Assembly: GCA_963664435.2 (NCBI GenBank)
Contig: CAXXKM010000001.1
Coordinates: 544,001-608,000 of the forward strand
Source: Longimicrobiales bacterium
GTDB lineage: Bacteria > Gemmatimonadota > Gemmatimonadetes > Longimicrobiales > Gaopeijiaceae
Direction: 5' to 3'
Length of the DNA: 64,000 bases
The notes under the pieces: model-generated
Seen by the model: only the letters and a program-made list of their open reading frames with translations
Database searches by the model: none
Told to the model about the DNA's origin: nothing
Position numbers and translations under genes: made by a program
Shown here: piece after piece, positions 1-64,000 of the stretch
How positions within the stretch are numbered: the first letter of the stretch is position 1
Layout of the letters: each line of letters starts with the position of its first letter

Positions 1-3000
1 GCGGACTATCTCGTCGATGCCGGCGTCGATCCCGACGGCAGGAACGCCCTCTTGACGGACCTGGAGCACTGGTCGTGGGCCTATGCGCTGGCGACGCTGG
101 ACAGGCTGGGCTGGCAACGCGAGCCGGGCTCGATCGTCCAACCCGAAGACCTGCGTGAACGCCTCGGCGTCATCCCGGACCACCAGCGTCTCTTCCGGCG
201 CATGCTCGAGATGGCGGCGAAGTCCGGGGTGTTGAAGGAGAACGACGACGGCTTCGTGGTCGTCGCCGGATCCGAGGATCCGTGGCCGGGGGTGCTGCCG
301 GGCGATCCGGACCAGTACGCCGACGTGATGGCCGGCCGCTATGCGCATGGTCTGACCGAGACCGGGCTGTTCCGGCGGTCGGGCGGCGCTCTGGCGGACG
401 TGCTGCGCGGCCGGGAGGATCCGCTGACACTCCTGTTCAGCAGCGGGGAACCCACCGCAGCCGACCTATACCTGAAGGCGCCCGTGGCGCGCGCGGCAAA
501 CCAGATGCTGGAGGAGGCGGTCAGGGCGCTGGTGGATGCGCTGCCCGAGGGACGGCATCTCAGGATCATCGAAGTCGGCGCCGGCACCGGATCGGCCACC
601 GCGTCCGTCCTGCCGGTGCTTCCGGAAGGGCGCTTCGACTACATGTACACCGACATCTCCGCGGGCTTCTTCGCGGAGGCCGAGGCGCGTTTCGGGGATG
701 GGGACGGCTCCATCGAATACCGTCCTCTGGACATCGAGAAGGACCCCCTCGAGCAGGGGTTCACGGCCCACGGATACGATCTGCTGCTCGCGTCCAACGT
801 CCTGCACGCGACACGCTATCTGGAAGAGACGCTGACCCATTGTCGCAAGCTGCTTGCGCCCTCGGGACAGCTGATCGCACTCGAGAACCTGAGCGGCCTG
901 GGCTGGATGGACCTGACGTTCGGGCAGCTCGACGGCTGGTGGCGGTTCGCCGACGACTACCGGCCACACCACGCGCTGGCGGGTCCGGCGGTGTGGCGGC
1001 GCGCGCTCGGCGACGCGGGCTTCGAGGCGGTGGAAGTCCTGGGTGTGGACGAGTCCGACCTCGCGGGCATGCCGGACAAGGGCGTGATCGTGGCGAGCGG
1101 CCCCGCGCGGGTGCAGGAGCCGCCGGGCGCCTGGATTCTGGCCGCCGACCAGGGCGGCATCGCCGAGCGGCTGGCGAACGATCTGGCGGCACGCAACCAG
1201 ACGGTCGTGCTGGCGGCCGGTGGCGAACCGGAAGACGAGCGGCGGGATGCGACCGGCCCCGAGGTCTTCGTCACGACGCTGGAGATGGATCGGCGCGAGT
1301 CGTGGCGGTCGCTGATCGAGAGCCTCCCCGCGGACGTTCCTTTACGGGGCGTTGCGCACCTCATGGCCCTGGACGGGCACGGACAGGATGCGACGACCGC
1401 GGAAGTCGCCGCCGATGTCGCGCGCGGGGGGACAGCCGCGCTTGCCATGGTGCAGGGGGTCACCGACTCCGGCCGGAACCCGGATCGGGGCGTGTGGTTC
1501 GTCACGCGAGGCGCGCAGGTGCTGGAGCGCGAGACCGGCGGCCAGCTCGCCGGTGCGGTCCTGTGGGGCCTGGGCAAGGGGGTGGCCCGGGAGGCCGCCC
1601 ATCTGCAGCCGAGGATGATCGATCTGGACCCCGGGGAGAGGGCGGCCGACCCGGACCTGGCGAACGAGCTCATGTATCCGGACTCGGAAAACCACATCGT
1701 CCACCGCTTCGGACGTCGCCGGGTGGCCCGTCTGATTCGCGCGGAGTCGGACGCGGAGCGGCTGGCGCTCCCGGACGACCCCGACTGGGTGCTGGCTCCT
1801 GATCCGGGCGGGGTGTTCGACAGGCCTTTCGTGCAGCCGCTGCCGGCGCGGCCTCTGGACCCGGGAGAGGTGCGCGTCGCGGTCGAGGCGGCGGGACTCA
1901 ACTTCTGGGACGTGTTCCGCTCGCTGGGCTTCATCGAGGAGGGGCTGCTGGGCAGGGAGATGTGCGGCCATGTCATTCAGGTGGGCTCCGGTGTGTCCGA
2001 GGCAGGGGTCGGCGATCATGTGGTCGGAATGGGGTTCGGGGCATTCGGCCCGGAGATGATCACGCACGCGGAACTGGTGGCTCCCGCGCCCGAGGGGTTC
2101 CCGGTAACCGGACTGGCGGCGGTCCCCAGCGCCTTCGTGTCGGCGGCCCTCTCGTTCGAATTCACGGGACTGGAGCCCGGCGAACGGGTGCTGATCCACG
2201 CGGGCGCGGGCGGCGTGGGCCTCGCGGCCATCCAGTGGGTGCAGGCCGCGGGCGCCGAGGTCTTCGCCACCGCGAGCGCGCCCAAACAGGCGTATCTGCG
2301 GTCCCTCGGCGTGAAGCACGTCTTCGACAGCCGCACCATCGACTTCGGGCGCGAGATTCTCGAGGCCACGGAAGGCGAGGGCGTGGATGTCGTTCTGAAC
2401 AGCCTGACGGGAGAGGGCTTCATCGACGCCAGCCTCTCGTGCCTCAAGCGCGGCGGCCGTTTCGTGGAGATGGCCCGACGGGACATCCTCAGCGAAGAGG
2501 AGATGGCCGCGGTACGTCCCGACGTGCCCTATCACATCCTGGAACTGGACGTTCTGAAGAAGACGGATCCGGCGCGGGTGGGAAGGGTCCTGCGCGGCGT
2601 GATGGCACGCATCGACTCGGGAGAGCTCAGTCCCATCATCCACAGCCGCTGGCCCCTGGCGGAGGCCGGCGCGGCGCTGAGCTTCATGAGATCGGCGCGG
2701 CATCTCGGAAAGATTGTCGTGACCACGCCCCCGCTCACGGGTGGCCGGCTGCGGCCGGACCGGACCTACCTGGTCACCGGCGGCCTGGGCGGCATCGGTT
2801 GTGCGGTGGCCGAATGGCTGGCCGACCGGGGCGCGGGCGCCATCGTGCTGAACGGCCGGCGCCCGCCGGATCCCGACGCCGAGGAGACCGTCCGTTCGCT
2901 CCGGGAACGCGGGGTGACGGTCGAAGTGGAGCTGGCCGACATCGCGGACGGGAACGCGGTCGACGAGATGCTTGCGCGCATGGACCTGAGGCTGCCGCCG

Positions 3001-6000
3001 CTCGGGGGCGTGATCCACAGCGTGGGAGTCCTGTCCGACGGCGCCCTCCCCAACCAGACCTGGGAGAGGTTCGAACAGGTTCTGTGGCCCAAGATCCTGG
3101 GTGCCTGGCATCTGCATCGCGCGACGCTCGACCGCGATCTGGACATGTTTGTCCTTTTTTCCAGCCGGGTGGGCATGATGGGGAATCCCGGCCAGGCGAA
3201 CCACGCCGCCGCCAACGCCTTCCTCGACCAGCTTGCCGGCCACCGCCGCGCCCTGGGGCTCGCCGGACAGGCCATCGCATGGGGCGCGTGGTCGGAAATC
3301 GGCGAGGCCGCCGAGCAACGAGAGCGGATCGACCAGCGGCGCTCGGCCCTCGGCGGCCGCTGGTTCACGCCGCAACAGGGCATCAGGGCGTTCGACCGGC
3401 TCGTGCGCCAGGACGTGACCCATTCCGTCGTGATGGCGATGGACTGGGGCGTGTTCGAAGAAGCCGTCGACGAGCGTCCGCCCCTTCTCGAGGAGCTGTT
3501 CTCCGGGGCCTCCGAGGCCGAGCCGGAGACCGCGTCTGCCCCGAGGGATGTTCTGTCCCGCGTACGGGAATCCCCCGCGGCGGAGCGCGAGAAAGTGCTG
3601 GTGTCCTTCCTGCAGGGCGAGGTGCAGGCCGTGCTGCGGCTGCCGTCGGCTCCGGCGCCGGCGGTGGGGTTCTTCGACCTGGGGATGGACTCGTTGATGG
3701 CCGTCGAGCTGCGCAACCGGCTCAACCGCGCCCTCTCGGGAGCGTACACGGCACCCAACACACTCGTGTTCGACTACCCGGACATCGCCTCGCTCGCCGC
3801 TCACCTGAACGGCGAACTGGGCGAGGACGGGGCGGCGGCGGCCGCCGAGCGTCAGCCGGTGCCCGCCCCCGGACCTCAGCCGGAACCGGCGAGCGCGCCG
3901 GACGCGTCGGACGAAGACGACGCCATCGCGATCGTCGGGATGGCGTGCCGATTCCCCGGAGCCCCTGACCTCGCCTCCTTCTGGAGCCTGCTCCAGGGCG
4001 GGGCCGATCTGGTGACGGACGGACGCCGGGATCCCGGTCCCTGGGACGGCGTCGCCGGAGATCCGGCCGGACCCGACGACGCTTCCCGTCGGGGCGCGTT
4101 CCTCGAGGACATCGACAAGTTCGACGCCAGGTTCTTCCGGATTACGCCGATCGAGGCGCGCATGATGGATCCGCGGCAGCGCCTGCTGCTCGAAACAACC
4201 TGGCATGCGCTCGAGGACGCGGGGGTGGATCCCGAGCGACTGAAGGGCAGCAACACCGGTGTCTATGTCGGGGTCGGAAACGGCGACTACCGGGATGTGG
4301 CGGCGATGAGTGGCGAGGCCCACGGCTACCTCGGCACGACCATGAGCGTCACCGCCGGGCGGATCTCCTTCGCCCTGGGGCTCACAGGCCCGGCGATCCC
4401 GCTGGACATGGCGTGCGCGTCCTCCCTGGCAGCCGTCCACCAGGCCGCTTCCGCACTCCGGCACGGCGAAGTGGAGATGGCCCTGGTCAGCGGCGTCAAC
4501 GCAATCCTGTCCCCGGACATAACGACCTTCATGAAAGAGGTCGGCATGCTGTCGGCAACGGGACGCTGCAGCACCTTCGACGCGGCGGCGGACGGCTTCG
4601 TGCGCGGGGAGGGCTGCGGCGTCGTCGTGCTGAAGCGACTGAGCGAGGCGCGGGCGGACGGTGACCGCATCTGGGGCGTGATCCGGGGATCCGCGGTCAA
4701 CCAGAACGGGCCCAGCGCGGGGCTGACCGTACCCAACGGACCGGCCCAGGAGCGCGTCATCGAAGAAGCCCTTGCCCGCGCCGGGATCGCGCCGGCAGAG
4801 GTGGACTATCTGGAGGCACACGGAGCAGGATCCGATCTGGGCGATCCGATCGAGGTGCAGGCGGCGGCAGCCGTCTACGGCCGGGAACGGAGCCCGGAGC
4901 GCCCGCTGCTGATCGGGTCCGTGAAAACCAACATCGGCCACTCGGAGTGCGCGGCCGGAGTGGCCAGCCTGATCAAGGCCGTCCTTTCCATGAACGAGGG
5001 CAGCATCCCGAAGCAGCTTCACTTCCACGACCCGAACCCGCACTTGGCGTGGGACCAGCTTCCGGTCCGGGTCACTTCCGAGTCCATGGACTGGCCTTCC
5101 CGTCCCGGGCGTCCGGCGCGCGCCGGGGTGAGTTCCTTCGGGCTCTCCGGGACGAACGCACACGTGGTGGTCGAAGCGGGCGCCGTCGAGGGGAATGCTT
5201 CAGCGCTGGCGGGCGCGACCCGGCCAGCCGGTCCTGCCCGGACCGCGCCGGTCGAGCTGCCCGGAAACGCGGTCGAACTGCCGGTTGCCGGGGGCGAGTT
5301 CGTTCCCCGCGCGATGCGCGTGCTGCCGCTCTCCGGGAAATCTCCAGCCGCATTGCGGGAACTCGCGCAGCGGTACCGGACCTGGTTGGACGAGCATGAG
5401 GAGGAGTTGTCCGCGGGAGGCGGCGCGGCGGAGACCCTGCTCGCCGACATGGCCTGGACGGCCGGCGTGGGGCGCAGTCACTTCGCTCGCCGCGCAGGTC
5501 TGGTCTTCGGCGATGCCGCGTCGCTGCTGGAGGGGCTCGACGCCCTGCTGCGGGCGGACCTGGGGCCGGAGCCGAGAGGGATGCCGGAGCCTCCCCCGCC
5601 CCCCAGGACCGCCTTCGTGTACACCGGCGAGGGCAGTGAGCGGATCGGAATGGGGCGGGATCTCTACGAAACCGAGCCCGTGGTCCGTGCGGTGCTGGAT
5701 CGGTGTGACGCCGTGTTCGGAGCCGAACGTGGGGGAGCCTCCCTGATCGACGTCATGTTCGGACGGGCGGGTGCGGCGGGCAGGCTGGGCGACCCGGAGT
5801 GGGCGCAGCCGGCCGTCTACTCGCTCGCGTGCGCGCTCACGGCGCTCTGGGCAAGCGTGGGCGTGCGGCCCGGGGTGGTCGCGGGACACGGCGTCGCCGA
5901 GGTAGCCGCCGCCTGGGCCGCGGGCGTGTTCAGCCTGGAAGACGGGCTGCGCATCGCAGCCGCCCGCGGAGCCGCGATGAGTCGGCCGAGAGTACGGATG

Positions 6001-6471
6001 GCGGCGGCGGCTCCGGCCGGCGATCGCTCCGGTCCGGATCCGGATCCACTGGCTGAACTGGAAGCCGTGTGCTCCGGCATGACGTTCACCCCTCCGGAAA
6101 TCGCGATGGTGAGCGAGCTCACGGGCGCCGTCCTGGCGGCTGACGCAGGGCTCGACGGCACGTACTGGCGCCGACAGGCGAACGCGGCGCACAAAACGGC
6201 CGGACTGACCCGGGCGCTCGCGGGGGCGGAAGCGGAACTCGTCGTGGAGGTCGGCCCGCGGCCGGGAGCGGGACCCGCCCGGCTGGGGATGTGGCCCGAA
6301 GCGGCCAGCCGAGCCGACAGCACCTCCTTCGCGGAGTCAGTGGCGCGAGCCTACGAGGCAGGGTTGCCGATTTCGTTCGCCGGACTGTTCGCGGGGGAGG
6401 CGCGCCGCCGGATCTCCCTTCCCGGCTATCCGTTCCAGCGCAGAAGACACTGGTTCGACCCGGCCCGATGA
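1..6471 (+). CDS. supA: Type I polyketide synthase, SupA-like (5'-truncated by window): ...cMT-ER-KR-ACP-KS-degenerate AT
   Basis: Frame 1 is open from base 1. Motifs: MT IIEVGAGTGS; ER LIHAGAGGVGLAA; KR YLVTGGLGGIG and GQANHAAAN; ACP FFDLGMDSLMAVELRN; KS DMACASSL, EAHGAG, KTNIGH; AT remnant GHGVAE; terminal LPGYPFQR. This domain order plus neighbouring ACP, hydrolase and permease fits the sponge-symbiont sup PKS. The PKS call is firm; the supA label is inference. Confidence 0.9.
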   Translation, partial: ADYLVDAGVDPDGRNALLTDLEHWSWAYALATLDRLGWQREPGSIVQPEDLRERLGVIPDHQRLFRRMLEMAAKSGVLKENDDGFVVVAGSEDPWPGVLPGDPDQYADVMAGRYAHGLTETGLFRRSGGALADVLRGREDPLTLLFSSGEPTAADLYLKAPVARAANQMLEEAVRALVDALPEGRHLRIIEVGAGTGSATASVLPVLPEGRFDYMYTDISAGFFAEAEARFGDGDGSIEYRPLDIEKDPLEQGFTAHGYDLLLASNVLHATRYLEETLTHCRKLLAPSGQLIALENLSGLGWMDLTFGQLDGWWRFADDYRPHHALAGPAVWRRALGDAGFEAVEVLGVDESDLAGMPDKGVIVASGPARVQEPPGAWILAADQGGIAERLANDLAARNQTVVLAAGGEPEDERRDATGPEVFVTTLEMDRRESWRSLIESLPADVPLRGVAHLMALDGHGQDATTAEVAADVARGGTAALAMVQGVTDSGRNPDRGVWFVTRGAQVLERETGGQLAGAVLWGLGKGVAREAAHLQPRMIDLDPGERAADPDLANELMYPDSENHIVHRFGRRRVARLIRAESDAERLALPDDPDWVLAPDPGGVFDRPFVQPLPARPLDPGEVRVAVEAAGLNFWDVFRSLGFIEEGLLGREMCGHVIQVGSGVSEAGVGDHVVGMGFGAFGPEMITHAELVAPAPEGFPVTGLAAVPSAFVSAALSFEFTGLEPGERVLIHAGAGGVGLAAIQWVQAAGAEVFATASAPKQAYLRSLGVKHVFDSRTIDFGREILEATEGEGVDVVLNSLTGEGFIDASLSCLKRGGRFVEMARRDILSEEEMAAVRPDVPYHILELDVLKKTDPARVGRVLRGVMARIDSGELSPIIHSRWPLAEAGAALSFMRSARHLGKIVVTTPPLTGGRLRPDRTYLVTGGLGGIGCAVAEWLADRGAGAIVLNGRRPPDPDAEETVRSLRERGVTVEVELADIADGNAVDEMLARMDLRLPPLGGVIHSVGVLSDGALPNQTWERFEQVLWPKILGAWHLHRATLDRDLDMFVLFSSRVGMMGNPGQANHAAANAFLDQLAGHRRALGLAGQAIAWGAWSEIGEAAEQRERIDQRRSALGGRWFTPQQGIRAFDRLVRQDVTHSVVMAMDWGVFEEAVDERPPLLEELFSGASEAEPETASAPRDVLSRVRESPAAEREKVLVSFLQGEVQAVLRLPSAPAPAVGFFDLGMDSLMAVELRNRLNRALSGAYTAPNTLVFDYPDIASLAAHLNGELGEDGAAAAAERQPVPAPGPQPEPASAPDASDEDDAIAIVGMACRFPGAPDLASFWSLLQGGADLVTDGRRDPGPWDGVAGDPAGPDDASRRGAFLEDIDKFDARFFRITPIEARMMDPRQRLLLETTWHALEDAGVDPERLKGSNTGVYVGVGNGDYRDVAAMSGEAHGYLGTTMSVTAGRISFALGLTGPAIPLDMACASSLAAVHQAASALRHGEVEMALVSGVNAILSPDITTFMKEVGMLSATGRCSTFDAAADGFVRGEGCGVVVLKRLSEARADGDRIWGVIRGSAVNQNGPSAGLTVPNGPAQERVIEEALARAGIAPAEVDYLEAHGAGSDLGDPIEVQAAAAVYGRERSPERPLLIGSVKTNIGHSECAAGVASLIKAVLSMNEGSIPKQLHFHDPNPHLAWDQLPVRVTSESMDWPSRPGRPARAGVSSFGLSGTNAHVVVEAGAVEGNASALAGATRPAGPARTAPVELPGNAVELPVAGGEFVPRAMRVLPLSGKSPAALRELAQRYRTWLDEHEEELSAGGGAAETLLADMAWTAGVGRSHFARRAGLVFGDAASLLEGLDALLRADLGPEPRGMPEPPPPPRTAFVYTGEGSERIGMGRDLYETEPVVRAVLDRCDAVFGAERGGASLIDVMFGRAGAAGRLGDPEWAQPAVYSLACALTALWASVGVRPGVVAGHGVAEVAAAWAAGVFSLEDGLRIAAARGAAMSRPRVRMAAAAPAGDRSGPDPDPLAELEAVCSGMTFTPPEIAMVSELTGAVLAADAGLDGTYWRRQANAAHKTAGLTRALAGAEAELVVEVGPRPGAGPARLGMWPEAASRADSTSFAESVARAYEAGLPISFAGLFAGEARRRISLPGYPFQRRRHWFDPAR

Positions 6472-8228
6472 GCGCCCGCAGTCCCCGCAGCGATCCCTCA
6501 CTTCGTTACCAGGCCGACGAGAAAGCCCCGCCGCGCCTCGCGCTGGGGGTCGGCCTGCAGCTGGCGGTGCTCAACATCGCCGCCGTGATGCTCATTCCCA
6601 TGGTGGTGATGCGGGCCGCCGGCATGAGCGACGCCTACCTGTCCTGGGCCGTGGTGGCGTCGGTGACCATCTGCGGCGTGGCGACCGTCTTGCAGGCGCT
6701 GCGCGCCGGACGCATCGGGATGGGGCATGTGATGGTCATGGGCACCTCCGGGGCTTTCATCCCCGCCTCGATCATGGCGCTCGTGGAGGGGGGCCCCGCC
6801 CTGCTCGCAGTGCTGGTCGTAGTCTCCGCGATGGTCCCGCTCCTGCTCTCCTGGCGGCTTTCCCTCTTCCAGCGCGTCCTGACGCCCGCCGTCTCGGGCA
6901 CCGTGATCATGCTCATCCCGGTCACGGTCATGCCGTTCATCGGCGGCCTCCTCTCCGGCTCCCCCGACACGGGCACCGTCCCGGGCGCGTCGGTCAGCTT
7001 CTTCGCAACGGTGCTCCTCATCGGCGGCCTTGCGCTCAAGGCGAGCGGAACACTGCGGCTATGGGCCCCCGTGATCGGGGTAATCCTGGGCTCGGCGATC
7101 GCGGCCGGATACGGCCTCTACGACCTCGAGCGCGTCGCGGCTGCTCCCTGGCTGGACCTGCCGCGGATCCAGGCCCCTGGTCTGGATCTCGAGTTCGGCA
7201 CGGCATTCTGGACGCTGCTCCCCTCCTTCCTGCTCGTTGCCGTTATCGCAGCAATCCGGACGATGAGCAGCGCGGTGGCGGTCCAGCGCGTCTCGTGGCG
7301 CCGAAGGAGCCGCGCGGTCGACTTCCGCGCCGTACAGGGTACCATGACGGTGGACGGAGTGGGCAACCTCCTCGCCGGCCTCGCCGGGACCGTCCCCGGC
7401 AGCGCAACCACCACGAGCGTGCCCCTGACGCAGCTCACCGGAGTGGCGGCGCGCGCAGTCGGGATCGTGGCGGGAGCAACGTTCATCGCGTTCGCCTTCC
7501 TGCCGAAGCCGTTCGCGGCCGTACTGGCGATTCCCGACCCGGTTTTCGCCGGCTATCTCGTCGTTCTGCTCGCCATGCTCTTCGCGATCGGCATGAAGAT
7601 CGTGCTGCAGGGCGGCCTGGGGTACCGCGAGGGCATGGTCGTCGGCATCGCCTTCCTCGCCGGGGTGGGCTTCCAGTACGGCCTGATCTTCCCCGGGGAG
7701 GCGTCTCGATTCGCGGGCGGCCTGCTCGAGAACGGCATGAATGCCGGCGGTTTCAGCGCCATCCTCATGACCCTCTTCCTCCGCCTCACGGAGCCCCGCC
7801 CGAGCCGCATCGAAGCGGGACTCGACAGCGCGCAACTACCGACGATCCGGAAGTTCCTGGACGATTTCGCGTCCCGCGGCGGTTGGGGCGAGGAGATGGC
7901 CGAGCGGCTTGGGGCCGCCGCCGAGGAGGCGCTGCTCGCGCTCGCGCGGGGGACCGATTCCGGACCGGACGAGGACAGCGGCCGCCGGCTCCTGTTGACA
8001 GCGCACATCGAGAAGCGCGGGGCCGTGCTCGAATTCGTTGTCGGTCCCGGAACCGAGAACCTGCAGGACCGGATCGCCCTGCTCGAAGACCACTCCGACG
8101 AAGCCTCCATGGAGCGGGAGGTGTCGCTGCGCCTGCTCCGCCACCTTGCCTCTTCGGTCCGCCACCAGCAGTACCACGACACCGAGATCGTAACGGTGCG
8201 CGTGGAGGAAGTCCGCGGCTCCGGCTGA
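6468..8228 (+). CDS. NCS2 (xanthine/uracil permease)-like transporter with C-terminal RsbW/HATPase-like domain
   Basis: ATGA overlap with the PKS stop. N-terminal LRYQADEKAPPRLALGVGLQ, many hydrophobic helices and DGVGNLLAGLAG are typical of NCS2; about 140-aa soluble tail. Confidence 0.8.
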   Translation: MSARSPRSDPSLRYQADEKAPPRLALGVGLQLAVLNIAAVMLIPMVVMRAAGMSDAYLSWAVVASVTICGVATVLQALRAGRIGMGHVMVMGTSGAFIPASIMALVEGGPALLAVLVVVSAMVPLLLSWRLSLFQRVLTPAVSGTVIMLIPVTVMPFIGGLLSGSPDTGTVPGASVSFFATVLLIGGLALKASGTLRLWAPVIGVILGSAIAAGYGLYDLERVAAAPWLDLPRIQAPGLDLEFGTAFWTLLPSFLLVAVIAAIRTMSSAVAVQRVSWRRRSRAVDFRAVQGTMTVDGVGNLLAGLAGTVPGSATTTSVPLTQLTGVAARAVGIVAGATFIAFAFLPKPFAAVLAIPDPVFAGYLVVLLAMLFAIGMKIVLQGGLGYREGMVVGIAFLAGVGFQYGLIFPGEASRFAGGLLENGMNAGGFSAILMTLFLRLTEPRPSRIEAGLDSAQLPTIRKFLDDFASRGGWGEEMAERLGAAAEEALLALARGTDSGPDEDSGRRLLLTAHIEKRGAVLEFVVGPGTENLQDRIALLEDHSDEASMEREVSLRLLRHLASSVRHQQYHDTEIVTVRVEEVRGSG

Positions 8229-8314
8229 CGGATCGTCGCGGGAGCGAACGCCGGATTTCGCCGAGGAACGGATCGCAGAAATCCCTCACCTCAACTCACG
8301 GGAGAACACACCCC

Positions 8315-8728
8315 ATGCACGATGTCAACCTGCTCGCAGTGCTGGTCGCCGGGATCGTCCCGATGATCGTCGGCATGCTCTGGTACGGACCGCTGTTCGG
8401 CAAGCGCTGGATGGCGCTGATGGAGACGACGCCCGAGGAAATCCAGGAGGGCTTCAACCCGCTCAAGACCTACGGCATCAGCTTCCTGCTCTCGCTGGTC
8501 ACCGCGTTCATTCTGGCCCAGCTGATCGCCGATATCGCTCCGGGGACCGTCTCGTCGATCGTCGGCGTACACGTGGGACTCATGGCGCTGGTTGCCTTCG
8601 TCCTCCCGGTCGCGCACCAGGGGGTCACGTTCGAGGGGCGCAAACCCGGGCTCGCATGGCTGAACGTCGGCTACAACGGAGTGTCGCTCATCGGACAGGC
8701 GGTTGTCATCGCCTTGTGGCCTGCATAG
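8315..8728 (+). CDS. DUF1761-like small membrane protein
   Basis: GGAGA RBS then ATG; VNLLAVLVA...GMLWYGPLFGKRW pattern; about 4 TM helices. Confidence 0.8.
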   Translation: MHDVNLLAVLVAGIVPMIVGMLWYGPLFGKRWMALMETTPEEIQEGFNPLKTYGISFLLSLVTAFILAQLIADIAPGTVSSIVGVHVGLMALVAFVLPVAHQGVTFEGRKPGLAWLNVGYNGVSLIGQAVVIALWPA

Positions 8729-8744
8729 CGACCGCGCGCTCTTC

Positions 8745-9664
8745 CTACTGGAGTAGCCCGCACTCCTCCAGGAACCCTCGCATCATCGCGACGCACTCCG
8801 CCGGCTGTTCCACCTGAAGGAAGTGCGTCGTCTCGGGGACGAAGTCGTAGTTGACGGCCCCGATGTGGGTGAGGTCGAACGTGGGCAGGTACGCGTAGGC
8901 AACGTCGGATCGGAGCCGATCACCTTGGTCGGACACGGCAGATTCCCGAAATCGACGAGGAACGCGTAGGTCCTCACGTAGGCGATGATCTGCGCTTCGT
9001 ATTCGCGAGGACAGCGAAGCTCGTAGCCGCCTTCCCCCGCGGATTCCCGCAGAACCGTTCGAGCCATCAGATCCGCCGCACCGGGAACCGCCCGGGTAAG
9101 CAGGGGCAGAAAGCTGAGGAGTTCCGTGAAATCCTCCCGCTTGTGAAATCGGTCCGCGCGGCGGCTCGCCATCCCCGCGGCGGCCTCGGCCAGCGCGTCG
9201 AAATCCGGGTCCTTCGGTCCAGGTCTGTAGAGCGGCGGATCGAACAGGACCCACGCGGCCAACCTGTCGCACCCACCTGTCCCCAAGGTCGATGAGAGGA
9301 GCGTCGTCAGCGCGGCAAGCGAATGAAATACCCCGGTCGTGGGTCGTTCGCCGTACCGGCGCGCGGCTGCTTCGATAACGCGCTCCTGGTCCCGGACCAG
9401 GTTGGGCATGTTGTGCTCGGGGCGTTCCCCGACGGCATTCCAGCCATGGTTCCGCAGATCGTAGAGCAGCACATCGAAGTCACCCGTCAGCAACGACCAG
9501 AACGGGTAGTAGAAGTCCATCGCCAGCCCGTTGCCGTGGCCCAGCAGAAGCCGCGGGCCGGCCGGATTCCCATGCCTGCGCAGAATCGTTACGCTGCCGT
9601 CGTCCTGACGGACCTCGTGCACGGAGCGCGGCTCGGGGATCTCCCATCTGCCTGCCCTGTTCAT
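8745..9664 (-). pseudogene. Alpha/beta hydrolase (sup-cluster type) with a single-base frameshift near 8899
   Basis: HGNG oxyanion motif, YDLRNHG and nucleophile FHSLAA. The frame reads ...SDPTLP; a hydrolase-like C-terminus (YAYLP...THFLQVEQPAEC) continues in another frame to the stop at 8745. May be a sequencing error. Confidence 0.75.
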
Positions 9665-9706
9665 GCGTGGCGGCCGCTACACCCCCGATGCGCTATGTCG
9701 AAATCA

Positions 9707-9730
9707 GCACCCGCCCGGCCGGGCGGGTGC
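9707..9730. terminator. Perfect 24-bp palindrome (hairpin) between ACP and hydrolase genes
   Basis: GCACCCGCCCGGCCGGGCGGGTGC is self-complementary, flanked by ATCA/TGAT. No U-tract, so it may be a stabilising hairpin rather than a terminator. Confidence 0.45.
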
Positions 9731-9754
9731 GTGATGAGACGGGACGCGCCTCGA

Positions 9755-9979
9755 TCAGCCGGCGTCGATACGAGCGGCCAGGCCGCGGAGAGATCCGACG
9801 CCCATCCACTCCTCGGGGGGAATCTCGACCTCGAATTCCCTGGCCACCAGCTTCACGAAGGCGACGCAGTCAAGAGAAGACACACCGGCTTCGCCGAACG
9901 CCAAGTCAAAGTCCGGTTCGTGGTCCAGATCCAGGTGCTCGTCGATAAGTGCGCGGAGGCGTGCTTCGGTGGTAGACAT
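9755..9979 (-). CDS. Stand-alone acyl carrier protein (74 aa)
   Basis: Small acidic protein with FGEAGVSSLDCV (Ppant Ser) and EFEVEIP, ACP helix pattern; next to the PKS. Confidence 0.85.
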   Translation of the reverse strand: MSTTEARLRALIDEHLDLDHEPDFDLAFGEAGVSSLDCVAFVKLVAREFEVEIPPEEWMGVGSLRGLAARIDAG

Positions 9980-10030
9980 TCTGTGTCGGATCCTCGGGTT
10001 GTAAATAGTCGTTGAAGACGCTGTCGGTCG

Positions 10031-10059
10031 ATTCTTTAACTCAGCCGCGGCCATGTCAA
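10031..10059 (-). promoter_or_regulatory. Putative sigma70 promoter for the ACP-hydrolase unit
   Basis: Minus strand TTGACA-N17-AAGAAT, about 50 bp upstream of the ACP start, in an AT-richer patch. Confidence 0.4.
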
Positions 10060-10093
10060 GCCGCGGGCTCACTCCCGCAGCAGGGGCGTTCCG

Positions 10094-11974
10094 TCAGAAC
10101 CCGGCTTCGATTCGCCAGAAATGAACCCGGTAGTCGAAAACGGTAAAGGCGATGCGATCCCCGGCCGGCGAATAGGCGGGCTGGGTCTTGTGGGAGGGGT
10201 CGAAGGTCAACTGCTCCGCCGCCCCTCCGCTCGCCGGCACCCGGAAGATCTGGAAGAACCCGTCGCCGGCGCGGTCGACGTAGGCCACCCAGCGCCCGTC
10301 GGCCGAGACGCCGATTCCCGAATGGATCTGGTCCGAGCCGTAGTTGTGCAGGCGCTCCGGCGTCCCGCCCGTGCGAGGAACGCGCCAGAGGCTCTTGCGT
10401 CCGACCGCCTCCGCCGCCTCGAAGATGACCGTCTCGCCCGCGTCGGCCCACTCTCCCTGGATCACGTCCTGCTCGAAGCCCACGAGCTCGATGCGCGCCT
10501 GCGGCTCCGTCACCTGCCCGGTCTCCTGGTCGATGCCGATGACGAACAGGTGCGCCCGCCGCGCCCCGGCGTCGTCCATGCGATAGCTGGGGAAGAGGAT
10601 CCAGCGCCCGTCCGCCGACCAGCGCGCCCACCCCGTCTCGTGGCCGTCCTCGCTGATCATGCGCGCCTCGCCGCTCCCGTCGGCGGCCATGAGCCAGATG
10701 TCGTCCGACTCCTCGTGGGTATGGAAGGCGATCCAGCGCCCGTTGGGCGAGGTGTGCATCCCCTGGTCCTCCGAGTAGGACTGGCGGACCACGCGTTCCG
10801 GGGCGTCGTGCGGCTCGCTCGCACCAGCTCCCACGATGCCGATGTGCTGCGCGATGTCGGGGTAGTGGAAGTCGTCGGTGACATGGCGCCAACTGCCGAA
10901 GGTGAACGCGACCTCGGATCCGTCCCAGCTCCAGGTGGGCGTCTCGGACTGGAAGGTGGTGAGCGGGGTGGACGGCCCGCCCGTGGCCGGCGTGGTTGCC
11001 ACGAAGACGCGGTAGTCCTGCGACTTGAAGAGAACGCGCCCATCGGCGCCCGCGGTGGGGGCGTAGGCGTCGCGCGCGAATCCGGTCAGGCGGGTGGGCG
11101 CCCCGCCCGCGGCCGGGCGCGCCCAGAGGTCCAGAAACCCGCCCTCTCCCGGCGCCGCGTAATAGACCTGGTCCCCGGCGGTCGAGAAGGCGAGCGGCCC
11201 GTACACCTCCTGATCCGTGAAGAGCGGCCCGGGCGCGTCGCAGGGGAGGTGCAGCCGCTGGTGGCCGTCCTCGAATGAGAGGCAGGCGAGCTGCCCGTCC
11301 GGCGACCATGCGGGGAACGAGAGCCGCGTTCCCGTGGCGGCCGGCCGCGGGTTGGCCCCCTCGGCGTCCAGCAGCCACACGATGGACTCACCGCCCCCCG
11401 ACGAGACACCCGCCACGGTGGCCCCGTCCGGCGACCACGCAAGCATGTCCAGCGCGAGCAGGTCGGGTGACGCGTTCCGGCCCGGCCACAGCGGCTCGCG
11501 GCCGCCGTCCATGCGGTCGTAGAGCCACCACTCCTGCCGGCTGCGGTCGAACACGCGCTCCCGCACCGCCACCCGCCGGCTGTCGGGCAGCCACGTAACG
11601 AAGCGCATCGACGACGCCCCCGATCCCAGGACGCGCGTGGCGCCGCCGGCCACCGGGACCAGGTGCAGTCGGTCTCGCTCGGTGTAGGCCAGCCAGCGGC
11701 CATCGGGCGACACCACGCCGAGCGGGTCCCGGTACGCCACCGGCCCGACCTGTTCGGCGGAGGCGACGTAGTGCAGGGGCGGGAGGCCCGCTTCGGCGCG
11801 GGGAGCCTCGGCGCACCCGCCGATCGCGAACACGAGAAGTCCGGCGGCGAGGACCCGGCTTGCGGGATGGACGCAACCGGGCGCGCCTGTTCGGTCATCC
11901 GGTCCACTGGTTACCACGACCGCCCGCCGGGCCGTGGCGCCGCGGCGGCGAACGGCCTTGGCCGGCCCCGTCAT
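10094..11974 (-). CDS. TolB/PD40-type beta-propeller protein, probable lipoprotein
   Basis: Repeated WSPDG/SPNG/YSPAG motifs; lipobox-like LLVFAIGGC; ATG overlaps the greA stop (true start may be downstream). Confidence 0.75.
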   Translation of the reverse strand: MTGPAKAVRRRGATARRAVVVTSGPDDRTGAPGCVHPASRVLAAGLLVFAIGGCAEAPRAEAGLPPLHYVASAEQVGPVAYRDPLGVVSPDGRWLAYTERDRLHLVPVAGGATRVLGSGASSMRFVTWLPDSRRVAVRERVFDRSRQEWWLYDRMDGGREPLWPGRNASPDLLALDMLAWSPDGATVAGVSSGGGESIVWLLDAEGANPRPAATGTRLSFPAWSPDGQLACLSFEDGHQRLHLPCDAPGPLFTDQEVYGPLAFSTAGDQVYYAAPGEGGFLDLWARPAAGGAPTRLTGFARDAYAPTAGADGRVLFKSQDYRVFVATTPATGGPSTPLTTFQSETPTWSWDGSEVAFTFGSWRHVTDDFHYPDIAQHIGIVGAGASEPHDAPERVVRQSYSEDQGMHTSPNGRWIAFHTHEESDDIWLMAADGSGEARMISEDGHETGWARWSADGRWILFPSYRMDDAGARRAHLFVIGIDQETGQVTEPQARIELVGFEQDVIQGEWADAGETVIFEAAEAVGRKSLWRVPRTGGTPERLHNYGSDQIHSGIGVSADGRWVAYVDRAGDGFFQIFRVPASGGAAEQLTFDPSHKTQPAYSPAGDRIAFTVFDYRVHFWRIEAGF

Positions 11975-12450
11975 GACATCCCCATCCGCTGAGGCAACGT
12001 CTCCAGCTCGACGATCTCGTACCGGCGTATGCCGCTCGGCAGCCTTACCTCGACCTCCTCGCCCTGGCGCGCGCCCATCAGACCCCGGCCGATGGCGGAC
12101 GCCATGGAGACATGGCCCGCCTCGATGTCGATGTAGTCACCGGCTGCGATCGTGTACGTTACCTGCATTCCCCGTACACGATCATGGACCGTAACCCGGG
12201 AGCCGAACCCCACCCTGTCCGGGGGCATCCCCTCGACGTCGATCTGCGACAGCGCGGAGACGCGCTGCCGCAGGTGGCCGATGCGGGCGTTCACGAACTG
12301 CTGCCGCTCCAGCGCCGACTTGTACTCCGAGTTCTCGCGCAGATCGCCCAGCTCGACGGCCTTACGGATGCGCTCGGGAAGCTCGAAGGCCAACTCGCGC
12401 GAGAGCGTTTCGATCTCGTCTTCCAACTTCTGTCTGATTTCGTTCAGCAT
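11971..12450 (-). CDS. greA: Transcription elongation factor GreA/GreB family
   Basis: GDLRENSEY, VGFGSRV and SMASAIGRGLMG motifs. Confidence 0.9.
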   Translation of the reverse strand: MLNEIRQKLEDEIETLSRELAFELPERIRKAVELGDLRENSEYKSALERQQFVNARIGHLRQRVSALSQIDVEGMPPDRVGFGSRVTVHDRVRGMQVTYTIAAGDYIDIEAGHVSMASAIGRGLMGARQGEEVEVRLPSGIRRYEIVELETLPQRMGMS

Positions 12451-12493
12451 CCAGGCTGCTCCGGACGACTCGGGAAGACGCGGCGACGCGGCG

Positions 12494-12991
12494 TCAGGCT
12501 CGCGGATCGGAGGTGGCCAGAACCACCTCGCGGCGTGCCCGCCGGTCCGCCTTCACCGCCTCTCGGACCTGGGAGTCCGCCACCCCCAGGATCTGCGCCG
12601 CCAGGATCGCGGCGTTCACCGCTCCCGCTTTCCCGATGGCGAGCGTCGCCACCGGCACGCCCCCCGGCATCTGGACCGTGGAGAGGAGCGAGTCCAGGCC
12701 GTCGAGAGCGGAACCCATGGGCACGCCAAGGACCGGGAGCGTGGTGCCCGACGCCACCACGCCCGCAAGGTGGGCCGCCCCTCCGGCTGCCGCGATGATG
12801 ACCGCCAGCCCCCTCGCTTCGGCAGTGCCGGAATACTCGTGCACCAGGTCCGGAGTGCGGTGCGCGGACATCACCCGGACTTCGTGAGGGACGCCGAGCG
12901 ACTCGAGGGTGTCGGCGGCGTGGGTCATGACGGGCCAATCGCTCTTCGAGCCCATGAGCACGCCTACTTTGGGACGACTGTTGGAATCCAT
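12494..12991 (-). CDS. purE: N5-CAIR mutase PurE
   Basis: [42 protein letters not shown]. Confidence 0.97.
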
Positions 12992-13158
12992 GCGATTGCA
13001 ACCGGTGCGGGTCGGAGGAAGTGAGCGGCGAGAGCCCACGATGCAGAACCGCCGCCAAGGGGTCAAGGGTTGAATTGGCGCCGAAGCCGGAGTTACTGTC
13101 GATAGCTGCGTCCGCATCCATCCCGCACCGCGCCGTCAGATCAACAGGGGAAAACCGC

Positions 13159-13572
13159 ATGAACATCAGGGTCACGCTTCGCTGGCTGCAGATACTCGAC
13201 AAGCTCGAGCCCTGGTACAAGGCCAAGGGCCAGTTCGTCTTCTGGACCCGGGTCACCAGCGGAGGCAACACGGACGAACGCCGGTTCCCCGAAGAGGGTC
13301 ACTATCCCATCTCGGATCATCGCCGCTGGAACAGGCTCGACCACCTGAACAAGGTCATGTACGAGGGCGAGGCAGGCGATTCCCTGCTTATCGAAGTACG
13401 TGGCGTCGAGATGGACCTGTTCTCGAGCGACGATGAACTGGAACGCTACTCGCGCGAGTTCTCGGGCCCGGTCGACTCGTGGGTCGGCCGCCATCGGCCA
13501 GGAGATGAAGGGCCGCTCGATCCCGAGGCCATGACCAACTGGCGGGTCTGCTACGACGTGGAGGTCGTCTAG
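13159..13572 (+). CDS. Hypothetical protein (possible C2-like beta-sandwich)
   Basis: AGGGG RBS then ATG; normal GC3 codon bias; EVRGVEMDLFSSDDEL segment. Confidence 0.65.
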   Translation: MNIRVTLRWLQILDKLEPWYKAKGQFVFWTRVTSGGNTDERRFPEEGHYPISDHRRWNRLDHLNKVMYEGEAGDSLLIEVRGVEMDLFSSDDELERYSREFSGPVDSWVGRHRPGDEGPLDPEAMTNWRVCYDVEVV

Positions 13573-13627
13573 CTTCAGGCGCCCGACGGGCGTCAAGCCC
13601 CGATCAGGTTCTGAGCGGTGACTCGGC

Positions 13628-14908
13628 TCACTGGTCCGCCGGACGGACCAGATGATACCGCTTCTTTCCGCGCCGCAGCACCACGAACTCCCCCTCCACG
13701 GCTTGGTCCGCCGTGACGCGCGCGGAAACGTCCGCGACGCGGTGGTTGTTGACGTAGATGCCTCCTCCGCTGATGGCGCGCCGGGCATCGCTCTTCGATG
13801 CGGCCAGGCCGGCGCCGTGGAGCAGGTCCACGAGCGCAAGCCCCTCTCCCTGCAAGGCGCCGCGCGGGATGCGGCTGGAGGGCACGTCGGCGAAGATGTC
13901 CGAGATCTCGCCGGCGTCCAGCCCTTCGATTTCGCCGCCGAACAGCACCTCGCTCGCCTTGCGCGCCCGGCCCAGCCCGTCCTCCCCGTGGAGACGGCGG
14001 GTGACGTCGGCCGCCAGCGCCTTCTGGGCGAGGCGGCGATGCGGTTCGGCCGCCGTTGACGCCTCCAGTTCCTCGACCTCCTCCCGCGAGAACAGGGTGA
14101 AGAGGCGCAGGTAGGCTCCCGCGTCGGCATCCGGTGTGTTCATCCAGAACTGGTAGAACCGGTAGGGCGTGGTGCGGGCGGGGTCCAGCCAGACGGTGCC
14201 GCTCTCGGTCTTGCCGAACTTGGTGCCGGACGAGGTGGTCAGGAGCGGGAAGGTCACCCCGTACGCGCGGGCGCCGCGCACGCGGCGGATCAGCTCGGTG
14301 CCCGCGGTGATGTTGCCCCACTGGTCGCTTCCGCCCATCTGGACGGTGCATCCCAGCCGGTCGTAGAGCTCGAGAAAGTCGTAGGCCTGCAGCAGCACGT
14401 AGCTGAATTCGGTGAACGAGATGCTGGCCTGCGGATCCTGGACCCGCCTGCGGATCGAGTCCTTGCCGAGGAGGGCGTTGATGGAGAAGTGCTTGCCCAC
14501 GTCACGCAGGAAATCGACCATCCCGACCTTGCCCAGCCAGTCGAGGTTGTTGGCCATGCGCGCGGGATTGCTCTTCACCTCGAAGTCGAGGAAGTGCGCG
14601 AGCTGGGCATGGATGCCCGCGGCGTTGGCCTCGGCCTCTTCCCTTGACAGAAGTGCGCGCTCGGCGGCCTTCTCGGACGGATCGCCGATCAGGCCGGTGC
14701 CTCCGCCTACCAGCGCGACCGGGGTGTGTCCCGCGCGCTGCAGATGCACCAGCCCCATGATGGGCAGCAGGCTGCCGACGTGCAGGCTGGAGGCGGTCGG
14801 GTCGAAGCCGATGTAGGCGACCCGCGGCTCGGTGGCGAACGCCCGCGCGGCGCCGTCGGTGGCATCGTAGAACAGGCCGCGCCACTTGTATTCGTCGAGC
14901 AGGCTCAT
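13628..14908 (-). CDS. tyrS: Tyrosine--tRNA ligase
   Basis: YIGFDPTASSLHVGS (HIGH), QMGGSDQWGNI, KFGKT (KMSKS) and a C-terminal S4 domain. Confidence 0.97.
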   Translation of the reverse strand: MSLLDEYKWRGLFYDATDGAARAFATEPRVAYIGFDPTASSLHVGSLLPIMGLVHLQRAGHTPVALVGGGTGLIGDPSEKAAERALLSREEAEANAAGIHAQLAHFLDFEVKSNPARMANNLDWLGKVGMVDFLRDVGKHFSINALLGKDSIRRRVQDPQASISFTEFSYVLLQAYDFLELYDRLGCTVQMGGSDQWGNITAGTELIRRVRGARAYGVTFPLLTTSSGTKFGKTESGTVWLDPARTTPYRFYQFWMNTPDADAGAYLRLFTLFSREEVEELEASTAAEPHRRLAQKALAADVTRRLHGEDGLGRARKASEVLFGGEIEGLDAGEISDIFADVPSSRIPRGALQGEGLALVDLLHGAGLAASKSDARRAISGGGIYVNNHRVADVSARVTADQAVEGEFVVLRRGKKRYHLVRPADQ

Positions 14909-15113
14909 GGGTCGGGGCAATTGCCGGAAGGGCGCCGGGCTGCAGGTGAACGATGACGGACGGGTCGAGGACCGGCGGCGGGCGGGTCGGCCAAAGCTAC
15001 AGGGTTGGGTGGCGTTCTACCATGGTCATGGGGATGTCGCCTTTTCGCTCCGGCGAAATCGATGGGCGCCGGTTCGCGCGCGTCCGGCCGACAGACGCGT
15101 CGGCGCCGGAACT

Positions 15114-16634
15114 CTATTCGACGATGTCCTTCCGGGGACCGGCTCCGGACAGAAGGATTGCGAGGCGCGCACGATCGACCTTGCCGTTGGGGTTGCGCGG
15201 GAGCTCGGCGAGGACCACGAGGGCGCGCGGACGGGCCGCGGGGCCGAGCGCATCACGGCAGTGCCGGTGCAGGGCCTCCGCGTGGACTTCGCGGCCGGCG
15301 GCGGGCACGATCGCGGCCGCCACCCGTTCTCCCCATGCGGGATCGCGCAGCCCCGCCACCGCCGCCTCCGCCACGGCGGGATGCGCGGCGAGCACCTGTT
15401 CGACGTCGGCGGGGTCGACATTCACCCCCCCGCTCACGATGCGGTGCGCCTTGCGGCCGGTGACCCGCAGGTGGCCGTCGCGGTCGAAGCCACCCAGGTC
15501 ACCGGTGCGGTACCAGCCGCCCGGGCCGGTGATGGGACCACCCCGGTGATACGCGCGCGCCACCATGTCGCCGCGCACCTCGATCTCGCCGTCGGCGGCG
15601 ATGCGTACCTCGATGCCGTCGAGGGGGGGGCCGGCGGAGCCGGGGTTGGCGCGCACCAGCGCGGGCGGGGCGGTGGCCACCTGCGAGCAGGTCTCCGTCA
15701 TGCCGTAGGTGAGCGCCAGCGGCAGCCCGGCGGACAGCGCGCGTTCCAGCAAGGCCGACGGGGCGCCCGCCCCTCCCAACAGCACGCACCTCAGGGAGGC
15801 CGGGAGGGGCCGGGGGAGGCCGGCGTCGAGCAGCCGGTCGAGCATGGTGGGCACCAGCGAGACATGGCTGATGGCGCCCGTCCCGATCAGCTCGCCCAGT
15901 ACCTCCAGCCGCCACTCGCCGCGCACCACCACACGGCTGCCGGCTGCCAGCGCCCGGTCGACCAGCGCCATCCCGCCAATGTGGGCGAGCGAGAGCGAAG
16001 CGTACCAGGCGTCGTCGGGCCCCAGTGCCAGGCGGGCGCGCACGGCGCGCGCGCTGGCGGCGAAGTTTCGGCGGGTGAGCGCGACCGCGCGTGCTCTCCC
16101 CCCGGTGCCCGATGTGCGCAGGACGGCAACCACGTCGTCGGGCCCCGACCGGGGGAGAGGCCCCTCCGCGGGGGTCACCCGGCGGATGTCCGTCGCCGCG
16201 GCCGGCCCGCAACTGCGCGACCGGCCGTCCGGCGGGAAGCCTCGGTCCGCCAGCGCGAAGACCCGTGGCTCCGTTCCCCCCCCCAACGCGGCGACCACGC
16301 CACGCGCCAGCTCCAGATGAGCCGGTGCGCACAGCACGACCGCCGGGCGCGCGACCGCGAAAGCGTCCCTCATCTCGCGGCGCGCCAGCGCGGGGTTGAG
16401 CGGGGCCAGCGCCGCCCCCGTCCTGGGCGCCGCGTACATGGCCGTCACCGCCCCGGTCCCGGTCGGCGCGAGCATGCCGACCGCATCCTCCGGCTTGACT
16501 CCGAGCGCTACCAGACGCCGAGCCAGACGGTCGGCCGCCACGTCCAGGTCGCGGTAGCTCAGGCCTCCACCGCCATCGTCGAGCGCGATGCTGTCGGGAT
16601 GTGCCCGCGCGCCCCGTGCGACGGCATCGCTCAC
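15114..16634 (-). CDS. menE: O-succinylbenzoate-CoA ligase (AMP-binding)
   Basis: TSGTGG, TYGMTET, YRTGDLG and LPRNPNGK; GTG start overlaps the menA stop; men operon context. Confidence 0.85.
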   Translation of the reverse strand: MSDAVARGARAHPDSIALDDGGGGLSYRDLDVAADRLARRLVALGVKPEDAVGMLAPTGTGAVTAMYAAPRTGAALAPLNPALARREMRDAFAVARPAVVLCAPAHLELARGVVAALGGGTEPRVFALADRGFPPDGRSRSCGPAAATDIRRVTPAEGPLPRSGPDDVVAVLRTSGTGGRARAVALTRRNFAASARAVRARLALGPDDAWYASLSLAHIGGMALVDRALAAGSRVVVRGEWRLEVLGELIGTGAISHVSLVPTMLDRLLDAGLPRPLPASLRCVLLGGAGAPSALLERALSAGLPLALTYGMTETCSQVATAPPALVRANPGSAGPPLDGIEVRIAADGEIEVRGDMVARAYHRGGPITGPGGWYRTGDLGGFDRDGHLRVTGRKAHRIVSGGVNVDPADVEQVLAAHPAVAEAAVAGLRDPAWGERVAAAIVPAAGREVHAEALHRHCRDALGPAARPRALVVLAELPRNPNGKVDRARLAILLSGAGPRKDIVE

Positions 16635-17527
16635 CCCAGCGCGAACCCGAGCCCGAGCAGGACTCCGAACAGCCCCAGGAAGCGGGCGGTCCCGGCAAGG
16701 GCACGGTTGAGCGAAGCCGGCTCGCGGTAGGTCAGGACCAGGCGGAGCGTGCCCGCGACCGCCGGTAGCGCGCACAGGGCGAGCAGGACCTGGGGGCTCC
16801 AGCCGTGCAGCGCCATCCCCGCGAAAGGCACGGCCGCGGTCAACCCCAGCAGGGAGACGTACTGCGCCTTCGTCCACCCGCCGCCCATGCGCACAGCCAG
16901 GGTTCGCTTGCCGGCGCGCGCATCCGTCTCCATGTCGCGAAGGTTGTTCACCACCAGGATCGCGGTGCTGGCGGCCCCCAGTGCAATGCCCGCGGTCAGC
17001 GAGTCCGGGCGGAATTCCAGCAGCTGCACGTAGCAGGTACCCGCGACCGCGACCAGGCCGAAGAAGACGAACACGAACAGGTCGCCCAGCCCGTGGTATC
17101 CCAGCGGCCAGGGCCCCCCGGTGTACGCGATTCCCGAGGCGATGCAGGCCACGCCGACGGCCACCATCGGCCACCCCGCCACCAGCGCCAGGTAGACGCC
17201 CGGGCCCGTGGCGAGCGCGAACGCAAGCAAGGCTCCCCGCAGCACGGCCCTCCCTTCGATCAGCCCGGCCTGGGTGACGCGCACCGGACCCAGGCGCCCC
17301 TCGCTGTCCCCGCCTTTCCGGTAGTCGTAGTAGTCGTTGGCCAGGTTGGTGCCGACCTGGATCAGCATCGCCACGGCCAATGCGGCGAGCGCAGGTAGCA
17401 GCGCGAAGCCGCCATGCATGTGCGCCAGCCCGGTGCCGGCGGCGACCGGGGCGACGGCGGCCGTGAGGGTGCGGGGCCTGCACGCCATCACCCAGGTCCG
17501 CGTCCGCGAGATGCGCCCGCCGGTCAT
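16631..17527 (-). CDS. menA: 1,4-dihydroxy-2-naphthoate prenyltransferase
   Basis: RPRTL, NLANDYYDYRKGGD, NNLRDMETDARAGKRTL. Confidence 0.95.
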   Translation of the reverse strand: MTGGRISRTRTWVMACRPRTLTAAVAPVAAGTGLAHMHGGFALLPALAALAVAMLIQVGTNLANDYYDYRKGGDSEGRLGPVRVTQAGLIEGRAVLRGALLAFALATGPGVYLALVAGWPMVAVGVACIASGIAYTGGPWPLGYHGLGDLFVFVFFGLVAVAGTCYVQLLEFRPDSLTAGIALGAASTAILVVNNLRDMETDARAGKRTLAVRMGGGWTKAQYVSLLGLTAAVPFAGMALHGWSPQVLLALCALPAVAGTLRLVLTYREPASLNRALAGTARFLGLFGVLLGLGFALG

Positions 17528-17627
17528 GCCCCAGCCCGGCCGGGCCGATCCGAGCATCGCGACGCCCAGGCTTCGCCGCCGCCGTCCCCCGCCAGGGATC
17601 CCCGGGGCCCGGACCGGCGGCGCCTCC

Positions 17628-18464
17628 CTAGGGCAGCCACGGATACTTGCGGAAATCCGGTCTGCGCTTCTCAAGATAGGCGTTCCTGCCCTCCTGTCCC
17701 TGCTCCGTCATGTAGAACAGCAGCGTCGCGTTGCCGGCGAGTTCCTGGAGGCCGGTCTGCCCGTCCACATCGGCATTGAAGGCGGCCTTCAGGCAGCGGA
17801 TCGCCAGCGGGCTCTTGTCCAGGATCTCCTGCGCCCACTGCCAGCCTTCCATCTCCAGCTCCTCCACCGGCACGACCTTGTTTACCAGCCCCATCTCCAG
17901 CGCCTCGGCGGCGTTGTACTGGCGGCACAGGTACCAGATCTCGCGCGCTTTCTTCTGTCCGACGATGCGGGCCAGGTAGGAGGAGCCGTACCCCCCGTCG
18001 AAGCTGCCGACGATGGGCCCGGTCTGGCCGAAGACGGCGTTGTCGGCGGCGATGGTGAGGTCGCACACGACATGCAGTACATGGCCGCCGCCGATGGCGT
18101 ATCCGGCCACCAGGGCGATGACCGGCTTGGGCATGGTGCGCATGTAGCGCTGCAGTTCGAGCACGTTCAGCCGCGGTACGCCGTCTCCGCCCACGTACCC
18201 GGCGTCGCCGCGCACGCGCTGGTCACCCCCTGAAGAGAACGCGTACTTGCCGTCCTTCGCCGGGCCGTTGCCGGTGAAGAGCACGACACCGACGTCCATG
18301 TCCTCGCCCGCGTCCCGGAAGGCCTCCTGCAGCTCGAACAAGGTCTCCGGGCGGAAGGCGTTGCGCACTTCGGGACGGTTGAAGGCTATGCGCGCCACCC
18401 CGCCGCACTTGTGATAGGTGATGTCCCCGTATTCGCGGACCTGTTTCCAGTTCGGCTGTTTCAT
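17628..18464 (-). CDS. menB: 1,4-dihydroxy-2-naphthoyl-CoA synthase
   Basis: [36 protein letters not shown]. Confidence 0.97.
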
Positions 18465-18582
18465 TCACGACCTCCCGTGCTCTGCTCCATGCGCGATCTC
18501 CGGCGATCCCGGCAGCCCGGGTCGGGCATCTCTCCCGGCGATGCCCGCGGAATATGGCGGGCGGACGACGCAGCCGCGGCAC

Positions 18583-20406
18583 TCAGCCCGGGTCGACGGC
18601 TTCATACACCGCCTGACGACGACGACGGTTCCGCTCCCGGTCCGTTACGATCTCGACAATCCCGCTCCCGCCCCGCGCGATCCGGCGCTCCAGCGACGAT
18701 GCCAGCTGCGCGTGCGTCCGGACGCGCTCGTGCGGCAGCCCGTAGAGCGCGGCCGCGTGGGCGAAGTCCAGTCCGTGCGGCGTCGCGAAGTGCCGGGTGA
18801 ACGCCGGTTCGAAGTTCCGGATGGGGAGGAAATGGAAGATACCGCCCCCGTCATTGTTGACCAGGACGAAGATGATCTCGGCGTGGTCGCGGGCGCTCAG
18901 GAGCCCGTTCATGTCGTGGATGAACGCCACGTCGCCGACGATGGCCAGTACCGGGCCCTCCCCCCCGGCGGCGACACCCGCGGCCGACGACAGGATGCCG
19001 TCGATTCCGCTGGCCCCGCGGTTGCCGTGAACCAGAAGCGGCTTCCGGCAGGGGAAGGCGAAGGCGTCCAGGTCGCGCACCGGCATGCTCGACGAGACGA
19101 AGATGTTGCTCCCGGGCGGCGCGGCGCGCACGACTTCCGCGCACACGGCGCCATCGAAAAGCTCGCCCTGCGAGCATTCCGCGACCGCACGCGAGGCCGC
19201 CTCCCGTGCTCGGCGCCACCGGCCGCGCCACCGCTCCTTCGACTCGCTGTCCGTGCCGGAGTGTTCGCGTCCGGAGGCCTTCGGGGCCGCGGGACCGCCC
19301 ATTGGCCCGGAATCCACCGCCAACTGCGCACACAGGGCTTCGGCGAAGGTCGCCACATCGGCGCGCAGGTAGTCGCTGGCGACGTTGAGGTGATCCTTCC
19401 AGCGATCCCCGCCGTCGATCGCCCACTGCTCGCCTCCCGCTTCTCCAAGCAGCGTCAGCAGATTCGCCGAGGTGGGGCTCGCGCCCAGACGCAGGATGAG
19501 TTCGGGGCGCAGGGCATCACGCGCGGGTGCGTGCTTCAGGAAGAGGTCGTACCCGCCCACGCGCAGCGCTCCCTTCGCGTCGCCGAAGCGGGCGCCGGAG
19601 AGGGCATCGGCAAGGAGCGGATACCCGGTGGCGGCGGCAAGAGCCTTCGCGGCGGGCCCGTCGCGCTCCGGCTCGGGCGAGGGACCGGCGACGACCAGCC
19701 CGCGTTCGACCGCCCGCACCCGCGCCGCCAGCTCGGCCACGCGGCCGGCAGGGGACGCCGAGCGGCGTACGGCGATGCGCGTGAGCGGGGCCGCCGCCGG
19801 CCGGCCTCGCGCCGCCAGCGGATTCGCGGCAGCGAACCCCTCCGGCACCTCACCGGATACCCGCGTTGGCGCGAGCGGCTTGGCGAAGGGCAGGTTCATG
19901 TGCACCGGGCCGGCCGGGCGACCCACGGCGGACGCCACCGCGCGAGCCGCCAGCGCCCGCAGGTGCACGAGCGCCCCCTCCGCCACCTCGGGTGGCGCGG
20001 CCTCCACGAAATCGCGTACATGGCTGCCGAACATGCGCGTCTGGTCGATCGTCTGGTTCGCGTCCGCGCCACGCAGCCGGTGCGGGCGGTCGGCGGTCAG
20101 CAGGAGCAGGGGGGCCTCGCTGTACGATGCTTCGACGACCGCCGGAAAGAGGTTGGCGACCGCGGTTCCCGAGGTGGTGATCACTGCTGCGGGCCGCCCC
20201 GCGCGCTTGCCCAGGCCGAGCGCGAAGAACCCCGCCGACCGCTCGTCCAGGTGGGTGAACACCCGCAACCGCTCATCTGCCGCGGCGGCCATGACCAGCG
20301 GGGCGGAGCGGTAGCCCGGCGCCAGCACGACCTCGCGCACCCCCGCGCGCGCAAATTCGTCGAGCAGGACGCCGGCCCACACCAGGTTCCGGTTCGGACC
20401 GGTCAC
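18583..20406 (-). CDS. menD: SEPHCHC synthase MenD
   Basis: PGYRSAPL, DERSAGFFALG, TSGTA, NRGASGIDG, GDVAFIHDMNGL, NNDGGGIF. Confidence 0.95.
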   Translation of the reverse strand: MTGPNRNLVWAGVLLDEFARAGVREVVLAPGYRSAPLVMAAAADERLRVFTHLDERSAGFFALGLGKRAGRPAAVITTSGTAVANLFPAVVEASYSEAPLLLLTADRPHRLRGADANQTIDQTRMFGSHVRDFVEAAPPEVAEGALVHLRALAARAVASAVGRPAGPVHMNLPFAKPLAPTRVSGEVPEGFAAANPLAARGRPAAAPLTRIAVRRSASPAGRVAELAARVRAVERGLVVAGPSPEPERDGPAAKALAAATGYPLLADALSGARFGDAKGALRVGGYDLFLKHAPARDALRPELILRLGASPTSANLLTLLGEAGGEQWAIDGGDRWKDHLNVASDYLRADVATFAEALCAQLAVDSGPMGGPAAPKASGREHSGTDSESKERWRGRWRRAREAASRAVAECSQGELFDGAVCAEVVRAAPPGSNIFVSSSMPVRDLDAFAFPCRKPLLVHGNRGASGIDGILSSAAGVAAGGEGPVLAIVGDVAFIHDMNGLLSARDHAEIIFVLVNNDGGGIFHFLPIRNFEPAFTRHFATPHGLDFAHAAALYGLPHERVRTHAQLASSLERRIARGGSGIVEIVTDRERNRRRRQAVYEAVDPG

Positions 20407-20419
20407 CGTCCGTCGACGC

Positions 20420-21796
20420 TCAGCGAACGCCGCGGGCCCCGGCCGCGTCCAGCGCGCGCAGCACCGGCTCGAACTTGATCCCGGTCTCGTCCCACTCCGC
20501 ATCGGGATCGGAGCCGGGCACGATCCCCGCCCCGGCGAAGAGTCGCCAGGTGGTGGAACGCGCCACCGCAGTGCGCAGCGCCGGCACGAAGACCCCGTCG
20601 CCGCGGGTGTCGAACCACCCCACCGGGCCCGCGTACCATCCGCGCTCGAAGGGCTCGTTCCTGGAGAGCAGGTCGAGGGCCGCGTCGCGGGCCACGCCAC
20701 AGACGGCGGGCGTCGGGTGGAGCGCCGCCACCAGTTCCAGTACCGATGCCCCGGGCCGCAGGATCGCCTTGATTCGGGTCTCGAGGTGCTGAATGCGGGC
20801 CAGAGTGAGCACGTGCGGCTCGGCCTGGACTTCGACCGTGCGCGACAGCGGCTCCAGCCGCGCGACCATGTCCTTGACCGTGAATGCGTGTTCGACCCGA
20901 TCCTTGGCGCTGTCAAGAAGCTGATGGGCGAGGGCGCGCTGCTCCTGGTCGGTCCCACCGCGCGACACCGAACCGGCGACGGCGGTCGCGCTGAAACGGT
21001 CGCCCCGAACCGTGGCCAGCGCCTCGGGAGTGGCACCGACGATCGGCGACCCGGCCACGGGCTCGAAGAGGAACACGTGGGCGTCCGCGTTCTCGCGCCG
21101 CAGGTATTCGAGCACTTCCACCGGATCGAGAGCGCCCGTGGTGGACACGTCGAGGATGCGCGCGAGCACCGCCTTCTCCATCCGCCCGTCCTGGATGGCC
21201 GACAGGATCTCCTCGACCGCGCGCTGCCAGTTCCGGCGCCCCGACCGCAGGCGGGCGGCGGGACGCAGCGCCCGATGATCCCCGTTTCGCGCAGTCCGGG
21301 CGACGCCCTTCAGCGTGTAGTCGAGCCGCGCCCGCAGCTGGCCGCGCACCGTCGCCACGTCGTCCCCGGGGCCGGCCAGCGCCTGAGTGGTGAGGCGTAC
21401 GGTCTCGCCGTCGTGCTCCAACTCCAGGTCCGGCAGAACGAAACGCGCGCTTGGGAACGCGGCCCAGAAATCGCGCGGCACGTGATCGTCCCGGAAGGAG
21501 AAGCCCCCGTAGAAGCGCACCGCGGACTCCTGCCCCGCTCCTCGCCATCCGAGCCCGTTCTCGGGGCGGGCAAAGCTCCGAGCCCGGTCCTGGATCGCGA
21601 GGAAGCGATCCCGCGACCCGACGCCGGAATGAACCACCAGGGACTCGAGTTCCCCGACATGGGCCAGCCACCCCCGCCCCCGCGCCCAGAAGCCCCGGGG
21701 GCGGCCCCGGCCCCATCTCAGGAATGCACCGGGCTGCAGGCGGCTGTCGACGGTTTCGCGAACCAGTACGAAGCGCGGGGGTGCCTGTAGTCTCAT
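20420..21796 (-). CDS. menF: Isochorismate synthase
   Basis: KAVLAR, GATPE, AVAGS, LHPTPAVCG, RGWYAGPVGW, FAGAGIV. Confidence 0.93.
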   Translation of the reverse strand: MRLQAPPRFVLVRETVDSRLQPGAFLRWGRGRPRGFWARGRGWLAHVGELESLVVHSGVGSRDRFLAIQDRARSFARPENGLGWRGAGQESAVRFYGGFSFRDDHVPRDFWAAFPSARFVLPDLELEHDGETVRLTTQALAGPGDDVATVRGQLRARLDYTLKGVARTARNGDHRALRPAARLRSGRRNWQRAVEEILSAIQDGRMEKAVLARILDVSTTGALDPVEVLEYLRRENADAHVFLFEPVAGSPIVGATPEALATVRGDRFSATAVAGSVSRGGTDQEQRALAHQLLDSAKDRVEHAFTVKDMVARLEPLSRTVEVQAEPHVLTLARIQHLETRIKAILRPGASVLELVAALHPTPAVCGVARDAALDLLSRNEPFERGWYAGPVGWFDTRGDGVFVPALRTAVARSTTWRLFAGAGIVPGSDPDAEWDETGIKFEPVLRALDAAGARGVR

Positions 21797-22015
21797 TTCT
21801 CCCGGACCTGGCGTCGGTTGCCCCTGCGGGGACGTTTTGGCGAAGGTCTGTGCTTCCGTCGTCGGCCGCCTCGGCCAGCCTGCGGCGACAGCGCCGGAAA
21901 ACGTTCACTGTGCCCGCGATGACGTGCAAGGGGCGCGTTGCCCCGCCTCCGGCGCGCGCCTATCATGAGCCGGGTTTTCTCACCCGTTTTCACCTCTTCT
22001 GCCATGAGGAAACCG

Positions 22016-23143
22016 ATGGACCGCAGACACTTCGTGCGTTCCGGAGCAACCCTGGGCGCCTTCGGCATCGGAGGCCTGGGCTTCCCTCGACTCGCCAGCG
22101 CAACCTGGTCTCCCGGACTCCAGGCCGACGGCTCCATCCGCATGAACTCCAACGAGAACCCGTTGGGTCTCTCGCCATCGGCGCGCCAGGCGGTCGTCGA
22201 CAACCTCGATCTCGCGAACCGCTATCCGGGCGATCTGATCGGGCAGCTCAGCGACCGGATGTGCGCGTACTACGGCATCACAGCCGATCAGCTGGTGCTC
22301 GGCGCGGGCTCCACCGAGATCCTGCAGATGATCGTTCAGGCCTACGCGTCGCCGCTTCGCAAGCTGGTGCTCGCCGAGCCCACCTTCGAGGACGTGAACG
22401 ACTATCGCGACACCTATCCGTACGACGTGGTGACCGTTCCTCTCACCTCGCAGTACGAGCACGACCTGAACCGCATGCGCGAGGAGTCCGAGAAGGACGG
22501 CCGCCCGGCCATGGTCTACATCTGCAACCCAAACAACCCGACGGGCACCATCACGTCCAGCGCCGAACTCGACAACTGGATCGCGGACGCGCCCGAGGAC
22601 GTGCTCTTCCTCATGGATGAAGCGTACTTCGAGTACGTGGAAGACCCCGCGTACTGGTCCGCGCTCAAGTGGGTGCACGACCGCCCCAACGTGATCGTGG
22701 TGCGCACTTTCTCGAAGATCTACGGGATGGCGGGGCTGCGCCTGGGCTTCGGCATCGCGCACCCGCGCGCGGTCCGGCGCATGCAGGACTTCGCGATACA
22801 CAGCAGCGCCAACCAGCTGGCGCTGGCGGCCGGCATCGCTTGCTTCGGCGACGAGGAGTTGATGGCGAAGAGCCGCGAGGTGAACCGGGAGGCCCGCGAG
22901 ATCACCGAGGCCTGCCTGGATGAACTCGGCCTCGAGTACCTGCCCACCCACGGCAATTTCCTGATGCACCGCATCAGCGGGGATCTGGACACCTACATCA
23001 ACCGCATGAGCGACGCAGGCCTGCTGGTCGGCCGCAGGTTCCCGCCCATGCTCGACTACAACCGCCTCTCCTTCTCCCTGCCGGAGCACATGGAGCAGTG
23101 GGCCGAGACCCTGCGCGACTTCCGCAGCAGGGGCTGGGTGTAG
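22016..23143 (+). CDS. PLP-dependent class I/II aminotransferase (HisC-like) with Tat signal
   Basis: MDRRHFV twin-arginine leader; SNENP, CNPNNPTG, DEAY, RTFSKIYGMAGLRLG. Confidence 0.88.
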   Translation: MDRRHFVRSGATLGAFGIGGLGFPRLASATWSPGLQADGSIRMNSNENPLGLSPSARQAVVDNLDLANRYPGDLIGQLSDRMCAYYGITADQLVLGAGSTEILQMIVQAYASPLRKLVLAEPTFEDVNDYRDTYPYDVVTVPLTSQYEHDLNRMREESEKDGRPAMVYICNPNNPTGTITSSAELDNWIADAPEDVLFLMDEAYFEYVEDPAYWSALKWVHDRPNVIVVRTFSKIYGMAGLRLGFGIAHPRAVRRMQDFAIHSSANQLALAAGIACFGDEELMAKSREVNREAREITEACLDELGLEYLPTHGNFLMHRISGDLDTYINRMSDAGLLVGRRFPPMLDYNRLSFSLPEHMEQWAETLRDFRSRGWV

Positions 23144-23149
23144 GCAGCC

Positions 23150-24091
23150 GTGACTGCAAGCTCGGGCACATACGGGCGTCCGGCCTCCCCGGAGGACGGG
23201 CCGCCTGCGGACGACATGCCGGAAGCCACCCGCCCGCGCGCACGATCCACACGCCCCTTCCCCACGTTCCTCCAGGGCCTCGGGCTGGTGGTGCTGGTGC
23301 TGGTCCTCCAGTCATCGATAGGGCTGGCGGCCTTCCTGCTTGATCCGACCTCGGGAACCTACAGCCAGCACCCACTCACGCTGGGCGTCGCCAACCTGCT
23401 CGCCTTCGGCATCGTGATCCTCGTGGCCACGCGACGCAGGGGGATCGGGTTCGCAGCGGTCTGCCCGTCAAGCCCGGTGTCCCCGGGAATCCTCCTGCTG
23501 GTCGCCGTTCTCATCCTGGGCACCGTCATCCTCCTCTCCGAGGTCGACAATCTCACTCGCCTGGTCTTCCCGCCGCCGGCTGGGCTGGCCGAGGCGTTCG
23601 AAGAACTCCTGGACACGAGAGCGCGCCCGATCGGCAGCTTCTTTCTGCTCGTGGTCGTCGCCCCGGTGACCGAGGAAGTGCTCTGCCGGGGCCTCATCCT
23701 GAGGGGATTCCTGGGCAACTATTCGAAGAGGAGCGCCATTCTGCTGTCCGCGCTGCTCTTCGCCGTGATGCACACCAACCCGTGGCAGTTCATCTCCGCC
23801 TTCGTCGCCGGCGTGCTGCTGGCCTGGCTGCTGATCGAGACGGGATCGCTGCTGCCCTGCCTGTTCGCGCACGCCATGGCCAACGGTACGGCGTATCTCG
23901 CGGGGCTGACCCGGGTGGAGGTTCCAGGCTTCACGAGCAGCATGGGGGATGCCGTGCAGTTTCAGCCTTTCTGGCTGAACGCGGTGGGCGTGGCGTTTGC
24001 CGTGGGCGGCTATCTGCTGCTCCGGCGCACGTTCCGGGAGAAGGCCCGCCCGCCTGAAGATCTCTACCGCCGCCCGCGGGCGCCCGCCTGA
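23150..24091 (+). CDS. CPBP (CAAX/Abi) intramembrane metalloprotease
   Basis: APVTEEVLCRG, FAVMH and AHMAN-type HxxxN motifs; multi-TM. Start may be the ATG at 23216. Confidence 0.85.
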   Translation: MTASSGTYGRPASPEDGPPADDMPEATRPRARSTRPFPTFLQGLGLVVLVLVLQSSIGLAAFLLDPTSGTYSQHPLTLGVANLLAFGIVILVATRRRGIGFAAVCPSSPVSPGILLLVAVLILGTVILLSEVDNLTRLVFPPPAGLAEAFEELLDTRARPIGSFFLLVVVAPVTEEVLCRGLILRGFLGNYSKRSAILLSALLFAVMHTNPWQFISAFVAGVLLAWLLIETGSLLPCLFAHAMANGTAYLAGLTRVEVPGFTSSMGDAVQFQPFWLNAVGVAFAVGGYLLLRRTFREKARPPEDLYRRPRAPA

Positions 24092-24120
24092 ACCTCATCG
24101 CTCCGCGCGAGGACCCGCTC

Positions 24121-24390
24121 ATGCCATCTCCGCCATCCGTCCGACCGGGATACTGGGCGGCCAACCTGCGCTACCTGGGCATCCTGCTCTCGATCTGGTT
24201 CCTGGTGTCGTTCGGCTGCGGCATCCTGTTCGCGGACGCGCTCAACGGCTTCCGGTTCCCCGGCACCGGGTTCAAGGTCGGATTCTGGTTCGCCCAGCAG
24301 GGAGCCATCTACGCCTTCCTGGTGCTCATCTTCGTCTACGTCCGGCTGATGAACCGCCTGGACCGCGAGTATGGGGTGGAAGAGGAATGA
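24121..24390 (+). CDS. DUF4212 small subunit of solute:sodium symporter
   Basis: YWAANLR and GFWFAQQG motifs; stop overlaps the symporter start. Confidence 0.88.
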   Translation: MPSPPSVRPGYWAANLRYLGILLSIWFLVSFGCGILFADALNGFRFPGTGFKVGFWFAQQGAIYAFLVLIFVYVRLMNRLDREYGVEEE

Positions 24391-26108
24391 ACGTTCAGGC
24401 CTGGACCTTCACCCTGGTCGCGATCACCTTCGCGCTCTACATCGGCGTGGCGGTGTGGTCGCGCGCGAGCACCACCCGCGACTTCTATGTGGCGGGCAAG
24501 GGCGTGCCCCCGCTGGCGAACGGCATGGCGACCGCCGCCGACTGGATGTCGGCCGCGTCGTTCATCTCGATGGCCGGGCTGATCGCCTTCCTGGGCTACG
24601 ACGGCTCGGTGTACCTCATGGGCTGGACCGGGGGCTACGTCCTGCTGGCGCTGCTGCTGGCCCCCTACCTGCGCAAGTTCGGGCGCTATACCGTCCCCGA
24701 CTTCGTGGGCGACCGCTACTACTCGAAGACGGCGCGGGTGGTGGCCGTCGTTTGCGCCATCTTCATCTCGTTCACCTACGTGGCCGGCCAGATGCGCGGG
24801 GTGGGCATCGTCTTCAGCCGCTTCCTCGAGGTGCCGATCGAATGGGGCGTGGCGATCGGCATGGCGATCGTCTTCTTCTACGCCGTGCTCGGCGGCATGA
24901 AGGGGATCACCTACACGCAGGTGGCGCAGTACTGCGTGCTCATCTTCGCCTACATGGTGCCCGCCATCTTCCTGTCGATCCTCATCACCGGCAACCCAGT
25001 GCCGCAGCTGGGGCTGGGCGGCGCCGACCTGGTCAGCGGGGAGTACCTGCTGGACCGGCTCGACGGGCTCCACGAACAGCTGGGCTTCGCCGCCTACACG
25101 GACGGCTCCAAGTCGACGCTGGACGTGTTCGCGATCACGGCGGCGCTGATGGTGGGGACGGCGGGGCTGCCGCACGTGATCATCCGCTTCTACACGGTTC
25201 CGCGCGTGCGCGACGCCCGGGTTTCGGCGGGATGGGCGCTGCTCTTCATCGCGATTCTGTATACGACGGCGCCGGCGGTCGCGGTCTTCGCGCGCACCAA
25301 CCTGCTCAACACCGTGTCGGAGCAGCCCTACGAGGCGGTTCCGGAGTGGTTCACCACCTGGGAGAACACCGACCTTATCGCCTACGAAGACCACAACGGC
25401 GACGGGCTGATCCAGTTCGTGGGCCCCAGTGCCGTCGACGTCTCCGGGCAGCCGGTGGAGAACGAGCTCACCATCGACCGGGACATCATGGTGCTCGCCA
25501 ACCCGGAGATCGCGGGGCTGCCGGCGTGGGTCGTCGGGCTGGTGGCGGCGGGTGGACTCGCGGCGGCCCTCTCGACGGCGGCGGGCCTGCTGCTGGTGGT
25601 CTCCTCGGCCATCAGCCACGATCTGCTCAAGGGAGTCTTCCGGCCCGGCATCTCCGAGCGCGGAGAACTGGTGTGGGCGCGCGTCAGCGCGGCCTTCGCG
25701 GTCGTCCTGGCCGGTTATCTGGGCATCAACCCGCCCGGCTTCGTGGCCCAGGTGGTGGCGTTCGCCTTCGGGCTGGCCGCGGCCTCGTTCTTCCCCGCCA
25801 TCATCCTGGGCATCTTCTCCCGGCGCATGAACCGAGAGGGCGCCGTCGCCGGGATGATCTCGGGAATCGCCTTCACGGCCGCCTACATCATCTACTTCAA
25901 CTACCTGAATCCGGCCGCCAACACGGCCGACAACTGGTTCCTGGGGATTTCGCCGGAGGGCATCGGTTTCGTGGGCATGCTGATCAATTTCGTGGTCGCG
26001 GGCATCGTGTCGCGCTCGACCGCCGCGCCGCCCGAGGAGGTGGGCAGGCTGGTGGAACGCATCCGGGTGCCGAAGGGCTCGGGACCCGCGCACGAGGTGT
26101 CGGCATGA
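24387..26108 (+). CDS. Sodium:solute symporter (ActP/VC_2705-like)
   Basis: GMATAADWMSAASF, GGMKGITYTQ, GTAGLPHVIIRFYT. Confidence 0.92.
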   Translation: MNVQAWTFTLVAITFALYIGVAVWSRASTTRDFYVAGKGVPPLANGMATAADWMSAASFISMAGLIAFLGYDGSVYLMGWTGGYVLLALLLAPYLRKFGRYTVPDFVGDRYYSKTARVVAVVCAIFISFTYVAGQMRGVGIVFSRFLEVPIEWGVAIGMAIVFFYAVLGGMKGITYTQVAQYCVLIFAYMVPAIFLSILITGNPVPQLGLGGADLVSGEYLLDRLDGLHEQLGFAAYTDGSKSTLDVFAITAALMVGTAGLPHVIIRFYTVPRVRDARVSAGWALLFIAILYTTAPAVAVFARTNLLNTVSEQPYEAVPEWFTTWENTDLIAYEDHNGDGLIQFVGPSAVDVSGQPVENELTIDRDIMVLANPEIAGLPAWVVGLVAAGGLAAALSTAAGLLLVVSSAISHDLLKGVFRPGISERGELVWARVSAAFAVVLAGYLGINPPGFVAQVVAFAFGLAAASFFPAIILGIFSRRMNREGAVAGMISGIAFTAAYIIYFNYLNPAANTADNWFLGISPEGIGFVGMLINFVVAGIVSRSTAAPPEEVGRLVERIRVPKGSGPAHEVSA

Positions 26109-27847
26109 ACGGCGCCCGGCGGAGGCTGGCAGCGGCGCTCTGCGCGGGCGCCCTCTGCCTGACGGGATGCGCCGGCGAGGAAACCGGTTACGATGTCGTC
26201 ATTCGCGGAGGCACCGTCTACGACGGCTCCGGCTCACCCCCCGTGGTGGCCGACGTGGGCATCCGCGGAGACCGCATCGCGGCGCTGGGCGACCTTTCCG
26301 GCGCGCAGGCGGCGCAGGTGCTCGACGCCTCCGGGATGGCGGTGTCCCCGGGCTTCATCAACATGCTCAGCTGGGCCACCGAATCCCTCATCGTGGACGG
26401 GCGCTCCCTCGGCGACGTCCGCCAGGGGGTGACGCTCGAGGTCTTCGGAGAAGGCAGCTCGATGGGACCGGCGAACGACGCCATGAAGGCGGACTTCCTC
26501 GAGGACTTCGTCTCCTGGCTGGGCGGGACCGAAGCCGCCGCGCGCGCCCTGGGCCTGCCGCCGGATGCGCCGCTGGAGGTGCCCTGGACGACGCTCGGCG
26601 AATACCTGGGCTTCCTCGAGCGCAAGGGCGTCGCCACCAACGTGGCCTCCTTCATCGGCGCCACCACCGTGCGGGTGCACGAGATCGGCTATGAGGACCG
26701 CCCTCCCACCGCGGACGAACTGGAGCGCATGCGCGCCCTGGTGCGCACCGCGATGGAAGAGGGCGCCATGGGGGTGGGCTCGTCGCTCATCTACACCCCG
26801 GGGTTCTTCGCCGACACCGACGAGCTGATCGCGCTCTCCGAGGTCGCCGCCGAGTACGACGGCATGTACATCTCCCACATGCGCAGCGAGGGCGCGCGGC
26901 TGCTCGAATCGGTCGAGGAGCTCATCACCATCGCGCGCGAGGCCGGCATCCGCGCCCAGATCTACCACCTGAAGGCGGGCGGGCGCGAGAACTGGCACAA
27001 GATGGAGGACGTGATCGCGCGCGTGGAGCAGGTGCGCGCCGAGGGGCTCGGCATCACCGCCGACATGTACACCTACACCGCCGGCTCCACCGGGCTCGAC
27101 GCGGCCATGCCGCCCTGGGTGCAGGAGGGCGGCTACGACGCCTGGGCGGAGCGCATCCGGGACCCCGGGATCCGCGCGCGGGTGGTGGAGGAGATGCGGA
27201 CCCCCACGGACGAGTGGGAGAACCTGCTGCTCTCGTCCGGACCGGAGGGCGCGTTGCTGGTCGGCTTCCGCAACGAGGAACTGCGCCGCTACCAGGGCAT
27301 GACCCTGGCCGAGGTGGCCGAGGAGCGCGGCACCCCACCCGAGGAGACCGCCATCGACCTGGTGATCGAAGACGGCACCCGGGTGCAGGTCGTCTACTTC
27401 CTCATGTCGGAGGAGAACGTGCGCCGCCAGATCGCGCTGCCCTGGGTGTCCTTCGACTCCGACGCGGCGTCGATGGCGCCGGAAGGCGTCTTCCTGCAGA
27501 ACAGCACCCATCCGCGCGCGTACGGCAACTTCGCCCGCCTGCTGGGCCGGTACGTGCGCGAGGAAGGCGTCATCCCGCTGGAAGAGGCGGTGCGCAAGCT
27601 CACCTCGCTTCCGGCCGCCAACCTGCGCATCTCCGATCGCGGTCGGCTCGCGGAGGGCTATTTCGCGGATGTCGTGGTGTTCGACCCGGCCACCATCATC
27701 GACCACGCCACCTACGAGGATTCCCACCAGCTCGCCACCGGGGTGACGCACGTCTTCGTCAACGGCGTGATGGTGCTCGACGATTCCGAACCCACCGGCG
27801 CGATGTCCGGTCGTTTCGTGCGCGGACCCGGCTGGACGGGCCGCTGA
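26105..27847 (+). CDS. N-acyl-D-amino-acid deacylase-like amidohydrolase, lipoprotein
   Basis: LCLTGC lipobox; GGTVYDGSG, SHMRSE, FDSD, HPRAYGNF, RGRLAEGYFADVVVFDP. Confidence 0.88.
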   Translation: MNGARRRLAAALCAGALCLTGCAGEETGYDVVIRGGTVYDGSGSPPVVADVGIRGDRIAALGDLSGAQAAQVLDASGMAVSPGFINMLSWATESLIVDGRSLGDVRQGVTLEVFGEGSSMGPANDAMKADFLEDFVSWLGGTEAAARALGLPPDAPLEVPWTTLGEYLGFLERKGVATNVASFIGATTVRVHEIGYEDRPPTADELERMRALVRTAMEEGAMGVGSSLIYTPGFFADTDELIALSEVAAEYDGMYISHMRSEGARLLESVEELITIAREAGIRAQIYHLKAGGRENWHKMEDVIARVEQVRAEGLGITADMYTYTAGSTGLDAAMPPWVQEGGYDAWAERIRDPGIRARVVEEMRTPTDEWENLLLSSGPEGALLVGFRNEELRRYQGMTLAEVAEERGTPPEETAIDLVIEDGTRVQVVYFLMSEENVRRQIALPWVSFDSDAASMAPEGVFLQNSTHPRAYGNFARLLGRYVREEGVIPLEEAVRKLTSLPAANLRISDRGRLAEGYFADVVVFDPATIIDHATYEDSHQLATGVTHVFVNGVMVLDDSEPTGAMSGRFVRGPGWTGR

Positions 27848-27887
27848 GGTGTCCGACTAAGTCAACCGGCCTAAGTCCGCTCTCGAC

Positions 27888-28697
27888 TCAGCCGGGCACG
27901 AACGCCACGATGCGCAGCGGTCCCCCGCTGCCCCCGGCGATCTTCATGGGCAGCGCCACGACGAAGGCCCCCCACTCCGGCAGTTCGGCCAGCGAAGCCA
28001 CGTTCTCGTAGCCCGGGATGTTCTCCTCGTAAAGGATGCGGTGGGTTTCGAAGCCGCTCGACTGCCCATGGTCGATGCTGGCGGTGTCGATGCCCAGCGC
28101 GGCGATGTCGCGGTTGTCGACCAGCCACTGTGCCGCCTCCGGATCCAGGCCCGGGAAGTGAAGCTCCGGAACGGCTTCCGCCCCGCGCAGCGCCGTCCCC
28201 AGGTACCGGGCGGGGTCCGGCCAGCGGTTCGCCCAGCCCGTGTCGAGCAGGACGATGGCGCCGGAAGGGATGGGTCCGTTGCGCGCCTCCCACGCGGCGA
28301 GCGCCTCCACCCCCACCTGGTGGTCCGCATCGTCTCCCGCCGGGTCACGGATGACGGCCGCCGGCCCGATCATCGCGGACAGCGGAATCTGCTCCGTGGA
28401 GATCCTGCCCTCGGCGAAGTGGATGGGCGCGTCGATATGCGTCCCGCCGTGTTCGGACGACGCGAAGTTGAAGGAGGCGTAGAAGTACCCTCCCTCGGTC
28501 ATGCCGTAGGCGGCCGTGTCCAGCACGAACGGGTCGGCGGTCGGCCAGAAGACGGCGTCGGCGGAGACATCGTGGGTCAGGTCGATCCACCTTCCCGCAG
28601 TCCCGTCGAAAACGGCCGAGTAGTCGGGGGGTGCGGGCGCGCATCCCGAGACCAGCGCGAGCGCGGCGATGATGTGAAGTCCGCCTGGTCGCTTCAT
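27888..28697 (-). CDS. Cyclase family (kynurenine formamidase-like) lipoprotein
   Basis: LVSGC lipobox; EHGGTHIDAPIHF; GIDTASID; GGSGGPLR. Confidence 0.88.
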   Translation of the reverse strand: MKRPGGLHIIAALALVSGCAPAPPDYSAVFDGTAGRWIDLTHDVSADAVFWPTADPFVLDTAAYGMTEGGYFYASFNFASSEHGGTHIDAPIHFAEGRISTEQIPLSAMIGPAAVIRDPAGDDADHQVGVEALAAWEARNGPIPSGAIVLLDTGWANRWPDPARYLGTALRGAEAVPELHFPGLDPEAAQWLVDNRDIAALGIDTASIDHGQSSGFETHRILYEENIPGYENVASLAELPEWGAFVVALPMKIAGGSGGPLRIVAFVPG

Positions 28698-28880
28698 GAC
28701 AACCTCCCGCGAGTAGCGTTGTCGGCCCATATCAACATTCCGTGGCCCGGCCGCGGCGCGTATCATTCATGGACGCCTCCGCGTTCATCGGCGCGCTCCA
28801 TGGGTGATGCCCGGTGACCGAAAAACCTCAACCTGGGACGAAGATATGCGAGAGGAAAGCCTCCACGGCGGGATAGCTCC

Positions 28881-29417
28881 GTGAGCGGCGACCTGATCGC
28901 AGTCCTGGCCGTCGGAGTCGCGCTGGCCGGCCTCCAGTGGCGGATGGCCGGCGTGTTGCGGGCCGGCATGGCTTCCTTCAGGACGGAGACCGGGACGAAC
29001 CTGGAGGCGCTGCGGGTTGAAATGACGGAGGGCATGGGCGCGCTCAGGACCGAGCAGAGGGAAGACGCCGGCATGCTCCGAAACGGACTGAAGGAAGACA
29101 TCGGTACGCTCAGGACCGAAATGCGGGAGGACGTCGGCACCCTCAGGACCGAGATGCGGGAAGGCATCGGCACGCTCCGAAACGGACTGGAGGAAGACGT
29201 CGGTACGCTCAGGACCGAAATGCGGGAGGACGTCGGCACCCTCAGGACTGAGATGCGGGAAGGCATCGGCACGCTCAGGACCGAGATGCGAGAGGACATC
29301 GGTGCCCTCCGAGGCGACATGCGCGACGGGTTTGGTCAAGTGAATACGCGGCTTCGCTTTCTGGAAGAACGCGCCTTTCTGGGCCGGCCCCCGAGATCTG
29401 CGTCCGGAGATACCTGA
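28881..29417 (+). CDS. Membrane-anchored hendecad coiled-coil repeat protein
   Basis: N-terminal hydrophobic helix, then about 9 copies of (I/V)GTLRTEMRE(D/G), ending VNTRLRFLE. Confidence 0.72.
   Translation: MSGDLIAVLAVGVALAGLQWRMAGVLRAGMASFRTETGTNLEALRVEMTEGMGALRTEQREDAGMLRNGLKEDIGTLRTEMREDVGTLRTEMREGIGTLRNGLEEDVGTLRTEMREDVGTLRTEMREGIGTLRTEMREDIGALRGDMRDGFGQVNTRLRFLEERAFLGRPPRSASGDT
29030..29330 (+). repeat. 33-bp tandem repeat with a nested 99-bp duplication
   Basis: Unit about TCGGCACGCTCAGGACCGAGATGCGGGAGGACG; 99-bp blocks starting at 29076 and 29175 are near-identical. Confidence 0.9.
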
Positions 29418-29614
29418 TCGCGACAGCGCCGGATGACCCCCGCCACGGGCGCGTGCGACGATAGCGTGATCCGCCCGCCGAAGGGCAGCTGAGCCGCCCT
29501 CTCCCGCACGAAGTCCTTCCCGAAGGCGGTGGAAGCGCCCGCAGGCTGGCGCCGCCCGGGGCGCTGCTCCATCATCCATGGCGTTGCCCCGAACACTTCC
29601 CGGAGGAACCGCCG

Positions 29615-31453
29615 ATGCCTCGATCCGCACACCATGTGGCCCTCATTGCCCTGGCGCTCTCGCCCTGGCTGACGACCGCTTGCGGTCCCGATCAGCGATC
29701 CGGCATGGGGACGGACATGAACGCGGACCTGCTGGCTGCCGCGGTGCGCGCGCGTATTTCGCCGGCCTCGCTCGAGCCCCACGCGACAGCCATCGTGGAG
29801 CACGAGCGCCTATCGGGGAGCGCGGGCGAGAACGCGGCGATCGACTATGTCGTCGAGACGCTCGAAGCGGCCGGCGTACCGGTGGAGGTGCACACCTTCG
29901 AGACCTACGTATCCGATCCGGTCTCCGCGTCGGTGTCCGTACCCAACGGCCCCGCTTTCAGCGCCATCACGTCGTCGTTCTCCGCCCCGGTGCGCTCGCT
30001 GCGCGCGCCGCTCGTCGACCTCGGTCCGCTTGCCGATCTGCCCCCCGTCGAGGTGGGCACGGGCGAACGCATTGTGCTCGCCGGGGAAGGAATGGATGGA
30101 GCCGCGGGACCGGTCCTTCCCGACGTCTCCGGGGCCATCGTGCTCGTGGACGGCCAGCCCAGGAACCTGCCGGTCATCGTTCTCGACCGGCTGGGAGCGG
30201 CGGGCGTGATCTTCGCCAACACGGAGGAACGGGTCAACGACCTGATCGTGACCTCCACGTGGGGAACGCCCTCCCTGCTCAACTACCACCGCCTGCCCGA
30301 CCTGCCCGTCGCCCACGTCGCGCGCAGCGCCGGAGAGCAACTGCGCGCCCTGCTCGCCCGGGGCCCGCTGGAGGTCATGCTCTCGGCCCAGACCGACACC
30401 GGGTGGAAGGAGCTGCGCCTCGCCATTGCCCGCATCCCCGGACCCGAGCCGGACGGTCCGTACGTCCTGTTCGGCGGACACATCGACGGATGGTATCATG
30501 CCGCAACCGACGAGGGGGCATCCAACGCGGCGATGCTCGACCTGGCGCTCGCATTCCATGCCGAGCGGGAGCGCCTGCGCCGGGGCCTGGTGGTGGCGTG
30601 GTGGCCGGGGCACTCCAACGCCCGCTACGGCGGTTCGACGTGGTTCGCCGACCACTTCTTCGAGGAGTTGCGCGAACGCGCGGTCGCCCATGTGAACGTG
30701 GACGGCATCGGGCAGATGGGAGCCCGCGTGCTCGCCGCGGCCACGACCGCGTCGATGGCCGAGCTCGCACGCTTCGCGATGCAGCGCGGGGAGGACGCCG
30801 ATATCCAGCCCACCCGGCCGGGACGGAACTCCGACCAGTCGTTCAACGGAGTCGGCGTGCCGCTCCTGCAGCTCTACCGCAACCGCGCGGAAGAGGACGG
30901 AGGGTATTGGTGGTGGCATACCCCCGAGGACACCTTCGACAAGATCGACTTCGACATCCTCGACCGCGACACCTACCTGTACGCCATTGCGCTGTCGGCG
31001 CTGCTCGGCCGCGCGTTGCTGCCGGTGGACGTGGTGGGCCAGGTCGAGACGCTGGGCGCCGCCATCGCCGCCCGCTCCGGGGCCGGAGACGGCCGATTCG
31101 ATCTCTCCCGGGCCTCCGAAGCCCACGCGGAACTCCTCGCGCTGGCGGGCCGGCTTCAGGAGGCGCTCCCCGGCGCGACCGGCTCGGCCGCGCTCGACAT
31201 GGCGCTCGTGGACGTGCTGCGCCCGCTGCATCGCATCCTGTACGTGCCCCTCACCCCGCACCACCCGGACGCGGGCGCGGTCCCCGGCCTCCTCCCCGGC
31301 CTCGCCCCGACACGGATCCTCGCCGAGGAGACGCCCGGAAGCGAACGCTACCGGCTGGCCATGGCCACGCTGGTGCGCGAGCGGAATCGCCTGCTGGAGG
31401 CCATCGCCGAATCGAACCGCCGCGCCGCCGCCCTGCTCGCATCGCTGGGATAA
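29615..31453 (+). CDS. M28-family peptidase-like lipoprotein with PA domain
   Basis: LTTAC lipobox; RLSGSAGE, GHIDGW, DEGASNA, NVDG, SDQSF, WWHTPEDT. Confidence 0.8.
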   Translation: MPRSAHHVALIALALSPWLTTACGPDQRSGMGTDMNADLLAAAVRARISPASLEPHATAIVEHERLSGSAGENAAIDYVVETLEAAGVPVEVHTFETYVSDPVSASVSVPNGPAFSAITSSFSAPVRSLRAPLVDLGPLADLPPVEVGTGERIVLAGEGMDGAAGPVLPDVSGAIVLVDGQPRNLPVIVLDRLGAAGVIFANTEERVNDLIVTSTWGTPSLLNYHRLPDLPVAHVARSAGEQLRALLARGPLEVMLSAQTDTGWKELRLAIARIPGPEPDGPYVLFGGHIDGWYHAATDEGASNAAMLDLALAFHAERERLRRGLVVAWWPGHSNARYGGSTWFADHFFEELRERAVAHVNVDGIGQMGARVLAAATTASMAELARFAMQRGEDADIQPTRPGRNSDQSFNGVGVPLLQLYRNRAEEDGGYWWWHTPEDTFDKIDFDILDRDTYLYAIALSALLGRALLPVDVVGQVETLGAAIAARSGAGDGRFDLSRASEAHAELLALAGRLQEALPGATGSAALDMALVDVLRPLHRILYVPLTPHHPDAGAVPGLLPGLAPTRILAEETPGSERYRLAMATLVRERNRLLEAIAESNRRAAALLASLG

Positions 31454-31507
31454 CTCAACCTGGAGCGCGACCGGCAGCTCCTTGCGGAGTGGAAGGCTTA
31501 GGAGCGG

Positions 31508-32626
31508 CTACACCCGGAAGAGCACGGACTCGCGCCCGTAGAGTCGAATCGAGCACCAGGTCAGGAGCGCGAAGCCCAGGGCGTTCACGCCGCCCAGAAG
31601 CGCCAGAGCCAGCCAGTCGATCTGTCCCTGAATGGCCTCCCGCATCGCCAGCGCGTTGCCCAGGATGGGGACCGCGTATACCGCAGCCCCGAAGGAGCCT
31701 GGCGCGAGCGCAAAGATGGCCAGGAAAACGGAAAGAAACACCAGCGGCGCGGTGTACATGCCCGCCTCGCGCTGTGAGCGCGCCCAGGTGCCGATCACCA
31801 TGACCAGCGCCGACACCAGCAGGGCGAGCGCGGCCAGGTTCACGGCCAGCGCCACCACCTGCGCGGGCGCCAGCGACAGCCCGCCCGCCCCGGCGAAGTC
31901 CTCGGGCGCCAGCCCCAGCCGGGCCGCCATCATCATCCCGACGATCAACAGGAGCGACGCCACCACCGCGAAGGTCATGATGGCCAGGCTCTTGCCGATC
32001 ACGATCGCGGGGCGCGGCACCGTCGACACCAGCAGCGCCGCGAGGGTGTTCTTTTCCTTCTCGCCCACCGCGACGTAGAGCGCGCGCGCCGCGTTGGTGA
32101 CGAGCAGGATCACCGCCATGTAGGGAATCAGCAGGCTGAGCGCCCCCCCGAAGGCGCCCGAGGTATCGATCAGCACGACCTCGAAGGGACGCAGATCGCG
32201 CAGGCGCAGGCCCCGCTCCGCGAGCCTGTCCTCGACGGCCCGCTGCTGGACCGCCTGCAGGTCCTGGCGCAACGAGGTCGCCGCCGCCCAGACCGCGTTC
32301 TCGGCGGACGCCGCCCGGATCCGGTACGCCGCACCCTCCCGAAGCACGCTCACGTAGGCCTCGCCGCCGTCCGCAACTTCTTCCAGCGTCGCCAGGCGAA
32401 CGAGCGGATTGGCGTCGAGCAGCCGGCGCAGGACATCGTCGGCTCCCGGGGCGACCACGGGTACCGGCCCGGAGTCGTCCCCCGCGAGCCGGTCGAGGTT
32501 GCTGGCCAGCCCCATCAGCAGGGGGAAGAAGACCAGCGCGCTCGCCACCATGCCCCCGATGAGCCGGGCGTCCCGCCTCAGGACCCGCATCTCCTTGCCG
32601 TAGATCAGCAGCGCCTTGCGAATCAT
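31508..32626 (-). CDS. ABC-2 permease (NatB-like)
   Basis: KEMRVLRRD and GEKEKNTLAALLVSTV; coupled to the upstream ATPase. Confidence 0.85.
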   Translation of the reverse strand: MIRKALLIYGKEMRVLRRDARLIGGMVASALVFFPLLMGLASNLDRLAGDDSGPVPVVAPGADDVLRRLLDANPLVRLATLEEVADGGEAYVSVLREGAAYRIRAASAENAVWAAATSLRQDLQAVQQRAVEDRLAERGLRLRDLRPFEVVLIDTSGAFGGALSLLIPYMAVILLVTNAARALYVAVGEKEKNTLAALLVSTVPRPAIVIGKSLAIMTFAVVASLLLIVGMMMAARLGLAPEDFAGAGGLSLAPAQVVALAVNLAALALLVSALVMVIGTWARSQREAGMYTAPLVFLSVFLAIFALAPGSFGAAVYAVPILGNALAMREAIQGQIDWLALALLGGVNALGFALLTWCSIRLYGRESVLFRV

Positions 32627-33375
32627 CAGCCGCGCGCCTCCTCGTCCGCCCCCACGAGCGAGAAGAAGATGTCTTCGAGGTCCCCGAGTCCGGTATGCGC
32701 CCTCAGCGATTCGAGGGTCCCCTCGGACCTGAGCTTCCCCCGATGGATGATGCCGATGCGATCGGCGAGCTTCTCCGCTTCCCACAGGATGTGGGTCGAG
32801 AACAGGACCGTCTTGCCCTCCTCCTTCAGCAGGCGGATGTAGTCGATCACCTTCCTGGCGGTGAGGACGTCGAGCCCGGATGTGGGCTCGTCCCAGATGA
32901 GGATGAGCGGGTCGGTCACCAGCGCGCGCATGAGCACGGTCTTCTGCTTCATGCCGGTTGAGAATACGTCGGTCCGCTCGTCGGCGAACCCGGTCATGTC
33001 CAGCAGATCGAAGATGTAGGCGAGATTGTCCTCGATGGCGGCCGGGGTCATGTCGTTCAGGCGGCCGAAGAAGTGGCCGATCTCGCGCGGCGTGAGGCGT
33101 TCGTAGACGCGGGTCTCGTACGACACGAAGCCGATCAGGGCGCGGATGGCGGCTTTCTCGGTGCGCACCGGGTGTCCCCGCATCCAGGCCTCGCCCGAGG
33201 TCGGGTCCATCAGCGTGCTCAGGATGCGCAGCACGGTGGTCTTCCCCGCCCCGTTGGGTCCCAGAAGCGCGTAGATTTCGCCCTGGTCGCAGTTGAGATC
33301 CAGGCGATCCACCGCCCGCACCCGCGTTCCCCCCCGGGACCGGAATTCCTTGCTGAGCGCCTCGGTGCGGATCAT
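32626..33375 (-). CDS. ABC transporter ATPase (NatA-like)
   Basis: GPNGAGKTT, FSTGMKQK, DEPTSGLD, STH. Confidence 0.92.
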   Translation of the reverse strand: MIRTEALSKEFRSRGGTRVRAVDRLDLNCDQGEIYALLGPNGAGKTTVLRILSTLMDPTSGEAWMRGHPVRTEKAAIRALIGFVSYETRVYERLTPREIGHFFGRLNDMTPAAIEDNLAYIFDLLDMTGFADERTDVFSTGMKQKTVLMRALVTDPLILIWDEPTSGLDVLTARKVIDYIRLLKEEGKTVLFSTHILWEAEKLADRIGIIHRGKLRSEGTLESLRAHTGLGDLEDIFFSLVGADEEARG

Positions 33376-33510
33376 GTCGTTCTTTTCACCGGTTCCAGTC
33401 GCGTTCCGCTGCGTTTCCGGTCACCGGGCACCCTACGTGCCCTTGATCGAAGACATGGCGCGTCGTCACTATGCGGGGGAAGTCCACGGGGGAGGACCCG
33501 GAGAAGCTAT

Positions 33511-34701
33511 ATGCGCACCAGGCTTTCCGCGATATTGCTCGCCGCGCTGGCGTGCGACGGCGGCACTTCGCCCAGCCCACCCGCCCGAGTCGTCGTGACG
33601 CCGGGCGTGAAGCTGCTGGCGGAGGCGGGGGCTACCTTTCGCTTCGCCGCCCGGGTGACCGATGCGCAGGGCTCGGCCATCTCCGGGGCCGAGGTTGCGT
33701 GGTCGGTCGCCGATCCCTCCGTCGCGACCGTCGACGCCACGGGGCAGGCCACCGCCGTCGCAGCCGGCAGCACGGAGGTTCGGGCCGCGGCCGGAGAGGC
33801 GTCCGGCACGGCCACCCTGGAAGTGTACATCCCCGCGCCCGTCGCCGAGTACGCGCCCGGCCAGACCTATTTCGGGCGCAACCGGTACGTCGAATACATC
33901 GCCGGCGACCTGCCCCTGGTCGTGAGCGCGGGGCACGGGGGCGGCGAGGAGCCGGACGAGATTCCCCGCCGCACCTGGGGGACCCTCGGGCGGGACTCGT
34001 GGACGCAGGAGACGACGCGCGCGGTCCGCGACTCGATCATCGCGTACTTCAGGGGCGGCCAGCCACACATCGTCATCAGTCGGCTCCGCCGCACGCGCCT
34101 CGATCCCAACCGGGAGATCGTGGAAGCCGCCCAGGGGAGCGAGTTCGCGGAGCAGGCCTGGCGCGAGTACCACCGCTTCATCGCAATTGCACGCGCCCGC
34201 GTCGCCGAGGACCACGGCCGCGGGCTCTACGTGGACATGCACGGCCACTCGCACCCCACCCCGCGGGTCGAACTGGGGTATCTGCTCACCGGAGGCGACC
34301 TGAGCCGCTCCGACGCCCGGCTGAACGAGCCGCGCTTTCCGGAGCAGTCCAGCATCCGCTCGCTCGCCCGCCGGGTCGATCTCTCCTTCGCCGACATCGT
34401 GCGCGGCCCATCGAGCCTGGGGGCGTTGCTCACGGACGAGCGCATCACGACCGTGCCCAGCCCGCTGATCCCCGATCCGCATGGGGAACCCTTCTTCAGC
34501 GGCGGCTACAGCACGCGCCGGCACGGGTCACTGGACGGAGGCGTCGTCGACGGCGTCCAGATCGAGCTGCACAGACCGGGGATCCGCGATACCGACGAGA
34601 ACCGCCGGCGTTTCGCGGGTGCCCTGGCGCGGTCGCTCAGGTTCTTCCTGGAGACCCACTACGGGTTCGCGCGCGAGCAGGGCACGGCCGCCGGACGCTG
34701 A
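33511..34701 (+). CDS. Lipoprotein: Ig-like (Big_2) domain plus N-formylglutamate amidohydrolase-like domain
   Basis: LAALAC lipobox; WSVADPSVATVDATG; SAGHGG, LDPNR, DMHG, FSGGYSTRRHG, VQIE. Confidence 0.75.
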   Translation: MRTRLSAILLAALACDGGTSPSPPARVVVTPGVKLLAEAGATFRFAARVTDAQGSAISGAEVAWSVADPSVATVDATGQATAVAAGSTEVRAAAGEASGTATLEVYIPAPVAEYAPGQTYFGRNRYVEYIAGDLPLVVSAGHGGGEEPDEIPRRTWGTLGRDSWTQETTRAVRDSIIAYFRGGQPHIVISRLRRTRLDPNREIVEAAQGSEFAEQAWREYHRFIAIARARVAEDHGRGLYVDMHGHSHPTPRVELGYLLTGGDLSRSDARLNEPRFPEQSSIRSLARRVDLSFADIVRGPSSLGALLTDERITTVPSPLIPDPHGEPFFSGGYSTRRHGSLDGGVVDGVQIELHRPGIRDTDENRRRFAGALARSLRFFLETHYGFAREQGTAAGR

Positions 34702-34825
34702 CGCCACAAGCCCCCCGGGTCCGCCCGCGTTTTCGAGCGGCGACGCGTCCGGGGCCCACAGAGCGGCGGAGGGCCCTCTTTCGGCCGCCACTTCAGGCCC
34801 GGAATGGCGAACAAGGAAAGGGGTG

Positions 34826-35344
34826 CTAGACCGGGAGGCTCCAGTCCACGATCAGCGCGGTCATGATCGCCGTCACCCAGCCCATGACGACGTCCCCCGG
34901 ATAGTGCACGCCCAGGTAGGCGCGTGACACGCCGATGGCCAGCCCGAGACCGAGAACGATGAAGGCCACCAGCGGGGCAAGCGCGAAGTAGAGCGGGATC
35001 GCGACCGCCAGCCCGGCGGTGGCGTGTCCCGAGGGAAAGCTGAAGCGGTCGGGGGGTTCCAGGACGAACAAACCCGTCGGCCGCAGCTTCGGCCGAGGCC
35101 GGTTGATGGTGCGCTTCAGCAACTGCACCAGCAGATGCGAGACCGTGAGCACCGCCAGGCACTTGAGCCCCACCCTGCGCAGGCCGGACGGGAAGCCGAA
35201 GCTGAGTGTCGCCGTGATGCCCACCATCGACGGCCAGTCACCCGCGTGGGTGATGCAGCGCATGAAGATGTCGAGCCACCGCTTCCGGCGGGCGGTGATC
35301 ACATCCAGAATGCGCTCGTCGTATGCCCTCAGTGCCGTCATCAT
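34826..35344 (-). CDS. PAP2-family phosphatase
   Basis: KRTINRPRP, SFPSGH, SRAYLGVHYPGDV. Confidence 0.92.
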   Translation of the reverse strand: MMTALRAYDERILDVITARRKRWLDIFMRCITHAGDWPSMVGITATLSFGFPSGLRRVGLKCLAVLTVSHLLVQLLKRTINRPRPKLRPTGLFVLEPPDRFSFPSGHATAGLAVAIPLYFALAPLVAFIVLGLGLAIGVSRAYLGVHYPGDVVMGWVTAIMTALIVDWSLPV

Positions 35345-35549
35345 GAGTAGACTCCGCTCCTTGCGGCGTGCGCGCTCTCGCCGGCGAATTCCGCGTATCC
35401 CTGCAACAGCCCGTCGATCATCCCGGGCCATGTCCGCGTCCTGGCGAACGAGCGCGCGGCGCATCCCATGTTACGCAGATGGAACCGGTCGGCAAGGGCC
35501 TGAGGGTCGCCTCGGCAAGCGCGGCCGGATCCCGGGCGCGGACCAGCGC
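35341..35549 (-). pseudogene. 3' remnant of a GT4-type glycosyltransferase
   Basis: LVRARDPAALAEATLR, a frameshift near 35500, then ALADRFHLRNMGCAARSFARTRTWPGMIDGLLQGY; the stop overlaps the PAP2 ATG. Confidence 0.6.
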
Positions 35550-35650
35550 CGCGGTGCAGCGACTCCGACACCCCAACGTGCAGCAATTCGGAGATGTTTC
35601 GGGGACGCGAACGTTGCCCACCCGAAGACGACACGGTAGATACCCGGGAT

Positions 35651-36253
35651 ATGGATCCCGCCCTGGAGCAACTGGTGCAGCGGACGCACGGCCTGCAGCC
35701 GTGGCGGAAGGTGGTCCACGCCGCCTGCGGCCTGGGGCTGGCCGGGCTCATCCGGCTGGACATCCTGGCGCCGCTGGCGCTCTCGGTCAGTCTCGGTGCG
35801 ATCATCCTGACGGCGGTCGCTACGGACGTCCTGCGCCTCCGGCGACCGGACCTCAACCGCAGGTTCTTCATGGTGTTCCGCCACCTCGCTTCACCCCGGG
35901 AAGCGCTCAAGTGGGCGTCGTCGACCTGGTACGTGATCGGGGCCGCCGCCGTGATGCTCGTGTTTCCGAGCCGGGTCTGGATCCCCAGCATCCTGGTGGT
36001 CGCGCTGGCCGATCCGTGCGCCAGCGTCTGCGGCCAGCTCTGGGGCCGCGCCGAGCCCGGACAGCCTTCCCTGCTCGGGTCCGCGGTTTTCTGGGCCGTG
36101 GCGACGCTGTGCGTGTTGCCGTTCGCCGGACCCGGCCCGGCTGTGGTCGTCGGCCTGGTGGCGGCGGCCGCCGAGCGGGCGCCCATCCCGGTGGACGACA
36201 ACGTGACGGTGGCGCTGGTCGCCGCGATCGCGCTCACCCTGCTCACGGGATAG
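35651..36253 (+). CDS. Polyprenol/phytol kinase-like (cytidylyltransferase family) membrane protein
   Basis: RKVVH, LADPCASVCG, SLLGS, AE...VDDN motifs. Confidence 0.78.
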   Translation: MDPALEQLVQRTHGLQPWRKVVHAACGLGLAGLIRLDILAPLALSVSLGAIILTAVATDVLRLRRPDLNRRFFMVFRHLASPREALKWASSTWYVIGAAAVMLVFPSRVWIPSILVVALADPCASVCGQLWGRAEPGQPSLLGSAVFWAVATLCVLPFAGPGPAVVVGLVAAAAERAPIPVDDNVTVALVAAIALTLLTG

Positions 36254-36287
36254 CCGCCCGCGGTCGACCCGCGCGGGTCGGCGCCGG

Positions 36288-39110
36288 TCAGGGCACCTGG
36301 TTCTCCGGATACAGGACAACCTTCACGAACCGGTCGTCACGCAGGTACCGGAGCGCGGCCTCCTGCACCTGGTCCGCCGTCCATCCCTCGATGAACTCGT
36401 ACGAGGTCACGTAGCTGTAGTCCACGCCCAGCTGGTCCAGCCGCTGAAGGCGGCCCAGCCAGTAGCGGTTCTGTTCGAGCTGGGTCTCCCTGGTGCGCCG
36501 CTGGGTCTCGCGCACCTTCTCCACGGTCTCGGCGTCGGGGCCCTCCAGCTGAAGCCTGTCGATCTCCTCGAACACCACCGCCGCCAGCTCCTCGGCCCGT
36601 TCCGGCGCCGACCCGAAGCTGATGCGGAGGGAGTATTCCTGGTCCGGGCGGTGGGAGAGGAAGCCGCTGACGCCCACTCCGTAGGTCCCGCCCAGATCCT
36701 CGCGCAGCAGCTCGCGAAGGCGGATGTCCAGCACGTCGGCGAGCGCGGAGATCGCCATCTCCTCCTCCCGCGAAAACTCCGCATCTCCCGCAAAGACGAT
36801 CCGGGTCTGGCTCTGAGGTTCGAGCCCCTTGCGCACCTCCCTTTCGATCACGCCCTCGGGAGGATCGATGCCCACGTCCCGCCAGCTTTCCACGCGCCGC
36901 AGGCTCGGGAGTCCTCCGAGCCAGGTTTCCACCAGCGGCCGGATCTCCTCCGGAGCAAACGCGCCCACGAAATAGAAGACGAAGTCGCTCGCGTCGGCGA
37001 AGCGATCCTGGTAGAGGGCGAAGGAAGCGTCCAGGTCCAGCCGCTCGATCATCTCGTCGTCGGGCGGGAGCGCCCGCGGATGCCCCTGTGTCACAATCAG
37101 GGACACCGTGTCCCCGAGCGCCGCGGCGGGACTGGCTCCCCGATTGGCGAAGATCCCGGACAGGAGTGTCTTGTAGGCCGCGAACGCGGTCTCGTCCTTC
37201 CTCGGGGCCACGAAGCGCTGATAGATGAGCTGGAAGGCGGTCTCGATGTCGCGCGGAGAGGCGTTGCCGCCGATGCTCTCGGTCAGCCCTCCCACGCTCG
37301 CCGAGACGCGCACGTCCTGGCCTGCGAGCTTCTTCTCGAGGGCAAGCTTGTCGAACGCTCCGACTCCGCCCTCCACAACGACCGCCGAAGCCATGCGAAC
37401 GCCCGCGAACTCATCGTCCGGGACCAGCGAGCTGCCCCCGGGACTGGTCGCCGCGAAGAGGATCTCGTCGTCCCGGAAGTCCGTCGGCTTCAGGACCACG
37501 CGCACGCCGTTCTCGAGGGTCCACACCGTCACCCCCACCTCCTCCACCGCTTCCTCGTCGACCACCGGGGACCCGGTCGGAACCGCGGCCACCAGCGGCG
37601 CGTCCACCGCGATGTCCACGTAGGGCTCGATTTCCCGGTCCGCCACCGACGCGAACACGCCCTGGATGTCCTCTTCGGTGGGCACCTCCAGTTCCGCCTT
37701 CTCGGGGGCGTTGGCCATGACCACGCGTCCCCGCTCCTGCAGCCACTCCCCGGCCAGGCCATTGACTTCGTTCAGCGTGATCGCCGGCACAAGCGCGTTC
37801 GCCAGCTCCAGCTCGTCCTCGGGGCTGGTGAACGCGGTGCCGGTCAGAAAAGCCTGGACATAGCGCCCGGCCAGACTGCCGGACTCCTGGTTCTCGCGTT
37901 CGGCGAAACGGCGCTCGAAGGCGCGCGTGACCTCGGCCTTCCGGCGTTCGAACTCCGTCGCGGTGAACCCGTGGCGCCGGACGCGCTCCGCCTCCGTGAG
38001 AAGCGCCTCCAGTCCGCGCTCGAGGCCGCCGTCCGGCACCAGCGCGAGCAGCTGATACATGTCCAGGGCGCGCACGAAGCTCCCGCCGGCCGGGAAGGCG
38101 AACAGGAAGGGCGGGTCGGCCTGTTGCGTCAATTCCTCTAGGCGCGCCGCCATCATGCCCTCGTACAGGTTCTCGGTGATGCCGCGCCGGAACGCGGCGA
38201 CGGTGCCCCGGGGGGCCACCGGCCTCTTGTACAGCACCGACACCTGCGACTGCAACGCCTCGACGTCGGTCGCGATGGCCACCCGCGGCGGGTGGTCGAA
38301 GGGCACCTCCAGCGTCGCGCGCGGGCGCGGATCGGCAGGGGACGCGAGGCTCTCGAACCGGCTTCGGATCATGCCCTCGATGGCTTCCCCGTCGAAGTCC
38401 CCGACGGCGACCACCGCCATGAGATCGGGCCGGTACCAGTCGCGGTAGAACCGCTGGAGCGCCGAGGCTGGAGCCGTTTCCAACACCTCCGTTTTCCCGA
38501 TCGGCAGGCGGTCCGCATAGAGGGAACCCTCGAACAGAATGGGAAGCTGGGCGTCGAACATCCGGGCCTGAGCCCCCCGCCCGAGCCGCCACTCCTCGAT
38601 CACCACTCCGCGCTCGCTGTCGACGTCCTCGGGTTCGAAGAGCAGGCCTCGGGACCAGTCCTGCAGGATCTGGAACGCCGTCTCCACCACTTCCGGATCG
38701 TCCATGGGGATGCGCAGCATGTAGACGGTCTCGTCGAAGCTGGTGTAGGCGTTGATGTGGGGACCGAACTGCATCCCGATCGACTCCAGGTAGTCGACCA
38801 GTTCCTGCTTCTCGAAGTTCTCGGTGCCGTTGAAGGCCATGTGCTCGGTGAAGTGGGCCAGACCGAGCTGGTCCTCGTCCTCCAGGATGGAGCCGGCGTT
38901 CACCACCAGGCGAAACTCGGCGCGGTTCTCGGGGGTGGCGTTCTCGCGCACGTAGTAGCGAAGGCCGTTTTCGAGTTCGCCAACCGTGACCGCGGGGTCG
39001 GCCGGGAGCGGTCGGTCGGGCGCCGGCGCCTGTGCCGGCAGCGCAGCCGGAGCGAGAAGCGTCCCGGCCGTGACGAGCAAGGCAACGCAGGCGATCCGGC
39101 GCGGATGCAT
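36288..39110 (-). CDS. M16B zinc protease (PqqL-like), exported
   Basis: Signal peptide; GELENGLRYY, AHFTEHMAFNGT, NAYTSFDET; second half LENGVRV and LREDLGGTY. Confidence 0.93.
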   Translation of the reverse strand: MHPRRIACVALLVTAGTLLAPAALPAQAPAPDRPLPADPAVTVGELENGLRYYVRENATPENRAEFRLVVNAGSILEDEDQLGLAHFTEHMAFNGTENFEKQELVDYLESIGMQFGPHINAYTSFDETVYMLRIPMDDPEVVETAFQILQDWSRGLLFEPEDVDSERGVVIEEWRLGRGAQARMFDAQLPILFEGSLYADRLPIGKTEVLETAPASALQRFYRDWYRPDLMAVVAVGDFDGEAIEGMIRSRFESLASPADPRPRATLEVPFDHPPRVAIATDVEALQSQVSVLYKRPVAPRGTVAAFRRGITENLYEGMMAARLEELTQQADPPFLFAFPAGGSFVRALDMYQLLALVPDGGLERGLEALLTEAERVRRHGFTATEFERRKAEVTRAFERRFAERENQESGSLAGRYVQAFLTGTAFTSPEDELELANALVPAITLNEVNGLAGEWLQERGRVVMANAPEKAELEVPTEEDIQGVFASVADREIEPYVDIAVDAPLVAAVPTGSPVVDEEAVEEVGVTVWTLENGVRVVLKPTDFRDDEILFAATSPGGSSLVPDDEFAGVRMASAVVVEGGVGAFDKLALEKKLAGQDVRVSASVGGLTESIGGNASPRDIETAFQLIYQRFVAPRKDETAFAAYKTLLSGIFANRGASPAAALGDTVSLIVTQGHPRALPPDDEMIERLDLDASFALYQDRFADASDFVFYFVGAFAPEEIRPLVETWLGGLPSLRRVESWRDVGIDPPEGVIEREVRKGLEPQSQTRIVFAGDAEFSREEEMAISALADVLDIRLRELLREDLGGTYGVGVSGFLSHRPDQEYSLRISFGSAPERAEELAAVVFEEIDRLQLEGPDAETVEKVRETQRRTRETQLEQNRYWLGRLQRLDQLGVDYSYVTSYEFIEGWTADQVQEAALRYLRDDRFVKVVLYPENQVP

Positions 39111-39454
39111 CGCCGCTCGAATGCCGGGGGGAGTATGTCCACGGGCTGCCGGGGCAGCGCGGACCATGCCCGAGCGCATGGAGAGGGGACGGAGCGGTGA
39201 GGTTCTCGCGAGGCCGTTCATGCTCTTCCTCGTGGGGTGGCAAGGGACGTCACCGGGAACGCGGCCGGGACATTTCCGGTTCCACGCGGACGCGCGTGCG
39301 ACCATAATCATCGCGTGACCCGCATCGCTCGGGCAACGCCGGGACGCCGGTCGTTCCGGGCTGGCCCTTCGTGGCAAGGATCGGGTCGATTTCGCGGGGC
39401 GGAACCATCAGTTTAGGTGAACCCCTGCCCCGACGACCTGTGCCCGAGCATCGG

Positions 39455-40303
39455 ATGAACATGACCGACTACGACCGAATCGAGTCCGCCATCCGCTACC
39501 TCGACACCCATCGCGTTCGCCAGCCGGACCTCGCGGAGCTGGCGGCGCACGTCGGGCTCAGCCCGAGTCATCTGCATCGCCTGTTCTCCAGGTGGGCGGG
39601 GGTCACGCCGAAACGCTTTCTGGAGTTTCTAACCGTCCGGCACGCCAGGAAGTTGCTCGACGATTCCGAATCCGTTCTCTCCGCGGCCTACGGGAGCGGT
39701 TTGTCCGGTCCCGGGAGGCTGCACGATCACTTCGTGGCGGTGGAGGCGGCAACGCCGGGGGAGTACCGGAGCCGGGGCGCCGGGCTGCGGATCGGCTTCG
39801 GTATCGGGGATTCTCCGTTCGGGCCGGTCTTTGTCGCGTGGACGGCGCGCGGCATGTGCCGGGTCTCGTTTGCCGGCGCGCGGGATGTCGAAGCCGAGAA
39901 GAAAGCGCTCCGCCGGACCTGGGGGCGGGCCGTGCTGGAAGCCGACGAGTCGCGGGCCCACTCACTCGCGGGGACCATCTTCGCGGCGCCCTTCGACCCC
40001 GAAGCCGGCCCCCTGACCGTGCATGTGCGCGGGACGAACTTCCAGCTCGCCGTGTGGCGCGCCCTGCTGCGCATACCCACCGGCGCGGTCACGACCTACG
40101 GACGCCTCGCCGCGCAGGTCTGCAGCGCCCGGGCGGCGCGCGCGACGGGCAATGCGGTAGGCAGCAACCCGATCTCGTTCCTGATCCCCTGCCATCGCGT
40201 GATCCGCGCCACCGGCGAGTCCGGAAACTATGGCGGAGGGCGCTCGCGCAAGCGCTGCATGCTCGGGTGGGAAGCCAGCCGCGGGGCCGGGGCCGCGACC
40301 TGA
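39455..40303 (+). CDS. AraC-HTH / methylated-DNA--protein-cysteine methyltransferase (Ada/Ogt-like)
   Basis: LSPSHLHRLFSRWAGVTPK HTH; GTNFQLAVW; IPCHRV active site. Confidence 0.92.
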   Translation: MNMTDYDRIESAIRYLDTHRVRQPDLAELAAHVGLSPSHLHRLFSRWAGVTPKRFLEFLTVRHARKLLDDSESVLSAAYGSGLSGPGRLHDHFVAVEAATPGEYRSRGAGLRIGFGIGDSPFGPVFVAWTARGMCRVSFAGARDVEAEKKALRRTWGRAVLEADESRAHSLAGTIFAAPFDPEAGPLTVHVRGTNFQLAVWRALLRIPTGAVTTYGRLAAQVCSARAARATGNAVGSNPISFLIPCHRVIRATGESGNYGGGRSRKRCMLGWEASRGAGAAT

Positions 40304-40524
40304 CTCCCGGACATTCATCCGACGAAGTCGAGCCCATGTTGTCAGTAGACACCAGTTGTCATCAGTAGACAGACTCGGCTGAGCCATTCAACGTCCCCCC
40401 GCTGGTGCGCCCGGGACCGGAAGCGGCTATGTTCGCCTCCCGATAACGATCGACAGTCCACCGCCTCGGGACCTTCAAACCCCGAGCGCCGGATGCCTCC
40501 CCGGAAGCCCGGACCCATCCCCGC

Positions 40525-41307
40525 ATGAAGATCGCGACCTGGAACGTCAATTCCATCCGGGCACGCCAGGAGCGTGTGCTGACCTGGCTGCGCCTGCACC
40601 GTCCCGATGTCCTGTGCCTGCAGGAGCTGAAGGTGGCGGACGACGCGTTCCCGCTTGAGGCGGTCGAGGAGCTGGGCTACTACGCCGCGGTGTACGGCCA
40701 GCGCACCTACAACGGCGTGGGCATCCTGAGCCGCTCGCCCGCCCGCGACGTCGAGGTGGGTATGGGGCCCGGCGACCGCGACCCGCAGGCGCGCCTGGTG
40801 GCGGCCACCGTGGACGGCGTCCGGGTGCTCTCGGCTTACGTTCCCAACGGGGCCCGCGTGGGGACGGACAAGTACGGCTACAAGCTGGACTGGCTGCGGC
40901 GGCTGCGGGAGCATCTGGAGCAGACCGCTTCTCCCTCCGAGGCGCTGGTGCTTGCCGGCGACTTCAACGTCGCCCCGCGAGACACCGACGTGAACCAGCT
41001 GGAGGACTGGAAGGACAGCGTCCTGTGTCACTACGCGGCGCGGGACGCTCTCGAGCGCATTCGCGACTGGGGACTCGCCGACGTCTTCGAGAGGCATCAC
41101 CCCGAGGGGTCGATCTACACCTGGTGGGCGTATCAGAGGCTGGCCTTCCCCCGAAACAACGGGCTGCGCATCGACCACATCTACGCCACCGAGAGCCTCG
41201 CCACGCGCTCGACCGATGCCTTCGTGGACCGGGAGGCGCGCAAGAAGGGACCTTTTACCGAGAAGCCCTCGGACCACGCCCCGGTGGTCGCGGAATTCGA
41301 GATCTGA
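40525..41307 (+). CDS. xth: Exodeoxyribonuclease III
   Basis: ATWNVNSI, LQELK, YNGV, GDFNV, GLRIDH, SDHAPV. Confidence 0.96.
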   Translation: MKIATWNVNSIRARQERVLTWLRLHRPDVLCLQELKVADDAFPLEAVEELGYYAAVYGQRTYNGVGILSRSPARDVEVGMGPGDRDPQARLVAATVDGVRVLSAYVPNGARVGTDKYGYKLDWLRRLREHLEQTASPSEALVLAGDFNVAPRDTDVNQLEDWKDSVLCHYAARDALERIRDWGLADVFERHHPEGSIYTWWAYQRLAFPRNNGLRIDHIYATESLATRSTDAFVDREARKKGPFTEKPSDHAPVVAEFEI

Positions 41308-41422
41308 CAAGCGCGCTCGGCGGTCGGACGCGACCGGCGAATCCGGAGCGGCGGACGCGGCACCCGAATCCGGGGAGCGCCCGGACGCGCGGGGGCTTCG
41401 ATGGCCGCTGTCGGAGCCGCAA

Positions 41423-43651
41423 TCAGGCGCCTGCCACCAGCCTCCACGCCTGGGCCACCAGGAAGCACACCACGAACCCGATCCCGAGCGGCGCCAGAGC
41501 CGAGACCGTCGTCCACTTCACGCTTCCGGTCTCCTTGTAGATGGTGTACAGCGTGGTGGAACAGGGATTGTGCAGCAGGCTGAAGAGCATGAGGCAGACG
41601 CCCGTCAGGAGCGTCCATCCGCCCGCAGCCAGCAGAGTGCCGACGTCCGCCGCCGAACTCAGCTCGAACATGACCCCGGCCCCCTCTCCGGTGCCCGCGA
41701 TGCCCGCGGTCAGCACGGTCAGCATGAGGATCGTGGGGATGACGATCTCGTTGGCGGGGATCGCGACCAGGTAGGCCAGCAGGATCACCCCGTTCAGCCC
41801 CAGCAGCACGCCCAGAGGATTCGACCAGGTCACGAAGTGCTCGGCCAGGCTGGCGTCGCCCACGACGATGTTGGACGTGAGCCAGATCACCGCCCCGGCG
41901 GGCATGGCGAACACGACCGCGCGCCAGAGCACGATCAGGGTCCGGTCGATGAGCGAAGTGTAGAGCGTCTGCAGGATGCGCGGGGGCCGGTACGGGGGAA
42001 GCTCCAGGCTGAAGGTCGACGCTTCGCCGCGCAGCAGGGTCTTCGAGAGCAGCCACGAGGTCGCGAACATGAAGACGATTCCCAGCACGGCCACCCCGAC
42101 CACGGCGGTCGCCGACACCAGGCCGGCCAGGTGCGCGGGCGCGACCGCCCCGATGAAGATGGTCGCGATCAGGATCTGCGTGGGCCAGCGGCCGTTGCAG
42201 AGCGAGAAGTTGTTGGTGACGATGGCCAGCAGGCGTTCGCGCGGACTGTCGATGATGCGCGTGGCCACCACCCCAGCGGCGTTGCAGCCGAACCCCATGC
42301 TCATGGTGAGCGCCTGCTTGCCGTGCGCCCCCACCCGGCGGAAGAGGCCGTCGAGGTTGAAGGCAACGCGCGGCAGGTAGCCGAAGTCCTCCAGCAGGGT
42401 GAAGAGCGGAAAGAAGATCGCCATGGGCGGCAGCATGACGGCCACCACCCATGCAGTGGCCAGATACACCCCGTCGAAGAGGAACCCCGAAAGCCACCAC
42501 GGCATGGAGAGCGCGGAACCGGCCCCGACCAGCCAGGGATGGACCTGGTCGACGAGCAGGGTGGCGAGCAGCGAGGACGGGACGTTGGCCCCCGCGATGG
42601 TGAGCCAGAACACAACCGTGAGGACGAGCAGCATGACCGGGAATCCGGTCCAGCGGCTGGTCAGGGCCCGGTCGAGGTTGCGGTCCAGGTCGAAGCCGAC
42701 GCGGCGCAGCCCCCTCACTTCCGAGGCCCGCGCGATGCGCTCCGATTCGCGGTAGAAGCCGGTAACCAGTGAATCGTGGAAGTCGGCGGGGAGCTTCCAG
42801 CGCAACCGGGAGGCCAGCTCGAGGACCTGTTCGCGCGCGGGTCCCGTATTCTCCCGCGCCTGCGGGCGGGCCGCCGCCGCCCCTTCGCGCCCGGCCCCGC
42901 CGATCTCCCCGGCACTCACCGCCTCCTGCACGCGTTCGTCCGCGTTGAGCAGGCGCAGCGCCACCCAGCGTGCATTGGGGAGTCCGGGAAAGGCCGTCTC
43001 GACCGCGGGCGCGAGGGCGGAGACCGCCCGCTCCACCTCGGGCGCGCGCGTGGCGGCGCGGAAGGGTGTCGTGGCCGTCCCGCCGGTCGCCATGTCGTGG
43101 ACCGCGCGCATCAGGTCGTCGATGCCCTCGCTCCGCCGGGCCACCGTGGCGACCACCGGCACCCCCAGTTCGCGCGCCAGCTTCTTCTCGTCGACGGCGA
43201 TGCCGTGCCGGCGCGCCTCGTCCACCAGGTTCAGGCAGACCACCACCCGGGAGGTGATCTCCAGGATCTGGAGAGCAAGGTTGAGGTTGCGCTCGAGGCG
43301 GGTCGCGTCGACCACGACCACGGTCACGTCGGGGCGCCCGAACAGGAGGAAGTCGCGCGCGACCTCTTCGTCGGTGCTGCCGGCCTGCAGGGAGTAGGTC
43401 CCGGGAAGATCGACCACCTTGACCCGGTGCTCGTCGTGCAGGAAGGCGCCCTCGGAGCGCACGACCGTCTTGCCCGGCCAGTTGCCGGTGTGCTGGCGGA
43501 GCCCGGTGAGCGCGTTGAACACGGTGCTCTTGCCCGTATTCGGGTTGCCCGCCAGGGCGACCAGGTAGTCCCACCGGCCGGGATTGACGCCCAGCTTCAC
43601 CAGGCGGGGCTCGTGGCCGGCGCCACACCCCCTCCGCCGGCGCGCGGTCAT
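41423..43651 (-). CDS. feoB: Ferrous iron transporter FeoB
   Basis: [51 protein letters not shown] overlap with the upstream gene. Confidence 0.95.
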
Positions 43652-44748
43652 GGCGACCCCGCTTCGCGGCTGCGGGTGGGCGCTGGCGGCTCGGGCGGCT
43701 CGGCGGCCAGCCCCGGGGCCGTCGCGCCCTCGGCCGGCGGCGCGATCTCCACCCTGGCCGCCTGCTCCCTCCGGAGCGCGATGGTCGCGCCCCGGATCTG
43801 GTAGGCGGTGGGGTCGCCGCCCGCCCCGCGCAGGGTCGCGCGCACGGGCGTGCCGGGAACGACTCCCAGATCCAGCAGGCGGCGCCGGGCAGGGCCCTGG
43901 CAGGCGGGCGCAATGCGGTCCACGACGCCGGTCTCGCCAAGCGCCAGCGCGGCGAGCGTCCTGGGCGGTTCGGACGGCATCACCATGTCCTCGGCCGGCT
44001 CCACCGTAACACTCGCTGCCGCAACCGCATCGAGAAGGTGTTCCCGCCCCTGCAACAGGAACCGGACCCCCGTCGGCGAGACGTCCGCGACGCGGATCTC
44101 CATGCCCGGAGAGAGTCCCTCCGCCAGCAACTCCAGGTAGATCTCGCGCGGCTCGTCCTCCAGATGAACGATGCGCGCCCCCGCCCCCTCGCGCAGCTGT
44201 GTGAGGGTGACCCCGGTGCGGGGCGGCACCTCGCCCCGGGCGGTCGGAATGGGATCGCCGTGAGGATCGAAACGGGGATGCCCCAGGCGCGCCGCGAGCG
44301 CATCCGTTTCGGCCACCGACATGCGGTGCTCCCGGACCTCCGCCTGCGCGTGCCAGTCGGCCTCCGCCACACCCGTGCGGTCGGCCAGGTAGCGCTCCCA
44401 CAACCGGTGGGTTCGCACGACACGGAGCGCGTAGGACCGGCCCGGACCGGTCAGGGAGACGGCCGTACCCTGCGCCTCCGCCAACCCCAGTTCGCACAGG
44501 CGGGTCACCAGGCGTCCCGCGCTTCCGCGGCGCATCCCGAGCCCTCCCGCGAGGCTCTCGAGCGTGGAGGGCAGGGCCAGGTACTCGCAGTTGAAGAGGT
44601 GCTTCAGCGCATCCTCGATTCGAACCCGCTCCGTCATGCGTGCGGCACCGAGGGCCCGTGCCAGGAGCCCCTTGCGCGGCCACAGCAGCGCAGCCGAACC
44701 GACCGCCGCCAGGGCGAAGACGAGTAGCGCGAATCCGGGCTCGATCAT
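43648..44748 (-). CDS. DtxR/MntR-family metalloregulator with N-terminal TM helix and two FeoA domains
   Basis: Hydrophobic N-terminus; [24 protein letters not shown]; FeoA-like [10 protein letters not shown] and [12 protein letters not shown]...[16 protein letters not shown]. Confidence 0.9.
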
Positions 44749-44799
44749 GTGGGGGATCCCAGCGGTGAAGGGACCGGCGAAATCTCTCGCGGGTCTTTT

Positions 44800-44835
44800 G
44801 TAGGCTTGCCTAATGAATAAGTTAGGCGTGCCTAA
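44800..44835. promoter_or_regulatory. Two tandem palindromic DtxR/MntR-type operator boxes
   Basis: GTAGGCTTGCCTAA (44800-44813) and TTAGGCGTGCCTAA (44822-44835), 22 bp apart, AT-rich spacer, 52-87 bp upstream of the regulator; TTAGG/CCTAA arms as in DtxR-family sites. Confidence 0.8.
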
Positions 44836-44899
44836 TAATCAAGCAGGGCACGGCGACCCGCGGCAAGTCAGTGGAAGATGCGCCGCGCAACGCCGGCGA

Positions 44900-45703
44900 T
44901 CAGCGCCAGAGATGGCGCAGGAAACGCTCCGGAGCAAGCAGGAAATCGCGCATCAGGTTTACGGCTTCGATCTCCTCGAAGTCGGTCTCGCGCACGGGCC
45001 GGCCATCGAAGTCGTAGATCCTCGCACCGGGAACGGCCATCAGGATTGGCGAGTGGGTGGCGATCAGAAATTGGGAATCCTGGTCGACCATGTCGCGCAT
45101 CATGGTCATGAAGCCGAGCTGACTCTGGGGAGAGAGCGCGGCTTCGGGTTCGTCCAGCAGATAGAGGCCTCCGGGCACGAACCGCTCCCGAAAGAGCTTC
45201 AGAAAGCCCTCCCCATGCGAGTTTGCGTCCAGGTCGGCCCCATACTTCCGCTCGATGGCCGCGATGGAGCCTGCGGCGGGGCCGCGCGCAAGGGTGCGCG
45301 CCAGCCTGGAGTGTTCGCGGAATCGCTCGTCGACCTCGGCGAGCTCCTGCTGAAACTCGCTCCTCAACCGGGCCATGCGCCTCGTGAAACCGAAGAAGTC
45401 CTCGGCGCGCAGAAAGAAGCCGCGGTGCGTACGCGTCCTCCACGCGAGCCTCAACGTCCCCGCCAGGCGGCGCTGCGGCGCGAGCGTGGGATCCCGATCC
45501 GCACTTCGGCTGCCGACGGTGGGAAGCCCGGTCGCCGCAGCCAGCGCCTCGAGCACCGTCGACTTGCCGGAGCCGTTCTCGCCTACCAGCAGCGTCACGG
45601 GCTTTCCGATCTCCAGGATGCCGAGCCCTTGCAGGGCCGGGATGTTGAACGGGAACTCATCCGCCCGCCCATCCGAGTCCGGGAAATGAATGCGCTCTAA
45701 CAC
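44900..45703 (-). CDS. Stand-alone ABC/AAA_21-type ATPase (COG3910-like)
   Basis: GENGSGKST, FFLRAE, SHGEGF, LLDEPEAALSP, ATHSPIL; GTG start inferred. Confidence 0.85.
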   Translation of the reverse strand: MLERIHFPDSDGRADEFPFNIPALQGLGILEIGKPVTLLVGENGSGKSTVLEALAAATGLPTVGSRSADRDPTLAPQRRLAGTLRLAWRTRTHRGFFLRAEDFFGFTRRMARLRSEFQQELAEVDERFREHSRLARTLARGPAAGSIAAIERKYGADLDANSHGEGFLKLFRERFVPGGLYLLDEPEAALSPQSQLGFMTMMRDMVDQDSQFLIATHSPILMAVPGARIYDFDGRPVRETDFEEIEAVNLMRDFLLAPERFLRHLWR

Positions 45704-45734
45704 CCCGCGGCGTCCCCTCCCAACATCGTTGCCT

Positions 45735-45897
45735 CCGTCCTCATGCCGTGTCCGGTGTCCATCCTCATGCCGTGTCCGGTGTCCGTCCTCATGCCGTGTC
45801 CAGTGTCCGTCCTCATGCCGTGTCCAGTGTCCGTCCTCATGCCGTGTCCAGTGTCCGTCCTCATGCCGTGTCGGGCGCCCGTCCTCATGCCGTGTCC
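45735..45897. repeat. 24-bp tandem repeat, about 6.8 copies
   Basis: Unit CCGTCCTCATGCCGTGTCC(A/G)GTGT, head to tail with no spacers. Confidence 0.95.
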
Positions 45898-46793
45898 TGC
45901 CTCCGAATCGCCTCGAGTTCCTCCAGCGTGCGCGGCCAGTCCCGGCGCAGGAGCCTGGAGAGTGCCCTGTCGGCCAACAGCCTGCCCCCGGTCTGACATT
46001 CGGGGCAATAGTTCGTCTCGCGGCTGGCGTAGACAATGCGCTGGATGGGGGTGCCGCACCGGGGACACGGCTTCCCGAACTTCCCATGGGCGGCCATGGC
46101 CGGATGGAACGCGGTGACCTTTCTGGGAAACTCCCCGCCCGCTTCGGCCTGCAGGCGCTCCGTCCATTCCCGCAGGGAGACCCGCGTCGCCTCGTACAGC
46201 CGGCGGAGTTCGGCGGTCGACAGTTGGCGCGTGAGACGCACGGGCGAGAGGCGCGCCGCGAGCAGGATTTCGTCGGAGTGCGCGTTGCCGATGCCGCTCA
46301 GGATCCTCGGGTCGGTGAGGGCCCGCTTGAGCGTGCGGTTCTCGCGAAGGAGCGCGGCCTGAAAGCCCGGGAAGTCGACCTCCAGGGGTTCGACGCCCCC
46401 GGGGTCGAGTCGGCGGAGAGCGTCGTCCCCGCGCACCACCCACATCGACATCCTCTTCTTCGTGCTCGCCTCGGTAAGCACCAGCGTTCCGTTGGGGAAG
46501 TCCAGGGCTCCCGCCGCGCGTTTCCCGGGCAGGGGCGCCCCGGCATCCCGCCACTGGAAGCGCCCCGCGATCATCAGGTGGATCACCGCGTGAAGATCGT
46601 CGTCCAGGTGCAGTGCGATGCGCTTGCCGATGCGCCCGGTGGCGCGCACTCGCTTCCCCACGAGCTCGGAGACCGGCGGATCGAAGGTCTTGAGCAGCGA
46701 CGGCGAGCGGAGCCGGACGCGTTCGATCGGCTGCCCCGTGATGCGGGCGTCGAGCGCGTTCAGGTACAGGGATACCTCCGGAAGTTCGGGCAT
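45885..46793 (-). CDS. Fpg/Nei-family DNA glycosylase
   Basis: MPELPEV start, HLMIAG, SGIGNAHSDEIL (H2TH), CPRC...CPEC zinc finger. Confidence 0.93.
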   Translation of the reverse strand: MPELPEVSLYLNALDARITGQPIERVRLRSPSLLKTFDPPVSELVGKRVRATGRIGKRIALHLDDDLHAVIHLMIAGRFQWRDAGAPLPGKRAAGALDFPNGTLVLTEASTKKRMSMWVVRGDDALRRLDPGGVEPLEVDFPGFQAALLRENRTLKRALTDPRILSGIGNAHSDEILLAARLSPVRLTRQLSTAELRRLYEATRVSLREWTERLQAEAGGEFPRKVTAFHPAMAAHGKFGKPCPRCGTPIQRIVYASRETNYCPECQTGGRLLADRALSRLLRRDWPRTLEELEAIRRQDTA

Positions 46794-47050
46794 GCCGCAA
46801 GATCGATGCTGCGGACGGAGGGGCGCCAGTGGAGAGGAGCGCGAGCGGTGTTGCACTCCGGCGAATCGCATGCGGCGCGGCGGTGCCGGAAATCAGGCTT
46901 TGGCGGGCGCCGGGCCCCGCCGCTGTTGCCGCGACCTGCCATCGGCTACCGTCATGGTCGGCGCGCGGCACAGGCACCGGGCTCGCAAGCCGCCCCCGAC
47001 CGGCGATGCACGCCATCCACTCCAAACCTCCACATAGCCGGGCCACCCCC

Positions 47051-48010
47051 ATGAACCGTCATCTCCGCGCACTGGCTCCCTGCCGAGCCTTCCCGGCCGC
47101 GCCGCTGCCGGCGTTGCTGCTGCCGTTGCTGCTGGCGCCGGCCATCCTTCCGGGCTCAACCGCCGTGCGGGCCCAGGAGCCCGCGACCCGGGTTGTGATT
47201 CTCGGGACCGGAACGCCCATCGCCGACCCGGATCGGTTCGGGCCGTCGGTCGCGGTGGTGGTTGGAGAGGAGTCCTACCTTGTGGACGCGGGTGCTGGCG
47301 TGGTCCGCAGGGCAGCAGCCGCGGCGCGGAACGGGATCCCCGCCCTGGCGGCGTCCAACCTGAAGCGGGTCTTCATCACGCATCTGCATACGGACCACAC
47401 GGTCGGGCTCCCGGACCTGATGTTCACCCCCTGGCAGAACGGCCGCGCGGCGCCCGTCGAGGTCTACGGGCCACCGGGCACGCTGCGCATGACCACGAAC
47501 ATCGAGGAGGCATGGGTGGAGGACATTCACATGCGCCTCTTCGGCCTGGAAGGCCGCAGCGCCCACAACTACCGCGCCGAGACCAGGGAGATCGAGGCGG
47601 GAACGGTCTACGACGACGGCACCGTGCGCGTGGACGCCATCCCCGTCGACCACACCACCTGGCCCATCGCCTTCGGCTACCGCTTCGTAACCCCGGATCG
47701 CACCATCGTCATCTCGGGGGACGCCCGTCCGAGTCCATCTCTGGTGGAAGCCTGCAACGGCTGCGACGTGCTCGTGCATGAGGTCTACTCGCGGGACTTC
47801 TTCGACCGGCACCGCAACCAGACCTACCACGCGGCGGCGCACACTTCGACCGCCGAAGTGGCCGCGCTGGCGATGGAGGCCCGCCCGGGGCTTCTGGTGC
47901 TCTACCATCAGCTCTACCGCTCCGCCACCGACGAGGACCTCATCCGCGAGGTGCGCGAGGCGGGGTACACCGGGCGCGTGGTGTCGGCCGCGGACCTGGA
48001 CGTGTACTGA
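47051..48010 (+). CDS. MBL-fold hydrolase (RNase Z/AtsA-like), exported
   Basis: Signal peptide; LGTGTP, THLHTDH, SGD, HE, HT, YH. Confidence 0.85.
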   Translation: MNRHLRALAPCRAFPAAPLPALLLPLLLAPAILPGSTAVRAQEPATRVVILGTGTPIADPDRFGPSVAVVVGEESYLVDAGAGVVRRAAAAARNGIPALAASNLKRVFITHLHTDHTVGLPDLMFTPWQNGRAAPVEVYGPPGTLRMTTNIEEAWVEDIHMRLFGLEGRSAHNYRAETREIEAGTVYDDGTVRVDAIPVDHTTWPIAFGYRFVTPDRTIVISGDARPSPSLVEACNGCDVLVHEVYSRDFFDRHRNQTYHAAAHTSTAEVAALAMEARPGLLVLYHQLYRSATDEDLIREVREAGYTGRVVSAADLDVY

Positions 48011-48189
48011 ACGCTCGATGAACGATCGCCTGCCCGTTAGAACGGGGTTCGCGCAAATGGCGGTCGCGGCGCGCCGGCGCGTGACGTGTTGCCCCGAATT
48101 CCCGCGCCGGAATAACTTGGGCGGGTGACTGGCCGCGCGCGCCGGGCATCCCGGAATCACGCAGTCATGGACCTCAACGGAGTTGGAGT

Positions 48190-48666
48190 ATGCTACGTGC
48201 GAGTGTGTTGCTGGCCCTCCTGATCATGGTGTCCGGTTGCGCCCGTTGGATTCCGGCCCGGGTCGGCGAAGTTCCGCTCGGCACGGATGTCCGCCTGCGG
48301 CTGTCGGAGGAGGGCGCCGCGCAGTTGGAGGAACTCACCGGGACGCGCCAATCCGAGGTCTCCGGGCAGCTGCTGCAGTGGGACGGCGAAGTGATGGTGT
48401 CGGCCGCCCTGCAGGGCGCCGGAGCCGGCGCGAACAGCAGCAGCCTGCGCCAGCGGTTCGTGGTGGACGAGGAGGACATCCTCGGGGTGGATGTCAGGGA
48501 ACTGGACCGCACAAGGACCGGGATCTTTGTCGGCAGCGTCGCCGTGGTGGCGGGTTCGGCGATCGTGTGGGTGGTGTCGCAGCTCACCGGCGGCGGCACC
48601 GCGGCCCCGACCGACCCCCCGAACCCCGGACCCAGCGAACCATTCGTGCGCATTCGCATTCCCTAG
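48190..48666 (+). CDS. Hypothetical lipoprotein (paralog 1)
   Basis: GGAG RBS; VSGC lipobox; hydrophobic C-terminal helix; clearly similar to the next gene. Confidence 0.8.
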   Translation: MLRASVLLALLIMVSGCARWIPARVGEVPLGTDVRLRLSEEGAAQLEELTGTRQSEVSGQLLQWDGEVMVSAALQGAGAGANSSSLRQRFVVDEEDILGVDVRELDRTRTGIFVGSVAVVAGSAIVWVVSQLTGGGTAAPTDPPNPGPSEPFVRIRIP

Positions 48667-48783
48667 CCGGAAACCCCGGGCGGGCGGCGAAGGAGGGTCG
48701 GGTGCCGGCCTGCCCCGTCGCGGGAGGTCTCAGCCGTCCGACACGCCGCCAAACACGTCCTTGACTTTCAACCGGAGGCGAAC

Positions 48784-49257
48784 ATGATGCGCACCGGTCT
48801 GGCCCTGATCCTTCTCCTGACCGTATCCGGCTGCGCCCGATGGGTGCCGGCCCAGCTGGGGACGGTCCCGCCCGGCACCGACGTCCGCCTCCGCCTCTCC
48901 GAGGACGGCGCCGAGCAGCTTGAGGAGATGACCGGCGCGGGTACCACCGAGGTCACGGGAGAACTGCTCCAGTGGGAGCCTGAGGTGCTTGTATCCACCG
49001 CGCTTGGACCCTCGGCCATGCGCCTCGACCCGGGCCTGCGCCAGCGCCTTGTCCTGGATCCGGACAACGTGGTCGCGATCGACGTGCGCGAGGTCGACCG
49101 TACCCGCACCGGGCTTCTGGTGGGTGGCGTGGTGGCGGTGGCGGGATCTGCGATCGCCTGGGCGTTGGTCAACATCATCCGGGGCAGCGAAGGAGCACCC
49201 ACCTCACCGACGACGGATGTCCCCCAGGAGCCCTTCGTACGGTTGCGCTTTCCCTAG
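48784..49257 (+). CDS. Hypothetical lipoprotein (paralog 2)
   Basis: GGAGG RBS; VSGCARW...GTDVRLRLSE...DRTRTG shared with paralog 1. Confidence 0.8.
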   Translation: MMRTGLALILLLTVSGCARWVPAQLGTVPPGTDVRLRLSEDGAEQLEEMTGAGTTEVTGELLQWEPEVLVSTALGPSAMRLDPGLRQRLVLDPDNVVAIDVREVDRTRTGLLVGGVVAVAGSAIAWALVNIIRGSEGAPTSPTTDVPQEPFVRLRFP

Positions 49258-49385
49258 CAGCCCGTGGACAAGCTCCGCCCGACATTCGAGCGGCGGCGCA
49301 TCCACGCTGGAACGCCGGGCTCTGCGTTGCTTCCCGGCCCAATCGCGCTGCTATTCGGAACCCGCCCTTCAGGATCCGCAGGTCT

Positions 49386-49431
49386 CCGGCGCACCCCGAA
49401 AGCGACCGTAGATCGTCTCGGGGTGCGCCGG
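49386..49431. terminator. 14-bp stem hairpin between convergent genes
   Basis: CCGGCGCACCCCGA-N18-TCGGGGTGCGCCGG just downstream of the SusD-like stop. Confidence 0.55.
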
Positions 49432-49449
49432 GTCGGCGATGTCAGCTAC

Positions 49450-50691
49450 TCAGCTGCCGCCCTGGTAATAGGGGTTGCCGGCGAGCTCCTCCGAGGACAC
49501 CGGCCAGCGCCGGTTCGTCCCCAACTGCTTGGTCACCTCGTCCCACTGCCACGGCTTGATGTCGTAGTAGCGGTGGTCCTGAAGGCGGCGGCCTTCGACC
49601 ATGAACTCGAGCCTGCGCTCGTGAATGAGCTGTTCGTAGACCTCGCCGGTGTCCATGCTCATGAACGGCGACAGATCCCAGGCGGCGCGCACCATGTTGA
49701 TCTGGTTGACCGCCTCCTGGTAGTTGCCCGACACCAGGTGGCCCTCCGCCAGGATCAGCCGCGCCTCCTGCCAGCGGCTGACCGGAAGGTCGGCATCCAG
49801 GCCCGGGTACTTGAAGAACCGGTGCACGTCGCCCGTATGGGGCGGCGGCGCGGCGAGCTCGGGCGGGCCGACGCGCGTCCCGATGCGCGGATCCACCATG
49901 CCGGTCACCGGATCCTCGATGGCCACGTTGCGCGGATCGATGATGACGCCCGTGATCGACTGGTGGTACGTGTTGAGGCTGTTCAGCGAGCCCGGCTGCT
50001 GGTAGCGGCACGCGAAATAGAAATCGGGCTTTACCGCGAGCGCCGCCTCGGCGGCCGTCATGGCGGCCGTCATCTGGCCCATGTCCCTGCCGCGCTCGAA
50101 GTAGAGCGCCCGATGGACCCGGGCCTTGGTCGCAAGCGCCGCCGCCCGCAAGTCCGGGTTGCTCGCCTGGGCCACCTGGTCGAGCGTGGACAGCGTCTGT
50201 TCCAGCACGACATCCGGCGCCACCGGCGGCTCGCCGTTGAAGGGCACCTCTTTGAAGTGATCGGCGAGACCGATGCGCGCGAAGGCCTCCCAGAAGATGC
50301 CGCGCACGATGGTCGTGTCGGCGGGGTTCGACGCCTGCAACCTCCTCACTGCCTCCTCCGCGATCCAGCGGGCGGAAGACAGAGAGTTCCAGGCCCCGTT
50401 CTGGACCGTGTTGAACCCCTCCATGTGGCCCCACATGTGGAGCTCGGTGAAGGTGAAACTCGAAATGAATGTTACGTCGTCGGACTGGAGGGCGTTGGCC
50501 GCGACCATGCCGTCCCAGGCGTCGCAGACCACGCCCTCGGGCGTCGCGGCCAGAGCGGGAACCAGATCCGGCTCTTCCAGATCCGCGATCGTGAGGCTTC
50601 CCGGGTTGTCGACGGTGAACAGGTCACCGCATCCCGCTGCAATCAACACGGTGAACGAAAGTACGCCCAATCTCAATATGTGCATTCGCAT
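49450..50691 (-). CDS. RagB/SusD-like outer-membrane lipoprotein
   Basis: AAGC lipobox, VDNPG, EARLILAE, INMVR, HERRLEFMVEGRRLQD; follows susC. Confidence 0.88.
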   Translation of the reverse strand: MRMHILRLGVLSFTVLIAAGCGDLFTVDNPGSLTIADLEEPDLVPALAATPEGVVCDAWDGMVAANALQSDDVTFISSFTFTELHMWGHMEGFNTVQNGAWNSLSSARWIAEEAVRRLQASNPADTTIVRGIFWEAFARIGLADHFKEVPFNGEPPVAPDVVLEQTLSTLDQVAQASNPDLRAAALATKARVHRALYFERGRDMGQMTAAMTAAEAALAVKPDFYFACRYQQPGSLNSLNTYHQSITGVIIDPRNVAIEDPVTGMVDPRIGTRVGPPELAAPPPHTGDVHRFFKYPGLDADLPVSRWQEARLILAEGHLVSGNYQEAVNQINMVRAAWDLSPFMSMDTGEVYEQLIHERRLEFMVEGRRLQDHRYYDIKPWQWDEVTKQLGTNRRWPVSSEELAGNPYYQGGS

Positions 50692-50768
50692 GGTTATAAC
50701 TCCCCTTTAGTCAGAGATCCGCTCATCGCCAGTGGCGATCGATCCGATACCCGTCGCACACTCGCATC

Positions 50769-53700
50769 CTAGAACGTCGCCTGGAAACGAATGCCATAGC
50801 GTCTGGGGCTCGGCGGCTGACCGTAGTCCGAGTTCATGCCGAATGCGTTGTAGGGTCCACCGGACCGGGCATCGGGGATTCCGTGGTAGGGCGTCAGGGG
50901 ATCGGACATGCAGACATCCGCGGGGCACTTGTTCCAGAGGAACAGGTTGTTCGCCGACAATCTGACCACCAGGGAACTCATGCCCGCCAGCGAGGTCAGG
51001 AATCTCTCCGGAACGTTGTAGTTGACGGAGAGGTCCGCGAACCGAAGGAAGTCGGCCCTGAAGAGGTAGCTGGAAATCATCGAAGGATGCTGGTTGCCGA
51101 AGTCCTCCGCGACCCGCTGGCGCTCCTCCACCGAGGTGTTCGGGTCGTCCAGGATGGCTTCGAACTCGGCCACTCGGGGTGAATTCCGGGTAAAGGCGTC
51201 CTGAATGACCGACACCTCCGAGAACATGTGATAGTCGTACGCCCCGCTGAAGGTGGCGTTGACGCTCACGCCCCCTGGGAGGTCGAGCGAGGTGAGGAAG
51301 CTCCCGGTCCAGAGCGGGATGGGACGCCCCACGTACTCCAGCGAATCGCCGCCCGCTGCATTCTTGAGCTTGTTGGGCGTGATCTGGTTGAGCCTCGTGA
51401 GCTGCGCGATGGGCACCGCCACGGTGTAGGGGTTGCTGGGGTCGGGCACCGGAGCGATCCACGCGCCGGGCGTGTACCCCTCCTTCATGGTGGGATAGTA
51501 CCGGCCGGCGCTGGTACCGCCCTGGATGTGCACGCGGTAGGGGGGCACGCCGCCCATGTCGAGGATCTCGGAGTCATTCAGGGCGACCTGGAAGGTGGTC
51601 GACCATCTCAGGCTGGGACGGCGGACCCAGGTAACGTCCAGCGAAGACTCGAACCCCTGGTTGCGAATCTGGCCGACGTTGGAAACAACCGGCTGGAGGA
51701 AACCGGTGGAGGCCGCGGATGGCACGGGCAGAAGCGCGTCGCTGGTGGTCGCGTTGTAGTACACCAGGTCCAGCCCGACGCGACCGTCGAGGAAGCCGAA
51801 CTCCGTCCCGAACTCCCATTCCAGGGTGCGCTCGGGCTTCAGATCCGCGTTTCCGGGGTTGCCGGTTCTCACGATGGAGAGGTTGTTCACGGCGATGCCG
51901 GGCAGCCACGTCTGGGTGGCGTCGAACGCGCCGGGCTGCAGTCCCGCCGCGCCGAGCGCCGCCCGCACCCGGAACTGGTCCCAGCTCTGGAACGGCCAGA
52001 AGTCATGCTCCGACACAACCCAGGAGGCACCGCCCTTGGGGTACACCTGGAAGGCGAAGTTCTCACCGAAGGCCGAGTTGCCGTCCACGCGCATACCGGC
52101 GTTCAGGAAGAAGCGGTTCCAAAGCCCGACCTCCTCCTGGGCGTACACCCCGGCGTTGATGACCTCCTGGAAGGTCTCGTTCGGCGGCAGGAGCTGCGAT
52201 CCGGCCGGCAGCGTTGAGAGCTGGCGCAACGGGAAGTCCCGAACCCCGAGTGTCCTGAACCACTCCTCCTCCCAGAAGCTCTGGCCACCGACCAGCAGGG
52301 TGGAGGTCAGGTTCTCGTTGAAGTCGCGCGTCCACGAAGTCTTGAAGTCAAGCGTGGTGGCGGTGCGCTCGGAAGTGCGCACCAGGCGCTCGCCCTGTTC
52401 GTGATAGATGTTGAGGCCCTTGGCAACGTGCTCGATGTACTCCTCGGTCATCCGGTCCCGGCCCATGATGAGCTCCGAGCGGATGCCGTGGCCCCAGTCG
52501 TAGTTCAAGGCGCCGCTGAGCGTCACTCGCTGCTCGTCCTGGTTCGACGTCACGCTCGCGATCGGCTCGCTGTCCAGCGGCAGGAAGTGCTCGCTCGCGG
52601 AGAGCGGTCCGCTGTACCCGTGCGGCGGCGGCCACGCGATCTCGTAGGCGTTGACGCCGTAGCGCCCGCCGTAGGGGAAGCGCGGCGCCGGATTCCTGGG
52701 CGTCGCCAGGAAGAAGCCCCACAGGTATCCGCTCCCCCAGTTGAGCCCGTTCTGCCCGGGCTGGCGCCGGTCGCTGAACACGGTGTTCATGTCCACGCGA
52801 ATGCCCAGCCTCTCCGTGGCCTGCACCGTGAGGTTGGCGCGCAGGTTGGCGTCCAGGGTTCCCTGGAAGTCGCGGTATTCGCGGCCCATCTGCCCCACCT
52901 CGTCGCGGAGACGGCCGGAGGCATAATACTGTACCGTCGAGGTCCCGCCCCGCACGTCCGCGTTGAAGTCCATGACCGAGCCCCAGCCGCCGAGGTAGTC
53001 GAGGACGGGCTTGCCCAGTGTCTGCAACTGCTTGGTGTCGAAGTTGTAGCCCCACACTCCCTTCAGGCGGTCTTCGGGGATTCTCGTGCCGTCGAAGCCG
53101 GTCCCGAACGTCCACACCGGATCGCCGGCGCTTCCGCGCTTGGTGATGATCTGGATCACCCCGCTCGAGGCCTCGGTGCCGTACAGGGTCGCGGCCGCCG
53201 CGCCCTTGATGATCTCGATGCGCTCGATGTCGTTGGGGTTCAGCCGGTCGAGCGATGTCGCCTGCCGGGCGCCACCCACCTTGCTGTAGTTGGAGTCGAT
53301 GCGCACCCCGTCGACGTAGATGAGCGGGGCGCTCCGCTGCGTGAGGCTGACGGCCCCGCGCAGGAGAATCTGGCTCGAGGTCCCCACGTTGGGGGCGATC
53401 CCGGGCACCATCCCGGCGACACGCCCGGAGAGGGCCTCGGTGATGTTGGATATCGGCGCTGTGTTGATCGCTTCGGCCCCGAGCGTTTCGACCGTCGCGC
53501 CCAGCCGCCGCCGTTCGGTAACGACTCCGGTACCGGTGACGATCACCTCGTCCAGCGCGATCGCCTCCGATTCCAGCTGGACATCCACGTTCACGGTTTC
53601 CTCCGCCACCACAGTGACGTCCAGGGTCTGGGTCCCGTATCCGATGTAGCGGACCTCCAGAACGTGGCTGCCGACGGGAATGCCGAGCAGCACGAAACGG

Positions 53701-53894
53701 CCGTTGGCGTTGGTGACGTTGCCGACACCCTCTTCGGCGATGCTCACCTGCGCGCCCGCCAGCGGCAGCCCGGTGCCCACCTCCTGGACCGAGCCCGTGA
53801 TGGTGCCCGTCTGGGCGGACGCGGGAGCGGCCGCGACCATGGCCATGGCGCATATCGCGCCGGTAAAGGTGACGACCTGACGAAGGACTTTCAT
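50769..53894 (-). CDS. SusC/RagA-like TonB-dependent transporter
   Basis: Signal peptide; N-terminal carboxypeptidase-regulatory-like domain; LDEVIVTG; PLIYVDGV; DIERIEIIKGAAAATLYGTEASSGVIQIITKRG; NADLKPE; terminal F. Confidence 0.93.
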   Translation of the reverse strand: MKVLRQVVTFTGAICAMAMVAAAPASAQTGTITGSVQEVGTGLPLAGAQVSIAEEGVGNVTNANGRFVLLGIPVGSHVLEVRYIGYGTQTLDVTVVAEETVNVDVQLESEAIALDEVIVTGTGVVTERRRLGATVETLGAEAINTAPISNITEALSGRVAGMVPGIAPNVGTSSQILLRGAVSLTQRSAPLIYVDGVRIDSNYSKVGGARQATSLDRLNPNDIERIEIIKGAAAATLYGTEASSGVIQIITKRGSAGDPVWTFGTGFDGTRIPEDRLKGVWGYNFDTKQLQTLGKPVLDYLGGWGSVMDFNADVRGGTSTVQYYASGRLRDEVGQMGREYRDFQGTLDANLRANLTVQATERLGIRVDMNTVFSDRRQPGQNGLNWGSGYLWGFFLATPRNPAPRFPYGGRYGVNAYEIAWPPPHGYSGPLSASEHFLPLDSEPIASVTSNQDEQRVTLSGALNYDWGHGIRSELIMGRDRMTEEYIEHVAKGLNIYHEQGERLVRTSERTATTLDFKTSWTRDFNENLTSTLLVGGQSFWEEEWFRTLGVRDFPLRQLSTLPAGSQLLPPNETFQEVINAGVYAQEEVGLWNRFFLNAGMRVDGNSAFGENFAFQVYPKGGASWVVSEHDFWPFQSWDQFRVRAALGAAGLQPGAFDATQTWLPGIAVNNLSIVRTGNPGNADLKPERTLEWEFGTEFGFLDGRVGLDLVYYNATTSDALLPVPSAASTGFLQPVVSNVGQIRNQGFESSLDVTWVRRPSLRWSTTFQVALNDSEILDMGGVPPYRVHIQGGTSAGRYYPTMKEGYTPGAWIAPVPDPSNPYTVAVPIAQLTRLNQITPNKLKNAAGGDSLEYVGRPIPLWTGSFLTSLDLPGGVSVNATFSGAYDYHMFSEVSVIQDAFTRNSPRVAEFEAILDDPNTSVEERQRVAEDFGNQHPSMISSYLFRADFLRFADLSVNYNVPERFLTSLAGMSSLVVRLSANNLFLWNKCPADVCMSDPLTPYHGIPDARSGGPYNAFGMNSDYGQPPSPRRYGIRFQATF

Positions 53895-54000
53895 GCTTCC
53901 ACCTCCTGCTTGGGGAACGGCACCGATCCTGCTTACGGGAATCCTCCCTGGATTCGCCGGGTCTGCGGGGCAGCAGGCGCGCAGCCTGCGACCGCGCGAA

Positions 54001-55806
54001 CTAACACATGGCGCAGTTGTCGTTGTTGATGGCACCCAGCCGCTCCAGCAGAGCGATGGTCGCCGGGAACGGGCGAACGTTGTAGCTCGGACTGTTGGCC
54101 ATGTCAACGGTGGTCTGGCCGAGCCGCGTCACCGCATGTACGTCGGCGCCGCGCTCGATCAGATACATAATGACCTCGTTGTCCCCTCGCGACGCGGCGT
54201 TGTGCAGCGGCGTGCGGGCATCCAGGTCCCGGGCGTTGACGTCGGCGCCCAGCTCCTCGACGAGGTACCTGACCGCCGGGAGCCATCCGCGCGGCACATA
54301 CCGGTGTTCGTTTGCGGCACGCTGGTCGTATCCGACGCCGGTGGCCGCGTGGATGGCGTACATGGCCGCGCCTCCCGCCGGGACGGGCGGTATGCCGCTC
54401 TGGTCCACGGCGGCCGAGTAGTCCGCAGCCACAGGCGCAACGCCGGCGTCCGGCGGCTTTCGGCTGGGGATGTCCGGGTCCGCCCCGTAGGCGACCAGCA
54501 GCTTCATCGCGGCGACGTCGACGCCGAGCGCGGCGCGGAAGAAGGGCGTCGTCCCCTCCAGGTTGGCGCTGACGAGACGCTGATGCGCCCACCAGAGGTC
54601 CCTGGCGAGCCGCGCGTCGGGATCCGCGCCCGCCCGCAGCAGCGCCTCCATCACGTGGAGGTAGTCGGCCTTCTGTGCCTCGTGCGCGCGCGGCTGGGGA
54701 TAGAAGGACGTGCCGGCCCATTGCACGTTGATCACGGCATAGAGCGGCGTCGCCCCGGGATCGCTGGCAACGTTGGGGTCGGCCCCCCGGTCGAGGAGAT
54801 GCAGCCCCAGATCGAAACGCCCGTTCAACATGGCGATCAGCAGCGGGCTGGTCCCGTCCCCGCTGGTCTGGTCGATGTCCGCGCCCCCGTCCAGAAGCGC
54901 GTCCATTGCCTCCAGGTGCCCGGCGCGGGCCGCGTGGAGAAGCGGGGTGAGCCCGCCCCACCTTCCGACCAGGGCCGGCTGGCCCGGAGGGGGATTGGTG
55001 GATATCGGCGAGATTCCCTGCACTTCGCCGTCCAGGATCAGCACCTCGCCCCTGCGCTGCACTTCGCGCGCGGCCTCGATGGCCACCGCCACCTGGCCGG
55101 GCGTCGGAGGTTCTCCCTCGTCGACCGGCCCCCAGGGGTCCTCCCGCGGGTCGTTCTCCAGCCAGTCCGGGCGGAACTGCGCCAGCACCTCGTACAACCG
55201 GTGCTGGGCGGCGATGTCCACCGTCGCCCGCCGATCCACATCCTCGATCACGGATTCGGCCAGCGAGACATCCGCTCCCAGGTCGAGCAGCGTGCGGATG
55301 GCCTGGGCGCGGTTGCGGGCGGCCGCGAAGATCAACGGCGTCTGCTTCCATTCCCGCTCGCGAGCGTTCAGGTCGGCGCCGGCATCGGCCAGAACCCGGA
55401 TGGCCTCCGAACTGCCTGACTCGGCCGCCAGGTGCAGCGGGGTCACGCCGCTGTTGGTGGTCTTCGCGTGCACCTCGGCACCCGCCGCGAGCAGCGCCTC
55501 CACGACCCCGGCCCCTCCTGCCCGGCTCGCGAGGTGGAGGGGCGTGTAGCGTCCGATGCGGGTGCCCGCCTCCAGGTTCGCGCCCGCGGTGATCAGCAGC
55601 CCCGCCATCTCCGCGTCAGCGTGACGCGCCGCCCAGTGAAGCGCGGTCATGCCGTCGCCCTGGGCCTCGTTGGCGTCGGCCCCCTGCTCCAGCAGGGCGC
55701 GCACCGCCTCGAGATCCCCGCGCATGGCCGCATCGGCTACCGGGCCGTCTGCCGCCGGACCGGCCAGCAGCAGAGCGATGATCGCGAAGGCGGTCGTCGG
55801 ATTCAC
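54001..55806 (-). CDS. Exported ankyrin-repeat protein
   Basis: Signal-like N-terminus; many G.TPLH.AA repeats; C-terminal CAMC. Confidence 0.9.
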   Translation of the reverse strand: MNPTTAFAIIALLLAGPAADGPVADAAMRGDLEAVRALLEQGADANEAQGDGMTALHWAARHADAEMAGLLITAGANLEAGTRIGRYTPLHLASRAGGAGVVEALLAAGAEVHAKTTNSGVTPLHLAAESGSSEAIRVLADAGADLNAREREWKQTPLIFAAARNRAQAIRTLLDLGADVSLAESVIEDVDRRATVDIAAQHRLYEVLAQFRPDWLENDPREDPWGPVDEGEPPTPGQVAVAIEAAREVQRRGEVLILDGEVQGISPISTNPPPGQPALVGRWGGLTPLLHAARAGHLEAMDALLDGGADIDQTSGDGTSPLLIAMLNGRFDLGLHLLDRGADPNVASDPGATPLYAVINVQWAGTSFYPQPRAHEAQKADYLHVMEALLRAGADPDARLARDLWWAHQRLVSANLEGTTPFFRAALGVDVAAMKLLVAYGADPDIPSRKPPDAGVAPVAADYSAAVDQSGIPPVPAGGAAMYAIHAATGVGYDQRAANEHRYVPRGWLPAVRYLVEELGADVNARDLDARTPLHNAASRGDNEVIMYLIERGADVHAVTRLGQTTVDMANSPSYNVRPFPATIALLERLGAINNDNCAMC

Positions 55807-55816
55807 CGGCGGACCC

Positions 55817-57259
55817 CTATCGGCTCGACGACTGCGCCGCGGCCACGGCGCCACCGGGATAACCCAGAGCGAACTCGCCCGTGCTGTCGCCGAAGCTGTC
55901 CATGTCGTCGTGCCCCAGCCGGTGCAGCAGACTCAGGAAAACGTTCGCCATGGGAGTCCCGTCGGGGGCCTTCAGGTGAACGTTGCCTTCGAGTAGCCCG
56001 TTTCCGTGGCCCAGCAGGATGAGCGGGCAGCGCCGGTGGTTGTGGACGTTGCCGTCCGCCATCGGCGAACCCCACACGATCACCGACTTGTCCAGCAGGC
56101 TGGCGTCTCCCTCCATGCTCGCCTGGAGCTTCTCCAGGAAGTACGGCAGCGGGCTCATGCGGTACTGGGCGATCTGGTTGAAGTCGAGGATGGATTCTTC
56201 GCTGTTGCCGTGGTGCGAGGCCGGATGGAACGGCGTGGTGGTGCCGCTCTCCGGATGGATCCGGTTCGAGGCGTCGCGCCCCATCTTGAAGGACACCACC
56301 CGCGTCATGTCGGTCTGGAATGCCAGAACCTGCAGGTCGAACATCAGCTCCATGTGCTCGGCGTAGGAATCGGGCACGCCGGCGGGGGCTTCCGGCAGCT
56401 CGCGCTGCTCGCCGCTCGAGTTGAACTCCTCCACCTTCTGAATCCGCCGCTCGACCTCGCGCACGTTCTCGAGGTACCGGTCCAGCCGGTTGCGGTCCTC
56501 GGTCCCCACCCGGGCCCTGAGCGTCGCCACCTCATCCACGATCCAGTCGAGGATGCTCTGGTTGGTGCGCCTGCGCACCGCCCGCTCTTCGTTGCTTCCG
56601 CCGGCGCCGAAGAGGAGGTCGAACGCCGCGCGCGGGTCGCGGATCATCGGCAGCGGCTCGGTCGGCGACGCCCAGCTGATCGCATCCGTGTACGCGCAGT
56701 GGTAGTTGTACCAGCATCCTCCGCCCTGCCCCAGGTTCTCGATGCAGAGCTGCAGCGACGGCAGCGCCGTGTCCTGCCCGAAACGGCGCGCCTGCAGCTG
56801 GTCGAGGGATACGCCCACATAGATGTCCGAGCCCTGCGTCTGCTTGGGATGGCATTGGGTCAGGAACACCGCCGTCGAGCGAAAGTGATCGCCGCCGATC
56901 TCGTTGGGTTCGTAGGCCTCCGCCATGCGAACATCGGTGTTGCTGACGATCGTGAGGTGGTCCTGGAAGCGTTCGAGCGGTTTGAGCACGTTCGCATCGG
57001 TCATGCGAAAGTTTCGCCCGGTCGTCTCGGGCGCGAACAGGTGCTGGCTCGCGCCCCATTCGCTGCAGCCCGGCACCCCGTGCACCTCTTCGATGCACAC
57101 CAGGCGGGTGCGGTCCTCGAGAGCGGCCGAGGCGCGCCCCCAGCGCCCCGGTCCGGCCGGGATCATGGCGTCCAGGAGGGGAAGCGCCACCGTGGCCCCC
57201 ATCCCGCGAACGAAGGTGCGGCGGGGAATGTGCGCGCCCGTGATGAAGCTGGTCGTCAT
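55817..57259 (-). CDS. DUF1552-family protein with Tat signal
   Basis: PRRTFVRGMGATVALPLLDAM leader; SLDQ, SLQL, AISW, DPRAAFDLLFG, LAFQTDMTRV, HPASHH. Confidence 0.85.
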   Translation of the reverse strand: MTTSFITGAHIPRRTFVRGMGATVALPLLDAMIPAGPGRWGRASAALEDRTRLVCIEEVHGVPGCSEWGASQHLFAPETTGRNFRMTDANVLKPLERFQDHLTIVSNTDVRMAEAYEPNEIGGDHFRSTAVFLTQCHPKQTQGSDIYVGVSLDQLQARRFGQDTALPSLQLCIENLGQGGGCWYNYHCAYTDAISWASPTEPLPMIRDPRAAFDLLFGAGGSNEERAVRRRTNQSILDWIVDEVATLRARVGTEDRNRLDRYLENVREVERRIQKVEEFNSSGEQRELPEAPAGVPDSYAEHMELMFDLQVLAFQTDMTRVVSFKMGRDASNRIHPESGTTTPFHPASHHGNSEESILDFNQIAQYRMSPLPYFLEKLQASMEGDASLLDKSVIVWGSPMADGNVHNHRRCPLILLGHGNGLLEGNVHLKAPDGTPMANVFLSLLHRLGHDDMDSFGDSTGEFALGYPGGAVAAAQSSSR

Positions 57260-57317
57260 CGTCGTGCTCCCTCTATTGTTGCGCCCCGGGCACAGGCCCC
57301 GAAGCATGTGTCCTCTG

Positions 57318-59798
57318 CTATCCGCCCTCTACGCCTTCAGCCGTCGCAGCGCCGATGTCCTGCCTGCTGCGGAAGGCGTCGCTGGTCGCGACGCCCAGGA
57401 TGAAGGAAGAGATTCTGTAGTCGTTCGCCTCCGCCTCGCGGGCGATGGCGCGTATGGTCGGCCCGTCGTAGTACTCCACGCGACGCCCGAGGGCGTAGGC
57501 CAGCAGGTTCATGGTGAACGTGCGCACCAGCGGAATCGGGCGCTCCAGGAGCGCGTCCGCGAGCTGAACCGCGTTGGTCAGCTGCGTGCCGTCGTAGAGC
57601 TGGCCCCGGGCATCGAGTGGTGACCCGCTCTCGCGAATCCGCCATTCCCCGGTCACCCCGAAGTTCTCCAGCGCCACGCCGATGGGGTCCATGAACTGAT
57701 GGCAGGCGGCGCACACCGGGTTGCGCCGATGGATCTCCAGGCGCTCGCGCGTGGTGAGCAGCCGGCCCTCGCCTTCGTCTTCGGTCTCTTCGAGAGCCGG
57801 CACGTCGGGCGGAGGCGGCGGGGGCGGCGCGTCAAGCAGCACTTCCATCACCCATTTGCCCCGCAGGACCGGCGACGTCCGCGTCCCCATGGACGTCGAC
57901 ATCAGCACGCTGCCGTGCCCCAGCAATCCCTGGCGCAGCATCCCCTCGGGATACTCCACGCGCCGGAAGCCCTCTCCGACCACGCCCTGGATGCCGTAAT
58001 GCTCCGCCAGACGCTGGTTCATGAAGCTGTAGTCGGCGCTGTAGAGCTCCAGCAGGCTCCGGTCCTCACGCACCAGATGATCGAAGAACAGCTCGGTTTC
58101 GCGCCGCATGGCGGCCTTGAGCTGCTCGTTGAAGTGGGGGAACCAGAAGGCGTCCGGCTGCACCCTCTCGAGATCCTGGAGCCTCAGCCACTGGGTGGCG
58201 AAGCGTGTCGCCAGGCTCTCGGAGCGCGGATCGGCCAGCATCCGGCGGACCTGCTGCTCCAGAACGCCGGAGCCCGAGAGCCGGTTGCGGCTCGCGAGCG
58301 AGATCAGTTCGTCGTCCGGCTGCGTTCCCCAGAGGAAATACGACAGCCTGGATGCGAGAGCGAGGTCGCTGATCGGATAGCTCCCTCCCGCCTCGAGCGC
58401 GTTCTCCGGGGCCTCCTCGATTCTGAACACGAAGTGCGGGCTCGCCAGGATGGCCTCGAGGACGGTGCGCACGCCGGTCTCGAACCCCCCCTCGGCGGCC
58501 CCCACGTCGTAGAACGACATCAGGCCCGCGAGGTCCGGGTCGGTGAGTGGCCGGCGATAGGCCTGCCGGGCCAGCCTTGCAGCGATCTCGCGGGCACAGG
58601 ATCGTTCGGCCTCCGGCGACGTCGGCCGGCAACTGAAGACCCGCTGCCGGCTCGGGGTCTCGGAGACGCCCTGCGGATCGAGGGGGCCGCGGACCGTAAG
58701 GTCTCTGAGGTGGGTCAGAACGACGAATCCCGTCCCGATGCGGAAGCGGACGCCTGCGTTGGACCAGCCGAAGGGCTCCTGCAGGTCGGCGTAGGGACCG
58801 TCCTGCTTCCTGATGAACGCCGCCGCGACCCGATGCTGGCCCGCGCTTACGAAGACGGGATCGGTGAACTGGTTCCAGTTGGGGCCGAAGTCCGCGTCCC
58901 GCCGGAGCTCCTCCACCGGAAGCAGAACGACGCGCTCCCCGTCGATGGAGATGTCCATTTCCGCGAAGCGCTCATGGTCCCCCGCCCAGAACGACATCTC
59001 GAAGATATACTCGCCGTCCGCGGGGAAATGGTGGTCGACCACGATGCCGCCGCGGGTGCCGTAGGGCGCGCCCTCCACATGGTCCCACTCGTGCTGGGAC
59101 TGGTACGTGGACACGAGGTAGGTTTTGGAGTCCGAGGTCGCATCGGGGTGCCCCAGCACCAGACGGCTGACGTCGTTGGCGGCGTTCAGATACGAATTGA
59201 GGAGCGTAGGCGACAGCGGCTGGGAGACCGCCATGTGGTCGAAGTTCCCGAGATAGAGGTCCGGGGGAAGCCACTGGCTGGCGTCGACATCGATGCCGAA
59301 GAGGTCCAGGACGGCCTTCTCGTACTCGGCCCGGTTGAGCCGCTGGAAGCTGCGGTTGCCCGGGTTGGGGTTGGCCGCCGCATAGCCGTCGATGGCCTGC
59401 TCAAGGGTCTCGACGAGCGCAAGGAGCGTGTCCCCCGCCGGACGGGGGATGCCGGGCGGAGGCATCATCCCGGTGCGCAGCTTGGCGACCATGCGTTCCG
59501 CCGTCTCCCAGTCCTCCCACGGGGCGCTCACGTCGAAGCCCTGGACCGACATGTTGCCGGTCATCATGGCGTCGTTGTGACAGACCTGGCAGTACTGGCG
59601 GACGACGGCGGTGAGGGCTTCGGACGAGGGGGCGGTGCGGGGCGCCGCGGACCGGCCCGCGGCGCCGGGAATGTGGCTGGCCGCGAGCGCCGGGGCGGAA
59701 AGTCCGATCGCAGATTGGGACCTCGGCGCGCGCCCTCCATCATGGCCCACAAACAGGGCCAGACCCAGGAGCGAGATTCCTGGAAGGAAAGCTCTCAC
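57318..59798 (-). CDS. Diheme DUF1592-type protein (planctomycete cytochrome c plus DUF1587/1595/1592/1588/1585-like domains)
   Basis: GGAGGT RBS then GTG; CQVCH and CAACH; RLNRAEY, LASRLSYFLW, TSPVLRGKWV, MDPIGVALENF, YALGR. Confidence 0.88.
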   Translation of the reverse strand: MRAFLPGISLLGLALFVGHDGGRAPRSQSAIGLSAPALAASHIPGAAGRSAAPRTAPSSEALTAVVRQYCQVCHNDAMMTGNMSVQGFDVSAPWEDWETAERMVAKLRTGMMPPPGIPRPAGDTLLALVETLEQAIDGYAAANPNPGNRSFQRLNRAEYEKAVLDLFGIDVDASQWLPPDLYLGNFDHMAVSQPLSPTLLNSYLNAANDVSRLVLGHPDATSDSKTYLVSTYQSQHEWDHVEGAPYGTRGGIVVDHHFPADGEYIFEMSFWAGDHERFAEMDISIDGERVVLLPVEELRRDADFGPNWNQFTDPVFVSAGQHRVAAAFIRKQDGPYADLQEPFGWSNAGVRFRIGTGFVVLTHLRDLTVRGPLDPQGVSETPSRQRVFSCRPTSPEAERSCAREIAARLARQAYRRPLTDPDLAGLMSFYDVGAAEGGFETGVRTVLEAILASPHFVFRIEEAPENALEAGGSYPISDLALASRLSYFLWGTQPDDELISLASRNRLSGSGVLEQQVRRMLADPRSESLATRFATQWLRLQDLERVQPDAFWFPHFNEQLKAAMRRETELFFDHLVREDRSLLELYSADYSFMNQRLAEHYGIQGVVGEGFRRVEYPEGMLRQGLLGHGSVLMSTSMGTRTSPVLRGKWVMEVLLDAPPPPPPPDVPALEETEDEGEGRLLTTRERLEIHRRNPVCAACHQFMDPIGVALENFGVTGEWRIRESGSPLDARGQLYDGTQLTNAVQLADALLERPIPLVRTFTMNLLAYALGRRVEYYDGPTIRAIAREAEANDYRISSFILGVATSDAFRSRQDIGAATAEGVEGG

Positions 59799-60077
59799 AA
59801 ACACCTCCGTCTGCAGACGGCTGCGCGGAATGCGCACGCGCCCCCGGGGCACACTGCTCCCGGGCATAGCGCCGCTTCAAAGTACGCCTTGGGCTTTCCC
59901 GTTCGCAAGCACGGCGGTCCGGACTGGTTCGAACTGCTTCGCACTGCCAGCGGTCACCGGCGCCGCCATCAACGCGCACCGCCATCGGCGGCGGCGCGCT
60001 CCCGCAAATCCGCTCCTGAAGTACCCCTGCGTACCTGCCCGGGTGCGCGCTCCTCCCGCGCCCGTTTCCTGCCTTCG

Positions 60078-61862
60078 CTACCGGGGAATCACCGGCAGCG
60101 TGATGTGCGACGGATACCGGGCGTTGTGGTAGATCGTCTGACTGGCCGACTGCACTTCGGTCTCGAGATGGACCGGGCCGCCGGTGTTCGGGTTGCGGTC
60201 GTACTTGGGGAAGTTGCTGCTCGAGATCTCGACGCGGATCTGGTGGCCTTCCTGGAAAAGGTTGCTGCTCGCCCACAGATCGATGTTGAACTCGTACACC
60301 GTGCCCGGTTCCAGCAGCTCGAAGTCCCTGAAGTCGGGACTGCTGTGATAGCGCGCGCGCAGGATGCCATCGGCGATGTTGATGGCCTTTCCGTCCGGAT
60401 GGACGTCAACCAGCATGGCGGTGAAGTCGGTGTCGGGTGCGGTGGTCGATGCGTATAGCGTGGCCGTGATCGGGCCGGTTACCTCCACGGCCTCCTCCAG
60501 CGGCGGGGTGCTGAACACCAGGATGTCCTCCCGCTCCGCGATGTCCGCCCGGTCGAAGGGGCCGGGGGGCGTGGGCCCGAACATGAGGTTGCCGCCGCGG
60601 GTGGGGACCGGGTTCATCGGGTCGTAGACGAACTCGTCGACCGGGTCGGCGGCTCCCGGCATCTCCGCGCTCAGGGTCCCGTCGCCGCCTGAGCCGTTCG
60701 CGTTGCCCCCGCTGTGGAAGTAGTAGTTCGTGTACTGGGTGCGGGCGATCGGCCACTCGTTCTCGGAGCGCCAGACGTTCTCGCCCATGACGAAGATCCG
60801 CACCGGCGGCTCGTCCAGATAGCCGTTGTCGGCTCCCTGGAGCAGGGCATCGAACCACTTCACGTGCAGGCTGTCGAAGTCGACGGTGGCGTCCGGCCCG
60901 AAATCGATGCCGTCGTACACGAAGTTCGGGACGCTGGCGTGCGGCCAGGGGCCGATGAGCAGCTTCTGATTCTCCCGCGCGTACTCGTTGTGGCCCTTCT
61001 CGACCATGCCCGTGTAGCTGACCAGAGTGCCGTCGAGGAAGACATCGTACCACCCGCCGATATTCAGGGAAGCCGCGGCGAAATCCTCCAGGCGCGCTTC
61101 CGAGTCGAGCACTTCCCAGTAGGCGTCGTAGGTCGGATGCATCACGAAGTCGCGCCACCAGGGATTGTCCTGGCCCGTGGCCGCGCCCATCTCCAGCAGC
61201 GGCATGGTCCAGAGCACCTGGTCCCAGTCCGGGTTGCCCGCCTGGCCGGTGCGCCCGCCCATCCCCGACGCCCAGCCGATGCGCGAGCCGAGCGCGAGGG
61301 CGCCGCCTGGATAGGCCGTGTCGAAGTAGTAGTTGAACGGGGTCACCCGGGGGGCCATCGCCTTCAGGTATGGGGATCTGAACTCCGCGCCCTTCCACTG
61401 CGTGGTGGCCAGGTAGGAGTTGCCGTGGGTGCCCACCTGTCCGTCCGACCATGGCTGCTGGCCGATCCAGTTCTGCGTGTCGTGGCTGTCGTTGGCCTCG
61501 GCCAGGTAGGGATACCAGCTGCCCTCGGAGTCGAAGCGCCCGCGCACGTTCTGATGGACGTAGACGTATCCGCGCTCGGCCCAGCGCAGGCCCTCCTCCC
61601 ACGAGGCGGCGTCGGAGCCGTTGTCGTAGGGGTCGCGGATCAGCAGCGCGGGATGGCGGCCCGGCGCGGCCGGCCGGTAGACATCCGTGGAGAGAAGCGT
61701 GCCGTCGCGCATGGGCACCATGAGGTTGTGGTGCACGATCGCGCTCTCGCCGGCGCGGAATTCACCGCCGTGCAACTGCTGCGCCTCCAGCGGAGCCGTG
61801 GACAGCGAAAGAAGCAGAACGAGCCCGCCTGCGGCGGTCCTTCCAATGGTACGCGACTTCAT
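60078..61862 (-). CDS. CocE/NonD-family hydrolase, exported
   Basis: Signal peptide; VPMRDG, RGRFDSEG, GNSYLA nucleophile, GGWYD, GPWPH, SSNFP. Confidence 0.92.
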   Translation of the reverse strand: MKSRTIGRTAAGGLVLLLSLSTAPLEAQQLHGGEFRAGESAIVHHNLMVPMRDGTLLSTDVYRPAAPGRHPALLIRDPYDNGSDAASWEEGLRWAERGYVYVHQNVRGRFDSEGSWYPYLAEANDSHDTQNWIGQQPWSDGQVGTHGNSYLATTQWKGAEFRSPYLKAMAPRVTPFNYYFDTAYPGGALALGSRIGWASGMGGRTGQAGNPDWDQVLWTMPLLEMGAATGQDNPWWRDFVMHPTYDAYWEVLDSEARLEDFAAASLNIGGWYDVFLDGTLVSYTGMVEKGHNEYARENQKLLIGPWPHASVPNFVYDGIDFGPDATVDFDSLHVKWFDALLQGADNGYLDEPPVRIFVMGENVWRSENEWPIARTQYTNYYFHSGGNANGSGGDGTLSAEMPGAADPVDEFVYDPMNPVPTRGGNLMFGPTPPGPFDRADIAEREDILVFSTPPLEEAVEVTGPITATLYASTTAPDTDFTAMLVDVHPDGKAINIADGILRARYHSSPDFRDFELLEPGTVYEFNIDLWASSNLFQEGHQIRVEISSSNFPKYDRNPNTGGPVHLETEVQSASQTIYHNARYPSHITLPVIPR

Positions 61863-61953
61863 GACGATCTCCTGTAAGGAAATGATGTTCCCGCCCGCTT
61901 CACGGGCGAAGCATCGACAACCTGCGTCCTGGTTTTTGCGGAGTTCCGACGGT

Positions 61954-62829
61954 TCAGTTGCGGTCGGACTCCCCGATGGCCGCGTGGATGGCCTCCACCG
62001 AGACATCCGCGATCCAGTCCACGAGCTCGCGCCCGAGCGTCAGGGTGCGGGGGATGGGCGCCAGGTCGACGCCGTTGATCGAGAAGTGTCCCGCGCGGAT
62101 GCGCTGCTCCATGCGTACGGTGGTGGGATCCGTGAGCATCATGATGGAGGTGGCGCTGAACTCGTCGTGAAGGCCGGGGTCCTGCATCACCTCGTTGATG
62201 CCGCGCTCCCGCAGCCATTCCTGCCGCTGCACCCAGTTGTAATACTCGGGAACATGGTGGATGCTGGTCTTCCCATCGGTCCACTTGGCGGAAAGGGCCT
62301 GCGCCACCTCGAGTTGCGGCTGCTGATTGCCGCCGCTGTCGCCGATGAGGAGGATGTGCTCGAAGCCGTTGGCCCGCAGGGCGGTGGAAACATCGGTGAG
62401 CACGCTCTTGAAGGTCTCGACCCTCACCCCGATGGTGCCCGGATAGCGGATGGTGCCGGGTTCCAGGTCGATCTCCCCTTCGGGTACGTACTTGATGATC
62501 GGGGCGATGAGGGCATTGCCCAGCTTGCGCGCAATCGCCTCGGCCGTCTGCTGCAGGATGTAGTTGTGCTTGCCGCCCGCCAGGTAAGGGCCGTTTTCCT
62601 CCACTCCTCCGGTGGGCACGAGCACCGTCGTCTTCCCGGCACGGATCGCGTCGCGCACCTCCATGAAGGTGAGTTCCTCGATCCAGACGGACTCCAGTGC
62701 GTCGATCGGCCTGGGCGTGTCGGGATCGATCGGATTTCCGCCGCTCCCGGGCCTGGGCGCCTGCTGCGCGTCGACCGCGTTCGGGAGAAGGATCAGGGCG
62801 AGGGCGAACAGCTTCACGAACCGGGCCAT
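61954..62829 (-). CDS. Creatininase-family amidohydrolase, exported
   Basis: Signal peptide; EELTFMEVRD, PTGGVEENGP, YPGTI, GDSGGNQ. Confidence 0.82.
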   Translation of the reverse strand: MARFVKLFALALILLPNAVDAQQAPRPGSGGNPIDPDTPRPIDALESVWIEELTFMEVRDAIRAGKTTVLVPTGGVEENGPYLAGGKHNYILQQTAEAIARKLGNALIAPIIKYVPEGEIDLEPGTIRYPGTIGVRVETFKSVLTDVSTALRANGFEHILLIGDSGGNQQPQLEVAQALSAKWTDGKTSIHHVPEYYNWVQRQEWLRERGINEVMQDPGLHDEFSATSIMMLTDPTTVRMEQRIRAGHFSINGVDLAPIPRTLTLGRELVDWIADVSVEAIHAAIGESDRN

Positions 62830-63011
62830 CAATGCCTCCGGGATTGCGGGATTGCGGTCAGAAACTGACCGGGGTGCATGCATCGGCACCGTAACGGCGG
62901 AAATGGCGGTACGCAAGCCAGCCGCGAACCGCGCAGACCCCGGTCCCGGCGAAGCGATCCGGCACCGATGCGCCGCCGCTCGAACGCCGCCAGGAGCTCC
63001 TCCGCGGAAAG

Positions 63012-64000
63012 CTAGCCCGACCTCCGGTGCCAGGCCGCAAGCACCTCGGCCTCGCGTTCGGCGGCGAGGCCCGAGCGCATGGGCATCCGATCCTCTTCGG
63101 GAAGCGCCTTCCACCACTCGAGCGTCTCGGCCGCGGTGACCGCGAGCGGCCGATAGCGCAGGCCGGCGGCGATGCCCTGGGCGCGGCTCATGCGCGCGAA
63201 CCCCGTGGTCGGTCCCACCGGCGGCTGCCAGACCGGCAGGTCGCTCCAGGGCCGGACGCCCTGATCCCGCAGGAAATCGAGGGCGACGAAGGTGAGGTTC
63301 GAGGGCGTCGAGGTCACCGCCTTGATCCCGTGGAGGAACTCCTCCATGTGCAGGTCGCCCTCCGGTCCGATCACGTTGTAGAGGCCCCTCGTCTCCTGTT
63401 CGAGCAGATGAACCATGAACTCGGCCAGATCCCGCACGTCGATGTACTGCACGGGATCCATGGGGGTGTTGGGAGCGAGCACTTCCCCGCCCCGGTCCAT
63501 GCGCGCGCACCAGTAGGTGAAGCGGTCGCTCCGGTCTCCCGGGCCCGCCACGAGGCCGGGGCGGACGATGGTGCAGCGGTCCCCGAAGGCGGCCTGCAGT
63601 TCCTGCTCGGCAAGCGCCTTCATCGGCCCGTAGCCCTCCCACTCCTCCATCGGCAGGTCCGCCTGTCCCACCACGGCGGACTCGTCGATCCCGATCTCCA
63701 CCCGGGACATGTAGGCCGCCTGGGTGGAGATGAAGAGGTATTGATCCGTCCGGTCCACCAGCAAGCGGGCCGTGGCGCGAACCTGGTCGGGGGTGTAGCC
63801 GGAGTTGTCGATGACCACGTCCCAGGTGCGGTCTCCCGCGAGGGACGAAAGGTCGCCGTCGCGGTCCCCTATCAGGTTTTCCAGCCCGCTGAAACGGTCC
63901 TGGAACATGCGCGGCTGGCTGCGCCCGCGATTGAACAGGGTGAGCTCGTGGCCGCGCGACAGAATGCGATCGACCTGCCAGGGGCCGATGAACCCCGTGC
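63012..64000 (-). CDS. NAD-dependent epimerase/dehydratase (atypical SDR), 5'-truncated by window
   Basis: TGFIG at the window edge, FNRG, WDVVID, YGPMK, RPGLVAGPGD, IDVRDLA. Confidence 0.88.
   Translation of the reverse strand, partial: TGFIGPWQVDRILSRGHELTLFNRGRSQPRMFQDRFSGLENLIGDRDGDLSSLAGDRTWDVVIDNSGYTPDQVRATARLLVDRTDQYLFISTQAAYMSRVEIGIDESAVVGQADLPMEEWEGYGPMKALAEQELQAAFGDRCTIVRPGLVAGPGDRSDRFTYWCARMDRGGEVLAPNTPMDPVQYIDVRDLAEFMVHLLEQETRGLYNVIGPEGDLHMEEFLHGIKAVTSTPSNLTFVALDFLRDQGVRPWSDLPVWQPPVGPTTGFARMSRAQGIAAGLRYRPLAVTAAETLEWWKALPEEDRMPMRSGLAAEREAEVLAAWHRRSG

Follow-up and report, generated by a model that had tools for sequence, protein, structure and literature searches.

A SusC/SusD pair linked to a DUF1592-DUF1552-ankyrin gene trio in a Longimicrobiales bacterium: a possible uptake-and-oxidation unit

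Gene content of the locus

The window analyzed here, a stretch of 64,000 nucleotides from a Longimicrobiales genome (Gemmatimonadota), carries five consecutive open reading frames on its minus strand. They encode a DUF1592-type dihaem protein of 826 aa (57318..59798; Pfam and AF2 model), a DUF1552 (HXXSHH) protein of 480 aa (55817..57259; PF07586, E 9e-84, 282 bits), an exported ankyrin-repeat protein of 601 aa (54001..55806; Pfam Ank), a SusC/RagA-type TonB-dependent transporter of 1041 aa (50769..53894; TIGR04056 over cut-off) and a SusD/RagB-type lid lipoprotein of 413 aa (49450..50691; PF07980, SusD matches in the PDB and a lipobox-like AAGC). The intergenic gaps are, in this order, 58, 10, 106 and 77 bp. 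Reading frames and Pfam assignments thus confirmed the original prediction of five same-strand genes with short gaps, encoding two CxxCH motifs, a twin-arginine signal, an HPASHH motif, an ankyrin protein ending in CAMC and a SusC/SusD pair.

An exported CocE/NonD (S15) hydrolase gene (60078..61862, minus strand; TIGR00976, 470 bits) lies 279 bp upstream of the DUF1592 gene and is preceded by a gene for an exported creatininase-family amidohydrolase (61954..62829, minus strand; PF02633). Both travel with the five-gene block and hold the identical position in five of five genomes of the genus that were inspected and in G320, a genome of another genus with the same overall gene order. Convergent on susD, the plus strand carries a small lipoprotein gene with no Pfam family (48784..49257) and its second tandem copy (48205..48666), members of a family that accompanies susCD pairs. 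No CAZyme was present among the 11 proteins scanned between 46.8 and 63.9 kb with Pfam and TIGRFAM profiles, no PUL-type regulator was seen in the block, and Rfam yielded zero matches in the window. Terminator-like sites were not found between the five genes; the two on the minus strand, fewer than expected by chance, are located at 59820, a short way upstream of where DUF1592 starts, and at 58944, inside the DUF1592 gene. Shuffled sequences fold just as well as the ankyrin-susC and CocE-DUF1592 gaps (z -0.20 and 0.15).

The trio and its published counterparts

The DUF1592, DUF1552 and ankyrin genes form a fixed unit, here called the trio, with about 12 copies in this genome (12 DUF1592, 11 DUF1552 and 12 trio-type ankyrin genes). 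Among 79 GTDB loci, DUF1592 was located upstream of DUF1552 in 78 and the ankyrin gene downstream in 77, the exceptions all lying at contig ends. Pairs of DUF1552 and DUF1592 are found very widely, with 2772 clusters at 50% identity (E up to 1e-30), and have no known chemistry.

According to the accessible part of He et al. 2017 (PMC5615132), the Group III 'planctomycete-specific cytochrome c' genes (PSCyt3 with PSD2-5) adjoin DUF1552, occur in multiple copies and are of unknown function, with a proposed role in carbohydrate utilization. The window pair resembles this group in its full domain set, PSCyt3 with PSD4 as well as PSD2, PSD3 and PSD5, and in the adjacency of DUF1592 and DUF1552 at a distance of 58 bp. 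Unlike Group III as described there, it has a dedicated ankyrin gene as fixed third member and a linked or inserted susCD; ankyrin and TonB were absent from the parts of the supplement that were searched. The DUF1592/DUF1552 pair is hence already published, and the transporter link is new here. A literature search, limited largely to open-access journals, retrieved neither the ankyrin trio nor the susCD link.

The dihaem protein

The domain order of the DUF1592 protein is signal peptide, cytochrome c-like N-terminal domain, PSD3, an insert, PSD5, PSD4, PSCyt3 and PSD2, all five Pfam domains scoring over cut-off. The first haem motif, C70-x-x-C73-H74 (CQVCH; 59577..59591, minus strand), resides in the N-terminal domain. 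Its residues C70, C73 and H74 are kept in 70 of 70 cognate sequences, as is M112, the candidate sixth haem ligand. The second motif, C696-x-x-C699-H700 (CAACH; 57699..57713, minus strand), lies within PSCyt3, is preceded by an invariant H690 and is likewise present in 70/70 sequences. The genome encodes cytochrome c assembly (two PF01578 genes), and the motifs together with this maturation machinery predict that the exported DUF1592 protein is a c-type cytochrome.

In the AF2 model (pLDDT 86.7, pTM 0.88), the insert at about residues 218-376 forms a beta-sandwich matching the folds of CBM36, CBM6 and CBM35, with a best Z of 9.9 and an rmsd of 2.4-3.0 over about 108 residues. A jelly roll predicted at this Z is evidence of fold, not of sugar binding. 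Comparison of the protein with the PDB, by single sequence or profile, gave no significant match, and a Foldseek search with the model gave none at E 0.001. The PSD core of the protein is helical.

Related architectures are Cbp2D of Cellvibrio japonicus and TERTU_2913/3803 of Teredinibacter, described in the accessible parts of PMC8981238, PMC10916295 and PMC12542752 as X183 + DUF1587 + X132 proteins. Cbp2D shares the DUF1587 annotation and a CxxCH domain with the DUF1592 protein of the trio, and X132 probably corresponds, judging by annotation, to the PSD/PSCyt3 core. Unlike the window protein, those of the Cbp2D type are described as secreted proteins bearing CBM2 together with a domain for quinone binding, and the accessible text of these papers does not mention a DUF1552, ankyrin or SusCD partner. 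The deletion of Cbp2D impairs growth on cellulose (PMC8981238, PMC12542752).

Fold and candidate metal site of the DUF1552 protein

The N-terminus of the DUF1552 protein displays a twin-arginine motif (RRTF) and an h-region. R13-R14 are invariant (70/70) and the genome contains a TatC gene; PF10518 (E up to 1) matches 28 of 82 DUF1552 family members, the window protein not being one of them. Export via Tat is predicted from these sequence features.

The AF2 model (pTM 0.82) aligned with the alkaline-phosphatase/sulfatase fold in VIA-align (Z 15.4, rmsd 4.5, 273 residues aligned). At Z >= 8, 67 chains were retrieved, and the 50 matches listed consist entirely of sulfatases, NPPs, phosphatases and phosphotransferases. 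Foldseek returned nothing at E 0.001, its best match at E 5e-3 belonging to the alkaline phosphatase superfamily; PDB searches with the single sequence or a profile gave no significant match, and the ESM Atlas held no usable match beyond the DUF1552 family. The model thus predicts an alpha/beta core fold of the alkaline-phosphatase/sulfatase type, shared with sulfatases, NPP, PafA, LtaS and EptA at Z 12-15 and rmsd 3.4-4.9. The protein differs from this superfamily in its low identity (about 10%), in the lack of a significant profile match (HHalign probability at most 1% against NPP/PafA-like profiles), in the apparent replacement of the nucleophile and acidic ligands by His and in its cytochrome partner.

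The HPASHH motif (residues 345-350; 56210..56227, minus strand) is part of a His-rich candidate site formed by H60, H125, H345, H349, H350, M400, H406 and H408. Among 82 diverse DUF1552 proteins, H345 and H349 occur in all, H350 in 74 and H125 in 81, and H125, H345, H349 and H406 are each kept in 81-82. In an active-site register that rests on topology, the place of the nucleophile (Ser/Thr/Cys or FGly) would be held by H125, located in a segment with pLDDT < 50, and the positions of the NPP acidic ligands by Asn/His, Gly and Ile/Met/Leu. The same register suggests H60, H345/H349 and P399/M400 for the bimetallo set (DG, DxxxH, SDH). In a PSSM scan one of four motif registers, that of SDHG, ranked first. 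By topology, His appears to replace both nucleophile and acidic ligands; on this account, and together with the two invariant CxxCH motifs of the partner, the His-rich site favours a redox role.

The fold matches would also suit DUF1552 as a metallo-hydrolase or transferase that has diverged within the alkaline phosphatase superfamily and works, for instance, through a phospho-His intermediate, with the haems being structural or regulatory. The occurrence of sulfatases next to PSCyt genes, as reported in the accessible part of PMC5615132, would agree with such an enzyme. We consider it quite unlikely: in the topological register neither the Ser/Thr/Cys nucleophile nor the acidic ligands appear to be retained, and the near-invariant pairing with a dihaem protein would be left unexplained. 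Redox chemistry, the favoured role, by a protein of alkaline-phosphatase fold would to our knowledge be the first for the superfamily.

The ankyrin protein

The ankyrin protein has a hydrophobic N-terminus and ends in CAMC (54015-54004, minus strand), and a terminal CxxC was found in 71 of 77 near-full-length homologues. The family is specific to the trio; the ESM Atlas returned only ankyrin clusters for its C-terminus. The invariant residues outside the ankyrin consensus (N499-x-H501-R502, W363, W405 and W423-R424) fit either a dedicated subunit or a maturation factor. An analogous arrangement is that of the Campylobacter ankyrin protein Cj1386, whose gene, by the description available in PMC4518328, lies beside that of catalase; as in the trio, an ankyrin gene directly follows that of a haem enzyme. 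The likeness is one of description, and the window protein has 601 aa and a terminal CxxC. A host-directed effector role was rejected, because Dot/Icm family matches were far below cut-off and because Acidobacteriota genomes labelled as groundwater likewise carry the gene as a constant part of the trio.

Linkage of susCD to the trio

The SusC protein contains CarbopepD_reg_2, Plug and TonB barrel domains, its nearest solved chains are SusC/RagA, and it scored 403.9 against TIGR04056 (cut-off 368.25); the short TIGR04057 signature gave 36.8 bits, below its cut-off of 46.2. The SusD protein carries the SusD_RagB domain (PF07980, 37.3 bits, cut-off 23.1).

In each of the 18 other genomes of the genus, a single uninterrupted DNA alignment covers the ankyrin-susC junction, which argues for an adjacency beyond chance, though genus members are not independent. 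Within the genome, four of 12 trio units have a co-oriented susCD at most one gene away (expected 0.26, p 0.00025). Among control windows made up of secreted genes the figure is 2/165 (Fisher p 1.7e-4). The one-gene limit was set with the loci already in view, and direct adjacency gives 2/12 (p 0.025). A paralogous locus has the order DUF1592-susC-susD-DUF1552-ankyrin, with susCD inside the trio. There, susC overlaps the DUF1592 stop (ATGA), susD is separated from DUF1552 by 25 bp, and in 13 of 18 genomes of the genus both junctions fall within a single alignment. The order susC-susD-DUF1552-ankyrin is likewise conserved in the genus, and susC-susD-x-trio was found in G217, L037 and G181. In the SusC tree the window protein falls into a subclade (FastTree support 1.0) in which five of eight members are trio-linked, in three orders, or four of seven when L037, found via its trio, is excluded. 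The four linked SusCs of the genome all belong to one six-member clade of the 16 analyzed. The linkage foreseen for relatives was therefore recovered across the genus and in another genus, in several orders, and enriched within the genome.

Beyond the genus, a full susCD pair occurs within 3 kb of only 2/75 trio loci, and all 31 acidobacterial loci lack any SusC/SusD match. In ten genomes of other genera, a co-oriented susC is present no more than 7 kb from 2/48 DUF1552 genes (expected 0.83, p 0.20) and no more than 10 kb from 4/48 (expected 1.1, p 0.03). From the transporter side, the trio was absent from the examined flanks of ten of 12 SusD homologue loci beyond the genus, and a metagenome scan with SusC yielded just a pair of identical loci, a short contig and a single weak match. 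The link is lineage-limited; since the trio of most other bacteria has no linked importer, susCD is an optional accessory.

A merely spatial association, in which trio and susCD gather in co-regulated islands of exported catabolic genes and the imported cargo is not the trio substrate, would account for the eight of 12 units without an adjacent susCD, for the clustering of five trio units within 65 kb on contig C1 and for genome G168, which has the window SusC lineage and no DUF1552 match. The linked trios are moreover not monophyletic (FastTree, low support) and their SusCs share only about 30% identity; duplication of a single ancestral five-gene block within the genome was rejected because these trios do not group. 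We regard this account as rather improbable, given the genus-wide, start/stop-overlapping insertion of susCD in the trio, the scarcity of susCD beside other secreted gene triples in the control windows and the confinement of the linked SusCs to one clade. As relatives keep susCD beside or inside the trio in several orders, the importer likely feeds the trio enzyme.

Nature of the imported substrate

Genes for a CocE, creatininase, S9 peptidase or amidohydrolase accompany the linked loci, and S9, M14 and M24 peptidase genes as well as an amidohydrolase gene flank the unlinked SusD relatives. The substrates are probably small and of peptide or amide type. In its tandem susC-susD and co-oriented exported enzymes the window resembles the PULs of Bacteroidota and the RagAB peptide importer, as far as described in the accessible part of bioRxiv 10.1101/755678; it differs in its Gemmatimonadota host, in the lack of a visible CAZyme or PUL-type regulator and in a cargo enzyme predicted to be a haem/metal redox complex. 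Because its neighbours are mostly peptidases and amidohydrolases, the block is not a PUL, and of the proposed PUL analogy only the architecture held.

The CBM6/35/36-like insert, Cbp2D and a weak GH116/MGH1-like gene adjoining the susCD-inside locus point instead to sugars. The importer would then bring in oligosaccharides or glycoconjugates to be oxidized by the trio, a true redox PUL. The growth phenotype of Cbp2D (PMC12542752) and the CBM-bearing PSCyt proteins with their suggested carbohydrate role (PMC5615132), both from the accessible parts of these articles, would be in line with this. Such a system seems unlikely with CAZymes absent in or beside the block, with neighbourhoods dominated by peptidases and amidohydrolases and with a jelly roll that speaks for fold alone.

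SusCD might also import a metal chelate or cofactor for trio maturation rather than its substrate. The His/Met-rich DUF1552 site and the ankyrin CxxC would suit such cargo, and Cj1386 traffics haem to catalase, as cited in the accessible part of PMC4518328. We judge this very improbable: the four to five SusCDs of about 30% identity linked in one genome fit different substrates better, and peptidases accompany relatives of the window SusD.

Proposed function

With moderate confidence, we propose that the five genes constitute an uptake-and-oxidation unit in which SusCD supplies small organic substrates to a predicted periplasmic, haem-c-linked three-protein metallo-oxidoreductase. For the predicted import into a redox enzyme, the recurrent linkage and the CxxCH and His sites speak in favour; the absence of susCD at most units of the genome and at nearly all loci outside the family speaks against. 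The genes may share one transcript, and SusC/SusD would deliver the probably peptide- or amide-type compounds, trimmed by the CocE and creatininase-type hydrolases, to the trio. Tat-exported DUF1552 would be the catalytic subunit. In its former phosphatase metal pocket, His and Met would now serve as ligands and a His would occupy the nucleophile position, so that a redox metal (Cu or Fe) would be bound and no phospho-enzyme intermediate would arise. Electrons could pass to the PSCyt3 haem and on via the N-terminal haem to a periplasmic acceptor. The CBM-like insert may aid substrate binding, and the ankyrin protein may serve as dedicated third subunit or metal-loading factor.

A bolder version, tentative and on balance doubtful, would make the trio a new class of periplasmic oxidoreductases on an alkaline-phosphatase fold, in which the bimetal pocket has turned into a His/Met copper-type centre (H345/H349/H406 plus H60/H125/M400) that is in electronic contact with two c-haems and receives its metal from an ankyrin-CxxC chaperone. 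Each paralogue in Longimicrobiales would be coupled to its own SusCD, and the resulting 'redox utilisation loci' would serve compounds of peptide or amide type. If so, knowing what such SusCDs bind would show what a family of thousands of uncharacterised enzymes acts on. A SusCD inside or beside the trio offers an experimental handle: cargo stays with SusD lids during purification, so the SusD ligand could name the enzyme substrate.

A peptidylglycine-monooxygenase-like pathway involving NHL/PAL-type genes was rejected, as these genes were not enriched near the trio (10 copies, two within eight genes of a trio). A gene of this type separates susD from DUF1592 in G217, and one precedes DUF1592 in L014-L016.

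Organization of the gene block

The SusCD importer is coupled to a cytochrome/DUF1552 module and its ankyrin partner, and this coupling is real and conserved. In the literature searched the coupling was new, the cytochrome/DUF1552 module itself being already known. The five co-oriented reading frames on the minus strand (DUF1592, 59798-57318; DUF1552, 57259-55817; ankyrin, 55806-54001; susC, 53894-50769; susD, 50691-49450), their motifs and the gaps of 58, 10, 106 and 77 bp were as first described from the sequence, and Pfam and NCBIfam calls for each protein agreed with the named families. The DUF1592 protein comprised PSD3-PSD5-PSD4-PSCyt3-PSD2 in this order, the DUF1552 protein matched HXXSHH and the third protein ankyrin repeats; SusC scored above the TIGR04056 cut-off and the partner gene was identified as susD. 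The closest relatives carry the labels Longimicrobiales or Gemmatimonadetes. The ankyrin-susC junction lay inside a single unbroken alignment in 18/18 genus genomes, and in 13 of them the block alignment covered at least 10.2 of 10.5 kb. Creatininase-family (61954-62829) and CocE (60078-61862) genes preceded the block in all five genus genomes inspected.

Two tandem small lipoprotein genes without a Pfam family are located on the plus strand at 48205-48666 and 48784-49257. All seven family members in the window's genome lie at most one gene from a susCD pair and may represent an accessory of this SusCD lineage. About 5 kb past susD, the minus-strand stretch 41423-44748 presumably encodes a FeoB-like iron transporter, with what we take to be a DtxR/FeoA-like gene upstream, both named from their translations. 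Tandem repeats were observed in an intergenic region (45734-45897; 24-bp unit, 6.8 copies, 94% match) and within a small ORF (29033-29323; 33-bp unit, eight copies).

The trio as core unit

The DUF1592-DUF1552-ankyrin trio is the core unit. The window's genome contains 12 DUF1592, 11 DUF1552 and 12 matching ankyrin genes. DUF1552 matches number 3-13 in each of the 18 other genomes of the genus, and class-wide 62 of 151 genomes have at least one. From 545 confirmed GTDB loci the best 80 were kept and 79 used for neighbourhood counts. In 78 of these 79, DUF1592 was located upstream of DUF1552, and in 77 the ankyrin gene was downstream, all exceptions being located at contig ends. The DUF1592-DUF1552 adjacency has been published (PMC5615132). 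The module, called uncharacterised in the original prediction, is known, yet uncharacterised.

In 13 Vicinamibacteria/Acidobacteriota loci (L018:13497-14123; also L028, L029, L031, L034, L036, L040, L047, L050-L054) a protein of 210-260 aa without Pfam match is encoded directly 3' of the ankyrin gene in the same orientation; it could be a fourth component in this lineage. A more divergent DUF1592/DUF1552 subfamily (locus L156, genome G162) co-occurs in the same family and gave lower scores to the profiles of the window's genome and a weak ankyrin match; G162 has 13 DUF1552 genes versus only two SusC.

Linkage of susCD to the trio

In the window's genome, which has 17 susCD pairs as defined by SusD, 4 of 12 units are at most one gene away from a co-oriented pair (random placement 0.26, p 0.00025). 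As a control, co-oriented three-gene windows rich in secreted proteins, which overlap and rely on a crude secretion prediction, adjoined susCD in 2 of 165 cases. In a tree of the 16 full-length SusCs, all four linked ones fell within a single clade of six (support 0.97), the deeper node of which was left open by the IQ-TREE quick tree. The subclade of the window's SusC had five linked members out of eight, in three different gene orders; the arrangement susC-susD-DUF1552-ankyrin was likewise kept within the genus. A reverse SusD search of 301 class genomes yielded, beyond the genus, 12 loci with E values of 1e-25 or lower, all of which were fetched. The five-gene order in G320 was identical to that of the window and G217 showed the order susC-susD-x-trio; the fetched flanks of the other ten, some ending at contig ends, held no trio.

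Against a general linkage, 8 of the 12 units in the window's genome have no adjacent susCD. Among the best 79 GTDB loci, 75 are outside the genus, and only L037 and L023 of these had a full susCD pair within 3 kb, with partial SusC-like matches in L030 and L076. Profiles built from proteins of the window's genome gave no SusC/SusD match in the 31 Acidobacteriota-labelled loci; at least 3 kb downstream of the ankyrin gene was present in 59 of the 79. The first gene downstream of the unit (55 loci) and the co-oriented gene upstream (32 loci) were diverse. Among the DUF1552 genes of ten selected single-contig genomes from other genera, 2 of 48 had a co-oriented susC within 7 kb (expected 0.83, p 0.20) and 4 of 48 within 10 kb (expected 1.1, p 0.03). 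Of the genomes with SusD loci, G168 and G262 had no DUF1552 match anywhere. The linkage thresholds were chosen after viewing the loci, and related genomes do not count as independent cases. Given the scarce linkage outside the genus and the unlinked units, the SusCD importer is a lineage-specific accessory of the trio. The linkage was retained throughout the genus and in G320, but is rare across other genera.

A second paralogous locus in the genus has the order DUF1592-susC-susD-DUF1552-ankyrin; here the start of susC overlaps the stop of DUF1592 in an ATGA, and susD and DUF1552 are 25 bp apart. Among the 18 genus genomes, a single alignment spanned both junctions in 13 and at least one in 16; neither G006 nor G015 gave a match at the threshold used. 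Should the trio be an operon, the inner susCD pair is necessarily part of its transcript. In the window's genome, as assembled, about 5.5 kb comprising most of susC, susD and DUF1552 is missing between 5-bp microhomologies, whereas the locus is intact in those relatives in which it was assembled. At L001:11105-13471 (G000:C1:287104-289473) the SusC signal peptide and CarbopepD_reg_2 are fused in frame to the ankyrin protein; this fusion was made by the 5.5-kb loss, either a real deletion or an assembly error. The nearest paralogue of this trio, in L003, has no susCD. Its DUF1592 gene (G000:C1:838869-841198) aligned in two pieces with a called ORF of just 520 aa, and may be frameshifted or interrupted.

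Protein structure

A C-terminal CxxC was present in 71 of 77 ankyrin-protein homologues, and non-ankyrin residues such as W363, W405, R424 and H501 were kept. The paralogues L003:14639-16603 and L001:11105-13471 form a separate clade with a longer Cys-containing tail instead of the terminal CxxC.

The DUF1592 model (residues 55-819; pLDDT 86.7, pTM 0.88) contains an inserted jelly roll resembling CBM36/6/35 (Z 9.9). Mean identity was 56% in the insert, 52% in the N-terminal haem domain and 76% in the less variable PSCyt3. Cytochrome c assembly proteins and TatC are encoded in the window's genome.

In structural comparison the DUF1552 model (pLDDT 72.6, pTM 0.82; pLDDT below 50 at residues 112-126) matched members of the alkaline-phosphatase superfamily; the top match reached Z 15.4 with an rmsd of 4.5 across 273 residues, and 67 chains scored Z 8 or higher. 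When its secondary-structure order was set against NPP motifs read from fetched loci, H60 would correspond to the first-strand Asp, H125 to the nucleophile Thr position, H345/H349 to DxxxH and P399/M400 to the DH of SDHG; profile tests of this register gave no significance. Across 82 diverse family members, H125, H345, H349 and H406 are each present in 81-82, and within the window's subfamily H60, M400, H408, C182 and C188 are each present in 69-70 of 70. If the register is right, DUF1552 would have no hydrolytic nucleophile and would provide His/Met ligands. Such ligands suit Cu or Fe. The twin-arginine leader (gene at 55820-57259, residues 13-34) has an unusually conserved h-region (P27 in 82/82) and was modelled in part as beta strands; it may have a role beyond export.

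Candidate substrates

The proposed redox analogue of a PUL holds in that the block works like a substrate-utilisation locus, but it has no CAZyme and thereby falls outside PULs proper. Genes for CocE, creatininase, S9 peptidase or amidohydrolase occur in the linked loci, and unlinked relatives of the window's SusD have S9, M14 and M24 peptidases on their flanks. Peptide-importing SusCD pairs have been described, RagAB among them (10.1101/755678). A sugar substrate is favoured by the CBM-like insert in DUF1592, by a weak GH116-like gene neighbouring the locus with susCD inside the trio, and by Cellvibrio japonicus Cbp2D. This protein has DUF1587 and a CxxCH domain in common with the window's DUF1592 protein and is described as required for the bacterium to grow normally on cellulose (PMC8981238, PMC10916295, PMC12542752). 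NHL-repeat (PAL-like) genes, which show no overall enrichment near trios, were located between susD and DUF1592 in G217 (L136:10753-11895) and, in three close relatives (L014-L016:6037-7287), immediately 5' of DUF1592.
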